NCBI GenBank assembly: GCA_018659605.1
Contig: JABJMA010000069.1
Location: forward strand, 1-52,802
Length of the DNA stretch: 52,802 bases
Direction of reading: 5' to 3'
Source: Rickettsiales bacterium
Lineage (GTDB): Bacteria > Pseudomonadota > Alphaproteobacteria > Rickettsiales > JABIRX01
In this document: positions 1-52,802 of the stretch, one piece after another
Layout: each line of letters opens with the position of its first letter
Position numbering within the stretch: the first letter of the stretch is position 1
Translations under genes and position numbers: made by a program
Notes under the pieces: generated by a model
Databases searched by the model: none
What the model was told of the DNA's origin: nothing
What the model saw: only the letters and a program-made list of their open reading frames with translations

Positions 1-1202
1 CAATTTCGGTTACGAAAGATAATCTTTTTATTGAATATCTTGCATTAAACCTCAAAGGGTTAGCTTCTCCAGCAGTAGAAGATTTCTTATTAGGAAGAAA
101 TCAAGAACCGAAAAAAGTAACAGAAACAATTATTACTGAATCTCAAGCTATTGAGGAGGAAGCAAAAACTTTGATTAAGAAGCCTGTAAATATTGCAATT
201 TTTAATATTAATCCAAAAATGAGACCAGAATTAAAAGAAATTGCTTTTAGCCCGAAGAAAGAAATTGAAGATAAGGCTGTGATTTTCCATCCATTAGCAA
301 ATCTTTCTGATAAATCAGAATCAGTAGATTTTGATATAAATCAGGAGAGATCAATAACACGTGCAATGCCAGAATCATCATTAATATTTGGTAATAATAA
401 TGATGAGAAAGGTTTGTATGAGGTAGAAATTGCAGAATCACAGCGGAAAAGCGAAGTAATCAGCTATATGATAGATTTTAAAAGAACCTATCCGCAAATA
501 TTCATCGCATTGGATATGAAAATACGAATGGAAGATAAGGCAAGAAGTTACAATTATAAGTTAAAAACACGTTTTGCTCAGGATGCTAGTAAAGCAATGG
601 AATATTGCCAATCCATGTCAGATAAGGATGTAGAATGTATTGTCGAGAAGGAAACAAAAATAGTGGGTAATTTCGCATCGAAGGAAGATGCATTTAATTA
701 CAGAAATAAACTAGCCATTGAAGGAGCGCTGGCTGATAAACAAGTATATATTAAAAGGAATGAGGAAAAGACAGAGGTTGAAATAAGGGATGTAAATATT
801 TCTCAAATTTCAACAGGTAAAGATAAATTAATCAAAGAATATGTTACATATCTAGGTGGTGTTAGCTATGAATTATTAATTACATCTGATAAATTATTTG
901 ATCAGTCAGTAGATAATTTCTGTAAGAAATATTCTAAATATCTTGAATGCGAATCAGGCTATATAACAAATCATGGAATTGAGAAAAATAAATTGGATTT
1001 AAGGCGAGGTGGACTTAATCGAAACACTGTAATTGATGTTTATGATGTGCAAACGCAAGATAATATTTGGTATCTCTTAACAACTGGTGAATTTAGCAAT
1101 GTTGATGAGTCGTTTGATTTCTGTAACTCTATTGGAATCACAGATTCCAAATGTATTGTTTATGAGCGCTCATTATCATCATCAATATTAAGGCGTAATT
1201 AA
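1..1202 (+). CDS. C-terminal part of a larger hypothetical protein with SPOR-like repeats; 5' end lies outside the window
   Basis: Frame 3 is open from nt 3 with no stop before the TTG at 171, so the ORF enters from upstream. The C-terminal half has three units resembling SPOR peptidoglycan-binding repeats: YKLKTRFAQDASKAMEYCQSMSDKDVECIV, GNFASKEDAFNYRNKLAIEG and TTGEFSNVDESFDFCNSIGITDSKCIVYE. Confidence 0.5.
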   Translation, partial: ISVTKDNLFIEYLALNLKGLASPAVEDFLLGRNQEPKKVTETIITESQAIEEEAKTLIKKPVNIAIFNINPKMRPELKEIAFSPKKEIEDKAVIFHPLANLSDKSESVDFDINQERSITRAMPESSLIFGNNNDEKGLYEVEIAESQRKSEVISYMIDFKRTYPQIFIALDMKIRMEDKARSYNYKLKTRFAQDASKAMEYCQSMSDKDVECIVEKETKIVGNFASKEDAFNYRNKLAIEGALADKQVYIKRNEEKTEVEIRDVNISQISTGKDKLIKEYVTYLGGVSYELLITSDKLFDQSVDNFCKKYSKYLECESGYITNHGIEKNKLDLRRGGLNRNTVIDVYDVQTQDNIWYLLTTGEFSNVDESFDFCNSIGITDSKCIVYERSLSSSILRRN

Positions 1203-1252
1203 TAAGTTATAATCACAAATAATTTATCACATTATACTAAATAAGGTTCTTA

Positions 1253-2488
1253 CTAAGAGGATTTAATATATTTTTTATTTACTAGTTCTTTTGGTAAGAA
1301 ATCTTGTTCAATTTCCGGATGATCATGGGAATAAATATAATCATTGCCAAAACCATATGTGCTAGCATCTTTATAATGTGAGTCTTTTAAGTGATCTGGA
1401 ACGGAATAGATCATTGCGGATTGCTCAATATCATAAATTGCATTATCTATGGCCTTATAGGCAATATTTGATTTTGAAGCTTTAGCTAGATAAATAACAA
1501 GTTGAGAAAGCGGAATTCTACATTCTGGCAGGCCTAATATTTCTACAGATTGATAGGTAGAAATAGCATAGGAAAAGGCATTTGGATCTGCTAATCCGAT
1601 ATCCTCACTGGCAATTACAATTAGCCTTCTTGCTATAAATCTAGGATCTTCGCCCGCAGATATCATTCTTGCAAGCCAATAAATTGCAGCATCAGGATTA
1701 GATCCTCGTATAGATTTCTGTAGTGCTGAGGCTAAGTTATAATGTTCCTGAATTGAATGTTTGGTATAATTTCTTTGGGTAAGGCTTTCAATCATTTCGA
1801 GGGATAGATGCTTTTTTGGATTATTCTTTAATAAAAAATATGAGCTCTCCACCAAGTTTAAAGCTGTTCTTGCATCACCAGCAGCATGCTTGCAAATATA
1901 TTCACCAATTTTATCATCTAAGGTAATTTTACCATGATGAGTCATGAGGTAACTATAGCCTTTCCGTATTAATTTTAGAAGATCATTACTTGCCAATATC
2001 TTTAAAGATAAAATCTGCATACGAGATAATAATGCAGGTGTAATCTGGAAAGAGGGGTTTTCAGTGGTGGCTCCAATTAGAAAGATCGTGCCATTTTCTA
2101 AATAAGGTAATAATGCATCTTGTTGTGTTTTGGTATAGCGATGAATTTCGTCTATAAATAGGATCGTTTGTTTATTTTCAGATTCTAATCTACTCTTAGC
2201 CATTTTAATAATATCACGTAATTCCTTTAATCCGGAATTAACAGCGCTTAACTCTGAAAAAAATGCATTATATTTATTAGCAATTAAATGTGCTAAGGTA
2301 GTTTTACCTGTACCTGCATTACCCCATAAAATTACCGAAATAAGATGGCCAGAATTTAGCAGATTAATAAATGAGCTGTTATTTGATAATAAATGCTCTT
2401 GTCCTAACAGTTCTGAGAAAGATTTTGGACGTAATATCTCGGCTAAAGGTGTTTGTATTTTATGTGATGAAAAGTTAAATGATGACAA
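1253..2488 (-). CDS. rarA: Replication-associated recombination protein A (AAA+ ATPase RarA/MgsA)
   Basis: Walker A GNAGTGKTT, Walker B FIDEIHR, and the C-terminal MgsA signature RGSNPDAAIYWLARMISAGEDPRFIARRL. 411 aa. Confidence 0.92.
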   Translation of the reverse strand: MSSFNFSSHKIQTPLAEILRPKSFSELLGQEHLLSNNSSFINLLNSGHLISVILWGNAGTGKTTLAHLIANKYNAFFSELSAVNSGLKELRDIIKMAKSRLESENKQTILFIDEIHRYTKTQQDALLPYLENGTIFLIGATTENPSFQITPALLSRMQILSLKILASNDLLKLIRKGYSYLMTHHGKITLDDKIGEYICKHAAGDARTALNLVESSYFLLKNNPKKHLSLEMIESLTQRNYTKHSIQEHYNLASALQKSIRGSNPDAAIYWLARMISAGEDPRFIARRLIVIASEDIGLADPNAFSYAISTYQSVEILGLPECRIPLSQLVIYLAKASKSNIAYKAIDNAIYDIEQSAMIYSVPDHLKDSHYKDASTYGFGNDYIYSHDHPEIEQDFLPKELVNKKYIKSS

Positions 2489-2746
2489 AATTATCCTATT
2501 GTAAATTGTTTGTAGCTCGAGATATATACTATATAGCTTTGTATTAGTCTCTCTTAGAATATCAACTATAGAGTTAGCTTATGTATATTTTGTGACATTT
2601 AAGCTAACATCTTCGTTATATTATATTTAAACAAAAGAAATCCTTAAGAGTTAGGTACCTATAAATTTTATTTTCTCTAAAAGATCTATTTGATTTATAT
2701 TATATATTATTAATATATTGGTTTATTAAAATAAAATTGGTCTCTT

Positions 2747-3019
2747 ATGTATAAATTAATAATTTCATTATTTGCTATTTTCTTATTATCATCATGTATA
2801 TCTTTTGAATTTGCTCAAGAGACACATTTTGATTTATATAGAAATTCGAATGGTGGTTATAGTTTTAATTATCTACAGCCTCGAAAATTAGGTCAAGGAT
2901 TAGAAACTAAGCAGAATTTAAAAAATTGGACTTCTGCTTATCGGCATTGCCAAAACTATAAAATTGTTAATAAGCGCTCAAGTATGAATTATTATATTAT
3001 TAACGGTAAATGTATTTAG
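2747..3019 (+). CDS. Small putative lipoprotein, function unknown
   Basis: Signal peptide with lipobox LLSSC. 90 aa, Tyr/Asn-rich. Stops 4 nt before the next ORF on the same strand. Confidence 0.5.
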   Translation: MYKLIISLFAIFLLSSCISFEFAQETHFDLYRNSNGGYSFNYLQPRKLGQGLETKQNLKNWTSAYRHCQNYKIVNKRSSMNYYIINGKCI

Positions 3020-3023
3020 AAAC

Positions 3024-4376
3024 ATGTTAGAAAATATATTAAAATATCTAGCAATAGCTATTTATTGCTTTTTATTTTTTATTTTTGGTATTTTTAGTCG
3101 GAATTCTCAAATTTTACATAAAATTATCTCCTCCGTAACTATTGAAAGAGAAAGCTCTCTTTATGGAGATTATGATAAAGAATTTGCTAAAGATATTACA
3201 GTTTGGGTAGATGATCAGGATAAAGTTCATAATGATTTAATCCTCATAGCAACCCATTTTATTGATAATCCAGGATTAATACTAGTAAATAATTTAGGCG
3301 AGATTGTTCATAGCTGGAATATACAAAAAGATATAGTAAATCCAGAACTTAAAAAGGTGCATGATATTGATTTAGAGCCTGAGGACACTGTGCAGGCTGT
3401 TGTTGATGCTCATTTATTTCCAAATGGTGATGTGATAGTTACTAATGATCTAAGGGAATTTGATAATTATCGTGGTATTAGCATGATGAGGCTCGATAAG
3501 GACTCAAAAGTAATTTGGCAAATTATTGATGAGTTTCATCATGATTTCAATATTGATGAGAATGGTATTATATATGCATTAGATTTTGATCTATCAACAG
3601 ATTTTCCATTAATAGATTTTACTGATAGTAATGCGAATATTGCTTATATGAATGATATGATAAATATCATAGATAGTAGTGATGGTAAGATATTAGACAA
3701 AATATCTATAACAGAGGCTTTTGCTGATTCCGAATATTCTTATTTCCTAACTAGTTTTGTATTGGAAAAAAATCACACCTTCCAACAGTTTAAATTTAAA
3801 GATGGTACAGATGTTTTTGATATTTTGCATACAAATTCTGTCCAATATATTTCTTCTGACTTAGCAAATAATAGTATATTTGAAGCAGGAGATTTACTTA
3901 TTTCAATGCGTGGCCTAGATGCTGTAGCGGTTATCCGTCCATCATTAAAAAAGGTTGTATGGGCAAAGACTGGCCCTTGGAGAAATCAGCATTATGCAAG
4001 GCTAAATCAAGATGGTAATATTTATATTTATGATAATGATGGTAGCGGAACAGTAGTTAGTAAAGGTGATAAAATTACGATTAGTCGGGCACCACGAATA
4101 TTGTCTTACAATAGCAAAAATGATAAAATAAATATAGTTTATTATAATCCTACTTACCCAGAATCATATAGTTATTGGCGAGGTTATTTTAAAAAATTAA
4201 AGGATGATAGCTTTATTATTTCCTCATCTGCACAATCTAGGATTTTGCAAGTAGATAATGATGGTTCAGTAATTTGGGAATTAAGAGCCGTTACAGATAG
4301 AGATGTTGATAATATACCTTATTTGAGAAGGCTTGTAAGCGTAAGACATTATTATTCTGATTATGTTAAATTCTAA
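3024..4376 (+). CDS. Arylsulfotransferase (ASST)-like beta-propeller protein with N-terminal membrane anchor
   Basis: N-terminal TM segment YLAIAIYCFLFFIFGIFS. Motifs recalled from ASST / Arylsulfotran_2 proteins are present: HHDFNIDENG, FDILHTNSVQY, ISMRGLDAVAVIRPSLKKVVWAKTGPW, NQHYARLNQDGNIYIYDND and RILQVDNDGSVIWEL. Confidence 0.65.
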   Translation: MLENILKYLAIAIYCFLFFIFGIFSRNSQILHKIISSVTIERESSLYGDYDKEFAKDITVWVDDQDKVHNDLILIATHFIDNPGLILVNNLGEIVHSWNIQKDIVNPELKKVHDIDLEPEDTVQAVVDAHLFPNGDVIVTNDLREFDNYRGISMMRLDKDSKVIWQIIDEFHHDFNIDENGIIYALDFDLSTDFPLIDFTDSNANIAYMNDMINIIDSSDGKILDKISITEAFADSEYSYFLTSFVLEKNHTFQQFKFKDGTDVFDILHTNSVQYISSDLANNSIFEAGDLLISMRGLDAVAVIRPSLKKVVWAKTGPWRNQHYARLNQDGNIYIYDNDGSGTVVSKGDKITISRAPRILSYNSKNDKINIVYYNPTYPESYSYWRGYFKKLKDDSFIISSSAQSRILQVDNDGSVIWELRAVTDRDVDNIPYLRRLVSVRHYYSDYVKF

Positions 4377-4463
4377 CATTTTGAGCAGTTATAAATTGGT
4401 ATTCACTTGCTATCTGCTGCATATATATTATGAGTTTAAATTAAAATATTTATAATTCCTACA

Positions 4464-4706
4464 ATGTTTTTCCTAAGAAATTTCTTTATTCTATTTACTT
4501 TATTATTTTGTCATAATGCAAATGCATATTTAGCTCCTTTGCTTGGTAGCGCTGGTGCGATAGCTGGTTTTATAGCTTTCATCTTTGCTATTCTTGCTTC
4601 TTTTGCATTTCTCATATGGTATCATTTTAGGAATTTCTATAAAAAGATCATTAATAAGTTTTCTAAGAAAACAGGGAATATCAAGCCAACAAAATCACAG
4701 GATTAA
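4464..4706 (+). CDS. Small secreted or single-pass membrane protein
   Basis: Signal-like N-terminus (cleavage after ANA), one hydrophobic helix and a basic tail. Its stop TAA overlaps the ATG of the next gene (TAATG at 4704-4708), implying translational coupling. Confidence 0.5.
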   Translation: MFFLRNFFILFTLLFCHNANAYLAPLLGSAGAIAGFIAFIFAILASFAFLIWYHFRNFYKKIINKFSKKTGNIKPTKSQD

Positions 4707-5788
4707 TGCCGCAAGAATTTTCAAATCTGGCTTATTATTTGGGTAAGCAGATTTTCTCTAATAAGAAATTATGGATTGCATTAGGCAATCTGGAAACAAA
4801 ATTAATCAAAAATAAATTAAGTATTGAATCTCCTGATGAGCCTATATACATTACGGGTTTAGCTAGATCTGGAACTACATTAATGCTTGAGAATATAGTC
4901 CAAAACCCAGATTGCACATCACATAGATATAGAGATTTTCCTATGGTTTTTACGCCATATATCTGGAATAAATTATTATCCTTTTGTGATCTTTTTACAC
5001 AGATCTCAAAAAAACATGAGCGCTCACATCAGGATGGAGTGGAAATATCAGCAAAAAGCCCAGAAGCATTAGAGGAAATTTTATGGGAGAGTTTTTTTGC
5101 AGATCTCCATAATGATAATATAGAAAATATTCTACCAGAAAATACTCAGAATAAAGAATTTTCTCAATTTTATTTTCAGCATATTAATAAATTATTATTA
5201 GCTAGATCATCAAAACGATATGTTACCAAAGCTAATTACAATATTACTCGATTACATTATTTGCTTAAGTTAAATAATTCGAGTAAGGCAATTATCATGG
5301 TAAGAGACCCTGTATCACATATTAATTCTATCGTAAGGCAAGATAGAATTTTTTCTGAGAGTCATCGTAAAAACCCGAAAACTAAGCATTTCATGCATAT
5401 GTCCGGACATTATGAATTTGGGCTAGATAAAAAATTAATTAACATTGATGTTGAGAAATTTACTAAGATACAAAAGCAATTTAACACTGGTAATGATATA
5501 AAAGCCTGGGCTATGTATTGGAGTATGGTATATAATTATGCAAAATCATTAATTGAGCAATTACCTAAATCAAATGTAATGTTATGTCGGTATGAAGATT
5601 TATGTAATGACCCAAAAAATACATTAAAAGAAATTTATCAATTTTGTAATTTAGCTCCATCAAATGACCTGCTTAATACTCAGTCCAGTAATATCAGAGG
5701 CTTATCAGTGCCAAATGAAATTAACAAGAATAATATTAAAGAGATTATTTCTATAACAAAACCAATTGCTAATTATTTTGGTTATTAA
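4706..5788 (+). CDS. PAPS-dependent sulfotransferase family protein (Sulfotransfer_3 / TPST-RaxST-like)
   Basis: 5'-PSB loop GLARSGTTLM and 3'-PB region KAIIMVRDPVSHINS. The C-terminal RYEDLCNDPKNTLKEIYQFCNL resembles YEQLV..P...L..IL.FLG of tyrosylprotein sulfotransferases. No signal peptide. Confidence 0.75.
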   Translation: MPQEFSNLAYYLGKQIFSNKKLWIALGNLETKLIKNKLSIESPDEPIYITGLARSGTTLMLENIVQNPDCTSHRYRDFPMVFTPYIWNKLLSFCDLFTQISKKHERSHQDGVEISAKSPEALEEILWESFFADLHNDNIENILPENTQNKEFSQFYFQHINKLLLARSSKRYVTKANYNITRLHYLLKLNNSSKAIIMVRDPVSHINSIVRQDRIFSESHRKNPKTKHFMHMSGHYEFGLDKKLINIDVEKFTKIQKQFNTGNDIKAWAMYWSMVYNYAKSLIEQLPKSNVMLCRYEDLCNDPKNTLKEIYQFCNLAPSNDLLNTQSSNIRGLSVPNEINKNNIKEIISITKPIANYFGY

Positions 5789-5874
5789 TTTTTAAATACA
5801 GAATCTGTTCTAATATCATAAGATTAAAGGATTATTAATCCGTGCGGCCGTTTGTTCCCACCCCTTAAAATATT

Positions 5875-6154
5875 GAATTCGGTTAATCCCGGGCGGGAGG
5901 ACCCCGCCCCTACAAGTTTCAGCATCCAATATGAAATATGAATTATAAAATTGGGCGAATATATGTCCTCCTCCAAGCCACCCGTAAGATACAGGAATAT
6001 TAATTATTCGGTATAATGATCACCCCGTAGGGGCGGTGTCCTCCCGCCCGGAAACATGAGGAATGTTCATTATTTGGTATAATGATCACCCCGTAGGGGC
6101 GGGGTCTTCCCGCCCGGAAATATGAATTATAAAATTGGGTGAATATATGTCCCC
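5875..6154 (+). repeat. Composite (about 1.7 copies) GC-rich palindromic MITE-like element
   Basis: Left arm GGGCGGG-AGGAC-CCCGCCC at 5891-5909. There are two right arms, at 6031-6049 and 6097-6115. The core ATATGAATTATAAAATTGGG(C/T)GAATATATGT occurs twice, at 5934-5964 and 6119-6149. Confidence 0.85.
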
Positions 6155-6195
6155 AAACCCAGAACAGGTGCGATAGCATTATTAAAACAAATAGA

Positions 6196-6921
6196 TTATT
6201 TATCCAATAAAAACCCAATATTGCAGGCATTATCAGTGTTATTATAGGTTTTGTAAGCAGGTCCATCTACGCAATAATCACTTTCTACTACCTCAGCATC
6301 ATTTAGATAAAAAGAATTATAACCAATAATCTTGCCTGTATTACTATCACCATCGTCATATTTGACATCAATTGCTTTAGCTTCTTTTGTAGTAAATATA
6401 CCGCCGTCACTATAGGCACCCTTGTAAGATATATATGAGCCTAATTTAAGAATGTTATTATATAGGCTACTATCGTAATCGAAGCTTATATTACCTTCAT
6501 TCAAAGGAGATTTTGCTATAGAATCTTTCTCATTCCATTCTCCAAAAAACTTTGTATCTACAAAGTTAGCTAAGGATAGATGTTGCCAGGCACGATATAT
6601 TTCACTATTTGATTTTTCATTAAGTTCTAAAATACCATCGCCATCACCATTACAATCTGCTTGGGCTCCACATATACTATCAGAACTATCATCAAAATAA
6701 CTATGAGCTGATGAGAAATCACCAGGAATGGCCTGATATGTAGCCACGAACTCATGGAAGGCATATTTATAGCTAAATATCTTTTTGATAGAGGATTGTA
6801 TCTGTGCTTTACGAACAATTTTTAACCCACTTGTAGCACCAGCTACAAGTAATGAAATTATAATAATAACTAGTGATAATTCAAGGAGCGAAAAGGCTTG
6901 CCTAAATTTATAAGCAAACAT
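6196..6921 (-). CDS. Prepilin-type N-terminal cleavage/methylation domain protein (type IV pilin / pseudopilin-like)
   Basis: N-terminus MFAYKFRQA-FSLLELSLVIIIISLLVAG matches the class III signal (F-S/T-L-L/I-E plus hydrophobic helix). The C-terminus has paired cysteines. Confidence 0.7.
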   Translation of the reverse strand: MFAYKFRQAFSLLELSLVIIIISLLVAGATSGLKIVRKAQIQSSIKKIFSYKYAFHEFVATYQAIPGDFSSAHSYFDDSSDSICGAQADCNGDGDGILELNEKSNSEIYRAWQHLSLANFVDTKFFGEWNEKDSIAKSPLNEGNISFDYDSSLYNNILKLGSYISYKGAYSDGGIFTTKEAKAIDVKYDDGDSNTGKIIGYNSFYLNDAEVVESDYCVDGPAYKTYNNTDNACNIGFLLDK

Positions 6922-6988
6922 GGAGGGTTTTATACAGTCCGAATTATAGCGGTCAACTAATTTATTACAAATGCCCTGTATATTTTAT

Positions 6989-7092
6989 TGCGGGCGGGGA
7001 TTTACATAATACCCAACTTCATAATTCAAATCTCATATCTGATGTTGCTACTTGTAGGGGCGGGGTTCTCCCGCCCGTGATTGAACGAATTC
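6989..7092 (-). repeat. Diverged partial copy of the MITE-like element, reverse orientation
   Basis: Arm GGGCGGG-GTTCT-CCCGCCC at 7058-7076 followed by TGATTGAACGAATTC. The internal sequence aligns to the reverse complement of the core at 5914-5964. A degenerate second arm CGGGCGGGG lies at 6991-6999. Confidence 0.7.
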
Positions 7093-7150
7093 GTGATTTT
7101 CAGGCGATCGCAAGGTTTTCACCCTATGAAATTAAGTACTTTTTATTAAT

Positions 7151-7969
7151 TTAATACCGATTGATCACATTGGCTATCAGATCAATTACCATATAAAAAC
7201 CTTCATCTAATTCCTCTTGATTTACAGGGGCAATCGAGGACATTAAAAGGTTTCTTACTGGCTCAGATAGTTTCTTTAATCGGATGTCAGAGCTATTAAG
7301 CTGATGGTTTGGAAAAAATATTTGCGTTTCAAAAGAGATTTCATTTGGGATAGCTATATAAAAATTTATAAAAGGAGCTTGGTCATCAATGCTACCTGGT
7401 AATATTGTGATAAACTCAAAACTTCCATCTGTGCCAGTTATTGTAAAACCGGCATTCTGAAAATATGGATCATAATCGGGGGTGTGTTTTGCAGTGTCAT
7501 TATAAACGCCGTAAGCATTAGCCTGCCAAATTGTAATATCAGTATTAGCAATAGGATGGCAATTTACATCACGAAGAAAGCCTTTTATATAAATAATATG
7601 TCCTGATGCGACATCGGGACTTCCCACAGCCCTACGTAGATTATTAGATGAGATGTCTTTATATTTATTAAATTTAATTCTTTCTGTTAGGACGGGCGTT
7701 GGTGCGCAAGGCATCATAGCTAAAGCATCAAGAGTTAAGACTGAAAATTGACTCTGATTTAAGATAGAGGGATGCTCAATAGGAGTTGCATTATTGGATA
7801 TGTCTATATCAGGTTTTGGCAGTGGAATACCAACGATTTTTGCAATATCATGCTTGTCTAAAGTGGTTTTGTAAGGATAGAGTGAAAAAAGTTTGTGCCC
7901 AGATTTAGTATCTGCAGCTATTACGTTCCCATTAAGTAGTAAAAGAAATATTAAATATAGTCGAAGCAT
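7151..7969 (-). CDS. Secreted intradiol ring-cleavage dioxygenase-like protein, probably non-catalytic
   Basis: Signal peptide MLRLYLIFLLLLNGNVIAA. The core ITIWQANAYGVYN...DPYFQNAGFTITGTDGSFEFITILPG...ETQIFFPN matches the protocatechuate 3,4-dioxygenase beta fold. The HIHF iron-ligand position reads FINF. Confidence 0.6.
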   Translation of the reverse strand: MLRLYLIFLLLLNGNVIAADTKSGHKLFSLYPYKTTLDKHDIAKIVGIPLPKPDIDISNNATPIEHPSILNQSQFSVLTLDALAMMPCAPTPVLTERIKFNKYKDISSNNLRRAVGSPDVASGHIIYIKGFLRDVNCHPIANTDITIWQANAYGVYNDTAKHTPDYDPYFQNAGFTITGTDGSFEFITILPGSIDDQAPFINFYIAIPNEISFETQIFFPNHQLNSSDIRLKKLSEPVRNLLMSSIAPVNQEELDEGFYMVIDLIANVINRY

Positions 7970-8131
7970 ATTCTATGAAAATTTTATCTTATACTGAATG
8001 AATTGGTAATAAAAACAAGCAGAAATCTAATTAGATATAATACAAATATAAAGGTTGCTGCTGGTAGTAACTATACTGGTTATTAAGCTAAATACATTTT
8101 ACTAAACTTCTATCAAAAGATAAGAAAATAT

Positions 8132-8584
8132 TTATCTCTTATCAGCAAAGAAGTTTTGTAATAATTGCCTTGCAGCATCACTTAGCATTTCAGGGTATAT
8201 TTCAATTTTAGGATAAGCATTTTTTTTATATAGAATTTGCGCTCCATTTACCACTCCGCCAAATTTCTCATCATATAGACCGAAATAGATCTTGCTGATT
8301 TTGGCGGTAGCAATTGCAGAGGCACACATACAGCACGGCTCTAAAGTACTAAAAATAACATAATTTGATAAGTTGGTAGTTTTTAATTTCTGACAGGCTT
8401 CTCTAATAGCTAAAATCTCTGCATGCGCAGTTGGGTCATTTAAAGATCTTGTTTGATTATGTGAGCTTGTAATTATTTTACCATTTCTGTCACTAATTAC
8501 TGCGCCAACAGGAACTTCGTAAGCTGCGTAAGCTTTCTGTGCCTGAAAGATGGCAGCTTGCATTAATTTGACAGGAATTAACAT
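8132..8584 (-). CDS. tadA: tRNA adenosine(34) deaminase
   Basis: CDA zinc motifs HAEILAIREA and EPCCMCASAI. 150 aa. Confidence 0.92.
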   Translation of the reverse strand: MLIPVKLMQAAIFQAQKAYAAYEVPVGAVISDRNGKIITSSHNQTRSLNDPTAHAEILAIREACQKLKTTNLSNYVIFSTLEPCCMCASAIATAKISKIYFGLYDEKFGGVVNGAQILYKKNAYPKIEIYPEMLSDAARQLLQNFFADKR

Positions 8585-8668
8585 TATGTATCATTATGAA
8601 ATTTGATATTGCTTTAAAAGCAGTCTTATAATATTTAAGACTTAAAATCTATTACTTGCTTTTATTCT

Positions 8669-9241
8669 GTGAATTATATGTCTAAAAAATTATTTCTATT
8701 CTCATTTATTTTAATTCTAACTTCATGCATTGAAACTGTTGCTATTGCAACTTTTGGCACAGGGTATTTAATTTCTCGAGAAAAAACTGTAAAAGAAACG
8801 GTGCTAGATTCGGCGATCTTAGCCCAGGCCTCAAAAATATTATTAAATAATAACAAAGACCAGAAATTCTCTAAGATTAATATGTCAGTATATGACGGCA
8901 GAGTTTTATTGGTGGGATATAGTGAAAGCAGAGAGTATATTCAAGAAGCAATAAAATTGATTTGGAAGATTAATAATGTGAGCGAGGTTATTAATGAAGT
9001 ATCTTTTGATACAGAGGATAAAAATCAGAGTCAATTCTTAGATTTTGCGTTACTGTCTAGTGTTAAATTACAGCTTATATGGAGCAAAGAATTAAAAGCT
9101 AAGGATGTGAATATTAGTATTTATAATGGTAATATTTATATTCTCGGGCGAGCTGGTGATGAGGATAAGGTTAAAGCTATAGCCGAGCTCTCGTCAAGTA
9201 TTAAAGGAGTAAAAAAAGTAATTTCTCACATACAATCATAG
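8669..9241 (+). CDS. Dual BON-domain lipoprotein (DolP/YraP-like)
   Basis: Lipobox ILTSC and two BON-like units ending VNEVSF and VISHIQS. At 190 aa it has the same size and architecture as DolP. The start may be the ATG at 8678 rather than the GTG at 8669. Confidence 0.7.
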   Translation: MNYMSKKLFLFSFILILTSCIETVAIATFGTGYLISREKTVKETVLDSAILAQASKILLNNNKDQKFSKINMSVYDGRVLLVGYSESREYIQEAIKLIWKINNVSEVINEVSFDTEDKNQSQFLDFALLSSVKLQLIWSKELKAKDVNISIYNGNIYILGRAGDEDKVKAIAELSSSIKGVKKVISHIQS

Positions 9242-9299
9242 CGCCGCTGCTATGTTTTGATATCACCGATGATATAAAATAATATAGTATTTGTCTAAT

Positions 9300-9640
9300 T
9301 ATGAATTTGGTGAGGATTTTCTGTTGCTAGGAAATCCTCGGAACCCCATCAGCATTAGCTAAATTTTAAGACAATTGCCTTTGGAATTAAGCTGCAGCTA
9401 CTGCATCATAAGCGTAATTTTCATTAGCTACTGATGCGTATGCATAATTATCATTTGCATTTATTAAGACAGTTTGACTTGCGTCCAGGATGCCATTCCT
9501 AAGCAAAAACAAATTCTTTACTACTCACGTCGATACTAATTTCGTCCCCATAATACTTACCTAAAAGTCAGTTTTATTGGTGGAGACGCCGGGTACCGCC
9601 CCCGGGTCCGCAAAGCCTATTACAAGTCGCGTTTATTGCC
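9300..9640 (-). ncRNA. ssrA: Circularly permuted (two-piece) tmRNA gene, ssrA
   Basis: All read on the minus strand. The acceptor piece ends ...CCGGG-GGCGGTA-CCCGG-CGTCTCC-ACCA, with the CCA at 9578. After a 28-nt intervening segment the coding piece starts GGGGACGAAATTAGTATCGACG at 9549. GGGGACG pairs with CGTCTCC and gives the G3:U wobble alanine identity pair. The tag frame 9458..9387 encodes ANDNYAYASVANENYAYDAVAAA followed by a stop. The outer boundaries are approximate. Confidence 0.85.
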
Positions 9641-9815
9641 ATAGTATCTATTAAAAATAGACACGAAATAATTATAATATTTTTCATTTAAAAAATCTAG
9701 TATATATATATATTATAGTTTTTAACCCATAAGAATGCATTAGCTATCTGATTATATCAAATTTGTGCATTATTGTGAGCTAGAAGTTTAATTTAGCAAT
9801 TTTGTAATAAGGATT

Positions 9816-10484
9816 ATGGAAGAAAAAAAACATATCGTACATTCTTTTGAGACGGATTTAAGCAGTCTGGTAAACTCATTAAGTGCTCTAGGTGAAATGG
9901 TAGTATCTATGATTGAGTTCTCTCAAGAGTCACTAGATAAAGCAAGCCCGCTTTTAAAGGAAGAGGCAAAGATGCGTGATAAAAAAATTAATGAATTATA
10001 TAGTCTAATTGACGATAGTGCGATCACGATACTTGCTCTTCGAAAGCCTGTAGCTATTGATTTGCGTTTCGTCGTAGCGGCTATTAAAATCGGAGCTCTA
10101 TATGAAAAAATGGCAGATAGAGCAAAAAGCATTATTGCTAATTGCTGTAGGATTAATATCGCAATACCTGAAGATATCCAAAGACAAATTATCAAGATGA
10201 ATTCTGAAATCATCAATATGGTAACAGAGATTAATAAAAATCTTCTTGAATATAATTTCCCGAAACTAAAAAAAGTTTTTGATAATGATGATAAAGTTGA
10301 TGAATATTATGATAATTTATTAAAACAGATTATTAACAGTGAGAAAGAAATTTGCGATAACCCAGCTTCATTAGTTTCGCTTGTTTATATTATTAAGAGT
10401 TATGAGCGTATAGGTGATTATGCTATCAAAATTGTACGTCAGCTATATTATGTTCAGGCTGGTGAGATTAAAACAAAACTCTAA
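9816..10484 (+). CDS. phoU: Phosphate signalling complex protein PhoU
   Basis: 222 aa with two PhoU repeats, including the characteristic YERIGDYAIKI segment. Confidence 0.88.
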   Translation: MEEKKHIVHSFETDLSSLVNSLSALGEMVVSMIEFSQESLDKASPLLKEEAKMRDKKINELYSLIDDSAITILALRKPVAIDLRFVVAAIKIGALYEKMADRAKSIIANCCRINIAIPEDIQRQIIKMNSEIINMVTEINKNLLEYNFPKLKKVFDNDDKVDEYYDNLLKQIINSEKEICDNPASLVSLVYIIKSYERIGDYAIKIVRQLYYVQAGEIKTKL

Positions 10485-10495
10485 TTACTGTATAT

Positions 10496-12034
10496 ATGAC
10501 TAAGGACACAGTAGTTTTATGTATTTTAGATGGTTTCGGTATTAGCGAAAGCACAGAACATAATGCAATTTATCAGGCTGATACTCCGAATTGGGATCGT
10601 TTAATCAAGCAATATCCTATTTCTAGAATTGATGCTTCAGGATCTTCTGTAGGGTTACCTAATGGTCAAATGGGAAATTCAGAAGTTGGTCATTTAAATA
10701 TAGGTGCTGGTCGTATAGTTAAACAATTATTACCATTAATAAATTCTGAGATTGAATGTGGTAAAGTAAAAGATAGGCCGATATTACAGGATTTTATTCG
10801 TAACACTAAAGCAGGTAATAACATCTGCCATCTTGTTGGGATTATATCAGATGGCGGAGTGCATGGATATATGGAGCATGTATTAGCTTTTGCTGAAATC
10901 CTGGCAGCAGCAAATATTCAAGTTTATATACATGCAATATTAGATGGACGTGATACTGCCCCAGAATCTGCTTTAGATTTTTTATCGGTGGTACAAAATA
11001 GAATTAAATCACAAAGTAATATTAAGATAGCTTCAGTTACTGGTCGATATTATGCTATGGATCGAGATAATAATTGGGAAAGAGTTAAGCTAGCATATGA
11101 TAATATTATCAGAGGAAATGTAAATCAGATCTCTGATATAAACGCTTATATAAAGGAATCATATGCTAACAACATTACTGATGAATTTATTATGCCGGCT
11201 ACTATATCAGGTTTTGCTGGGATATCAGATAATGATAGTATTTTTTTTACAAACTTTAGATCTGATCGCGCTAGACAAATAGCGAATGCTTTATTTCAAG
11301 ATGATTTTACAGGGTTTGAACGTAGTCAAAAGGTAAATTTTGCTACCACACTTTCAATGGCCGAATATTCTAGTGATTTAACAGAAATCCTACCTTGTTT
11401 ATTTCCAGTTGAGATGCCTAAAAACACATTAAGCGATGTTTTAGCAGATTCTGGATTAAGGCAATTACATATAGCTGAAACTGAAAAATATGCTCATGTC
11501 ACTTTCTTTTTTAATGGTGGAGCTGAAGCCCCAAAACAGGGTGAGGACAGAATTTTAATTCCATCACCTAATGTTGCTACATTTGATATGCAGCCTGAGA
11601 TGTCTGCAGTAAAAATAACTGAAAAATTGGTTGAGGCCATCAATATAGGACAATATGATTTTATTGTCGTTAACTATGCCAATGCTGATATGGTTGGTCA
11701 TACAGGTAATTTTTCTGCGGCAATAAAGGCAGTTGAAGTTTTGGATGATTTAGTAGCTAGAGTTTCAGATGCTGTTATTGCTAATAATGGCAATTTGATT
11801 ATAACCGCTGATCATGGAAATATAGAACAGATGTATGATCAAAGGCAGGATCAAAAGCACACGGCACATACATTAAATGATGTGCCTTGTCTGTTAATCT
11901 CTCAGCAGGATTACAATATATCTAATGGTAAACTTTGTGATTTAGCTCCGACAATTCTGGAGATAATGCACATAACTCAGCCTGATGAGATGACAGGAAA
12001 ATCTTTAATTATGGAAAATGACACGAATTCTTAA
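10496..12034 (+). CDS. gpmI: 2,3-bisphosphoglycerate-independent phosphoglycerate mutase
   Basis: 512 aa. Motifs: VLCILDGFG, NSEVGHLNIGAGR, GGVHG, ANADMVGHTG and ITADHGN. Confidence 0.95.
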   Translation: MTKDTVVLCILDGFGISESTEHNAIYQADTPNWDRLIKQYPISRIDASGSSVGLPNGQMGNSEVGHLNIGAGRIVKQLLPLINSEIECGKVKDRPILQDFIRNTKAGNNICHLVGIISDGGVHGYMEHVLAFAEILAAANIQVYIHAILDGRDTAPESALDFLSVVQNRIKSQSNIKIASVTGRYYAMDRDNNWERVKLAYDNIIRGNVNQISDINAYIKESYANNITDEFIMPATISGFAGISDNDSIFFTNFRSDRARQIANALFQDDFTGFERSQKVNFATTLSMAEYSSDLTEILPCLFPVEMPKNTLSDVLADSGLRQLHIAETEKYAHVTFFFNGGAEAPKQGEDRILIPSPNVATFDMQPEMSAVKITEKLVEAINIGQYDFIVVNYANADMVGHTGNFSAAIKAVEVLDDLVARVSDAVIANNGNLIITADHGNIEQMYDQRQDQKHTAHTLNDVPCLLISQQDYNISNGKLCDLAPTILEIMHITQPDEMTGKSLIMENDTNS

Positions 12035-12755
12035 CGAAGTTAAATTACTGGTTATAGCAGTTGTAATAGCAATATTAATCCGGAGTTTTTTCTTTGAGCC
12101 TTTCCATATACCATCGGGTTCAATGAAATCTAATTTACTTACGGGGGATTTTATTTTTGTTTCCAAATATCAATATGGTTACAGCAAATATTCTTTTCCC
12201 TTTGGCATTGTTCCGATTCAGAATAGAATATTTGATAGCAGACCAGAGCGTGGAGATATTATAGTTTTTAGATTGCCCCTTAATCCAAAAATCAATTATG
12301 TGAAGCGCTTAATAGGGCTACCAGGAGATAGAATACAAGTTAAAGATAGCGTATTATACCTTAATGGAAAATTAGTTCCACGTAAGAAACTTGAACCATT
12401 CCTGACAAAGGATAGAAATGGTAAAGATGTTAAGCTTGATCAATATCAAGAAACTTTACCATCGGGAAAAAGCTACAATATAATTGAGAAGGCATATGAT
12501 TTACCCCAGGATAATACAAGGGTTTATGTAGTGCCAAAGGATCATTACTTTTTTATGGGTGATAATCGTGATAATTCCAAAGATAGTAGATTTAGCTATG
12601 ATGTTGGCTTTATCCCTTATAAGAATTTAGTTGGAGAGGCTAAAATTATTTTTATGTCTTATGACAGATCGGAAGAGCCGCATAATATTTTTTATCGTAT
12701 TTATGAGTTTTTTACTAAAATAAGATTTACAAGAATCTTTCAAAATATAGATTAG
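12018..12755 (+). CDS. lepB: Signal peptidase I
   Basis: Catalytic boxes SGSM, YVKRLIGLPGD and GDNRDNSKDSR, plus an N-terminal TM anchor. Confidence 0.93.
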   Translation: MTRILNEVKLLVIAVVIAILIRSFFFEPFHIPSGSMKSNLLTGDFIFVSKYQYGYSKYSFPFGIVPIQNRIFDSRPERGDIIVFRLPLNPKINYVKRLIGLPGDRIQVKDSVLYLNGKLVPRKKLEPFLTKDRNGKDVKLDQYQETLPSGKSYNIIEKAYDLPQDNTRVYVVPKDHYFFMGDNRDNSKDSRFSYDVGFIPYKNLVGEAKIIFMSYDRSEEPHNIFYRIYEFFTKIRFTRIFQNID

Positions 12756-12759
12756 ATAT

Positions 12760-13425
12760 ATGAGCATAATATTTAATTATAATTTTAGTGACAATGCGCT
12801 TTATGAGCGTGCTCTAACACATTCAAGTTTAGGTGCTGAGAATTATGAACTCTTGGAGTTTTTAGGTGATAAGATTATTTCCCTAATCATTACGGAGTAT
12901 TTATATCACCAATTCCCTAATAAGATTGAGGGTGATCTTGCTAAGAAACATGCATATTTAGCAAGTGGTGTAGTTTTATCTGAAATAGCTCTAAGAGAAG
13001 AAATCAACCAAATCATTAAAGTTAGTCATGGTGAACGTAAGGAGGGTGGGCATCAAAACCCGTCAAATTTAGAAGATTGTTTAGAGGCTATTTTAGGTGC
13101 TATTTACTTAGATTCGAATCTAGATACAGTAAGAGAAGTTATCCTAGGGCTGTGGGAAGAATATTTTATTCAGGTTCAGACTCATATACCCATAGATCCG
13201 AAATCAAGACTACAGGAATTATTACAAAAGCGTAGGATGGATTTGCCCAAATATAAAATAATTAATCAAGAAGGCTTAGATCATAAACCAGTTTTTACAG
13301 TTGAGTTAAAAGTAGAAGGATATGAGTCTATTACATCTACTGCATCCTTAAAAAAGGAAGCTGAAAAGGAATTAGCACTTAGAATGATTAAAATATTAGA
13401 AAAAAAAGAGAAAAAAAATGAGTAA
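12760..13425 (+). CDS. rnc: Ribonuclease III
   Basis: RNase III signature YELLEFLGDKI, the LEDCLEAILGAIYLD segment and a C-terminal dsRBD (DPKSRLQELLQ...PVFTVE). Confidence 0.93.
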   Translation: MSIIFNYNFSDNALYERALTHSSLGAENYELLEFLGDKIISLIITEYLYHQFPNKIEGDLAKKHAYLASGVVLSEIALREEINQIIKVSHGERKEGGHQNPSNLEDCLEAILGAIYLDSNLDTVREVILGLWEEYFIQVQTHIPIDPKSRLQELLQKRRMDLPKYKIINQEGLDHKPVFTVELKVEGYESITSTASLKKEAEKELALRMIKILEKKEKKNE

Positions 13426-14326
13426 TACTAAATGTCAGATCGTAACAATAATTGGTGAGCCAAATGCTGGTAAATCAACATTAGTGAATAGGTTAACAGG
13501 ATCAAAAATATCAATAGTTAGCCGTAAGGTGCAAACAACTCGTAATGTGATTAAGGGCATAACTGTTATTGATAATACACAATTAGTATTTATCGATACA
13601 CCAGGTATATTTAATGCTAAACATAATCTCGAAAAGGCTATTAATCATGAGGCTTTGAGCCAATTAGATAGTGGAGATACAGTTTTAATCATGATTGATG
13701 CCGCTCGTGATAATTTTACTAAAACTGAGGAAATTGCCAAAACTCTTAAAGAGTCAAAACAAAGAGTAGCTTTAGTGATCAATAAAATCGATTTGCTTAA
13801 GAACAAAAATAAATTACTTCAGCTAGCGGAGAAATTTCATAATAGTGGAGTTTTTGATGAGATATTTATGATTTCATCAATGATAGGTGAGGGAGTTGAG
13901 GATCTAGAGAAATATCTTGTTGAAACTGCACCTAAGTCAGAATTTTTATATCCTGAAGATCAAATGTCCGATATGCCGGTGCGTTTTATGGCAAGCGAAC
14001 TGACACGGGAGAAGCTATTTGAAAACCTACATGATGAATTACCTTATAATCTTTTTGTTGAAACAGAAAACTGGGTTGAAACGGATGATAAGATAGTTAT
14101 TAACCAGGTAATTAATGTCCTAAAGGAAGGCCAAAAAGCGATTGTTATCGGCAAGGGAGCCGAGATGATAAAGACGATTGGCACCGAAGTCAGATTGGAA
14201 TTGCAGGATATGTTTGATAAAAAAGTTAATTTATTCTTACATGCCAAAGTCAAGAAAGATTGGCTCGATAAGCCGTATGTATTTCAGTCATTAGGTTTGA
14301 AATTCCCAAAGAAAGATACTAGATAA
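13418..14326 (+). CDS. era: GTPase Era
   Basis: G1 GEPNAGKST, G3 DTPG, G4 NKID and a C-terminal KH domain. Overlaps rnc by 8 nt, the classic lepB-rnc-era order. Confidence 0.93.
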   Translation: MSNTKCQIVTIIGEPNAGKSTLVNRLTGSKISIVSRKVQTTRNVIKGITVIDNTQLVFIDTPGIFNAKHNLEKAINHEALSQLDSGDTVLIMIDAARDNFTKTEEIAKTLKESKQRVALVINKIDLLKNKNKLLQLAEKFHNSGVFDEIFMISSMIGEGVEDLEKYLVETAPKSEFLYPEDQMSDMPVRFMASELTREKLFENLHDELPYNLFVETENWVETDDKIVINQVINVLKEGQKAIVIGKGAEMIKTIGTEVRLELQDMFDKKVNLFLHAKVKKDWLDKPYVFQSLGLKFPKKDTR

Positions 14327-14494
14327 AGTTTTATCTTAGGTCCCAATTATGCCTGTAATATCTTCACTTAATTGATAGCGGTCTTCATAATTAATTAGAT
14401 AAAATATGTAGCAGTATAAGAAATACTTATTTCGCTATGGAGAATCTGATTTTATGTGTTAGTTTGAATTTTTCTAATATATTTTGTTATATAA

Positions 14495-15397
14495 ATGAAA
14501 ATTATTTATATGGGTAGCCCGGATTTTGCTATTTGGGCTTTACAAAAAATACATCATTCAGAGCATAATTTACTCTGTTGTTATTCACAGCCACCAAGAG
14601 AGCGGAATCGTGGTAAGAAGGTAATTAATACAGTTATTCATGACTATTGTTTGAAGCATAAGATTGATTGCCACACCCCACTTAATTTTAAGGATGGGCA
14701 GGATATAGAGTTTATGCGTAGCATGCAGCCGGATTTATTGGTGGTTTGTGCATATGGATTAATATTACCTGAGGCTTTACTTAAGATTCCTAAATTTGGC
14801 GCTATTAATATCCATCCGTCAAAATTGCCAAGATGGCGTGGCGCTGCCCCAATCCAGCGGAGTATTATGGCCGGTGATAAAGATACAGCGATTTGCATTA
14901 TCAAAATGACCAAAGCTTTAGATCAGGGTGATATTATCCTGCAGCATGATTTGGCTATAACTAGTAGCATGAATGCAAGTCAATTACATGATGTTGCGGC
15001 TGAAATTGGTTCTGACCTGACGTTGCAAGCTATAGATTTAATTGAAAAAGGTCAGGATAAAGCCATCCCTCAGACAGAAGAGGGCGTCACTTATGCAAGT
15101 AAGATTCAAAAATCCGAAAGCAAAATTGATTTTAATAAAACTGGTAGCGAAATATTGAATCTTATTAGAGGCCTAGCTGATTACCCAGGAGCATATATGG
15201 AGTTTAAGGGTAAAAGATTAAAGATATTTAAGGCAGAGTTTACCGAGCAGGAACATCATCAGAATATTGGGGCAGTAATTTTGGACAAAAATTCTTTTGT
15301 AATTAATTGCCGTAACGGCGTAATTAAACCCTTAATTATCCAACTTGAAGGCAAGCAAAAAATGTCTGTGGAGGATTTTTTGAAGGGCCAAAATTAA
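14495..15397 (+). CDS. fmt: Methionyl-tRNA formyltransferase
   Basis: MKIIYMGSPDFA N-terminus and INIHPSKLPRWRGAAPIQRSI active-site region. 300 aa. Confidence 0.92.
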   Translation: MKIIYMGSPDFAIWALQKIHHSEHNLLCCYSQPPRERNRGKKVINTVIHDYCLKHKIDCHTPLNFKDGQDIEFMRSMQPDLLVVCAYGLILPEALLKIPKFGAINIHPSKLPRWRGAAPIQRSIMAGDKDTAICIIKMTKALDQGDIILQHDLAITSSMNASQLHDVAAEIGSDLTLQAIDLIEKGQDKAIPQTEEGVTYASKIQKSESKIDFNKTGSEILNLIRGLADYPGAYMEFKGKRLKIFKAEFTEQEHHQNIGAVILDKNSFVINCRNGVIKPLIIQLEGKQKMSVEDFLKGQN

Positions 15398-15479
15398 TAT
15401 TTCATTTCATTGTTGCACCGTTCTCCCTACCGGAAGCAAGAGAGATAATTAATATCGTAAACATATGTTATAATTAACA

Positions 15480-15513
15480 TCGTAGGGGCGGGGTCATCCT
15501 GCCTGTGATTGAC
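15480..15513 (+). repeat. Solo, degenerate right arm of the MITE-like element
   Basis: CGTAGGGGCGGGGTCATCCTGCCTGTGATTGACC matches the right-arm consensus plus the TGATTGA tail. Confidence 0.6.
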
Positions 15514-15599
15514 CCAATGTCAAACTTACATTTTTGGTTGAAGCAAACCCATATGTTGATCTGTCCCGTCTTAATATACATTAAAATCTCACTTGTTAT

Positions 15600-15766
15600 G
15601 CGGGCGGGAAAACCCCGCCCCTACAAGTTTCAGCATCCAATATAAAATATAGATTATAAAATTGGGTGAATATATGTGCTTTCCCCGCCTGTCCGTACCA
15701 TACAGGAATGTCAAACCATTGGAATGAGAAGATCACCCCGTAGGGGCGGGATCCTCCTACCCGCCT
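15600..15766 (+). repeat. Full copy of the MITE-like element
   Basis: Left arm GGGCGGG-AAAAC-CCCGCCC at 15602-15620. The conserved core CTACAAGTTTCAGCATCCAATAT.AAATAT.GATTATAAAATTGGGTGAATATATGT follows. The right arm is GTAGGGGCGGGATCCTCCTACCCGCC at 15740-15765. Confidence 0.85.
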
Positions 15767-15826
15767 TTAAACATATATTGCATTCTTGTTCCGATCTGTG
15801 GTCTCCGACTCATATATGTGCATATA

Positions 15827-16231
15827 TCAGGCAATAAACAATAATGCCCTAATCAAAAAATAAGCACAATTAACAGCTGTGAGCAAGAGTATGAATTTTT
15901 TCTTATTCATGTGACCAAATCCGGCTAGAAATGTAATCACACCACCAAAATAATTCAGTGGTGTTAATAGCATGAAATAATAAAGATTCTGATATTTTTT
16001 ATTAGGGCTTTGTTTAATATTGAAGAAACTATTCGCAATTATATAGCCCAATATATAGCTTATTATTCCTCCGATAATACTACCCAAGAGCGCAACAATT
16101 GTACCAGGAATAAAAAGTTCTGGATTTAAATTCTCAATAACGTTTAAAATATAAGCAGATTTCATTGGAACAATCATGCTTGCAACTAATTGATCTATAA
16201 ATATTTGTAATAATTGCTCTGCTAAAGGCAT
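15827..16231 (-). CDS. Small polytopic membrane protein, possibly YqaA/DedA-related
   Basis: 134 aa with 3-4 hydrophobic helices. The family assignment is a guess. Confidence 0.4.
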   Translation of the reverse strand: MPLAEQLLQIFIDQLVASMIVPMKSAYILNVIENLNPELFIPGTIVALLGSIIGGIISYILGYIIANSFFNIKQSPNKKYQNLYYFMLLTPLNYFGGVITFLAGFGHMNKKKFILLLTAVNCAYFLIRALLFIA

Positions 16232-16270
16232 AAATCTAATAATCTATAAATTAATAAAAATTTAATCAGA

Positions 16271-18031
16271 ATGATTCAATCTAATTTAACCTTATATAGC
16301 TTTACTAAGAATTTTATCTTTAAGCAAAAGATTCTTTTTATTTCCTTAGTAATATTACATCTTGCTTGGACAATAGATAATACGATAATTCCTTATATCT
16401 TTCGCGAATTTTTAGATGAGATTATAAATTTTACCGGGTCTAAGGATGTGATCTGGCCTGTGGTAATGCCATGGCTTATTGCTGGTGCTATTGTATGGAT
16501 TCTAGTTGAAGTAATGTTTAGATCTTATGATTATTTATCATCTCGGACTTATCCAATATTTGAGAAAAATGTCCGAATGTATATGCTTAAATATATCAAT
16601 GGTCATTCTTATGAGTTCTTCCAGAATAATTTTTCTGGATCTATTGCAACTAAGATTAATGATATGACTGATGGTTTAACACGTATAACCCAGTTAATTA
16701 TTACACTCTTTATACCATCATTATGTGCTTTTATCATTGGTGGTATTATTTTTGCCTCAATCCATCCAAGCTTTGCAATTTTACTATTGGTTTGGTGTAT
16801 TATTCATATTGGTATTTGCTTGTTCTATGCACGAAAATGCAATGATTATTCCAAAGAACATAGTGAATCTCGGAGTGATCTAACTGGTAAGATTGTGGAT
16901 AATTTTACTAATATCTTTGCAGTTAAATCTTATGCAAGGGAGAAAAGCGAATATCAATATATCAAAAAATCTCAGATTAAAGAAGCAAATCTAAATAGTC
17001 GAACCTATCATTTAACATTCAAAATTAGATTAATTCAGGCGCTAATATGCTTTGTATTACAGGGAGTTTTGGATACATATTTATTGGTTAAGTTTTGGCA
17101 ATTAGATATGATTTCGACATCAGATATAGTGTATATTTTCTATACAGGCTGGAGTTTAATTATTATGGCTTGGATTTCTGGGATTGAGCTACCTAATTTT
17201 TTTCATGAAATGGGGAAATGTAATCAAGCTTTGGAATTAATTAAAATAGAGCATGATATTATATCAAAAAAAGCTGCCAATAAGTTTAGGATCAAACAAG
17301 GTGAGATAAGTTTTAATGATGTTACATTCCGTTATCAGAGAAATAATAATTTATTTCAGAATAAAAATGTTAAGCTTGCAGCGGGTAGCCAGATCGGTTT
17401 AGTTGGTTATTCCGGTAGTGGTAAGACGAGTTTTGTAAATTTAATATTACGTTATTTTGCTATTGATGAAGGTGAGATCTTAATTGATGGTCAGAATATA
17501 GTTGATATTTCGTTGGAGGATTTACGCAATCAGATTGCTTTAATCCCGCAAGAAACTTTATTATTTCACCGAACTATTGCTGAGAATATTGCTTTTGCTA
17601 AAGATGGTGCCACAGAGGCTGAAATCATTCAAGCGGCGAAATTTGCCTATGCGAATGAGTTTATTAATGATTTACCAGGTGGATATGAGACGTTAGTTGG
17701 TGAAAGAGGGGTAAAGCTATCTGGTGGTCAAAGACAAAGAATTGCAATAGCGAGGGCCTTTCTTAAAGATGCGCCAATTATTATTTTAGATGAGGCGACC
17801 TCTGCATTAGATTCAGTGACAGAAGATTATATCCAAAAAAGCTTAGAAAAGTTAACTAAAGGTAAGACAACTATCATCATTGCTCATAGGTTATCAACGC
17901 TTAAAAATGTTGATAGGATTTTGGTTTTTGACAAAGGCGACATCGTCCAGGATGGTTTACATGAGAACTTAATTCGCATTAAAGGCCATTATCAAGACTT
18001 ATGGGAGAAGCAAAGTAATGGTTTTCTATAA
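16271..18031 (+). CDS. ABC exporter, fused permease/ATPase (MsbA/multidrug-like)
   Basis: Six-TM N-terminal domain, Walker A GYSGSGKTS, signature LSGGQRQRIAIARA and Walker B IIILDEATSALD. Confidence 0.9.
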   Translation: MIQSNLTLYSFTKNFIFKQKILFISLVILHLAWTIDNTIIPYIFREFLDEIINFTGSKDVIWPVVMPWLIAGAIVWILVEVMFRSYDYLSSRTYPIFEKNVRMYMLKYINGHSYEFFQNNFSGSIATKINDMTDGLTRITQLIITLFIPSLCAFIIGGIIFASIHPSFAILLLVWCIIHIGICLFYARKCNDYSKEHSESRSDLTGKIVDNFTNIFAVKSYAREKSEYQYIKKSQIKEANLNSRTYHLTFKIRLIQALICFVLQGVLDTYLLVKFWQLDMISTSDIVYIFYTGWSLIIMAWISGIELPNFFHEMGKCNQALELIKIEHDIISKKAANKFRIKQGEISFNDVTFRYQRNNNLFQNKNVKLAAGSQIGLVGYSGSGKTSFVNLILRYFAIDEGEILIDGQNIVDISLEDLRNQIALIPQETLLFHRTIAENIAFAKDGATEAEIIQAAKFAYANEFINDLPGGYETLVGERGVKLSGGQRQRIAIARAFLKDAPIIILDEATSALDSVTEDYIQKSLEKLTKGKTTIIIAHRLSTLKNVDRILVFDKGDIVQDGLHENLIRIKGHYQDLWEKQSNGFL

Positions 18032-18142
18032 TGAGTTAGCTTATATCTTCGTCGCATTATTTTAACGATGACAACTAAGATATTCTATGTATAATATGTC
18101 TCCTTATCAACACATAGAGAGGGGTAACTTTTACTTAATTAA

Positions 18143-20422
18143 ATGTCACGATCACGATCATATTCTTTCAATTCACAATATACAGATCCTTCTGGTATAA
18201 AGCGCCTAAGTTCTTCAGATGATGGTCATTCTGATGAAGAGAGCCTAAGTTCTTCAGGATCATCATCCTCACAATCTATAACTAACATATCTGATTCTGA
18301 AAGCGAAGACTCTTATTTTGATGAGGAATCATTAGCTGGTATTGCAATGTATATCGAAAAATTAGCACAAGAAACTATAGATCAACAAGATTGCGCCAGA
18401 TTGCTTGAATTAATTATATATGTAGAATCATTTACTATGGAAGAATCATGGCATGATTTCTGGGGTAATATTTATTATGAAGATGGAGAGAAGAAATTAG
18501 ATGGGTTAACACCTATTAGTTTTTTGCTCCTCAGAGTAAATCCAAGTTTTTTTAATTTTTGTAAACAAAAGTGGCATAGCTATCTAGAGGACAATGCTGT
18601 TGATACATTACAAGCAATATTTTTTGCGCTCACTAAAGATGAAGAAGTATATAATAAAGCGTTTGAAAAAGTTATTAGTGATTCAGATAAAAAAGTTGAT
18701 GTTATAAACTTTCTTGCTCAATCTTGTGATTTTATAGGTCTTACACATAAATTCGGTGAGGATTCTTTACCTTTTGGACAAAGTGAAGATATTAATATTG
18801 CTAATTATAATCTTTCTTCAATAGCTTCTATTAATGTCTTGGCGGGTAATAGAGGATTTATCAAAAGAATATATTTAGAAAGCCCAGATATTTTTCTTTA
18901 TTTTCCTGAAGGCTTTGATGCAAGATATGACGAAATTCTTAAACCATTTCGTCAACTGGAGCAACAATTCTTAGTTTCTATCTCAAATGGTGATGTAGAA
19001 TCAGTGAAGAATGCAATATTAGCCGGTGTTAATGTATCATGTACAAGAAATCTATCAGAACTAAGGACGTTAATAAATATTAATTACGCTTCATTAAATA
19101 AGATTAAACAGGCCGGAATTTCTGATATTAATGGTTTAACATTAGCTGCATCTTTAACTGATGAAGCTAACTGCGTTAAGGTTTGGGCGATATTACTTTC
19201 AAATGGAATCGATGCATATATCACAAATCATGATAAAGAATATGAGCTATTTCAATATATTCATCCTAATTGTGATCTTCAGCTCTTTTCAAGACGAATT
19301 AATCAAGTAATGAATGTTTTAAATATGGAGACAATGGACTGGGTTAGAAATAAAATAATATCTAAAACTGGTCTTTACCCTCTTTATAATAAACCAATCC
19401 AGATTGATATAAATTATTTTTATGGTTATCTCTTTCATAGTCAATATCCGAACTCTTTTTTTGAGATTGAACAATCTGAAGAAAAAAATGCCTTCACTCC
19501 AGTTGATAGCATGGCTTTTAAATTGATTCAGCCCTTATTACAGGTTTTTGCTATTGATAATGAAACTGAAATAAAGTTTGATTTAAAAAATTCGGATTGC
19601 ACTAAGCTATATCATGTAAAACCTTCAAGAGCAAACCTACCCAGAGGTGTAACCATACAAGGTAAACAGATAATTGTTGGAGCACGAGATTATAATCAAA
19701 CTGTTCTTGCAATATTTATGCATGAGATATGCCATGCTGCATGTGATATTGTCTTTACTAACAATTCTTTACCATATGGTGCAGATGATTATGCATCAAA
19801 AAAGATATTTCATGATATTTTTGTTTATTTCCAAAAAAATTATAATAATAAAGATATTCCGGATGTAATTAAAGATGTCTTTGAAGCATATAAAGGAGAA
19901 GAAATACAGAAGGCTGAGCTCATTGTACGAATACCACAATTATTTACCAGCCATGGTTATGATGAAGCAATCTCAAAATTAGAGTTTATAGCTGATGGAA
20001 TGGGGCTTGAGCTTTTGGAATTCTACCAAAAAGATAAATTTCATAAGATTTTTGATTATTTCCAAAAAAATTATAATAATAAAGATATTCCGGATGTAAT
20101 TAAAAATGTCTTTGAAGCATATAAAGGAGAAGAAATACAGAAGGCTGAGCTCATTGTACGAATACCACAATTATTTACCAGGCATGGTTATGATGAAGCA
20201 ATGTCCAAATTAGAACTTATACCTGATGGAATGGGGCTTGAGCTTTTGAAATTCTATGAAGAATATTTTCTAAAGAAAGTTACTGATAAATTTGAGTTGA
20301 TGAAAAAAGAAGAACTTAAAAAGTATTTACCTCAAAATGTTAATGCTCAAGAAATGTATTATGCAGATAGCATTATAGCAGAAAGATCAACAAATGTAGA
20401 TACTTGTTGTACTATTTCCTAA
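18143..20422 (+). CDS. Effector-like hypothetical protein with acidic Ser-rich N-terminus, ankyrin-like repeats, HExxH motif, 77-aa tandem duplication and C-terminal CaaX-like box
   Basis: N-terminus SSSDDGHSDEESLSSSGSSSSQ...SDSESEDSYFDEESL. ANK-like segments NGDVESVKNAILAGVNVS and INGLTLAASLTDEANCVKVWAILLSNGIDAYITN. Zinc-protease-like motif MHEICHAACD. Two 77-aa near-identical units. The C-terminus reads ...DTCCTIS followed by the stop. Confidence 0.75.
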   Translation: MSRSRSYSFNSQYTDPSGIKRLSSSDDGHSDEESLSSSGSSSSQSITNISDSESEDSYFDEESLAGIAMYIEKLAQETIDQQDCARLLELIIYVESFTMEESWHDFWGNIYYEDGEKKLDGLTPISFLLLRVNPSFFNFCKQKWHSYLEDNAVDTLQAIFFALTKDEEVYNKAFEKVISDSDKKVDVINFLAQSCDFIGLTHKFGEDSLPFGQSEDINIANYNLSSIASINVLAGNRGFIKRIYLESPDIFLYFPEGFDARYDEILKPFRQLEQQFLVSISNGDVESVKNAILAGVNVSCTRNLSELRTLININYASLNKIKQAGISDINGLTLAASLTDEANCVKVWAILLSNGIDAYITNHDKEYELFQYIHPNCDLQLFSRRINQVMNVLNMETMDWVRNKIISKTGLYPLYNKPIQIDINYFYGYLFHSQYPNSFFEIEQSEEKNAFTPVDSMAFKLIQPLLQVFAIDNETEIKFDLKNSDCTKLYHVKPSRANLPRGVTIQGKQIIVGARDYNQTVLAIFMHEICHAACDIVFTNNSLPYGADDYASKKIFHDIFVYFQKNYNNKDIPDVIKDVFEAYKGEEIQKAELIVRIPQLFTSHGYDEAISKLEFIADGMGLELLEFYQKDKFHKIFDYFQKNYNNKDIPDVIKNVFEAYKGEEIQKAELIVRIPQLFTRHGYDEAMSKLELIPDGMGLELLKFYEEYFLKKVTDKFELMKKEELKKYLPQNVNAQEMYYADSIIAERSTNVDTCCTIS
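19800..20262 (+). repeat. Two-unit in-frame tandem duplication, period 231 bp, inside the effector-like CDS
   Basis: ATTTCCAAAAAAATTATAATAATAAAGATATTCCGGATGTAATTAAA... begins at 19827 and again at 20058. The units are near-identical over about 200 bp, with scattered substitutions. Confidence 0.9.
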
Positions 20423-20540
20423 TTTTATATTTCGATCTTTAAAATAATCAAGCTGGAGGGTTTGTTTAATTATACGTTGATGTGTGGTTTTTACCACCCG
20501 GAACAAATAGAGATTTGTAAGATTTGTATTTGTTGAAAAA

Positions 20541-20696
20541 CGGGCGGGAGGACCCCGCCCCTACAAGTTTCGATATCCAATATGAAATACGAATTATGCA
20601 ATTGGGTAATATGTGAATCCCTGCCCGTAACGTACGGAAATGTTAATTTGTTGGTATGAGAAGATCACCCCGTAGAGGCGGGGTCATCCCGCTCGG
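20541..20696 (+). repeat. Full copy of the MITE-like element (archetype)
   Basis: Left arm GGGCGGG-AGGAC-CCCGCCC at 20542-20560, then the conserved core. The right arm is GTAGAGGCGGGGTCATCCCGCTC at 20672-20694. Confidence 0.85.
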
Positions 20697-20738
20697 AAGC
20701 ATCGAGTAGTAATTTAATGATGAAGTTTATGAATTTGT

Positions 20739-21626
20739 TTAATTCTTCCGATCTTTAATATAATCAAGCATTGCAATTAAAGGCTCGGCCTGTTCTTCAA
20801 AGACACTTATATTTACTTTAGCATTATGAATTAATTGCTCAGCTAAGACTTTAGCCTGATTAAATGGCATTACAGCTAGGATATTTGGTTTGCCCATGGC
20901 TTTATCTTTACCCGTTGCTTTACCTAATTCTGCGATATTGCCTTCAATATCTAATAGATCATCTATTATTTGATATGCCATACCTAAATTAGTACCAAAT
21001 TCATCCATATTATCGATAAGATCATTATGAGAGGATGATAGATATATTGGTAGTGTTGTAGATAGCCTAAGAAGGCTAGCAGTTTTCTTTAAAATGATTT
21101 GGTTAACAATTTCTAAGGTGATATCTTTATTATTCTCATTTGCTAAATCAAGATATTGGCCACCAACTAAGCCTACAGACCCTATCTCTTTCGCAAATAT
21201 ATTAATTACTTTGGCAATAGCCGGATGTTCAATATCGGATAATATTTCAAATGCTAAAGCTTGAATTGCATCTCCAGCTAAGATTGCCTTTGCTTCACCA
21301 AATTGCTTGTGAGTAGATAACTTACCACGTCGGTAATCATCATTATCCATAGCTGGCAGGTCATCATGAATTAAGGAGTAGCAATGAATTAATTCAATTG
21401 CGGAGGCAAGCTTTATTAAATCAGAATTATTTACCCGAGCAATCTCACCAATCACACAGGTAAAAAATGGTCTAAGCATTTTTCCTGAACCAATTGTGGA
21501 ATATTCTAGTATTTCAATAAAATGATCTAAACCATCAATTTTTTTCTCATTAAGCTTCTTGCTTAAATAATCGGTAACAGAGCACGAAACCTTATCAATA
21601 ATAGCTTGGCATTGATCAAATGACAT
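20739..21626 (-). CDS. ispA: Farnesyl/geranyl diphosphate synthase (polyprenyl synthetase)
   Basis: First Asp-rich motif LIHDDLPAMDNDDYRRG and second motif IIDDLLD. 295 aa. Confidence 0.9.
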   Translation of the reverse strand: MSFDQCQAIIDKVSCSVTDYLSKKLNEKKIDGLDHFIEILEYSTIGSGKMLRPFFTCVIGEIARVNNSDLIKLASAIELIHCYSLIHDDLPAMDNDDYRRGKLSTHKQFGEAKAILAGDAIQALAFEILSDIEHPAIAKVINIFAKEIGSVGLVGGQYLDLANENNKDITLEIVNQIILKKTASLLRLSTTLPIYLSSSHNDLIDNMDEFGTNLGMAYQIIDDLLDIEGNIAELGKATGKDKAMGKPNILAVMPFNQAKVLAEQLIHNAKVNISVFEEQAEPLIAMLDYIKDRKN

Positions 21627-21640
21627 TGTTCTTCAAGTAA

Positions 21641-22078
21641 TTAGTAACGCATTACTAAAACTGAGATTTTCGAATGACGCACAACTTTGGCTGAATTCGG
21701 TCCTAATAAATAATCTTTTAAATCAGGTCTATGAGCCGAAATCATGATAAGATCGGCTTCAATTTTTTCGGCAGAATCAATAATAGACTGATACACAGCG
21801 CCACCCTTACTGATAATAACATTACCAATCTCGATATTTTTATTTTGAATTTCTTTTTCAACAAACGCATGAAGCGCTTGTTTCGTTTTTTCAACTAATG
21901 TATCAATCGAGCCTTTTGGGAAATATTGAGAAACAATAGCCATACCATAATCTGGAATTGCTGTCATAACATGGAGTTTGGCATTAAATGTTGAGCAATA
22001 TTCTTTTACTATTGGTAATGAGTTCTCCCATGAAGACTCATCAAATATATCAACTGGATATAAAATATTCTTATACAT
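21641..22078 (-). CDS. Universal stress protein family (UspA)
   Basis: 145 aa with the typical USP layout (ILYPVD...; DLIMISAHRP...LLGPNSAKVVRHSKISVLVMR). Overlaps the upstream TRAP permease by 8 nt. Confidence 0.8.
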   Translation of the reverse strand: MYKNILYPVDIFDESSWENSLPIVKEYCSTFNAKLHVMTAIPDYGMAIVSQYFPKGSIDTLVEKTKQALHAFVEKEIQNKNIEIGNVIISKGGAVYQSIIDSAEKIEADLIMISAHRPDLKDYLLGPNSAKVVRHSKISVLVMRY

Positions 22079-24656
22079 ATGTTTCCTCCTTACGTCTTGA
22101 ATATTGAAAAGATGCTATAAAAGCAAAAATTAGTAGAGCTGGTATATATACTACCAATTTACCTGGCTGCTCTTGAGCAAGAAATAAGTGTGTAATTTCA
22201 AAATCAAAAGTAAGGCCGTCCTTCTCAGCTTGACTCGCAAACCCTACAGAGTCAACATAATATCCATTATCATTTTCATAAAGGCTTATTCCATAATCAC
22301 GTAATTTTTCTTTTGCTGTTAAATTATCAGCAAAATTTACATCTACGACAAATCTTGTTTTATCACCGATAAAATCTTCACCTTCAACTTTAAGCCTTAC
22401 TTTAGTATGATTATCATCCAATAATTGCTCAATCTCACTCACAGGATATTCTTTATATGGAGGTTTAATTTTATCTATCCAGAAGGAAGGCACAAAAAGT
22501 GTTAATGCCACTAATATAAGAACAAATGATTCAGATAATTTGCTTCTTACAATGAAATATCCTTGAGTACCAGCAGAGAATATTAAAATTGCTACAGATG
22601 CGATAATGAATATAAGAAAGCTATTCCAAAATCCTTCTACTCCTATCAATAAAAGCTCATTATTATAAATAAATACAAAAGGCAAAATCATAGTTCTTGT
22701 ACTATAGAGAAATGCTTGGAAACTTGTTTTTATTGGATCTCCACCAGATACAGCAGCAGCTGCAAAGGAGGCAAGGCCTACAGGTGGCGTCACATCCGCC
22801 ATAATGCCAAAGTAAAAGACAAAGAAATGTACAGCAACAAGTGGTACAATTAAGCCGTTTTTCTTGCCTAATTCTACAATCACAGTAGCCATTAAGCTAG
22901 ACACAACGATATAATTAGCTGTGGTTGGTAATCCCATACCAAGAATGATACAAATAATAGCTGTTAGCACCAGCATAATCATGATTGAGTCACCAGCAAC
23001 TATTCCAACTATTTCAGTCATCTTAGCACCAATACCAGTTTGCGTCACGCAACCAACAATAATACCAGCGGCAGCAGTAGCTATACCAATAGCTGCCATA
23101 TTCTTGGCTCCAGTTATCATGCCATCCATGAAACCAGCAAATGCTTTTCTTGCATCTTTTTTGAGGTCTAGTTGATGCTTGAAAAAATTTATTACTATAT
23201 CTTGAGTAAGAGATATGAAAATCATAAATATAGTTGCCCAAAAGGCGGAAAGTCCTGGTGATAATCGCTCCACCATTAGGCACCATATTAGGACCACGAT
23301 TGGTAATAGATAATGCAGTCCAGATTTAACGGTAGGTGCAAGCTCTGGTAATTCGTCGATTTCTTGTTCTGTGGCTAGAGGAGCATAATTGGATGCAGTT
23401 TTTAATAAGCTAATATAAACTAAAGTCACAATTGAGCAGCTTGCCAGTAAAGTGTGCTCAGGGATGACATTTTTGATAAAGCTAAATAGATAAAATACGA
23501 TACCTGATAAAATAATTACCGAAGAAAGAATTATCGCTATGCGGAGTAGTCTAAGAACAGCAGGACGTTCTATAACATTTCTCCTAGCTATAACTTTCAT
23601 ATTACTTTTAACAGCTTCTAGATGAACTATATATAAAAGAGCTATATAAGAAATTACAGCTGGAATAAAAGCATGTTTAATGACCTCTGTGTAAGGTATA
23701 CCAATATATTCAACCATTAAAAATGCGGCTGCACCCATAACAGGAGGCATTATTTGACCATTAACAGATGAGGCTACTTCTATAGAACCAGCTTTCTCAG
23801 CAGTGAAACCAACTTTCCGCATTAATGGTATGGTAAAAGTTCCTGTTGTTACAACATTAGCAATAGAAGATCCAGAGATCACACCAGTCATTGCAGAAGA
23901 TAATACAGCAGCTTTAGCTGGTCCTCCACGCATATGCCCTAGTAATGCAAATGCTACACGAATAAAATAATTACCGGCTCCAGCTTTATCAAGCATTGAG
24001 CCAAATAATACAAAAAGAAAAACAAAGCCAGATGATACTCCTAAGGCAATACCAAATACACCTTCAGTTGATAACCATTGATGTGAAGCAATTTTAGATA
24101 AATTATGTCCTTTATGCTGAATAACATCAGGGGCATATTGACCAAAATATGTATAAAATAAAAAGATACTGGCTATAATTAATAGAGGTAACCCAAGTGA
24201 TCTTCTCGTAGCTTCTAGCAGTAGCACAAGTCCTATCATTGAAATTACAATATCAGACTGTGTTGGTATACCGGCTCTTGATGAGAGGTCTGTGTAAAAA
24301 AATAATAAATATAACGTAGAAAAAGCAGCAATGGATGCAATAGCCCAATCTGTTATTGGAATATAAGTCTTTGGTGATCTTGAGGTTGCTGGATATGCTA
24401 AATACGCCACTAAAAAAGCAAATGTCAAATGTATATATCTTGACTTAGTGGCATCTAATACAAATAATTTAAAAAATGGAAAATGTTCTGCCAAAATGAA
24501 TGGTAGAGGTGATGCAATCCAAAGTTGAAATAGTGACCATGTAAATGCAATTGTTGAAATAACCGTTAAGGAAAATCCTTCTGGTCTTCTTGCACCGGTA
24601 TCATTATCTACTACTAAATCCTCTAATTGAGAATTTAGATTATTATCAGAGGACAT
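22071..24656 (-). CDS. TAXI-type TRAP transporter fused permease
   Basis: 861-aa polytopic protein with a fused DctQ/DctM-like arrangement adjacent to a TAXI binding protein. It has a C-terminal soluble domain plus a final TM helix, as in DUF3394-containing TRAP permeases. Confidence 0.85.
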   Translation of the reverse strand: MSSDNNLNSQLEDLVVDNDTGARRPEGFSLTVISTIAFTWSLFQLWIASPLPFILAEHFPFFKLFVLDATKSRYIHLTFAFLVAYLAYPATSRSPKTYIPITDWAIASIAAFSTLYLLFFYTDLSSRAGIPTQSDIVISMIGLVLLLEATRRSLGLPLLIIASIFLFYTYFGQYAPDVIQHKGHNLSKIASHQWLSTEGVFGIALGVSSGFVFLFVLFGSMLDKAGAGNYFIRVAFALLGHMRGGPAKAAVLSSAMTGVISGSSIANVVTTGTFTIPLMRKVGFTAEKAGSIEVASSVNGQIMPPVMGAAAFLMVEYIGIPYTEVIKHAFIPAVISYIALLYIVHLEAVKSNMKVIARRNVIERPAVLRLLRIAIILSSVIILSGIVFYLFSFIKNVIPEHTLLASCSIVTLVYISLLKTASNYAPLATEQEIDELPELAPTVKSGLHYLLPIVVLIWCLMVERLSPGLSAFWATIFMIFISLTQDIVINFFKHQLDLKKDARKAFAGFMDGMITGAKNMAAIGIATAAAGIIVGCVTQTGIGAKMTEIVGIVAGDSIMIMLVLTAIICIILGMGLPTTANYIVVSSLMATVIVELGKKNGLIVPLVAVHFFVFYFGIMADVTPPVGLASFAAAAVSGGDPIKTSFQAFLYSTRTMILPFVFIYNNELLLIGVEGFWNSFLIFIIASVAILIFSAGTQGYFIVRSKLSESFVLILVALTLFVPSFWIDKIKPPYKEYPVSEIEQLLDDNHTKVRLKVEGEDFIGDKTRFVVDVNFADNLTAKEKLRDYGISLYENDNGYYVDSVGFASQAEKDGLTFDFEITHLFLAQEQPGKLVVYIPALLIFAFIASFQYSRRKEETYV

Positions 24657-24674
24657 AAACTATATTAAAGAAAA

Positions 24675-25670
24675 TTACTTAGATTTTTTTTCAGATGGTA
24701 TTAATCCACTCTCTCTAAAATATCTCTTTGCACCAGCATGAAGTGGTGCAGTATTTCCGTTATATATTAAATCCTCTTTACTTAATGTTTGAAACACTGG
24801 GTGAAGATTTTTGAAACTGTCAAAATTATCAAAAACTGCTTTTACTATTTGGTATGTAACTTCATCGCTTACTTCAGTAGTGGTAAGGAATGTAGCCTTT
24901 ACACCAAAAGAACTTACATCATTTTCGTTGCCTACATACATTCCGCCCGGAATTACTGCATAAGCGTAATAACTATGATTATTAACAATTTGATCAATCT
25001 CTGGCCCGGTAACATCAACTAGGACTGTGTCACATGAGGTGGTTACTTCTTGTATTGCACCATTAGGGTGACCAGATGCAAATATCATGGCATCGATTTT
25101 ATTATCACAAACTGCTTGGGCTTGTTCAGATGCTTTTAATTCTGATGCAAGTTTAAATGTGTTCTTATCCCAACCTTTTGCTTTCATGATTACTTCCATG
25201 GTAGCTCTTTGGCCAGAGCCTGGATTACCAATATTTACTCTTTTATTAACAAGGTCATCTAGCTTTGTTATGCCAGAATCAGCTCTTGCAGCAATTGTGA
25301 ATACCTCTGTGTGTAAAGAGAATAAGCTTCTAAGATTTTTTCTCGGCAGGTCATTTGCAAAGTGACCGGTACCATAATATGCTTGATATTGTAAGTCAGA
25401 CTGTACAACACCGGCATCTAAATTGTCGTTTTCTAATGCATTTAGGTTAAATATTGACCCTGCTGTTGATTCAACAGAGCAACGAATACCATGATTCTTT
25501 CTATTTCGATTAACTAAGCGGCATATAGCCCCACCAGCTGGATAATAAACTCCGGTAACTCCACCAGTTCCAATAGAGATAAACTCATCAGCTGATACAA
25601 AGCTACTATTGCAGATTAAAAGGGATGATATTAAAATGATTTTTATATATGATTTCAGATTTTGAAACAT
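24675..25670 (-). CDS. TAXI family TRAP transporter solute-binding protein
   Basis: TAXI hallmarks (ISIGTGGVTGVYYPAGGAICR, NIGNPGSGQRAT). The start is placed at the ATG at 25670, giving the signal peptide MFQNLKSYIKIILISSLLICNSSFVSA. The ORF track extends to 25814, and an ATG at 25736 is also possible. Confidence 0.8.
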   Translation of the reverse strand: MFQNLKSYIKIILISSLLICNSSFVSADEFISIGTGGVTGVYYPAGGAICRLVNRNRKNHGIRCSVESTAGSIFNLNALENDNLDAGVVQSDLQYQAYYGTGHFANDLPRKNLRSLFSLHTEVFTIAARADSGITKLDDLVNKRVNIGNPGSGQRATMEVIMKAKGWDKNTFKLASELKASEQAQAVCDNKIDAMIFASGHPNGAIQEVTTSCDTVLVDVTGPEIDQIVNNHSYYAYAVIPGGMYVGNENDVSSFGVKATFLTTTEVSDEVTYQIVKAVFDNFDSFKNLHPVFQTLSKEDLIYNGNTAPLHAGAKRYFRESGLIPSEKKSK

Positions 25671-25854
25671 GCTTCTATTCGAATTTGTTGGAGTAATTCT
25701 GTCATTATATTGATATACTTCAAGTTTTTTTTTCATAATGCTGTTTAGTTTTTGGTTGTAGATCATATGAAATACTACTACCAGATTAGTCTTAAAGGGG
25801 CTATATAAAATCAAAAATATTGTTTAATTAATCACAAGAACTTGTAAATATTAT

Positions 25855-26511
25855 CTAATACGAGCCAATATATAGGCTGTTTAAATCCTTTTCATTTCTT
25901 TCAATTATAATTAAATCATCTTTTTTGTACAAACTATTTGAGGCATCTTTACCATTATTTATGCCCTCAATATAAAGATTCACTTCATTTGCTAAAAACT
26001 CTGGTTTAATGACTCCAAATACTAGGCTCTTATCTGTGGAAAATCTCTTAAAACAAAAAAAGTTATTTTTTGTAATTACCTTATAATTATCAATAACCTC
26101 ATTATAATTTAAGACGATAAGGTCATTGGTAGTATTTTTAATATTATTAACAATACTAGTAATATCGGGATGAAAGTTTTTTGGAATTGGGCTCGGGAAA
26201 TATGCTAGCAATTCTGCGCTTTTACATTGTTTTGACAGATGGATTTTAAAAGGCTTCTCTGAATATAGAGAGTAAGATATAATGCCTCGCCATAAATACT
26301 GAATTAAATGAGGATCAATATTCGGGTTCTGTTTTTGTAATAGCTGGATCATGCTTTTCTCACGTTGGGGCATGATGAAACTGTTCTTTAAAGAATCAGA
26401 TTTAAGGTCAGAAACATTATTTACAACCTTTTGTCTCTTTGATAAGAGCTCCATTATCTGGTTATCAATATTGTTTATTTCTTTTCTGTATTCTTGCAAT
26501 TCATGATTCAT
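25855..26511 (-). CDS. Chorismate mutase (AroQ-type) domain protein with an uncharacterised ~130-aa C-terminal region
   Basis: The N-terminal ~85 aa (LQEYRKEINNIDNQIMELLSKRQKVVNNVSDLK...MPQREKSMIQLL) fits the AroQ helical pattern. I do not recognise the remainder. Confidence 0.5.
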   Translation of the reverse strand: MNHELQEYRKEINNIDNQIMELLSKRQKVVNNVSDLKSDSLKNSFIMPQREKSMIQLLQKQNPNIDPHLIQYLWRGIISYSLYSEKPFKIHLSKQCKSAELLAYFPSPIPKNFHPDITSIVNNIKNTTNDLIVLNYNEVIDNYKVITKNNFFCFKRFSTDKSLVFGVIKPEFLANEVNLYIEGINNGKDASNSLYKKDDLIIIERNEKDLNSLYIGSY

Positions 26512-26652
26512 AGTTTTTGAAAATAATCATAGTTAATAAGCAAAATAAATTCATAATCCATTTCAGAGATTATTCTAGTGGATTTATGCGATATATCGTT
26601 TAGACCCTTATGATAAGTAGAGTCAATATTTAGTTATATAACGTAATTTGCA

Positions 26653-27816
26653 ATGGAAAAAATACAGCTTACATTTGGCAGTAATTTAAAAAGCTATGAA
26701 ATAGGCGATATTGTTTATATTGCTAAAAATCAGGCTCTTACCCTTTCTTCCGGAGTGTCATTTAATGATGTGCCTGTAGCCTTCCAAAGTTATGGTAAGT
26801 TAAATTCTGATAAATCAAATGCTATTTTACTTTGTCATGCATTAACTGGCGATCAATATGCTGCATCTGATAACCCTGTGACTGGTAAGGAAGGTTGGTG
26901 GAGCTTTATGATCGGCCCAGGCAAGCCTATAGATACTAATAAATATTTTGTGATTTGCGCTAATGTTTTAGGTGGCTGTATGGGGACCTTGGGACCTACA
27001 ACGATCAATGCAGAGACAGGAAAGAGACATGATCTTGATTTTCCAGTTATAACAATTGGCGATATGGTCAAGCTTCAGAAAGCTTTTATTGAAGAACATT
27101 TAGGCATAAGTAAATTATTTGGAGTTATTGGCGGATCTATGGGCGGAATGCTGGTCTTAGAATGGCTCTCAAAATATCCGGAATTTATCAATTTTGCTAT
27201 GCCGTTAGCTACCTCAGCTAGACATAGTTCGCAAAATATTGCCTTTAATGAGGTTGCTAGGCAAAGTATCATTGCCGATCCTGATTGGTGTAATGGTAGC
27301 TATTTAAATTCTCATAAATTTCCAGGTAAGGGCTTATCGGTAGCGCGTATGTCTGCACATATAACATATCTATCTGAGTCTGCTTTAGCACAGAAGTTTG
27401 GACGCAATCTGCAGTCATCCAAGAAGCTATCGTCGCAATTTGGCGTTAATTTTACTGTAGAATCATATTTGCATCATCAGGGCATTAGGTTTGTTGATAG
27501 ATTTGATCCAAATACTTATCTATACCTCACCAAGGCAATGGATTATTTTGATCTTATTGATGAAAATGAGGGTAATTTAAGTAATGCATATATAAATGCA
27601 AATAATGTTAAAGTATGCGCTATTAGCTTTTCAGATGATTGGTTATTTCCGCCAAAGGAGCTAAAGATAGTTACCAGAGCATTAATGATGGCCGGTGTAA
27701 ATATTAGTAGTGTAATCATTGAAAGTAATAGGGGGCATGATAGCTTTTTATTGCCAAATAATGATTTGGAAAGAGTAATAGAAAACTTCATCAATGCAAA
27801 TTATCAAAATGCGTAA
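26653..27816 (+). CDS. metX: Homoserine O-acetyltransferase
   Basis: Alpha/beta hydrolase with LLCHALTGD, nucleophile elbow GGSMGG and the C-terminal GHDSFLL motif. 387 aa. Confidence 0.93.
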   Translation: MEKIQLTFGSNLKSYEIGDIVYIAKNQALTLSSGVSFNDVPVAFQSYGKLNSDKSNAILLCHALTGDQYAASDNPVTGKEGWWSFMIGPGKPIDTNKYFVICANVLGGCMGTLGPTTINAETGKRHDLDFPVITIGDMVKLQKAFIEEHLGISKLFGVIGGSMGGMLVLEWLSKYPEFINFAMPLATSARHSSQNIAFNEVARQSIIADPDWCNGSYLNSHKFPGKGLSVARMSAHITYLSESALAQKFGRNLQSSKKLSSQFGVNFTVESYLHHQGIRFVDRFDPNTYLYLTKAMDYFDLIDENEGNLSNAYINANNVKVCAISFSDDWLFPPKELKIVTRALMMAGVNISSVIIESNRGHDSFLLPNNDLERVIENFINANYQNA

Positions 27817-28504
27817 AGATTTAGAAATTATTAAAAACATTGTGCCAGAATATGCCAAAGTGCTTGATATAGGCTGTGGTAGCGGTGAGTTATTGCAAAT
27901 TCTGCAGAATGAAAAAAGCATATCTGCTATGGGGCTCGAGCTATCAAATAAGAAGGTTATGGAGGCGGTCTCTAAAGGCATCTCGGTAATTCATGGTGAT
28001 GCAGATAATGATTTGCATAATTACCCTACGGATTCGATAGATTTTGCTATTTTAAGCCAAACACTCCAAGCAACAAGAGATCCGAAAGAAGTTATATCGC
28101 AGATATTACGTATTGCTAACTATGCTATCATATCTGTGCCGAACTTTGGCTTTGTAATGAATAGGTTATATCTTGGTTTTAAAGGGCGTATGCCAGTCAC
28201 AAAGAAGTTACCATTTGAATGGTATAACACCCCCAATATACATTTTTGTACAATTAAGGATTTTGAGCTACTTGTTGATGACTTAGCCTGCAGAATAGAG
28301 AAAAGATATTTTATATATGATGGAATTTTTAGCTTTTTACAAAATTTGAATATCACCTGGGGCGCTAATTTATTAGCCCCAAATGCAGTTTTCCTAATTT
28401 CTAAAGCTTCAACTATGAATAATAAATTGCAAAATAAATCACTTAAGGAGATTAATATAGAAAGTAATATTGTGCTGGCCCAATCAAAAGTTAATAATGT
28501 CTAG
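27794..28504 (+). CDS. metW: Methionine biosynthesis protein MetW
   Basis: SAM-methyltransferase-like VLDIGCGSGELL and conserved MetW length, immediately after metX. The start may instead be the ATG at 27809 (MRKDLEIIKN...). Confidence 0.9.
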   Translation: MQIIKMRKDLEIIKNIVPEYAKVLDIGCGSGELLQILQNEKSISAMGLELSNKKVMEAVSKGISVIHGDADNDLHNYPTDSIDFAILSQTLQATRDPKEVISQILRIANYAIISVPNFGFVMNRLYLGFKGRMPVTKKLPFEWYNTPNIHFCTIKDFELLVDDLACRIEKRYFIYDGIFSFLQNLNITWGANLLAPNAVFLISKASTMNNKLQNKSLKEINIESNIVLAQSKVNNV

Positions 28505-28513
28505 AGGTAAGTA

Positions 28514-29923
28514 ATGGCAATTATAGATGAGCTTTTAAATAAGCTAAAAGAGCAAAATATAAAATTTGTAGATTTTAGATTTACGGATAGTCTGGGAGGT
28601 TGGCATAACATATCTTATGAGGTCAGTAATATAAATCAGGGTATTTTAGAAAATGGAATCGTTTTTAACGGTGCATCAGTTAAGGGGTGGCAGGATATTT
28701 CGGAATCTGATATGATATTAAAACCTGATCCATTAAGTTTTTGTGTAGATGCTTTTGCATCAGAGCCTACTGCAATTTTAATTTGTAATGTATTATGTAC
28801 AAATACAATGCAAGATTATAATAGGGATCCTCGAAGTATAGCCGTGCGAGCTGAGAAATATCTAATGAATAGTGCAATAGGTAATAATGTTTATTTTGGT
28901 ACGGAGTTAGAGTTTTTTATTTTTGATGATGTGAAATTCTATAATGAGGGGCATAAATCTGGATTTGCCGTTGACTCAGAGGAGCACCCCTCTAATAGCG
29001 ATCGAAAGTACGATTCTGGTAATTTGGGGCATAGACAAAGATTTGCAAATAGTTATTACCCTGTTCAGCCAATAGACTCTAGCAGTGATATTAGAAGCGA
29101 AATAACGGAAGTATTAAAGGGTATGGGAGTATGGGTTCGTCACCATCGCCATGAAGCATCACCAGCCCAAAATGAATTAGGATTGAATGCTAATACCTTA
29201 CTCAATATTGCTGATGATATTCAGAAATGCAAATATGTTGTGCGTAATGTTGCTCGTTCATTTGGAAAAACTGCAACATTCATGCCTAAGCCTCTTGGTG
29301 ATGGCTGTGGTAGCAGTATGTCTTTACAACAATCAATTATTAAGGCAGGCAAGAATCTTTTTTTTGGTAATTATTATGCAGGCCTTTCTTCCGAAGCTCT
29401 ATATTATATCGGCGGTATTCTAAAGCATAGTAGGGCTTTAAATGCCTTTACTAATCCTTCGACTAACTCATATAAAAGATTTATCAGCGGAAGCTCTGTT
29501 CCAACAATCATATCTTATTCTGATATGAATCGATCTACAACAGTTAAGGTTCCTTATGCAGCCACTGCAAAGGATAAAAGGATTGAGGTTAGATATCCAG
29601 ATCCAAGTGCCAACCCTTATCTTGCTATGGCGGCAATGTTAATGGCGGGTTTAGATGGTATCGTTAACCGGATTCATCCAGGTGATCCTGAAGAGCGTAA
29701 TTTATACTCTTTACCTAAGTCAGAATTGTTAAAAAAAGATAATATTGCTACAACATTAGAAGAGGCAATAAACTCTTTAGATAAAGACAGAGAGTTTTTA
29801 TTGCAAGGTAGGGTATTTACCAATGATCAAATAGATAGCTATATAAAATTAAAGAGGGAAGAGGTGGAGGCTATTAAATCACAACCTCATCCAATAGAAT
29901 ATCAGAATTATTATAGTTGTTAA
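28514..29923 (+). CDS. glnA: Glutamine synthetase, type I
   Basis: 469 aa with GTELEFFIFD, HHRHEASPAQNE, NPSTNSYKR and RIEVRYPDPSANPYL. The NLYSLP adenylylation-site context is present. Confidence 0.95.
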   Translation: MAIIDELLNKLKEQNIKFVDFRFTDSLGGWHNISYEVSNINQGILENGIVFNGASVKGWQDISESDMILKPDPLSFCVDAFASEPTAILICNVLCTNTMQDYNRDPRSIAVRAEKYLMNSAIGNNVYFGTELEFFIFDDVKFYNEGHKSGFAVDSEEHPSNSDRKYDSGNLGHRQRFANSYYPVQPIDSSSDIRSEITEVLKGMGVWVRHHRHEASPAQNELGLNANTLLNIADDIQKCKYVVRNVARSFGKTATFMPKPLGDGCGSSMSLQQSIIKAGKNLFFGNYYAGLSSEALYYIGGILKHSRALNAFTNPSTNSYKRFISGSSVPTIISYSDMNRSTTVKVPYAATAKDKRIEVRYPDPSANPYLAMAAMLMAGLDGIVNRIHPGDPEERNLYSLPKSELLKKDNIATTLEEAINSLDKDREFLLQGRVFTNDQIDSYIKLKREEVEAIKSQPHPIEYQNYYSC

Positions 29924-29944
29924 ATTATATTAATAAGCAGGAAT

Positions 29945-30412
29945 ATGGATAAGCTACAAATCAAAATTAGAAAAGCTAGTAAGGAGGATGTTCCAGATAT
30001 TGTGCGCATTATATCCGATAATCCCATAGGTGCATTAAGAGAAGATTTTCAGGAGAATATTCCAAATAGTTATTATGTGGCTTTTGATAGAATTGATCAG
30101 GATATTAATCAATTATTGGTGGTGGCAGAAATAAAATCTAATATTGTTGGAACATTGCAGATTAGCTTTATTTCAAATATGAGTGTTAAAGGCGCCTATA
30201 GAGCATTAATTGAAGGAATGCATGTTGATAGTAAGTATAGAGGAGAAGGAGTTGGAACATTCATGATGGAATGGGCAATTAATAAGGCCAGACAAAAAGG
30301 CTGTAATATTGCTCAATTAACTAGCAATAAGGAGCGTATTGATGCGCATAGATTTTATTCTAGACTTGGTTTTGTTGCAACTCATGAGGGGTTTAAGCTT
30401 GCTTTAACATAG
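29945..30412 (+). CDS. GNAT family N-acetyltransferase
   Basis: Acetyl-CoA motif A region HVDSKYRGEGVGTFMMEWAINKARQKG. 155 aa. Confidence 0.8.
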   Translation: MDKLQIKIRKASKEDVPDIVRIISDNPIGALREDFQENIPNSYYVAFDRIDQDINQLLVVAEIKSNIVGTLQISFISNMSVKGAYRALIEGMHVDSKYRGEGVGTFMMEWAINKARQKGCNIAQLTSNKERIDAHRFYSRLGFVATHEGFKLALT

Positions 30413-30517
30413 TGAATATAACTGCTTATATTCTATCAATTCAGCAATAATTATTTTTTACAAATTTAAATTTAATTTTAAGCTGCTAAGAAACTGTGCT
30501 ATTAATGCTATTAAATT

Positions 30518-31474
30518 ATGTATAAGAAAATACTTGTTATAAAACATGGTGCTTTAGGCGATATATTTATGGCATTGGGCGCTTTTAAAGCTATACGAAA
30601 GCACCATCAAGATGCTAAGGTTATTTTACTTACTACGAAACCATTTATAAAATTAGCAAGGAAGATGGGCTATTTCGATGAGGTGTGGTATGATAATAGA
30701 TCACCATGGTGGGACTTTAAATCCACAATAGGTATATATCGCAAATTACATGGTAATGGCAAAGTGCCTTTTGATAGGGTGTATGATTTGCAAAATTCAA
30801 CAAGAAGTCGTGGTTATTACAAGCTTCTAAAATCTCCTAAGCCAGAATGGGTTGGCAATGTACATGGTTGTTCACACCATCATCCGCGTGATACATATAA
30901 ACATCATCATATAAAAGATTATTATAATATCTTATTTAAGGACACGGGAGTTAAAAATATACCTAATGGTGAGATATCATGGCTTAAGAGTGATATAGGT
31001 AAATATGACCTTGGGTCAGATGATTTTGCTATATTCATACCTGGTTGCTCTAAAGGTAACCCAGATAAGAGATGGTCTGCTGCAAATTTTGCTCATATTA
31101 ATACGTATCTTAAAGCACGTAATATAAAAGCTGTGTTAATTGGTCGTGAAGATGATAGGGATATTATAAATGATATTATTGAGAAATCGGGTGAAGATCA
31201 AAATAATTTAATAAATTTAATTAATGAAACATCACTAGATGATTTAGCGGAAATAGGCAGGAGGTCTAAATTTATTTTAGGTGGTGATACAGGGCCAATG
31301 CACATTGTTTCATATTTGGAAATACCAATTATTATGTTTTTCTCAGGGCAATCATTATTTGATTTAGTGTCTCCTAGGGGGCAGAATGTCACTTTAATTC
31401 ATGAGAAGTCATTACGGGATCTTAAGGCTGATCACGTTATTAAATTAATAAATAGCCATACGGATATCAGATAG
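30518..31474 (+). CDS. Glycosyltransferase family 9 (LPS heptosyltransferase-like)
   Basis: N-terminal ILVIKHGALGDIFMAL and C-terminal GGDTGPMHIVSYLEIPIIMFF, both typical of GT9. Confidence 0.8.
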   Translation: MYKKILVIKHGALGDIFMALGAFKAIRKHHQDAKVILLTTKPFIKLARKMGYFDEVWYDNRSPWWDFKSTIGIYRKLHGNGKVPFDRVYDLQNSTRSRGYYKLLKSPKPEWVGNVHGCSHHHPRDTYKHHHIKDYYNILFKDTGVKNIPNGEISWLKSDIGKYDLGSDDFAIFIPGCSKGNPDKRWSAANFAHINTYLKARNIKAVLIGREDDRDIINDIIEKSGEDQNNLINLINETSLDDLAEIGRRSKFILGGDTGPMHIVSYLEIPIIMFFSGQSLFDLVSPRGQNVTLIHEKSLRDLKADHVIKLINSHTDIR

Positions 31475-32440
31475 ATGGATATATCAATTATTATTACTCT
31501 TTATAATAAGTCAGAATATATATCAAATACCGTCCAGTCCGCTCTTGAATTAGATGATGGCTATACCAAGGAAATAATTATAGTTGATGATAATTCGCAG
31601 GATAGCTCTTGTGAGATTGTTCGGGCAATTGCTAAGCAGCATAATAATGTAATTTTAATTTCCAGCAATGATAATAAAGGCCCTGCAACTCGTTTAAATC
31701 AGGGTGTTAATGCAGCTAGGGGCAAATATTTATTATTTTTAGATGGAGATGATTTACTGCCAGCGAATATATGTAAAATCTTAATACCAATTATCATTAG
31801 TAATAAAGCAGATTTTTTATATGGGAAAAGACTTAATAGCGAATTGCAGAAAGATACAAACTACATCTTGCCTGCTCAGGTAAATTACAAAATCTCTTAT
31901 AATCCAATTAAGACTGTTTTAAACGGCAAATATGTTAGAACAAATCTCATTTGTTTACGCGAAACATTTCTTTATGCAGGTGGTTGTGAGAAAAAAATAT
32001 TTATCCAAGATGAATCACTGCCTTTAAACTTGGCGTTAGTATCTAAAATATTTATCTCAATAGATGATTATATGGTGATAGCACCTTTTGATGATAATCA
32101 CTCAAAAGATAGTAACAAACTATCTGCAAATTCTAGACAGGAAAATTATGATCGTTTCTTTGCTTATTATTATAATATTGAGCAATCATTAAAACTTGAT
32201 TTTGGGCTAAGGCGTAAATTTTATTTAAGGATTTTATCGAGTTATTGGAAGTTTATGCGTAAAAATTCTCCTAGTAGCGATACAACATTATTAACTAAGA
32301 TAAAAAGAATGATTAATTTGGTTACTATATTTCTTATTTATAATTTTTATAAGATGATTTATCTAAAGCCATCTTTAATGATTTTACATCATATAAGCAA
32401 GAAATTGCTTTTAGAAAAAGGCATAAGGCGGAATTTATAA
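31475..32440 (+). CDS. Glycosyltransferase family 2
   Basis: ISIIITLYNKSEYI, IIIVDDNSQDSS and LLFLDGDD (DxD) motifs. Confidence 0.8.
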   Translation: MDISIIITLYNKSEYISNTVQSALELDDGYTKEIIIVDDNSQDSSCEIVRAIAKQHNNVILISSNDNKGPATRLNQGVNAARGKYLLFLDGDDLLPANICKILIPIIISNKADFLYGKRLNSELQKDTNYILPAQVNYKISYNPIKTVLNGKYVRTNLICLRETFLYAGGCEKKIFIQDESLPLNLALVSKIFISIDDYMVIAPFDDNHSKDSNKLSANSRQENYDRFFAYYYNIEQSLKLDFGLRRKFYLRILSSYWKFMRKNSPSSDTTLLTKIKRMINLVTIFLIYNFYKMIYLKPSLMILHHISKKLLLEKGIRRNL

Positions 32441-33565
32441 ATGGATAAAAAGATTGCAGTTATATTGCCAAGAATTGAAGGATTTAGTGAAGCTGATTTT
32501 GGCGCTATAACTTTATGTATTAAGGATAATTACTTATTCTCACAATATAAATCAAATATTACAATCTTTGGAGGAAAAACCAAACAAGAAGAGTCTTATC
32601 AAGGGGTAAATTATCGTTATATTCCTACAGAGCGTTTAAGGCATTTATGTCTTTCAAAAAATAAGGCATTTGCTAAAGAGTTAATCAATATACTTAAAAA
32701 GGAAAAATTTGATTTAGTAGAAGTTCACAATAGATCAAAAGTTGCTAAATACCTGTCTAAACATCTTTCTATTCCAATCTGTCAGCATTTACATAATGAT
32801 ATTAATGATGATGCGAAGTCCCAGGACAACCTAGAATTTCGTCGCAATGTTTTAAGTTTTAGTGAGCATATTTACTGTGTTTCAGATTATGTCCGGCAAA
32901 GGCTCTTAGAAGGGTTGCCTGAATTTCAGGATAAAGCATCTATAGTTTATAATGGTCTTGATATAGAAGCTTTCTCAAATGATTCTCAAGCGATAAAAAC
33001 TAATAAGATTATTTTTGTTGGAAGAATTACCAAAGAGAAGGGGGCTTTGGAATCACTGCATGCAATAAATCAATTATTTGATCAATTAAATGACTGGGAG
33101 GCTGTTTTTATAGGGGGTTTTTCAAAAAAATATTATGCTTATATTGAGGAGTTTAAAGCTGGATTAAATAAACATCCAAAAAGGGTAAGGCATTATACTC
33201 ATATGGAATTTAACGATGTTATGAAGCAAATGTTTTCGTCCAAGATTGCAGTTTTGCCTTCGCAATGGGAGGAGCCATTTGGTAGAACAGTTTTGGAGGC
33301 TATCATAGCTAAATTAGCTATTGTGACTTGTAAATCTGGAGGGATACCAGAGATATCAGGGGCTAATGCATTATATGCTAAAAAACAAAATATTGAATCC
33401 TTAATAGAAAATATTCGGCATTTTATCGATGATCAAGAATTGAGATGTAAATATTCAGCTAAGGCATTAAAAGAATCTAAAAAGAAGTTTAATATTAGAG
33501 TTACAACTAAGAAATTAGATGATATACGTAGAGATATTTTAAACGATGCAAAAGAGAATATTTGA
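32441..33565 (+). CDS. Glycosyltransferase family 4 (GT-B fold)
   Basis: C-terminal EEPFGRTVLEAIIAKLAIVTCKSGGIPEI motif (E-x7-E type). Confidence 0.8.
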   Translation: MDKKIAVILPRIEGFSEADFGAITLCIKDNYLFSQYKSNITIFGGKTKQEESYQGVNYRYIPTERLRHLCLSKNKAFAKELINILKKEKFDLVEVHNRSKVAKYLSKHLSIPICQHLHNDINDDAKSQDNLEFRRNVLSFSEHIYCVSDYVRQRLLEGLPEFQDKASIVYNGLDIEAFSNDSQAIKTNKIIFVGRITKEKGALESLHAINQLFDQLNDWEAVFIGGFSKKYYAYIEEFKAGLNKHPKRVRHYTHMEFNDVMKQMFSSKIAVLPSQWEEPFGRTVLEAIIAKLAIVTCKSGGIPEISGANALYAKKQNIESLIENIRHFIDDQELRCKYSAKALKESKKKFNIRVTTKKLDDIRRDILNDAKENI

Positions 33566-34850
33566 TTATTTAGGCCTGGGATTAATTTTAATAATTCCGA
33601 TCGCAACATTTATTGGTAAGGCAGTAATTGATATAAATTTATCTCTTATTGCGGTTATTTTCCTAATCAAAATTATCGTAGAAAAAGACTATAGTGTTTT
33701 TAACCAAAAATGGTTTAAAATCTTATTAGTTTTTTGGGTTTATTTAGTTTTTATATCGCTATTTGCTAAATATCCTGAAATTGCCTTTAAAAGGTCAATC
33801 CCATGGATACGTTTTCCTGTTTTTGCTTTAGCCCTGTCGCAGTGGGTTTTTAAAGAACGTACAAATGTTATTTTATTCTTTAAATCATTATTACTGACAT
33901 TAATTTTTATATATTTTGATAGTTTCTGGCAGATTGTGACAGGCACTGATTTATTTGGAGTTAATGCAGGTATGACAGGTGATGATAAATCAGCATTGTT
34001 AATTACAGCTTTTCTAAAAGATCACATTTTAGGCTTTCATATTACTTTTTTGGCATTCCCTTTGTTGATTTATATGTTTGATAGGGCGCTTTCTAAGGAG
34101 TTATCATATCGCAAAAAGATATTATATATTGTGTTTATAGGCATAACATTTGTAATTGTTACTTTTTCTGGTGATAGAATGGCATGGCTATTAATGTGTT
34201 TTGGCATTTTGATAACATTATTATTTTATCAAAATTATCGGCGCTATATTATATATGTGATGGTCATTGGGGTATTAGGACTTGCATCAATTTTTTTCAT
34301 TAAGCCAGAAGTTTTCAATCGTCAGATTGTAATGACATATAATGACCTTAGTAACTTTTGGAGCTCTTCCTATGGTTTAAATTTTAAGAATGGATATGCT
34401 GTAGGTAAAACTAGTCCAATTATTGGTGTAGGAGCCAAACATTATCGTTATATTTTACAGGAGGATATATGTGGTATTCCTCATGATATGACAATGCCGA
34501 TGGAGGAGGTTCGTAAAATATGCCCAGGACATTATACTCATCCGCATAATTTCTATGTTGAGATTTTTGCTGAGGCAGGAATTATAGGGCTGCTAATATT
34601 CTTATATTTTCTTTATGAGATATATCGGAATCTCTATAAAGAACGCAAATTGTTGAATAAGAATCCTATTTTATTTGGTGCAGCTTTAACTTTTTTCTTA
34701 AGATTCTGGCCTATAGCTTCAAGCTCAAGCTTTTATGCAGCCTGGACCGTTTCTTCAGGCTGGTTAATGGTTGGTTTATTATATGCAATTATACAAATAG
34801 ATAAGGATGGTAATATAAAAATTTGGAATGATGGAAATAAACGCGCGTGA
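33546..34850 (+). CDS. O-antigen ligase / Wzy_C family membrane protein
   Basis: About 11 TM helices and a periplasmic loop followed by HPHNFYVEIFAEAGIIGLLIF, typical of the WaaL/O-antigen ligase family. Confidence 0.7.
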   Translation: MQKRIFDYLGLGLILIIPIATFIGKAVIDINLSLIAVIFLIKIIVEKDYSVFNQKWFKILLVFWVYLVFISLFAKYPEIAFKRSIPWIRFPVFALALSQWVFKERTNVILFFKSLLLTLIFIYFDSFWQIVTGTDLFGVNAGMTGDDKSALLITAFLKDHILGFHITFLAFPLLIYMFDRALSKELSYRKKILYIVFIGITFVIVTFSGDRMAWLLMCFGILITLLFYQNYRRYIIYVMVIGVLGLASIFFIKPEVFNRQIVMTYNDLSNFWSSSYGLNFKNGYAVGKTSPIIGVGAKHYRYILQEDICGIPHDMTMPMEEVRKICPGHYTHPHNFYVEIFAEAGIIGLLIFLYFLYEIYRNLYKERKLLNKNPILFGAALTFFLRFWPIASSSSFYAAWTVSSGWLMVGLLYAIIQIDKDGNIKIWNDGNKRA

Positions 34851-36279
34851 TATTGAGAATATTAGTAATGCAAAAATATGTGTTATTGGAGATATTATCT
34901 TAGATAATTTTGTCTATGGATCAGTTGATAGAATATCACCTGAGGCACCGATTCCCGTTCTCAATCAGACAAAAAGTAATTATGTATTAGGTGGAGCTGG
35001 TAATGTTGTAGCAAATATGTCTTCGCTAGGAGCTAATGTGAAGTTTATATCAGTCATAGGAGATGATGAAGCGGGAGCAAAGATCAGAAATATAATTGAT
35101 GTAGAGGAGAATATTTCTACTATCTTTATTACAGATAAGGCAAAACTAACGCCGGTTAAAACTAGATATATTGCCGGTACTCAGCATTTGTTGAGGGTAG
35201 ATGAAGAGGTTAAGGGTTTTATTTCCCAGCAAAGTGAGACGGTGATTTTAAAAAACTTAACAGAAATCTTAAATCATTATCAAATAATTGTTTTATCTGA
35301 TTATCAGAAAGGTACCATCAGTGATAATTTGGCATGTAAGATTATTTCAATTGCTAATGAAAAAGGAGTTAAGGTTATCATAGATTCTAAAAAACGTGAT
35401 TTATCATGTTTTAGTGGCAGCTATTTGATTACTCCAAATTACAAGGAGTTTTGTGATTTAGTAGGGTTTGAGATATCATTAAATGAGATTGAGACTGCCG
35501 CAAAAAATATCTGCCAGAAATATAAGATTACTAATGTCTTAGTTACCTTGGGTAAGGATGGTATGTATCTGGTCAAAGAACAAGGCAAGTCACTGCATAT
35601 CCCATCAGTAGCAAAAGAGGTCTTCGATGTGACGGGTGCTGGAGATACTGTGGTTGCCACGATAGCATCAGCTATTGCATCTGGTCTTGATATTGAACAA
35701 TCTATTTATTTAGCAAATAAGGCCGCAGGAATCGTAGTTGAGCGTTTAGGCACGGCTAGAATCTATAAAACTGATCTTAAAAAGGTGATTTTAGGAGATG
35801 TTAATAAATTAACAAAACTTAAACCACGTAAAGAGATTTTTGAAGAGACGGCAATGTTAAAACTTCAAGGTAAAAAGGTGGGCTTCACTAATGGTTGTTT
35901 TGATATTTTACATCCAGGTCATGTAAAATTAATTCAAGAGGCTAAGAGTCAATGTGATATTTTGGTAATGGGTTTAAATAGTGATAGTTCGGTAAAAAGA
36001 TTAAAAGGTGAAGATCGGCCAATTAACGATGAAATGTCGCGGGCAATTATTTTAGCTTCACTTGCTGAAATTGATTATATTGTTTTATTTAGTGAGGATA
36101 CGCCACTAGAGCTGATTAGGTCGATTATTCCAGATGTTCTGATTAAAGGTAGTGATTATAAAGTTGAGGAGGTTGTAGGTGCAGATATAGTAACCCAGAA
36201 TGGAGGTAGGATATATTTGGTAGATTTAGAAGCTGGAAAAAGTACAACAAAAATTATTAAGAAGATAAATGCAAAATAA
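34828..36279 (+). CDS. hldE: Bifunctional D-beta-D-heptose 7-phosphate kinase / heptose 1-phosphate adenylyltransferase
   Basis: N-terminal ribokinase-like domain (SPEAPIPVL, DVTGAGDTV) and C-terminal cytidylyltransferase domain (FTNGCFDILHPGHVKLI). Confidence 0.92.
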   Translation: MMEINARDIENISNAKICVIGDIILDNFVYGSVDRISPEAPIPVLNQTKSNYVLGGAGNVVANMSSLGANVKFISVIGDDEAGAKIRNIIDVEENISTIFITDKAKLTPVKTRYIAGTQHLLRVDEEVKGFISQQSETVILKNLTEILNHYQIIVLSDYQKGTISDNLACKIISIANEKGVKVIIDSKKRDLSCFSGSYLITPNYKEFCDLVGFEISLNEIETAAKNICQKYKITNVLVTLGKDGMYLVKEQGKSLHIPSVAKEVFDVTGAGDTVVATIASAIASGLDIEQSIYLANKAAGIVVERLGTARIYKTDLKKVILGDVNKLTKLKPRKEIFEETAMLKLQGKKVGFTNGCFDILHPGHVKLIQEAKSQCDILVMGLNSDSSVKRLKGEDRPINDEMSRAIILASLAEIDYIVLFSEDTPLELIRSIIPDVLIKGSDYKVEEVVGADIVTQNGGRIYLVDLEAGKSTTKIIKKINAK

Positions 36280-36829
36280 AGATCATACTAACAAGTTTGA
36301 AGATTTGTTCTATTCAATACCTAAATATGCTCGGGATATTCAGGTTAATATTCGATCTGTGTTAAATCCTGATCATGCTCCACTTGATCAAAAATTACTA
36401 ATTGGCATTGCGTTAGCATCTGGTTATGCAGCTGGAAATCACAAAGTTGAAGAGGCTTTATTGGAAACAGCAGAATATTTATTAGATAGCAAGACTATAG
36501 ATGTTATTAAATCTGCCACATCAATTATGGCAATGAGTAATATGTATCATAGATTTACGAGTTTGGTATCAGATGAAGAATATTCTAGGCTACCAATTGG
36601 TCTTCGAATGAATGTCATTTGTGATCACGGTATTCCAAAGCGTGAATTCGAATTATATTCTTTCGCTATTGCAGTGGTAAATGGCTGCCGGGTTTCTATT
36701 GATACTCATGAGAGGACCTTAAAAAAGGAAGGGGTTAGACGCGAGCAGATCCAGCACGCAGCTAAAATAGCTTCAGTAATTTATGCCCTAGCTAGAGTAA
36801 TTGAGATTGATACTCCAGCTAATTCATAA
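36269..36829 (+). CDS. AhpD-like alkylhydroperoxidase (carboxymuconolactone decarboxylase family) with a CxxS variant motif
   Basis: GLRMNVI...FELYSFAIAVVNGCRVSIDTHERTLKKEGVRREQI aligns with my recollection of M. tuberculosis AhpD (GLRMN...[25 protein letters not shown]). Confidence 0.75.
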   Translation: MQNKDHTNKFEDLFYSIPKYARDIQVNIRSVLNPDHAPLDQKLLIGIALASGYAAGNHKVEEALLETAEYLLDSKTIDVIKSATSIMAMSNMYHRFTSLVSDEEYSRLPIGLRMNVICDHGIPKREFELYSFAIAVVNGCRVSIDTHERTLKKEGVRREQIQHAAKIASVIYALARVIEIDTPANS

Positions 36830-36899
36830 ATTCTTCTTGTATAAGCAGAATTTTTAGGGACAACTTATTAGTTCTTGTATAGATTATATATAAAATAAT

Positions 36900-38111
36900 A
36901 TGACATTACTTCGCAATATTTTGATCAGTCTTATTTTATTCTGCGCAAGTCAGGCTATGGCCGCAAGCTTTGATGAATATTTATTGCGTTTGGAAAATCA
37001 TCCTCAGATTTTATCAATTTTAGCAGCTGCTGAAAGTTCAAATCAATTAGCTAAAGCTGCTATGGGGTTGCCTGATCCAGAAGTTATCTTGGGCGTTGAT
37101 AATGTTCCCGTGGATGATTTTCAGTTTGATCAATTTCTACCAACGGCTAAAGTTCTTGGCTTTAATCAGATGATTCCAAATCATGGTTTGCGCAAGGCTA
37201 AAGCTAACAAATATAGCAATATATCGGCTAAACAAAAGCTTGTTGCGGAATATCAATCTGCTCATTTAAAAGCTTACTTAATCACGGCTTTAGTTGAATT
37301 AGAAAAAGTAAAAAAGCTCGAGAAATATACTAAACAGCAATTAAAATTATATAAAAGTTTGGAAAACTATTTCGCTGGTCAACTTGAAGCCGGGCGTTCG
37401 ATATATGGTAGTTTTTCAGAAATGGATGTAGAGCGAGCAGAGATAGAACAAGATCTTAATAATTTGAAGTCTGAGCGTATTGCTATTGAAGCTGAGTTGA
37501 TTCGTTTAATTGATGAAGTACCCACTCTGACTATATCTAAAGTACAGTTAGTAAAATGGTCTGATGATTTAAACCAAATTTACCCAGTTAGGATTATGCG
37601 TGATGATTTAAAGATCGCTGATAGTAGTGTTACAATAGCGAATAAATCTTATAATTCAAATTATGGTATTAGCGCTTTATACAAACAGCGCGAGGAGGGT
37701 AGTGGTTATTCGGGCGAAGATTGGTTCTCTGTGCATACTGCGATATCAATACCATTATGGTATAATTCAAATCAACAACCTAAATTACGAGCGGCTATGG
37801 CTTCTAAACAAAAAGTTGCATTTTCATTAGATGATACGAAGCGGTTATGGAAAAAACAACTTACTATAATAATATCGAAGCGCAATACGGCATTAGAAAA
37901 TATCAAGCTTTTACAGAAAAAGCATAAAGCTATTAAAAATTTTGTTTCAAGTGCGAAACGTAATTATGAAGCTGGTAGCGCTGAATTAGAGTCGGTATTG
38001 GATGCAGAGATTAATGCGTTGACAATAGCATCTCAGCTAGAAAAACAGAAAAGCCGCTTTTTAAAATTATCAGCTTCATTTAACAGCCATATTATTCCAA
38101 ATATACAATGA
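36900..38111 (+). CDS. TolC-family outer membrane efflux protein (CusC-like)
   Basis: Signal peptide ending QAMA-A and two coiled-coil/OEP repeats. It lies immediately upstream of cusBA with a 4-nt overlap. Confidence 0.75.
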   Translation: MTLLRNILISLILFCASQAMAASFDEYLLRLENHPQILSILAAAESSNQLAKAAMGLPDPEVILGVDNVPVDDFQFDQFLPTAKVLGFNQMIPNHGLRKAKANKYSNISAKQKLVAEYQSAHLKAYLITALVELEKVKKLEKYTKQQLKLYKSLENYFAGQLEAGRSIYGSFSEMDVERAEIEQDLNNLKSERIAIEAELIRLIDEVPTLTISKVQLVKWSDDLNQIYPVRIMRDDLKIADSSVTIANKSYNSNYGISALYKQREEGSGYSGEDWFSVHTAISIPLWYNSNQQPKLRAAMASKQKVAFSLDDTKRLWKKQLTIIISKRNTALENIKLLQKKHKAIKNFVSSAKRNYEAGSAELESVLDAEINALTIASQLEKQKSRFLKLSASFNSHIIPNIQ

Positions 38112-39793
38112 GAAAAATAGTCTTTTTATGTCAGGTTCTATCGTTAATTTTTATATTTAACTCAAGCTTCGCAGCGGAAGAAAAATATTTCTGTCCTATG
38201 CATCCACATTATATAGCTACAGAACCTGGATCATGTCCTATTTGTGGAATGACTTTAGTCTTGCGAGAGGAAGAAGCTGCGGATGATTCTGTATCAGCGC
38301 AAACATCATCATCAGAATTAGCAGAAGGGGCTATCACTATTGCTCCAGAGACCATCCAGAATATTGGAGTTAGAACCGAGAAAGCGACTGCAGCATGGTT
38401 TGGAACTAGCATTAGAAGCTATGGCTTGGTAACAGAAAATGTGCGTATACAGCATGAGATATCTAGCAGAATTGCTGGCTGGATTGAGGATTTGAATGTA
38501 ACTGCGGTTGGCGATGAAGTAGTGAAGAATATGCAATTATTCACTATGTATAGTCCTGATTTAATCTCAGCTCAGCAAGATTATCTAGCAGCCATTAGCT
38601 CGGGATCCAGGGGCAGAATTACTTCAAGTGCTCATCGTTTAAAATCACTCGGTGTACAGGACAAAACATTAGGCCAAATTAAAAAGCTGAAAAGCAAATT
38701 GGAGTATGTGCCTTATTATGCAGAGGTGGATGGTATTATAAGTGGTTTAAATATTAAGCAAGGAACCTATATAAAATCTGGTATGCAGCTGGCTGTTATT
38801 CAAAATTATTCGAGCGTGTGGATTAATGTTTCCGTTGCAGAGAAAGATTTGGCTTTTCTAGTTAAAGATATGAAAGCAGAAGTAACATTACCTAATATGT
38901 CTAACGAAGTACGCAGCGCTAGAATAGATTATATTTATCCAACTATTGATAAATCGAGCCGAACCGGACAAGTGCGTTTGGTATTAGATAATCAAGATGG
39001 GGTGCTAAGGCCAGGGGCTTATGCAGATGTTGTGTTCGAAACCACGTCAAAGAAACGTTTAGCGGTAGCATCTGAGGCAATACTTCGCAGTTCAGATGGT
39101 AATTTTGTGGTAATAGCACTGGGTGATGGTCGTTTTAGATCGCAAAAAGTCAAAACAGGAATTTATAATAAAGGTTTGATTCAGGTTTTATCTGGGGTTG
39201 TAGAAGGTGATGAGATTGTGGTTAGTGGCCAATTTTTAATTGATTCAGAAAGTAATCTAAGCGAGTCTTTTAGAAAGATGCAGCGGTTGCAAGAACCATT
39301 AGCAGAATTAGTTTTGGATGATGATCAATTAAGATCTATAGATCATTTAATCGATAGCAGTATTTATATAGCAAAAACTCTAACCGGTAATACAGCAATC
39401 GATGTAAAAATGCTTGATCCAGCGCTAGCATTAAAAGAATATTTGTTAGTTAATTTTAGAGGCACCAAGCTAGAATTTGTTTTAGATAATGCGGAGGCCG
39501 CGATTGTACAAGCTAAGCAAGCAATTACTGATAAAGAATTACAAATAGCCTTAGCAAGTTTACTCGGCGCCCTAGAGCCATGGTTGCTTGAGGGGAAGCC
39601 AAGTTATTATCAAGCAAAAGGCTTAACATTATATACCGATGAGGTGAGTGGTAATTTATGGCTACAGCTTGAAGGTAAAGCTAATAATCCATATGGTATA
39701 GGCGATGCTGTCGTCAAACCTTGGCCGCAAGCTGAAACTCCAGAGGATGATATGCAAATGCCAAATATGTCAGAAGCGGATGCAGGAAATTAA
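38108..39793 (+). CDS. cusB: Efflux RND periplasmic adaptor (CusB-like) with N-terminal heavy-metal-binding domain and long C-terminal extension
   Basis: YFCPMHPHYIATEPGSCPICGMTL (CP..H....PG.CP.CGM motif), an HlyD/MFP core (MYSPDLISAQQDYL, GQFLIDSESNL), and about 170 additional mostly helical residues ending MQMPNMSEADAGN. Confidence 0.85.
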   Translation: MRKIVFLCQVLSLIFIFNSSFAAEEKYFCPMHPHYIATEPGSCPICGMTLVLREEEAADDSVSAQTSSSELAEGAITIAPETIQNIGVRTEKATAAWFGTSIRSYGLVTENVRIQHEISSRIAGWIEDLNVTAVGDEVVKNMQLFTMYSPDLISAQQDYLAAISSGSRGRITSSAHRLKSLGVQDKTLGQIKKLKSKLEYVPYYAEVDGIISGLNIKQGTYIKSGMQLAVIQNYSSVWINVSVAEKDLAFLVKDMKAEVTLPNMSNEVRSARIDYIYPTIDKSSRTGQVRLVLDNQDGVLRPGAYADVVFETTSKKRLAVASEAILRSSDGNFVVIALGDGRFRSQKVKTGIYNKGLIQVLSGVVEGDEIVVSGQFLIDSESNLSESFRKMQRLQEPLAELVLDDDQLRSIDHLIDSSIYIAKTLTGNTAIDVKMLDPALALKEYLLVNFRGTKLEFVLDNAEAAIVQAKQAITDKELQIALASLLGALEPWLLEGKPSYYQAKGLTLYTDEVSGNLWLQLEGKANNPYGIGDAVVKPWPQAETPEDDMQMPNMSEADAGN

Positions 39794-42700
39794 AAATAAA
39801 ATACATGATCCTCGGGATTCTCTAGTAGCAAAAGTTATTGAGTGGTCTGTATCAAATCAGCTTTTGGTAGTTGCGGCTATGATTGCATTATTAGTTGCTG
39901 GTGTACTCGCCGTAAAGAATGCGCCGCTTGATGCTATACCTGACTTATCTGATACTCAGGTGATTATCCGGACTGAGTTCCCTGGTCAATCACCGCAGAT
40001 AGTTGAAGATTTAGTTACATATCCGCTTTCAACAACAATGCTTGGTTTGCCTAAAACTAAAGATGTACGCGGTTACTCCATGTTTGGTACATCATTTATA
40101 TATATTATTTTTGAGGATGATGTTGACCAATATTGGGCAAGGAGCCGAGTTACAGAAGCTCTGGTTAAAATCCAAGGTGATCTGCCAGATAACGCTAGGC
40201 CGCAAATGGGCCCAGACGCTACAGGCGTTGGTTGGGTATATCAATATGCGCTGATTGATAAAACAGGTAAATATGATTTGGCCTATCTGAGATCGTTACA
40301 AGATTGGTTTTTAAAGTTTGAGCTTGCGACTGTAGATGGAGTTTCTGAGGTTGCGTCCGTTGGTGGTTTTGTCAAAGAATATCAGGTCTTGGTCGATCCA
40401 AATCGCCTAAGAGCTTATAACGTTCCCCTGCACCGTATTACTAATGCGGTTAGAGCTGCGAGTAAGGAAGTGGGCGGGAGAGTCATAGAGCAAGGCGAGA
40501 TGGAATTAATGATTCGCTCAAAAGGTTATATAACCAACATCGAAGATTTACGTAATATTGTGGTCTTTGCCAAGGAAGGGACACCGGTTATCCTTGGGGA
40601 TGTAGCACAAATTATTGAAGGTCCGGAGCTAAGGCGTGGGGTCGTTGAATTAAATGGTGAAGGTGAAGTTGTTAGCGGCATTGTTATTATGCGCTCTGGC
40701 GAGAATGCACTTTCAGTTATTGAAGGTGTAAAGGCTAAGCTCGAAGAGCTAAAAGAAGGTTTACCTGAAGGTGTTGAGATTGAAACTGTTTATGATAGAG
40801 CGCCTTTAATTGAGGGAGCGGTTACATATTTAAAGCATAAACTTATCGAAGAAGGTTTGGTTGTTGCGTTTGTATGTTTAATATTTTTGTTGCATATCAG
40901 ATCAGCCTTAGTTGCGATTATCACGCTGCCATTAGGTGTGCTTGCGGCTTTTATCATTATGTCATATCAAGGTATTACGGCAAATATCATGTCACTTGGT
41001 GGTATTGCAATTGCAATTGGTGTGATGGTTGATGCCTCGGTTGTGATGGTTGAGAATGCCCATAGGAAAATTTCTGACATGCCAAAAGATAGCTCAAAAC
41101 GGGCTAAGCAAGCAGCAATATTATTAGCTGCCAAAGAAGTTGGACCTGGACTTTTCTTCTCGCTTTTGATTATTACAGTTTCATTCTTGCCGGTATTTGC
41201 TTTAACCGGGCAATCATACAAGTTATTCTCACCACTTGCTTTTACCAAAACATACGCAATGGCATTTGCCTCTATTTTATCGATAACTATTGTACCGATC
41301 TTAATGCTATGGTTGATTAAAGGGCGCATCCGTAAAGAGTCAGAAAATCCGATTAATAGATGGTTTATTAAATTATATACACCATTGCTTGAAAAAGCTT
41401 TGCGCTTTAAAGGGACGAGCATCTTTTTATCCATCATGTTATTATTGAGTTTGGCCTGGCCATTAGCTAAAACTGGCTCAGAATTTATGCCGGCCTTATA
41501 TGAAGGTGAGTTGCTTTATATGCCGACAATGCTTCCGGGTGTATCCATTGCTAAAGCCAAAGAAGTATTAGCGCAAACTAATCGTTTAATCAAAACTGTT
41601 CCAGAAGTAGAGCGAGTATTTGGTAAAGTTGGAAGGGCTGATACTGCAACAGATCCAGCGCCAATTTCGATGATTGAAACTTGGATAAAATTAAGGCCAA
41701 AAGAAGCATGGCGTAAAAACTTAACAATCACAGAATTAACTAAAGAGATAGATGGGAGATTAAAATTACCAGGATTGGTTAATAGTTTTGGTTATCCAAT
41801 TAAGATTCGTATGGATATGATCTCTACTGGTATTAGAACACCTGTTGGAATTAAAATATCTGGATCTGACTTAGCTCAAATTAATAAAATTGTTTTAGAT
41901 GTTGAGGAAGCTGTTAAAAATGTTCCGGGTACAAGATCTGCTTTTGCTGATCGTGTTATTGGTGGTAAATATTTAGAGATAACTCCGGATCGTAATGAGT
42001 TAGCGCGGCAGAATATTGATTTAGAGATGTTCCAAAATATTATTCAAACCTCTCTTGGAGGTATGAAAATTTCTGAATCGGTACAGGGCCGAGAACGTTA
42101 TAATATTATGCTCAGATATGAGAGGAGGTTTAGGGAGGCGCCATCAGATCTAGCTAATATTTTAGTTCCAACACCGCAAGGTCAGCATATTCCTCTAGGT
42201 GAATTAGCTACAATAGCATTTACCGAAGGCCCACCAATGATTAAATCAGAAAATGCGCGTTTAACAGGTTGGGTATTTGTTGATATTGCAGGTAGAGATA
42301 TTGGTTCATATGTAGCAGATGCGCAAAAAATTGTTGCAGATAAGGTTAAATTACCTGCTGGAAATTCAATTAGTTGGTCAGGTCAGTTTGAGCAAATGCT
42401 TGAAGCAGAAAAGCGTATGCGTATTGCTATTCCGTCAGCCATTTTGATAATATTTTTACTATTGATGCTACATTTTGGCTCGGTGGATCGAACTTTAATG
42501 GTGATGATCTCACTGCCATTTGGTTTAATAGGAGGTGTTTGGGCATTATATTTAGCCGATTATAATTTTTCTGTTGCAGTAGGCGTTGGCTTTATTGCTC
42601 TGGGCGGAATAGCAACTGAAACGGCAGTTGTGATGTTAATTTATCTAGATCAGAAAATGCTCGATATGCCACCAAATACGCTGAAAGATTTGCGTAGTAA

Positions 42701-42926
42701 TGTTATACATGGAGCGGTGCTTAGGGTGCGCCCAAAACTTATGACCGTATCTGTTACTATGGCAGGATTAATGCCAATATTCGTAACCGATGGCCTCGGA
42801 TCAGACGTATTGCGCCGTATCGCTTTGCCTATGGTTGGTGGTATGGTTACAACGACAATCCTAACCCTTATTATAATACCAGTGATTTATTATATCTGGG
42901 AAGGTCGTAGATTTGATAAAGGATAA
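39780..42926 (+). CDS. cusA: Cu(I)/Ag(I) efflux RND transporter CusA
   Basis: HME-RND with GELLYMPTMLPGVS and DPAPISMIETWIKLRPKEAW, which match the E. coli CusA Met-cluster regions. The start is set at the ATG at 39780 (MQEIKNKIHDP...), overlapping the cusB stop. The ORF-track start at 39705 lies inside cusB. Confidence 0.92.
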   Translation: MQEIKNKIHDPRDSLVAKVIEWSVSNQLLVVAAMIALLVAGVLAVKNAPLDAIPDLSDTQVIIRTEFPGQSPQIVEDLVTYPLSTTMLGLPKTKDVRGYSMFGTSFIYIIFEDDVDQYWARSRVTEALVKIQGDLPDNARPQMGPDATGVGWVYQYALIDKTGKYDLAYLRSLQDWFLKFELATVDGVSEVASVGGFVKEYQVLVDPNRLRAYNVPLHRITNAVRAASKEVGGRVIEQGEMELMIRSKGYITNIEDLRNIVVFAKEGTPVILGDVAQIIEGPELRRGVVELNGEGEVVSGIVIMRSGENALSVIEGVKAKLEELKEGLPEGVEIETVYDRAPLIEGAVTYLKHKLIEEGLVVAFVCLIFLLHIRSALVAIITLPLGVLAAFIIMSYQGITANIMSLGGIAIAIGVMVDASVVMVENAHRKISDMPKDSSKRAKQAAILLAAKEVGPGLFFSLLIITVSFLPVFALTGQSYKLFSPLAFTKTYAMAFASILSITIVPILMLWLIKGRIRKESENPINRWFIKLYTPLLEKALRFKGTSIFLSIMLLLSLAWPLAKTGSEFMPALYEGELLYMPTMLPGVSIAKAKEVLAQTNRLIKTVPEVERVFGKVGRADTATDPAPISMIETWIKLRPKEAWRKNLTITELTKEIDGRLKLPGLVNSFGYPIKIRMDMISTGIRTPVGIKISGSDLAQINKIVLDVEEAVKNVPGTRSAFADRVIGGKYLEITPDRNELARQNIDLEMFQNIIQTSLGGMKISESVQGRERYNIMLRYERRFREAPSDLANILVPTPQGQHIPLGELATIAFTEGPPMIKSENARLTGWVFVDIAGRDIGSYVADAQKIVADKVKLPAGNSISWSGQFEQMLEAEKRMRIAIPSAILIIFLLLMLHFGSVDRTLMVMISLPFGLIGGVWALYLADYNFSVAVGVGFIALGGIATETAVVMLIYLDQKMLDMPPNTLKDLRSNVIHGAVLRVRPKLMTVSVTMAGLMPIFVTDGLGSDVLRRIALPMVGGMVTTTILTLIIIPVIYYIWEGRRFDKG

Positions 42927-43050
42927 TTTTATTTATTATCCTAGGGGTAGGAGAACCCATCTTATACCATCATCTCTTTGGCCGGGTAAGGCGGGGAATT
43001 ATCCTCAAGATCTAAGGGCTACAGCATGCGTATAACAATTAATTTTATAG

Positions 43051-43079
43051 TTGACAGTTGGTTGATTTGGCCTTAAAAA
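43051..43079 (+). promoter_or_regulatory. Candidate sigma70-type promoter for the cys leader/operon
   Basis: TTGACA at 43051-43056, an exact 17-nt spacer and TAAAAA at 43074-43079. It lies 26 nt upstream of the uORF ATG. Sequence-only prediction. Confidence 0.35.
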
Positions 43080-43104
43080 CTATCTCATTAATAAAAATTT
43101 ACTA

Positions 43105-43191
43105 ATGAACACAAATTATAAAAATATAGTTTCATCAAATGCTTCCGGCGCTATGTCATCTGTGTATTGCTGTCTGTGTTGTTGTTGCTAA
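43105..43191 (+). CDS. 28-codon upstream ORF MNTNYKNIVSSNASGAMSSVYCCLCCCC; candidate Cys leader peptide
   Basis: ATG at 43105 and TAA at 43189-43191. Six of the last seven sense codons are Cys (TGC TGT CTG TGT TGT TGT TGC). It ends 67 nt before the cysG ATG on the same strand. There is no clear Shine-Dalgarno sequence. Confidence 0.45.
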   Translation: MNTNYKNIVSSNASGAMSSVYCCLCCCC

Positions 43192-43258
43192 TTATTAGCA
43201 TTTGATCCGTTCCTTTTGATTTTTATTACTTTTGCCTTTTGAGGCTCCCCTTTTTTAG

Positions 43259-44722
43259 ATGACAAATTCCCAAAATAACCCTAGCGATATCAAACAAGAT
43301 CAATATTTGCCGGTATTTTTATCTACAGATAAAAGTAAAATTTTATTGGTTGGTGGTGGTGCTATTGCGGTGGCTAAGTTACGCCTAATCACTGATTTTG
43401 CTAGTGATATTACAGTAATTGCCAAAGAAGTTCATGATGAGATTAAGCTTTTAGCAGAAAGTAAAGATTTTAAAATAATTGAAGCAGAATTTGCATTGGA
43501 TCAACTTGGTGGTTTTGATATTATTGTGGCGGCAACGGATGACTCTAAGGTAAATGCGGAGATCTCAAAGCATGCAAAACAGCAAAATATTTTGGTGAAT
43601 GTGGTTGATGATAGCTCGCTCAGTAACTTTATTTTTGGCTCAGTTGTTAAAAGAGATAATCTGACAGTTGCTATCTCATCAAATGGTATTTCGCCAGTGT
43701 TAACACGTTTGATTAAGCAAAAGATTGAGCATCTCTTACCTATGACTTTGGGTAAGTTAACCAACTTTATTGCTAAATATCGTGATCAGGTCAAGCAGTC
43801 CCTAACAAATATACAGGCGCGTCGCTTGTTTTGGCAGGATGTAATTGAAGGTAACATTGCAGAAGAAGTGTATATTGGTAATGAACAAAAAGCCGGCGAG
43901 TTATTAGTAGGCGCATTGAGTGATACAGATGATAAAAACACAGCAGCTTTATATTTAATAGGAGCTGGTCCTGGGGACCCTGATTTAATTACTTTAAAAG
44001 CATCACGCCTTATCGCAAAAGCGGATGTTATTTTATATGATAGATTAGTTTCAAAAGAGCTGTTTAATTTTGCGCGCAAAGAAGTAATAAAGATTAATGT
44101 TGGTAAAACGAAAAGCCTGCATCGTTATCGTCAAAGTGAGACTAATGAGCTGATTAAAGAATATGGTAAGAAGGGTAAGATCATTGTTCGATTAAAAGGC
44201 GGTGATACTGCAGTTTTTGCTAATTTGATAGATGAGATTGAAGCTGCAAAAGAAATTAACATCCCATATCAAATAGTTCCAGGGATCACTGCAGCCAGTG
44301 GAGCTGCAGCATATTTGGGCATAGCTTTAACAATAAGGGATGAAGTTAGATCAGTTCGCTACCTGACTTATTATGAGAAGGATTTACTAAGAGAAGATTA
44401 TTGGCAAGAATTAGCGGGTTCAACAGATAGTTTGGTATTTTATATGTCGACCCATCATATTGAAGAGATTATAAATCAGCTGCTTAAATATGATATGGAT
44501 GGCTCCACTCCTATCATTGCGGTGTCCCAGGCTACCACCCCGTTTCAAGCAGAATATCTAGCAACATTAGCGGATTTTAATAATAAATATCGCAATCATA
44601 AATTTGCTTCACCAACTATTGTAATTATTGGAAAAGCAGTTAATAACTATAAGGATTTTTCTTGGCATGAATCTAGTAAAATAGAGGGATTATATTTTGA
44701 TCAATTGGAGGCAAGAACTTAA
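43259..44722 (+). CDS. cysG: Siroheme synthase (precorrin-2 dehydrogenase/ferrochelatase + uroporphyrinogen-III C-methyltransferase)
   Basis: N-terminal LPVFLSTDKSKILLVGGGAIAVAKL Rossmann motif and C-terminal methylase LYLIGAGPGDPDLITLKA. 487 aa. Confidence 0.92.
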   Translation: MTNSQNNPSDIKQDQYLPVFLSTDKSKILLVGGGAIAVAKLRLITDFASDITVIAKEVHDEIKLLAESKDFKIIEAEFALDQLGGFDIIVAATDDSKVNAEISKHAKQQNILVNVVDDSSLSNFIFGSVVKRDNLTVAISSNGISPVLTRLIKQKIEHLLPMTLGKLTNFIAKYRDQVKQSLTNIQARRLFWQDVIEGNIAEEVYIGNEQKAGELLVGALSDTDDKNTAALYLIGAGPGDPDLITLKASRLIAKADVILYDRLVSKELFNFARKEVIKINVGKTKSLHRYRQSETNELIKEYGKKGKIIVRLKGGDTAVFANLIDEIEAAKEINIPYQIVPGITAASGAAAYLGIALTIRDEVRSVRYLTYYEKDLLREDYWQELAGSTDSLVFYMSTHHIEEIINQLLKYDMDGSTPIIAVSQATTPFQAEYLATLADFNNKYRNHKFASPTIVIIGKAVNNYKDFSWHESSKIEGLYFDQLEART

Positions 44723-45456
44723 TGGATAAAGATTTAGAATTATATATTGAGAATCTTTCAGTGACTAAAAAACTCTCTTGGAGTGAGCGTTTGGAATTTG
44801 TATCTAAAGAATTTCCAGGACGAGCTATATTTTCAACAAGTTTTAGTATTGAGGATCAGATTATTACTCACATTATCGGAACAAATAAGCTCGATATTGA
44901 TATTTTTACTTTAGATACGGGTAGAATGTTTGATGAAACATACGAAGTTTGGCAACAAACAAAAGAGAAGTATAATATTAATATCAAGCCATATTATCCT
45001 GATAGCGATAGGCTGAAAGAATATGTAGAAACTAATGGTATTAATGCATTTTATGAAAGCAAAGATCTGCGTTTATCTTGTTGCGGCATCAGGAAGGTTG
45101 AGCCATTAAAGCGGGCTTTGCAAGGCTATGATGTTTGGATAAGTGGCCTGCGTACTTCGCAATCCAAAGGCAGAGATGATAAGGATTTGTACGAAATAGA
45201 TTCTACTTTTGAAGTCGTCAAACTCTATCCGATCTTAGAATTAAGCGATGATCAAATATGGGCATTTATTAAGAAAGAAGATATTCCATATAATAAATTG
45301 TATGATAAAGGTTTTACATCAATAGGCTGTGCTCCATGCTCGCAGGTGCCAACCGACCCAGATGATCCACGCTCTGGTCGATGGTGGTGGGAAGATGAAA
45401 ATCAAAAAGAATGTGGATTACATATGGTTGATGGTAAATTAGTGAGGAAAAAATAA
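44722..45456 (+). CDS. cysH: Assimilatory adenylylsulfate (APS)-type reductase CysH with Fe-S cluster cysteines
   Basis: PAPS_reduct fold with a C-terminal ECGLH motif. It also carries the CC...CxxC set (SCCGIRKVEPL and SIGCAPCS) characteristic of [4Fe-4S] APS reductases. Confidence 0.88.
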   Translation: MDKDLELYIENLSVTKKLSWSERLEFVSKEFPGRAIFSTSFSIEDQIITHIIGTNKLDIDIFTLDTGRMFDETYEVWQQTKEKYNINIKPYYPDSDRLKEYVETNGINAFYESKDLRLSCCGIRKVEPLKRALQGYDVWISGLRTSQSKGRDDKDLYEIDSTFEVVKLYPILELSDDQIWAFIKKEDIPYNKLYDKGFTSIGCAPCSQVPTDPDDPRSGRWWWEDENQKECGLHMVDGKLVRKK

Positions 45457-46922
45457 TGGCTGTAGATATTAATAAATTAAAACAATTTATTGCTACATTA
45501 AGCGGTGAAGAACAAGTTTGGCTAAATGGTTATTTAACTGCAATGGTAGCTGGAGGGTCATCTGTAAGTTCTGGTGGTAGTAATATCCCAAAAACTAAAC
45601 TAACTATTTTTTATGGTACGGAAACAGGTAATTCAAAACAGCTAGCTAGTGACCTTGCTAATAGTTTTAATCAAGCGTCATTTCAAGTAAAGACGCAAGA
45701 TTTAGAAATTTATAAAGCTGTAAAATTAGCCAAAGAAACCAAAGCGATATTTATTATTAGTACGCATGGTGAAGGTGAGTTCCCCGAGTCTGTAAAAGGT
45801 TTCTTTGAAGAATTGGGCATTAAAAAACCTAATTTGAAGAAGTTAGATTATGCACTTATTGCACTTGGGGATAGTTCATACCCATTATACTGTCAATCAG
45901 GTAAAGATCTCGATGCATTGTTATTAGAATTTGGTGCTAGCAATATCATCCCAAGGGCGGATTTGGATTTAGATTATAATGATCATATTAATGGTTGGGT
46001 CCAGAGTTTTATAGCAAAAGCTGGTAGTGGTGATGTAGCTCCGGTTATTACTGTTGCAACTAGCGATAAGGTAGATTTGCATAAAGTGTATCAAGGCGAG
46101 ATTCTAGCTAATATCAATTTAAGTGATGATGGCTCTAATGTTGAAATTCGTCATATTGAAATTAGCTCTGATGAAGAGATTGTCTTTCGGCCTGGTGATA
46201 GTCTATCTTTAGCTCTTAATCCAGAAGATGAATATGTTAAATCGGTCGGTCATAAGGAAGAAAAAATAGCACCAAGATTATATTCTATTGCTTCATCTCC
46301 AGAATATCATGATGGCGAAGTGCATTTAACTGTTAGGGTTGCTTATCACATAGATGAGAATGGTCAGGAAGGAACGGGGTTATGTTCCGGTTATTTAGCA
46401 TCTTTGGCAGAAGGTAGTAATATTGAATTTACTATTAAACCAAATAACCAATTTAGATTGCCGGATCATAGTTTAGAGCAGGATATTATTCTAATTGGAC
46501 CAGGTACGGGAGTTGCACCATTTCGATCATTCTTGGCTGATCGTGCGGCAAATTCTAGCCCGGGACGCAATTGGTTGTTTTTTGGCGCACAGCATTTTCA
46601 TAGTGATTTTCTATATCAAACCGAAATACAAGACTTCGTATCCCAAGGATTATTGAGTAAAGTATCTTTGGCCTTTTCACGGGATCAGGAACATAAAATC
46701 TATGTCCAGGACCGGATGAGTGAGGAAGAGGAAGAGCTATTTTCTTGGATTAAAGGCGGAGCAATTATTTACGTTTGTGGTGATAAGGATCATATGGCTA
46801 AGGATGTTGAAAATACGCTGCTTAACATTATAGGTAAATATGCGCATTTAGATGCGGATGGAGCGAAGGAATATTTATATAATATGAAACAAGATAACAG
46901 ATATTTAAAAGATGTTTATTAA
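45456..46922 (+). CDS. cysJ: Sulfite reductase [NADPH] flavoprotein component (short form)
   Basis: Flavodoxin domain TIFYGTETGNSKQLA, FAD motif RLYSIASS, NADPH domain LIGPGTGVAPFRSF and C-terminal RYLKDVY. 488 aa. Confidence 0.88.
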   Translation: MAVDINKLKQFIATLSGEEQVWLNGYLTAMVAGGSSVSSGGSNIPKTKLTIFYGTETGNSKQLASDLANSFNQASFQVKTQDLEIYKAVKLAKETKAIFIISTHGEGEFPESVKGFFEELGIKKPNLKKLDYALIALGDSSYPLYCQSGKDLDALLLEFGASNIIPRADLDLDYNDHINGWVQSFIAKAGSGDVAPVITVATSDKVDLHKVYQGEILANINLSDDGSNVEIRHIEISSDEEIVFRPGDSLSLALNPEDEYVKSVGHKEEKIAPRLYSIASSPEYHDGEVHLTVRVAYHIDENGQEGTGLCSGYLASLAEGSNIEFTIKPNNQFRLPDHSLEQDIILIGPGTGVAPFRSFLADRAANSSPGRNWLFFGAQHFHSDFLYQTEIQDFVSQGLLSKVSLAFSRDQEHKIYVQDRMSEEEEELFSWIKGGAIIYVCGDKDHMAKDVENTLLNIIGKYAHLDADGAKEYLYNMKQDNRYLKDVY

Positions 46923-46931
46923 GGAAATAAT

Positions 46932-48611
46932 ATGACTGATAAAATAAAATTAAGCGAAGTAGAAAAAATCAAAACCGAAAGTAACTATCTCAGAGGTACT
47001 TTGGAGGAAGGTTTTAATGATCCATTAACAGGAGCTATTTCTGAATCGGACACACAATTGATTAAGTTTCATGGTAGCTATCAGCAGGATGATCGTGAAG
47101 CACGATCACGTCGTGCTCTCAAAAAATTAGAAAAAGCCTTTTCATTCATGCTACGCCTACGTATTCCCGCAGGGAGAGTTACCGCGAAGCAGATGCTGAA
47201 TATCTTTAAAATCACAGATGAAAATGCGACTGGTATTGTTAAGATAACCACCAGACAAACGATTCAATTGCATGGTGTTATTAAATCTAAGCTAAAGCCA
47301 ACTTTGCAGTTCTTTGATAAATTTGGTTTGGATTCCATAGCTGCATGTGGTGATGTAAATCGAAATATTGTTACAGGTAGTAATTTTGAAGATAGTGAAC
47401 ATAATTCAGAAAGTCTGCATAAGGATTTAATCAAATTTACACATGATCTCAGTGAGAAGTTCTTGCCACATACCAAAGCTTATCGAGAAATCTGGCTAGA
47501 CGCTGAAAAGATTACTGAAGATGAGGGGCAAATAGAGCCTATTTATGGTAAAGTATTCTTACCAAGAAAGTTCAAAATGGCGATAGCGATACCACCATTT
47601 AATGATATTGATGTTTATGCAAATGATTTTGGTCTAGTTGCAATTATTGAATCAGGTCGGTTAGTAGGCTTTAATGTTCTGGCTGGTGGTGGAATGGGCG
47701 TGACTCATGGTAATGAAGAGACTTATCCGCGTTTAGCATCTGAGATTGGCTTTATAACCCCAGAGCAAGCTCTAGATGTTGCCGAAGCTGTGGTTACTTT
47801 CCAACGTGATAATGGCAATAGATCTGATCGTAAGCAATCAAGACTTAAATATACTATCGATAAGGTAGGGTTGGATAATTTTAAAGCTGATGTTGAAAAA
47901 CGGAGTGGCATTAAATTTGAAACTATCAGGCCATTTGAATTCAAATATAGAAATGATATTATTGGTTGGCGTAAGGATTATAAAGGTGATTGGCATTATA
48001 CAGTATTTACTGAGAATGGCCGAATTATGGACCAAGATTTTGCTAAATGTAAAACAGCTATTCGTGAGATCTCAGAATTAGGTATTTCGGAATTTCAATT
48101 TACCGCAAATCAGAATCTTTCAATTACAAATATCAAGGAGCAAGATAAAGCAAAAGTTGATGAGATATTGGGCAAACATACCATTCTTGAATATCAAAAA
48201 ACTTTATCAGCAATTAGAATTAGTTCTATGGCTTGTGTAGCTCTGAACACTTGTAGTTTAGCGCTCGCTGAAGGACAGCGTTATATGCCAAGCTTAATAA
48301 CTAAAATTGAGCCATTGCTAGAGAAGTATGGTCTAAAGGATAAAGAAATAACCATTCGTATGACAGGATGTCCTAACGGATGTGCGCGGCCATATGTTGC
48401 AGAAATAGGTTTTGTTGGCACATCGCTTGGTAAATATAATTTTCATCTAGGTGGTGATCGTCTAGGTATGAGGCTCAATACTAAATATAAAGAGTCATTA
48501 GATGAAGCACAGATTCTATCTGAGTTAGATGGCTTCTTTGCACTTTATAGCAAGGAAGGTGGGTCCCAAGATTTTGGTGATTTTATTCACCAATATATAA
48601 GTAATAAGTAA
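46932..48611 (+). CDS. cysI: Sulfite reductase [NADPH] hemoprotein component
   Basis: 559 aa with siroheme/4Fe-4S cysteine clusters (ACVALNTCSLALAE, TGCPNGCARPY). Confidence 0.93.
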   Translation: MTDKIKLSEVEKIKTESNYLRGTLEEGFNDPLTGAISESDTQLIKFHGSYQQDDREARSRRALKKLEKAFSFMLRLRIPAGRVTAKQMLNIFKITDENATGIVKITTRQTIQLHGVIKSKLKPTLQFFDKFGLDSIAACGDVNRNIVTGSNFEDSEHNSESLHKDLIKFTHDLSEKFLPHTKAYREIWLDAEKITEDEGQIEPIYGKVFLPRKFKMAIAIPPFNDIDVYANDFGLVAIIESGRLVGFNVLAGGGMGVTHGNEETYPRLASEIGFITPEQALDVAEAVVTFQRDNGNRSDRKQSRLKYTIDKVGLDNFKADVEKRSGIKFETIRPFEFKYRNDIIGWRKDYKGDWHYTVFTENGRIMDQDFAKCKTAIREISELGISEFQFTANQNLSITNIKEQDKAKVDEILGKHTILEYQKTLSAIRISSMACVALNTCSLALAEGQRYMPSLITKIEPLLEKYGLKDKEITIRMTGCPNGCARPYVAEIGFVGTSLGKYNFHLGGDRLGMRLNTKYKESLDEAQILSELDGFFALYSKEGGSQDFGDFIHQYISNK

Positions 48612-48622
48612 GGTAATAGATT

Positions 48623-49519
48623 ATGCAAAAGCATTTAAAAGCATTAGAAGATGAGAGTCTTTATATTATAAGAGAAGCTGCAGGAGAGTTTAAAAATCCT
48701 GTAATATTATATTCTGTTGGTAAGGATTCTTCAGTGCTACTGCACTTAATCCTGAAAGCATTTTATCCGGCTAAGCCACCATTTAAATTCTTGCATGTTG
48801 ATACAGGTTGGAAATTTAAAGAGATGATAAAATTCCGTGATGAGCAAATGACCAAGCATGGTTTGGATTTAATTACCTATACTAACCCAAGGGGTGATAA
48901 AGAAAGCATAGTTCCATTTGGTAAAACTAGTAAGATCTATACCGATATTATGAAAACTGAAGGCTTACGAAAAATGCTGAAAGATCATGAATTTGATGCA
49001 GCTATTGGTGGCGCTAGGCGTGACGAGGAAAAGTCACGTGCTAAAGAGCGTATTTTCTCACATAGAAATGAATTCCAAGCTTGGGACCCTAAAGATCAAA
49101 GGCCAGAATTATTTAATATCTTTAATACTCAGATAGCGCCAGGGGAATCTATGCGAGTTTTTCCATTATCAAATTGGACAGAATTGGACATTTGGGAATA
49201 TATTCATGATGAGAATATACCACTCGTACCACTGTATTTTGCCAAAGAGCGTCCTTATGTATTACGATCTGGAACGAAAATCATGGTAGATGATGATAGA
49301 TTACCAATTGCTCCAGACGAAGAAGTTCAAACTGGTATGATTAGATTTAGAACTCTGGGTTGTTATCCATTGACTGGAGCAATAGATTCGACTGCTAGTA
49401 GCTTATCTGAGATTTTAGAAGAAATTAGAGCAAGTAAATATTCAGAAAGACAAGGTCGGTTAATAGATGGCGATCCAAGTTCGAGTATGGAGAAAAAAAA
49501 GAAAGAAGGTTATTTTTAA
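48623..49519 (+). CDS. cysD: Sulfate adenylyltransferase subunit 2
   Basis: PP-loop [30 protein letters not shown] and C-terminal KKKEGYF. 298 aa. Confidence 0.93.
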
Positions 49520-49526
49520 CTATTTT

Positions 49527-49576
49527 CCATGGAGGGTTTGTTTGCCCTCAATGGAAGCGCCTAATACCGCTTTTTA
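49527..49576 (+). terminator. Two consecutive hairpins between cysD and cysN; the second is terminator-like
   Basis: Hairpin 1: CCATGGAGGG (49527-36) / CCCTCAATGG (49545-54), 9 of 10 bp paired, with an 8-nt loop. Hairpin 2: AAGCG (49555-59) / CGCTT (49568-72), followed by TTTTA. Confidence 0.3.
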
Positions 49577-49635
49577 AACTTCTTTAAGGATGAAGGTAAG
49601 TAAATAAAATAAAACATAAATTTTAAGGAATAAAA

Positions 49636-50976
49636 ATGAGTCACGATATTTTAAAATTTTTAACTGCAGGTAATGTAGATGATGGTAAATCTAGCTTCTT
49701 AGGTAGATTACTTTTTGATAGTAATGCCGTATATGAAGATCATATAAGAGAAGTTGAAACTTTAAGTAAAAAGTTCAATCAAGATTTTACTGATTTATCA
49801 TTATTGGTTGATGGATTAGAGTCTGAGCGTGAGCAGAAAATAACGATAGATTGCGCTTATCGTTATTTTACCACTGATAAACGTAAATTTATTATAGCTG
49901 ATAGCCCGGGCCATGAGGAATATACACGTAATATGGCCGTTGCTGCATCTAATAGTGATCTGGCGGTGATTTTACTAGATGTAACTAAGCCTCTGCAAAC
50001 TCAGGCAATTAGACATAGCTATATTGCCTATTTATCAGGCATTAGGCATTTTATTGTTGCGGTTAATAAAATGGACTTAGTATCTTATGATGAAGGTAAG
50101 TTTGAAGAAATGACCAAAGAATATCAACGGAAAACCGCCAAATTCTTGGTTAATAGCCAAATTCACTTTGTACCAATTTCGGCTAAATTAGGTGGAAATG
50201 TTGTGAACATGTCTAAAAAGATGGATTGGTATCAAGGTAGAACAGTTTTGGATTTATTGGAAACTATAGATATAACCGAAGATGTTAATTTTGTTGCTAC
50301 AAGATTACCGATTCAGAATGTTGTTAAAGATGAGCAAGATGATAGTAATACTAGATATTTATTAGGTCGCTTAGTATCTGGTAATTTGTCAATTGGTCAA
50401 ACTGTCAAAATATGGCCAAGCCTGCGAACTGCAAATATCACACAAATATTGGTAGCTGGAATTGAGTCTGAAACGGCAAAAATGGGTAATTCAGTTGCTA
50501 TCGTTTTAGATACAGAAACTGATATAGCACGTGGATCTGTGTTAACAGATGAATCAGATCACCCATCATATGATAAGGAGCTATCAGCAAATTTAATTTG
50601 GTTTAAATCAGAGGTAACAAACTTATCTGATCATCCGGAATATCTAATGAAATTAAATCATAATTTGGTTAATGCTCGAATTACTAAGGTTAAAGGTGCC
50701 ATGAATTTGGATAATCTAGAACTTATTGAAACAGATTTAGCAAAGCAAAATGATATTATTGATACTACAGTAAAAATCGCTACAAAACTACCCTTTGATT
50801 ATTTTGCAAATTCTAAACATACAGGGTCATTTTTATTGATCGACAAGGTATCGAATGAAACTATTGCTTGTGGTTTAATAAAATATGTAAATAAATCTCA
50901 CAATAAATCAGGCTTCTTTAGTAAGCTTTTTAAACTTTCCAAGAGTGATAGTAGCTATGATAGCTCCGGGCTTTAA
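49636..50976 (+). CDS. cysN: Sulfate adenylyltransferase subunit 1 (GTPase), without a fused APS kinase domain
   Basis: G1 GNVDDGKSS, G3 DSPGHEEY and G4 NKMD. At 446 aa there is no CysC domain. RBS-like AAGGA lies 8 nt upstream. Confidence 0.9.
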   Translation: MSHDILKFLTAGNVDDGKSSFLGRLLFDSNAVYEDHIREVETLSKKFNQDFTDLSLLVDGLESEREQKITIDCAYRYFTTDKRKFIIADSPGHEEYTRNMAVAASNSDLAVILLDVTKPLQTQAIRHSYIAYLSGIRHFIVAVNKMDLVSYDEGKFEEMTKEYQRKTAKFLVNSQIHFVPISAKLGGNVVNMSKKMDWYQGRTVLDLLETIDITEDVNFVATRLPIQNVVKDEQDDSNTRYLLGRLVSGNLSIGQTVKIWPSLRTANITQILVAGIESETAKMGNSVAIVLDTETDIARGSVLTDESDHPSYDKELSANLIWFKSEVTNLSDHPEYLMKLNHNLVNARITKVKGAMNLDNLELIETDLAKQNDIIDTTVKIATKLPFDYFANSKHTGSFLLIDKVSNETIACGLIKYVNKSHNKSGFFSKLFKLSKSDSSYDSSGL

Positions 50977-51014
50977 CTAATTAAATAGAACTAACTTAAA
51001 TATAAGGTATTAAA

Positions 51015-51947
51015 ATGACAATTTACAGTGATTTAACAGAGCTAGTTGGAAAAACTCCATTAGTAAAATTAGGTAAAATGAATACAAGCAATAATATTGT
51101 AGCTGCGAAGCTTGAATATTATAATCCAACCAATTCTGTAAAAGATAGAATAGCTGTGAGTATGGTAGACACTGCTGAGAAATTAGGTAAAATTAAAGCT
51201 GGAGAATCAGTTCTGATTGAGGCAACTAGTGGTAATACAGGAATTGGACTCGCATTTGTTGCAGCGATTAAGGGTTATAGGTTAATTTTAACAATGCCGG
51301 AATCAATGTCTATTGAGCGTCGTAAATTATTAAAAGCTTATGGTGCAGAAATTGTATTAACTGAAGCTGCGCTTGGAATGAAAGGTGCAGTTGCTAAGGC
51401 TGAAGAGTTAAGTGGTGAAATTAGCAATTCTGTAATCATGAAGCAATTTGCAAATTTAGCTAATGTTGAAATTCATAAAAAAACTACAGCAGAAGAAATT
51501 TGGCAAGACACGGATGGTAAAATTGATATATTTGTAGCTGGAGTAGGAACCGGGGGAACTATTACAGGTGTTGGACAAGTTCTAAAACAATATAATCCTA
51601 ATGTACAAATCGTTGCAGTTGAACCAAAAGATAGCCCTGTATTATCTGGCGGTCAACCTGGGCCACATAAAATCCAAGGTATTGGTGCTGGCTTTATCCC
51701 AGATATTTTAGATCAATCTGTAATTGATGAAGTTATTCAAGTGTCAAATACTGATGCAGTTGAAACTGCAAGGGAATTGGGCAGAAGTGAAGGTATCTTA
51801 GGTGGTATTTCATCTGGTGCTGCAGCATTTGCAGCTATTAAGATTGCAAAACGTCCTGAGAATAAAGGTAAAATAATTACATTCATCTTACCTTCTTTTG
51901 GTGAGCGTTACTTATCTACTGTATTATTTGAAAATATTGCAGCCTAA
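51015..51947 (+). CDS. cysK: Cysteine synthase A (O-acetylserine sulfhydrylase)
   Basis: PLP lysine motif [21 protein letters not shown] and [10 protein letters not shown]. 310 aa. Confidence 0.93.
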
Positions 51948-52112
51948 AAAATTTTGGGTATAAATATAAGATTGGTAGTTGTTTCTGAACTTTATAAATT
52001 GATAGTTTACAAGTTCATCAGAGTTGTAAAGATTTAATTTCTGCTACTGATCATGTAAAAAAGATATATATGTTATAGCTTCGATTTATCTTATGATTAA
52101 CTAGAATTTATC

Positions 52113-52595
52113 ATGCAGAAAGTTTCATTATTTATAGATGTACAAAACATCTATTACACCAGTAGGCAGATTTATAATTGTCATTTTGATTATAATAAAT
52201 TCTGGAGCATCGCAACAAAAGGTCGGAGCGTATATAAAGCAATAGCTTATGCAACATATCGTGATGATGCTAAGCAAAAACAATTTCAGAATATCCTGAG
52301 GGGTATTGGTTTTGAAGTTAAATTAAAACCTTTCATCGAAAGATCAGATGGCTCTGCCAAAGGTGATTGGGATGTTGGTATTACCATTGATATAATGGAG
52401 CATGCAAAAAAATCAGATATAGTGGTATTAGCTTCGGGAGATGGTGATTTTGATTTATTAATACAAAAAATAAGAACAGATTATAAGCTTACAGCAGAAG
52501 TTTATGGAGTAGAAAAACTTACAGCTAACTCTTTAGTGCATTCAGCATCACAATTTATTCCAATAAAAGAGGATTTGTTACTTAAGAATCGATAA
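52113..52595 (+). CDS. NYN/LabA-like (DUF88) domain protein
   Basis: VSLFIDVQNIYY N-terminus and VVLASGDGDFDLLI motif, both typical of NYN-domain (PIN-like) proteins. 160 aa. Confidence 0.7.
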   Translation: MQKVSLFIDVQNIYYTSRQIYNCHFDYNKFWSIATKGRSVYKAIAYATYRDDAKQKQFQNILRGIGFEVKLKPFIERSDGSAKGDWDVGITIDIMEHAKKSDIVVLASGDGDFDLLIQKIRTDYKLTAEVYGVEKLTANSLVHSASQFIPIKEDLLLKNR

Positions 52596-52628
52596 TTATA
52601 CGGGTGGAGTTTTTCAACCATAAATATT

Positions 52629-52802
52629 GAATTTAGTAAATCAAGGGCGGGAGGACCCCGCCCCTACGAGTTTCGACATTCGTTATGAAATATGAATTAT
52701 GTAATTGGGTGAATATGTGATTCTCACCATTAACGTGTAGCTATGTTAATTATGTGGTGGATGATCACCCCGTAGGGGCGGGGTCCTCCCGCCCGTGATT
52801 GA
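52629..52802 (+). repeat. Full copy of the MITE-like element running into the window edge
   Basis: Left arm GGGCGGG-AGGAC-CCCGCCC at 52645-52663, then the core. The perfect right arm GGGCGGG-GTCCT-CCCGCCC at 52776-52794 is followed by GTGATTGA. The outer flank GAATTTAGTAAATCAA resembles GAATTCGGTTAATCCC at 5875. Confidence 0.85.

Follow-up and report, generated by a model that had tools for sequence, protein, structure and literature searches.

A candidate cysteine-sensing leader peptide upstream of the cysGHJIDNK operon in low-GC alphaproteobacteria

A 28-codon open reading frame (ORF) preceding the sulfate-assimilation genes of a Rickettsiales bacterium is, with a probability of roughly 0.75, the leader-peptide gene of the cysGHJIDNK mRNA, by which ribosomes sense the supply of charged tRNA(Cys). 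We analyzed a 52,802-nt stretch of DNA (contig JABJMA010000069.1; hereafter the window) together with related loci, and the organisms carrying the leader are known only as metagenome-assembled genomes. At the level of sequence, the comparative evidence shows the upstream ORF (uORF), its C-terminal Cys tract, the promoter, the linkage to cysG, a hairpin at the stop codon and selection acting on the RNA. On these grounds, it is highly probable that a Cys-sensing leader peptide controls the operon. The step that links the sensor to gene expression can be proposed only more tentatively. The features of the locus are compiled in the table.

Table. Features of the leader and operon in the window (positions numbered from the first nucleotide of the window).
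Feature	Position	Strand	Description or basis
Sigma-70-type promoter, predicted	43051-43079	+	TTGACA (43051-43056), 17-nt spacer, TAAAAA (43074-43079); conservation in relatives
5' UTR of leader mRNA, predicted	43087-43104	+	short, A/U-rich; position inferred from promoter
Leader-peptide ORF (uORF), candidate	43105-43191	+	28 codons; translation MNTNYKNIVSSNASGAMSSVYCCLCCCC*
Regulatory Cys tract, putative	43168-43188	+	codons 22-28, TGC TGT CTG TGT TGT TGT TGC
Stop-codon hairpin	43186-43200	+	5' arm UGCUAA (last Cys codon and stop), loop UUA, 3' arm UUAGCA
Spacer, uORF stop to cysG start	43192-43258	+	pyrimidine-rich, G-poor; 54% U, 19% C, 13% G
Small hairpin in spacer	43234-43245	+	GCCU-UUUG-AGGC, then UCCCCUUUUUU
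Helix P1, predicted	43089-43099 with 43218-43228	+	5' strand in 5' UTR, 3' strand in spacer; predicted fold
Helix P2, predicted	43136-43145 with 43197-43206	+	10 bp, AUCAAAUGCU with AGCAUUUGAU; MFE and centroid folds
cysG	43259-44722	+	Pfam
cysH	44722-45456	+	Pfam
cysJ	45456-46922	+	Pfam
cysI	46932-48611	+	Pfam
cysD	48623-49519	+	Pfam
cysN	49636-50976	+	Pfam
cysK	51015-51947	+	Pfam
Proposed regulated operon	43259-51947	+	genes overlap or lie within ~120 nt, one strand

Six of the final seven codons of the uORF encode cysteine (43168-43173 and 43177-43188, followed by the stop codon TAA at 43189-43191), compared to 0.9% of residues in the 42 long ORFs of the window. These numbers confirm the starting observation of the initial annotation, that a uORF with a run of Cys codons stands before the cys operon while Cys is rare elsewhere in the window. 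The positions it had given for the ORF, the Cys codons, the promoter, two hairpins and the cysG ATG were all reproduced, and with the latter at 43259, the uORF stop codon lies 67 nt ahead of cysG. When the window was shuffled at the mononucleotide level, none of 200 shuffles contained at least six Cys within eight residues in any frame. The motif TGYTGYTGYTGYTAR occurs a single time in the window and, among 99 fetched loci, was confined to cysG leaders. A second Cys-rich match of the six-frame search, near position 22773 on the minus strand, falls inside a DctM-type transporter gene and was dismissed.

Among the 12 loci with a CysG identity of 46% or more, 11 carried a uORF of 26-43 codons ending in 5-8 Cys codons; none of the 82 loci with a CysG of at most 44% identity did (Fisher p ~2e-13). 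In 80 metagenome loci with CysG identities of 36-42%, Cys-rich matches arose only in high-GC genomes, where a conserved upstream gene was read out of frame. The Cys tract directly adjoins the stop codon in 10/11 uORF loci and, again in 10/11, the stop codon that follows the tract lies in the Cys frame. Outside the tract, the peptide drifts among loci (e.g. MQEINLNYNLNSGSNRKSISMCCCCCCC, MTNESESKQIRSFSQDSLVYALVMMPSKNCCCCC, ...SPASFCCCCRCCC); its N-terminal two-thirds are unconserved and the N-terminal parts cannot be aligned between lineages. In most relatives, the tract comes after a Ser-rich stretch and often a Met. The check set by the initial annotation, that an ORF with a C-terminal Cys run be kept upstream of cysG while its other positions drift, was thus passed in 11/12 loci. 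The closest relative, L001, allowed a comparison at the nucleotide level. Here, the uORF is 91% identical (91-93% with the spacer) and the spacer 92.5%, as compared to 50% for the four-fold sites of cysG. Because the third codon positions of the uORF are as conserved as the first and second, synonymous and non-synonymous positions alike are maintained, which indicates that selection acts on the leader as RNA.

The genomic context links the leader to the cys genes. In every relative whose contig reaches past cysG, the order cysG-cysH-cysJ follows the leader, and the upstream neighbor differs in every locus (CMD, N_methyl-domain, Pyr_redox, SBP_bac_11 and HNH genes, among others). In the window, the genes upstream of the leader are cusC/B/A-like. 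In L088, the CMD gene located ahead of cusCBA in the window adjoins the leader directly, so that cusCBA looks like an insertion in the lineage of the window. No regulator gene of the CysB or Rrf2/CymR type was found among the genes flanking the leader in the window. Two of the distant loci that do not carry the uORF, L098 and L099, have a divergent gene for an Rrf2-family regulator in the same position, and such a divergent Rrf2 gene was seen only in relatives lacking the uORF.

The predicted promoter ends 25 nt before the uORF ATG in the window. The pattern common to the relatives is TTGACA-17-TAnnnn, and a perfect TTGACA with 17-nt spacing and a TA-rich -10 element is found 21-40 nt before the uORF start in 7/11 loci. 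Similarity to L001 begins exactly at the -35 element, identity being 22% upstream and 83% within the promoter. A promoter scan did not list this site. As the scan demands a T at the last position of the -10 element, which TAAAAA does not offer, the promoter call rests on the conservation in relatives. Judged from the position of the promoter, transcription is predicted to start near 43086-43087. The predicted 5' UTR of the uORF contains no Shine-Dalgarno (SD) sequence; because a core SD is present in only 10 of the 43 genes of the window, an SD-less start is normal for this genome.

The hairpin formed by the last Cys codon, the stop codon and the nucleotides that follow was found at the same place in 10/11 loci, with loops of 3-9 nt and a shifted register of the palindrome in L096. 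Compared to shuffled downstream sequence, its Fisher-combined p is ~6e-7 over loci that are related to each other, as computed by a script; in an ungapped alignment around the stop codons, the 3' arms fell out of register. The third base of the stop codon shows compensatory changes from A-U to G-C. Furthermore, the last Cys codon is TGC in 8/11 loci, as compared to 11/59 of the other Cys codons of the runs (p = 0.0008). In the window, the hairpin is a perfect DNA palindrome. It can form in the stalled and in the released state alike, and a downstream complement to its 3' arm, equivalent to the classical region 4, was sought in the purine-poor spacer with none found. We also considered whether the stop hairpin, with the U-rich tail behind it, might serve as a weak terminator that the ribosome masks. 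We rejected this reading because its logic runs opposite: such a terminator would read through when cysteine is plentiful and terminate in starvation.

Between the uORF stop codon and cysG, the leaders share a pyrimidine-rich, G-poor base composition, with pyrimidine contents of 62-74%, G of 6-13% and C of 11-25% across all 11 loci. In the window, the 60 nt before cysG are 75% pyrimidine, ranking top among 43 gene-upstream regions (next 60%). A scan for canonical terminators yielded none in 42800-43400; the hairpins of the leader have stems of just 4-6 bp, and the U6 run is 5 nt away from its stem. The initial annotation had suspected that the leader is not a textbook terminator/antiterminator, and both the terminator scan and the folding bear this out. 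Canonical terminators also show no enrichment over the 20 kb around the leader (9 found vs 11 expected), consistent with a reliance on factor-dependent termination. Likewise, no relevant Rfam family was returned for the whole window at gathering thresholds or for 42927-43320 at E values up to 10. In the predicted folds, the Cys tract is enclosed by helix P2; this helix and the stop hairpin compete for AGCA, and neither alternative constitutes a terminator. As P2 is limited to the window and L001 and is not significant compared to shuffles in any locus, it would be lineage-specific at best. RNAalifold detected no shared structure in 7 full leaders, using a MAFFT alignment in which the stop codons were not registered. 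The whole-leader fold (43085-43275) has an MFE z of -0.9, and -1.6 for slightly different boundaries. Averaged over 10 lineages, the leaders are modestly more structured than shuffles (mean z = -1.1, p = 0.014). According to these models, leader structure appears modest, unlike a riboswitch-type fold. A second mini-ORF, ending at a UAG adjoining the cysG AUG, is not conserved.

We propose the following mechanism. Transcription would begin at TTGACA-17-TAAAAA, ~18 nt before the AUG of the ORF, and the first ribosome would then have to decode six Cys codons among the last seven. With plentiful cysteine, the ribosome should pass the tract, terminate at the UAA within the small hairpin and depart, leaving the operon attenuated. 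A shortage of Cys-tRNA(Cys) would make the ribosome stall in the tract, which should increase the expression of the sulfate-assimilation genes. Since the first Cys codon is located at codon 21-23 in 7/11 loci, the stalled ribosome may have a queue behind it. As the output, we tentatively suggest premature termination or polarity of the Rho type, acting in the untranslated spacer and early in cysG unless prevented by a stalled ribosome complex. The tna leader of E. coli works in this way, and a like mode has been proposed for actinobacterial cys leaders. We favor this factor-dependent step because the leader lacks an intrinsic terminator as well as a duplex between Cys tract and ribosome-binding site (RBS), and because the spacer is exceptionally pyrimidine-rich. 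It is nonetheless the less certain part of the proposal, given that the C content of the spacer is modest and that stalling at the first Cys codons would leave the spacer largely uncovered by the ribosome. Moreover, the output mechanism may differ between lineages, as indicated by the atypical leader of L089, which has a 52-codon uORF with a Cys/Met/Arg cluster and, as the only relative, a strong canonical terminator.

The same sensor could also act through other outputs. In a translational version, resembling Ms5788A, ermC and cat, the A-rich 5' UTR and the 5' half of the uORF would pair with the U-rich spacer as long as the leader is free of ribosomes; this pairing, helix P1 (together with P2 in the window), would hinder 30S loading at the SD-poor cysG start, and stalled and queued ribosomes would keep the spacer single-stranded, so that cysG is translated and thereby shielded from polarity. 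The P1 duplex amounts to -19.1 kcal/mol, compared to a null of -8.3 ± 2.4, a value that includes a probably untranscribed extension (43070-43078 with 43237-43245). When compared to dinucleotide shuffles, P1 is significant for the window, L001, L093 and L094, and it reaches 9 bp in L090, but it is undetectable in 5-6 of the 11 loci. The modest excess of leader structure would fit this scenario, as would the position of the first Cys codon, which should allow a third ribosome, held up behind a stalled and a collided one, to sit on the start codon and cover the 5' strand of P1. Masking a queue indeed opened the spacer in L093, L094 and L088, and M. smegmatis provides an experimental precedent. 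However, masking stalled, terminating or queued ribosomes at 37 °C and 15 °C did not consistently open the cysG start across the 11 loci: the mean change in partition-function accessibility was -0.01 for the stalled mask and +0.06 for the queue mask, with none in the window. Nor is a duplex between Cys tract and cysG RBS part of the MFE and ensemble folds of the window, L088 being a possible exception. Finally, the initial annotation had pointed to RBS occlusion by a hairpin containing GAGG; this motif reads TAGG in the closest relative, and folding lent the idea no support. We therefore regard a translational output as rather unlikely. Still more doubtful is an output at the level of mRNA stability, by which the stalled ribosome and the hairpin would block 5'-end-dependent attack of RNase E or RNase J on the U-rich spacer, making the cys mRNA longer-lived under cysteine starvation, much as erm mRNA is stabilized by stalled ribosomes. 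The hairpin sits immediately downstream of the stall site in 10/11 loci without a terminator or antiterminator partner, the spacer, unstructured and rich in U, could plausibly be a substrate of RNase E, and neither terminator nor RBS switch was found; yet such an output would not explain why the nucleotides of the entire spacer are so highly conserved.

Two further explanations do without a sensor. The uORF might encode a functional Cys-rich micropeptide, be it metal-binding, redox-active or trans-acting, and perhaps tied to copper/silver efflux by cusCBA, an alternative already raised by the initial annotation. The cusCBA genes directly upstream in the window prompt this idea, the Ser-rich stretch and the frequent Met before the tract could hint at a constraint on the peptide, and leader peptides with trans functions exist, e.g. 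peTrpL. The link to cusCBA is contradicted by the relatives, in which the leader stays with cysG while the upstream gene varies and, in L088, the CMD gene adjoins it with no cusCBA in between. The drift of the N-terminal two-thirds between lineages and the equal conservation of synonymous and non-synonymous positions relative to L001 likewise speak against a peptide function, which we consider very improbable. Even less credible is an untranslated element, either a (TGT)n repeat in a frame open by chance, or the TGCTAA-N3-TTAGCA palindrome serving as DNA operator for a transcription factor. The tract does consist of a simple repeated trinucleotide, with 5 to 8 codons depending on the locus, and the palindrome is perfect in the window. 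Yet 10 AT-rich lineages independently keep a frame open for 26-43 codons from a start codon, for which the combined chance is ~1e-11. Together with the in-frame stop codon behind the tract and the shuffled windows devoid of such a Cys run, this argues for translation. In addition, a half-site spacing of 3-9 nt and the register shift in L096 fit an RNA hairpin and not a dimeric DNA-binding site.

One may further picture a proteobacterial Cys attenuator that operates without intrinsic terminator or RBS-sequestering duplex. In this speculative and, in its entirety, improbable picture, the conserved 21-23 codons between the start and the first Cys codon would allow a queue of three ribosomes to fill the uORF, hold the 5' UTR open and prevent the P1 clamp; the stop hairpin and the pyrimidine tract would decide on Rho loading or mRNA decay; and ribosome-only control of the 'ribulon' type would have replaced a regulator of the Rrf2/CysB type in low-GC alphaproteobacteria.

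The initial annotation held that there is no established cysteine equivalent of leader-peptide attenuators. This is incorrect, as such leaders have been described in Actinobacteria (PMC1262725), mycobacteria (bioRxiv 10.1101/834739) and, upstream of cysS, in Rhodobacterales (PMC8632094). The closest parallel is given by the mycobacterial polycysteine leaderless sORFs Ms5788A and Rv0815A. Ms5788A of M. smegmatis, a 90-nt sORF that has 8 Cys codons at its C-terminus and is followed by a 97-nt spacer (10.1101/834739), was established as a cysteine-responsive attenuator by mutagenesis (Canestrari et al. 2020, bioRxiv 10.1101/834739 = Mol Microbiol 114:93). The common design comprises an sORF of ~29 codons, a C-terminal Cys run adjoining the stop codon and a 67-100-nt spacer leading up to the first gene of an operon for cysteine or sulfur metabolism; there is no intrinsic terminator, and stalling for lack of Cys-tRNA relieves, or in our case would relieve, attenuation. 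Given the different phylum and the lack of sequence homology, the resemblance points to a convergent origin. In contrast to the leaderless mycobacterial sORFs, the leader described here has a predicted 5' UTR of ~14-33 nt. Its Cys tract is not paired with a downstream RBS, and the folds reveal no RBS switch; instead, it carries the conserved hairpin of last Cys codon and stop. The spacer is AU- and pyrimidine-rich, whereas Ms5788A and Rv0815A form a very stable GC duplex.

The candidate Cys leader peptides described in Actinobacteria in 2005 share with our leader a short ORF, a Cys run near the stop codon, poly-pyrimidine motifs in the spacer and the lack of a conserved terminator hairpin, and for these terminator-less leaders a Rho-dependent, tna-like mode has been proposed (PMC1262725). 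They are GC-rich as opposed to the low-GC alphaproteobacterial loci, and their poly-Y motifs reportedly lack conservation, in contrast to the pyrimidine richness common to all 11 loci here; a stop-codon hairpin was not described for them (PMC1262725). Within the Alphaproteobacteria, uORFC-8-2 upstream of cysS in Rhodobacterales is a uORF that likewise contains conserved Cys codons, and it has been read as ribosome-mediated attenuation responding to Cys-tRNA(Cys) (Brewer et al. 2021, PMC8632094). It controls cysS, not a biosynthetic operon beginning with cysG, and its two tandem Cys codons, at about positions 14-15, lie inside a stem, unlike the C-terminal tract of 5-8 Cys codons. Furthermore, uORFC-8-2 ends in an intrinsic terminator with U run (PMC8632094), which is absent here.

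With trpL, hisL, leuL, thrL, pheL and ilvL of Enterobacteria, the candidate leader shares a leader ORF as first cistron, a run of end-product codons and stalling as the sensor principle. It differs from these classical attenuators by having no GC-rich terminator with U tract and no demonstrable antiterminator alternative, and by regulatory codons that reach the stop codon. It is also similar to the Rho-dependent attenuation of tnaC-tnaAB in E. coli, where the ribosome arrests at the very end of a short leader ORF, an intrinsic terminator is lacking, and the spacer is untranslated, so that Rho could act there. In tnaC, codon starvation is not the trigger; the arrest is induced at the stop codon by free tryptophan, through its action on the nascent peptide. 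Moreover, the tna rut site was defined experimentally, while here it is suggested by base composition only, and tnaAB is a catabolic operon, unlike the biosynthetic cys operon.

In the textbook view, the cysteine regulons of Proteobacteria are under the control of proteins such as CysB, with CymR/Rrf2 taking this role elsewhere. To our knowledge, mycobacteria are the only group in which leader peptides with Cys codons have been validated, and our literature search returned no report of this Cys leader element in Alphaproteobacteria. Our comparisons suggest that the same solution has arisen independently in an uncultured clade of low-GC alphaproteobacteria, placed before a complete sulfate-assimilation operon. 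The lineages carrying the uORF and their sister lineages with an Rrf2 gene in the same position offer a natural comparison between regulation by RNA and ribosome and regulation by protein. With ~210 nt, the leader represents a compact, portable and putatively cysteine-responsive element. Beyond this clade, a terminator-less leader that combines a conserved stop hairpin with a pyrimidine spacer could help settle the output of such attenuators, including those of Actinobacteria.

The 28-codon upstream ORF (uORF) preceding cysG ends in a tract of Cys codons. Cys makes up 0.9% of residues in the 42 long ORFs of the window, in agreement with the rarity described in the initial annotation, and at least six Cys within eight residues arose in 0 of 200 window shuffles, in any frame. 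The sequence TGYTGYTGYTGYTAR occurs once in the window and, among 99 fetched loci, was confined to cysG leaders. Upstream of the uORF are OEP, CusB-like and AcrB-family efflux system genes; downstream, cysG is followed by cysH, cysJ, cysI, cysD, cysN and cysK (Pfam), tightly packed on the same strand. An APS kinase (cysC) domain was not recognisable in this operon, which has both cysD and cysN. Directly 3′ of cysK, after a 165-nt gap, lies an NYN-domain (predicted RNase) gene. The cusB-like and cusA-like ORFs overlap by 89 nt; as the Pfam match of the latter begins at residue 45, the true cusA start is probably farther downstream.

Features of the window and of related cysG loci (L001, closest relative; L088, L089, L098 and L099, other relatives), with window/L001 nucleotide identity
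Feature	Position	Strand	Description	Identity
ORF, 343 aa	171-1202	+	no Pfam match
Sulfotransferase-type gene pair	3024-5788	+	Arylsulfotran_2; Sulfotransfer_3, Sulfotransfer_1
ORF, 241 aa	6196-6921	-	no Pfam match
tmRNA	9309-9703	-	RF01849, 187 bits; RF04321, 117 bits
ORF, 759 aa	18143-20422	+	no Pfam match
CMD-family gene	36269-36829
cusC/B/A-like genes	36900-42926
cusB-like ORF	38108-39793
cusA-like ORF	39705-42926
cusB/cusA overlap	39705-39793
100 nt 5′ of -35				22%
Promoter	43051-43079			83%
-10 end to uORF start	43080-43104			76%
Transcription start, predicted	near 43086
Helix P1	43089-43099 : 43218-43228		uORF 5′ UTR with spacer
uORF	43105-43191	+	translation MNTNYKNIVSSNASGAMSSVYCCLCCCC	91%
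uORF part before Cys run	43105-43167
Cys tract	codons 22-28 of uORF	+	TGC TGT CTG TGT TGT TGT TGC
uORF stop TAA	43189-43191	+	directly after codon 28
Spacer	43192-43258		uORF stop to cysG ATG	92.5%
cysG	43259-44722	+	NAD_binding_7, Sirohm_synth_M, CysG_dimeriser, TP_methylase	79% overall; 50% at four-fold degenerate sites
NYN-domain gene	52113-52595	+
L088, CMD-family gene	1058-1612
L089, leader	1751-1985
L089, terminator	1934-1970
L098, region with Rrf2-family gene	1498-2000
L099, region with Rrf2-family gene	1482-2000

We gathered cysG loci by a genome scan, a metagenome scan with a 15-sequence CysG alignment, and a protein search with contig look-ups. Among 12 distinct loci with a CysG identity to the window of 46% or more, 11 had a Cys-run uORF just 5′ of cysG, and the N-terminal two-thirds of the peptides could not be aligned between lineages. 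This comparison, proposed in the initial annotation as a check for a conserved Cys-run ORF with drifting remainder, supports its interpretation as a leader peptide. For open frames of 26–43 codons in these AT-rich genomes, the combined chance is ~1e-11. The first Cys codon falls at codon 21–23 in 7 of 11 loci. In the part before the Cys run (window and equivalents, L001–L097), Ser is the commonest residue (47/237, 20%), and a Met codon lies 1–6 codons 5′ of the first Cys in 8 of 11 loci (AMSSVYCC, SSSMPCCCCC, KSSMACCCCC, SISMCCCCCCC); this pattern may stem from an alternative start, RNA structure, an effect of the nascent peptide, or sensing of the cysteine precursor serine.

Cys-run uORFs of relatives, by CysG identity to the window
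Locus	CysG identity	uORF peptide
L001	82%	MNKNYKNIVLSNASSAMSSACCCMCCCC
L088	70%	MALNKEFQLLSKVSHAMSSACCMCCC
L090	58%	MQHFNNIQFIQTFSGISSSMPCCCCCSCCC
L091	56%	MQEIVKNNILFSSSNKKSSMACCCCCPCCC
L093	55%	MQEINLNYNLNSGSNRKSISMCCCCCCC
L094	53%	MQQNNLNTTLNSLLNRSNLSVCCCCCCC
L095	51%	end ...MPSFAACCCCC
L096	50%	end ...SPSSICCCCCN
L097	48%	MTNESESKQIRSFSQDSLVYALVMMPSKNCCCCC
L002	46%	MDYSNSNKSFDGFTKSNIVKTFSPASFCCCCRCCC

More distant loci lacked the element: a Cys-run uORF was found in 0 of 80 loci with CysG 36–42% identical, and in neither L098 nor L099 (43–44% identical; 47–49% G+C), where cysG is instead directly preceded by the gene of an Rrf2-family regulator, transcribed divergently. This distribution suggests that protein regulator and leader peptide are each other's evolutionary replacement. 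Presence versus absence gave a Fisher p of ~2e-13 for loci that are phylogenetically related. In L098, a PALP (cysK-like) gene lies beyond the Rrf2-family gene. The gene 5′ of the leader is another one in essentially every locus; because the uORF is kept before cysG while its upstream neighbours differ, it is tied to cysG and not to cusCBA. We therefore rejected the alternative raised initially, a Cys-rich, metal-binding micropeptide linked to cusCBA. The L088 leader directly abuts a CMD-family (carboxymuconolactone decarboxylase) gene; in the window such a gene stands ahead of cusCBA, an arrangement that points to insertion of cusCBA in the lineage of the window. A terminator between cusA and the leader promoter was not found in the window.

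The exceptional twelfth locus, L089 (CysG 60% identical), carries a different leader, with a 52-codon uORF ending ...MPVSVCMQDCCMRMMRTMRTGVFLLFL whose cluster contains three Cys, five Met and three Arg. A strong canonical terminator (15-bp stem AAAAGCCCCAAAAAA...TTTTTTGGGGCTTTT with a T-rich tail) lies ~30 nt before cysG, and the arrangement looks like a classical attenuator that responds to sulfur amino acids; simple folds revealed no antiterminator. A further cysG copy on this contig, in the opposite orientation, is possibly an assembly artefact.

Window and L001 sequences form a gap-free alignment that spans the -35 element to the cysG ATG. Codon positions 1, 2 and 3 of the uORF are identical in 27, 25 and 27 of 29 cases; since third positions match first and second ones in conservation, purifying selection covers the whole leader at the nucleotide level. 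Judged from this alignment, selection on the leader acts on the RNA. A perfect TTGACA with 17-nt spacing and a TA-rich -10 lies 21–40 nt 5′ of the uORF start in 7 of 11 loci; a 10-of-12 promoter match is reached by 6% of random 180-nt window segments. The predicted 5′ UTR of the window is ~18 nt long and lacks a Shine-Dalgarno (SD) sequence, which is normal here, as a core SD (GGAG, GAGG or AGGA) precedes 10 of 43 window genes. Five of these ten belong to the cys operon, or six if the distant GAGG before cysG is counted.

A hairpin at the uORF stop codon was present in 10 of 11 loci, L088 being the exception. Its 5′ arm consists of the last Cys codon and the stop codon, and its 3′ arm follows 3–9 nt downstream (UGCUAA-UUA-UUAGCA in the window, GCUAG-UUC-CUAGC in L002, UGUAAC-N9-GUUACA in L096, GUUGUUAG-U7-CUAGCAGU in L097; Fisher-combined p ~6e-7 against shuffled downstream sequence). 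Covariation (A-U versus G-C) links the third stop-codon base to its partner, and the final Cys codon is TGC in 8 of 11 loci versus 11 of 59 other run Cys codons (p = 0.0008). Variation in loop length speaks against a DNA operator. The positions initially assigned to this hairpin (TGCTAA/TTAGCA), the promoter-like site and a GCC...GGC hairpin were all correct.

The sensor is well supported, from sequence comparison, as a Cys-codon leader peptide, whose translation would need 5–8 Cys-tRNA(Cys) back to back at the ORF end. We estimate a probability of about 0.75–0.8 that this peptide is Cys-sensing and controls cysGHJIDNK. No intrinsic terminator was found in the leader, in line with the initial annotation, which saw only weak secondary structures there. 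A terminator formed by hairpin and U tail and masked by the ribosome was rejected for its wrong logic, because read-through would come when cysteine is plentiful. Our preferred, still tentative output is that the stalled ribosome complex would prevent Rho-type premature termination or polarity in the untranslated spacer, which measures 42–105 nt and is 62–74% pyrimidine with 6–13% G in every locus. The 60 nt 5′ of cysG are 75% pyrimidine, the highest of 43 gene-upstream regions in the window (next, 60%). Rho-type control is established for tna. It has also been proposed for actinobacterial cys leaders (PMC1262725).

We regard it as rather unlikely that a 5′ UTR:spacer clamp, together with ribosome queuing, governs how 30S subunits reach the SD-poor cysG start. 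The corresponding helix, P1, stood out significantly from dinucleotide shuffles in the window, L001, L093 and L094 and reached 9 bp in L090, but was not detectable in the remaining loci. Partition-function folds with a masked stalled ribosome, terminating ribosome or three-ribosome queue revealed no consistent opening of the cysG initiation region (mean accessibility change -0.01 for one stalled ribosome, +0.06 for the queue) and no change in the window itself. These folds also lend no support to the occluded ribosome-binding site proposed earlier, a GAGG within the small hairpin 14 nt from the cysG ATG, which is TAGG in L001. It seems improbable that the stalled ribosome and adjacent hairpin stabilise the mRNA. 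The stop-codon hairpin could form with a ribosome stalled at the first Cys codons and also after release, and none of the three outputs explains its role. The window leader folds with z = -0.9 to -1.6 (mean -1.1 over 10 lineages, p = 0.014); a strong global fold was not seen, full-leader consensus folding gave no informative structure, and no Rfam family matched the leader.

The window (34% G+C) is placed in Alphaproteobacteria by its two-piece (permuted) alphaproteobacterial tmRNA, and the genome records closest to it are 'Rickettsiales bacterium' assemblies from metagenomes. Canonical intrinsic terminators were not enriched in the neighbouring 20 kb, being no commoner over 32803-52802 than in shuffled sequence, and SD-led initiation and hairpin terminators appear to play only a small part in this organism. 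Elsewhere in the window, an arylsulfotransferase-like gene adjoins a sulfotransferase-family gene, and three ORFs lack a Pfam match at E up to 1e-5.

The initial annotation knew of no established cysteine equivalent of amino-acid leader peptides, a view that is outdated. Terminator-less candidate Cys leader peptides upstream of actinobacterial cys operons were described in 2005 (PMC1262725), and in Rhodobacterales a two-Cys-codon uORF with an intrinsic terminator lies ahead of cysS (PMC8632094). In M. smegmatis, start-codon, nonsense, frameshift and compensatory mutants established Ms5788A, a 90-nt sORF that has eight Cys codons at its C-terminus and is followed by a 97-nt spacer, as a cysteine-responsive attenuator in which the Cys tract forms a duplex with the SD of the following gene (10.1101/834739). 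The window leader shares this overall design, but belongs to another phylum, has no sequence homology and is not predicted to be leaderless; a Cys-tract:SD duplex was not found in it, and a conserved hairpin and a pyrimidine spacer set it apart. No description of this element was found in the literature searched. While the principle of cysteine attenuators is already established, we consider the leader a convincing, independently evolved cysteine attenuator without a terminator in Proteobacteria, for which the Rrf2-regulated sister lineages provide a natural contrast.
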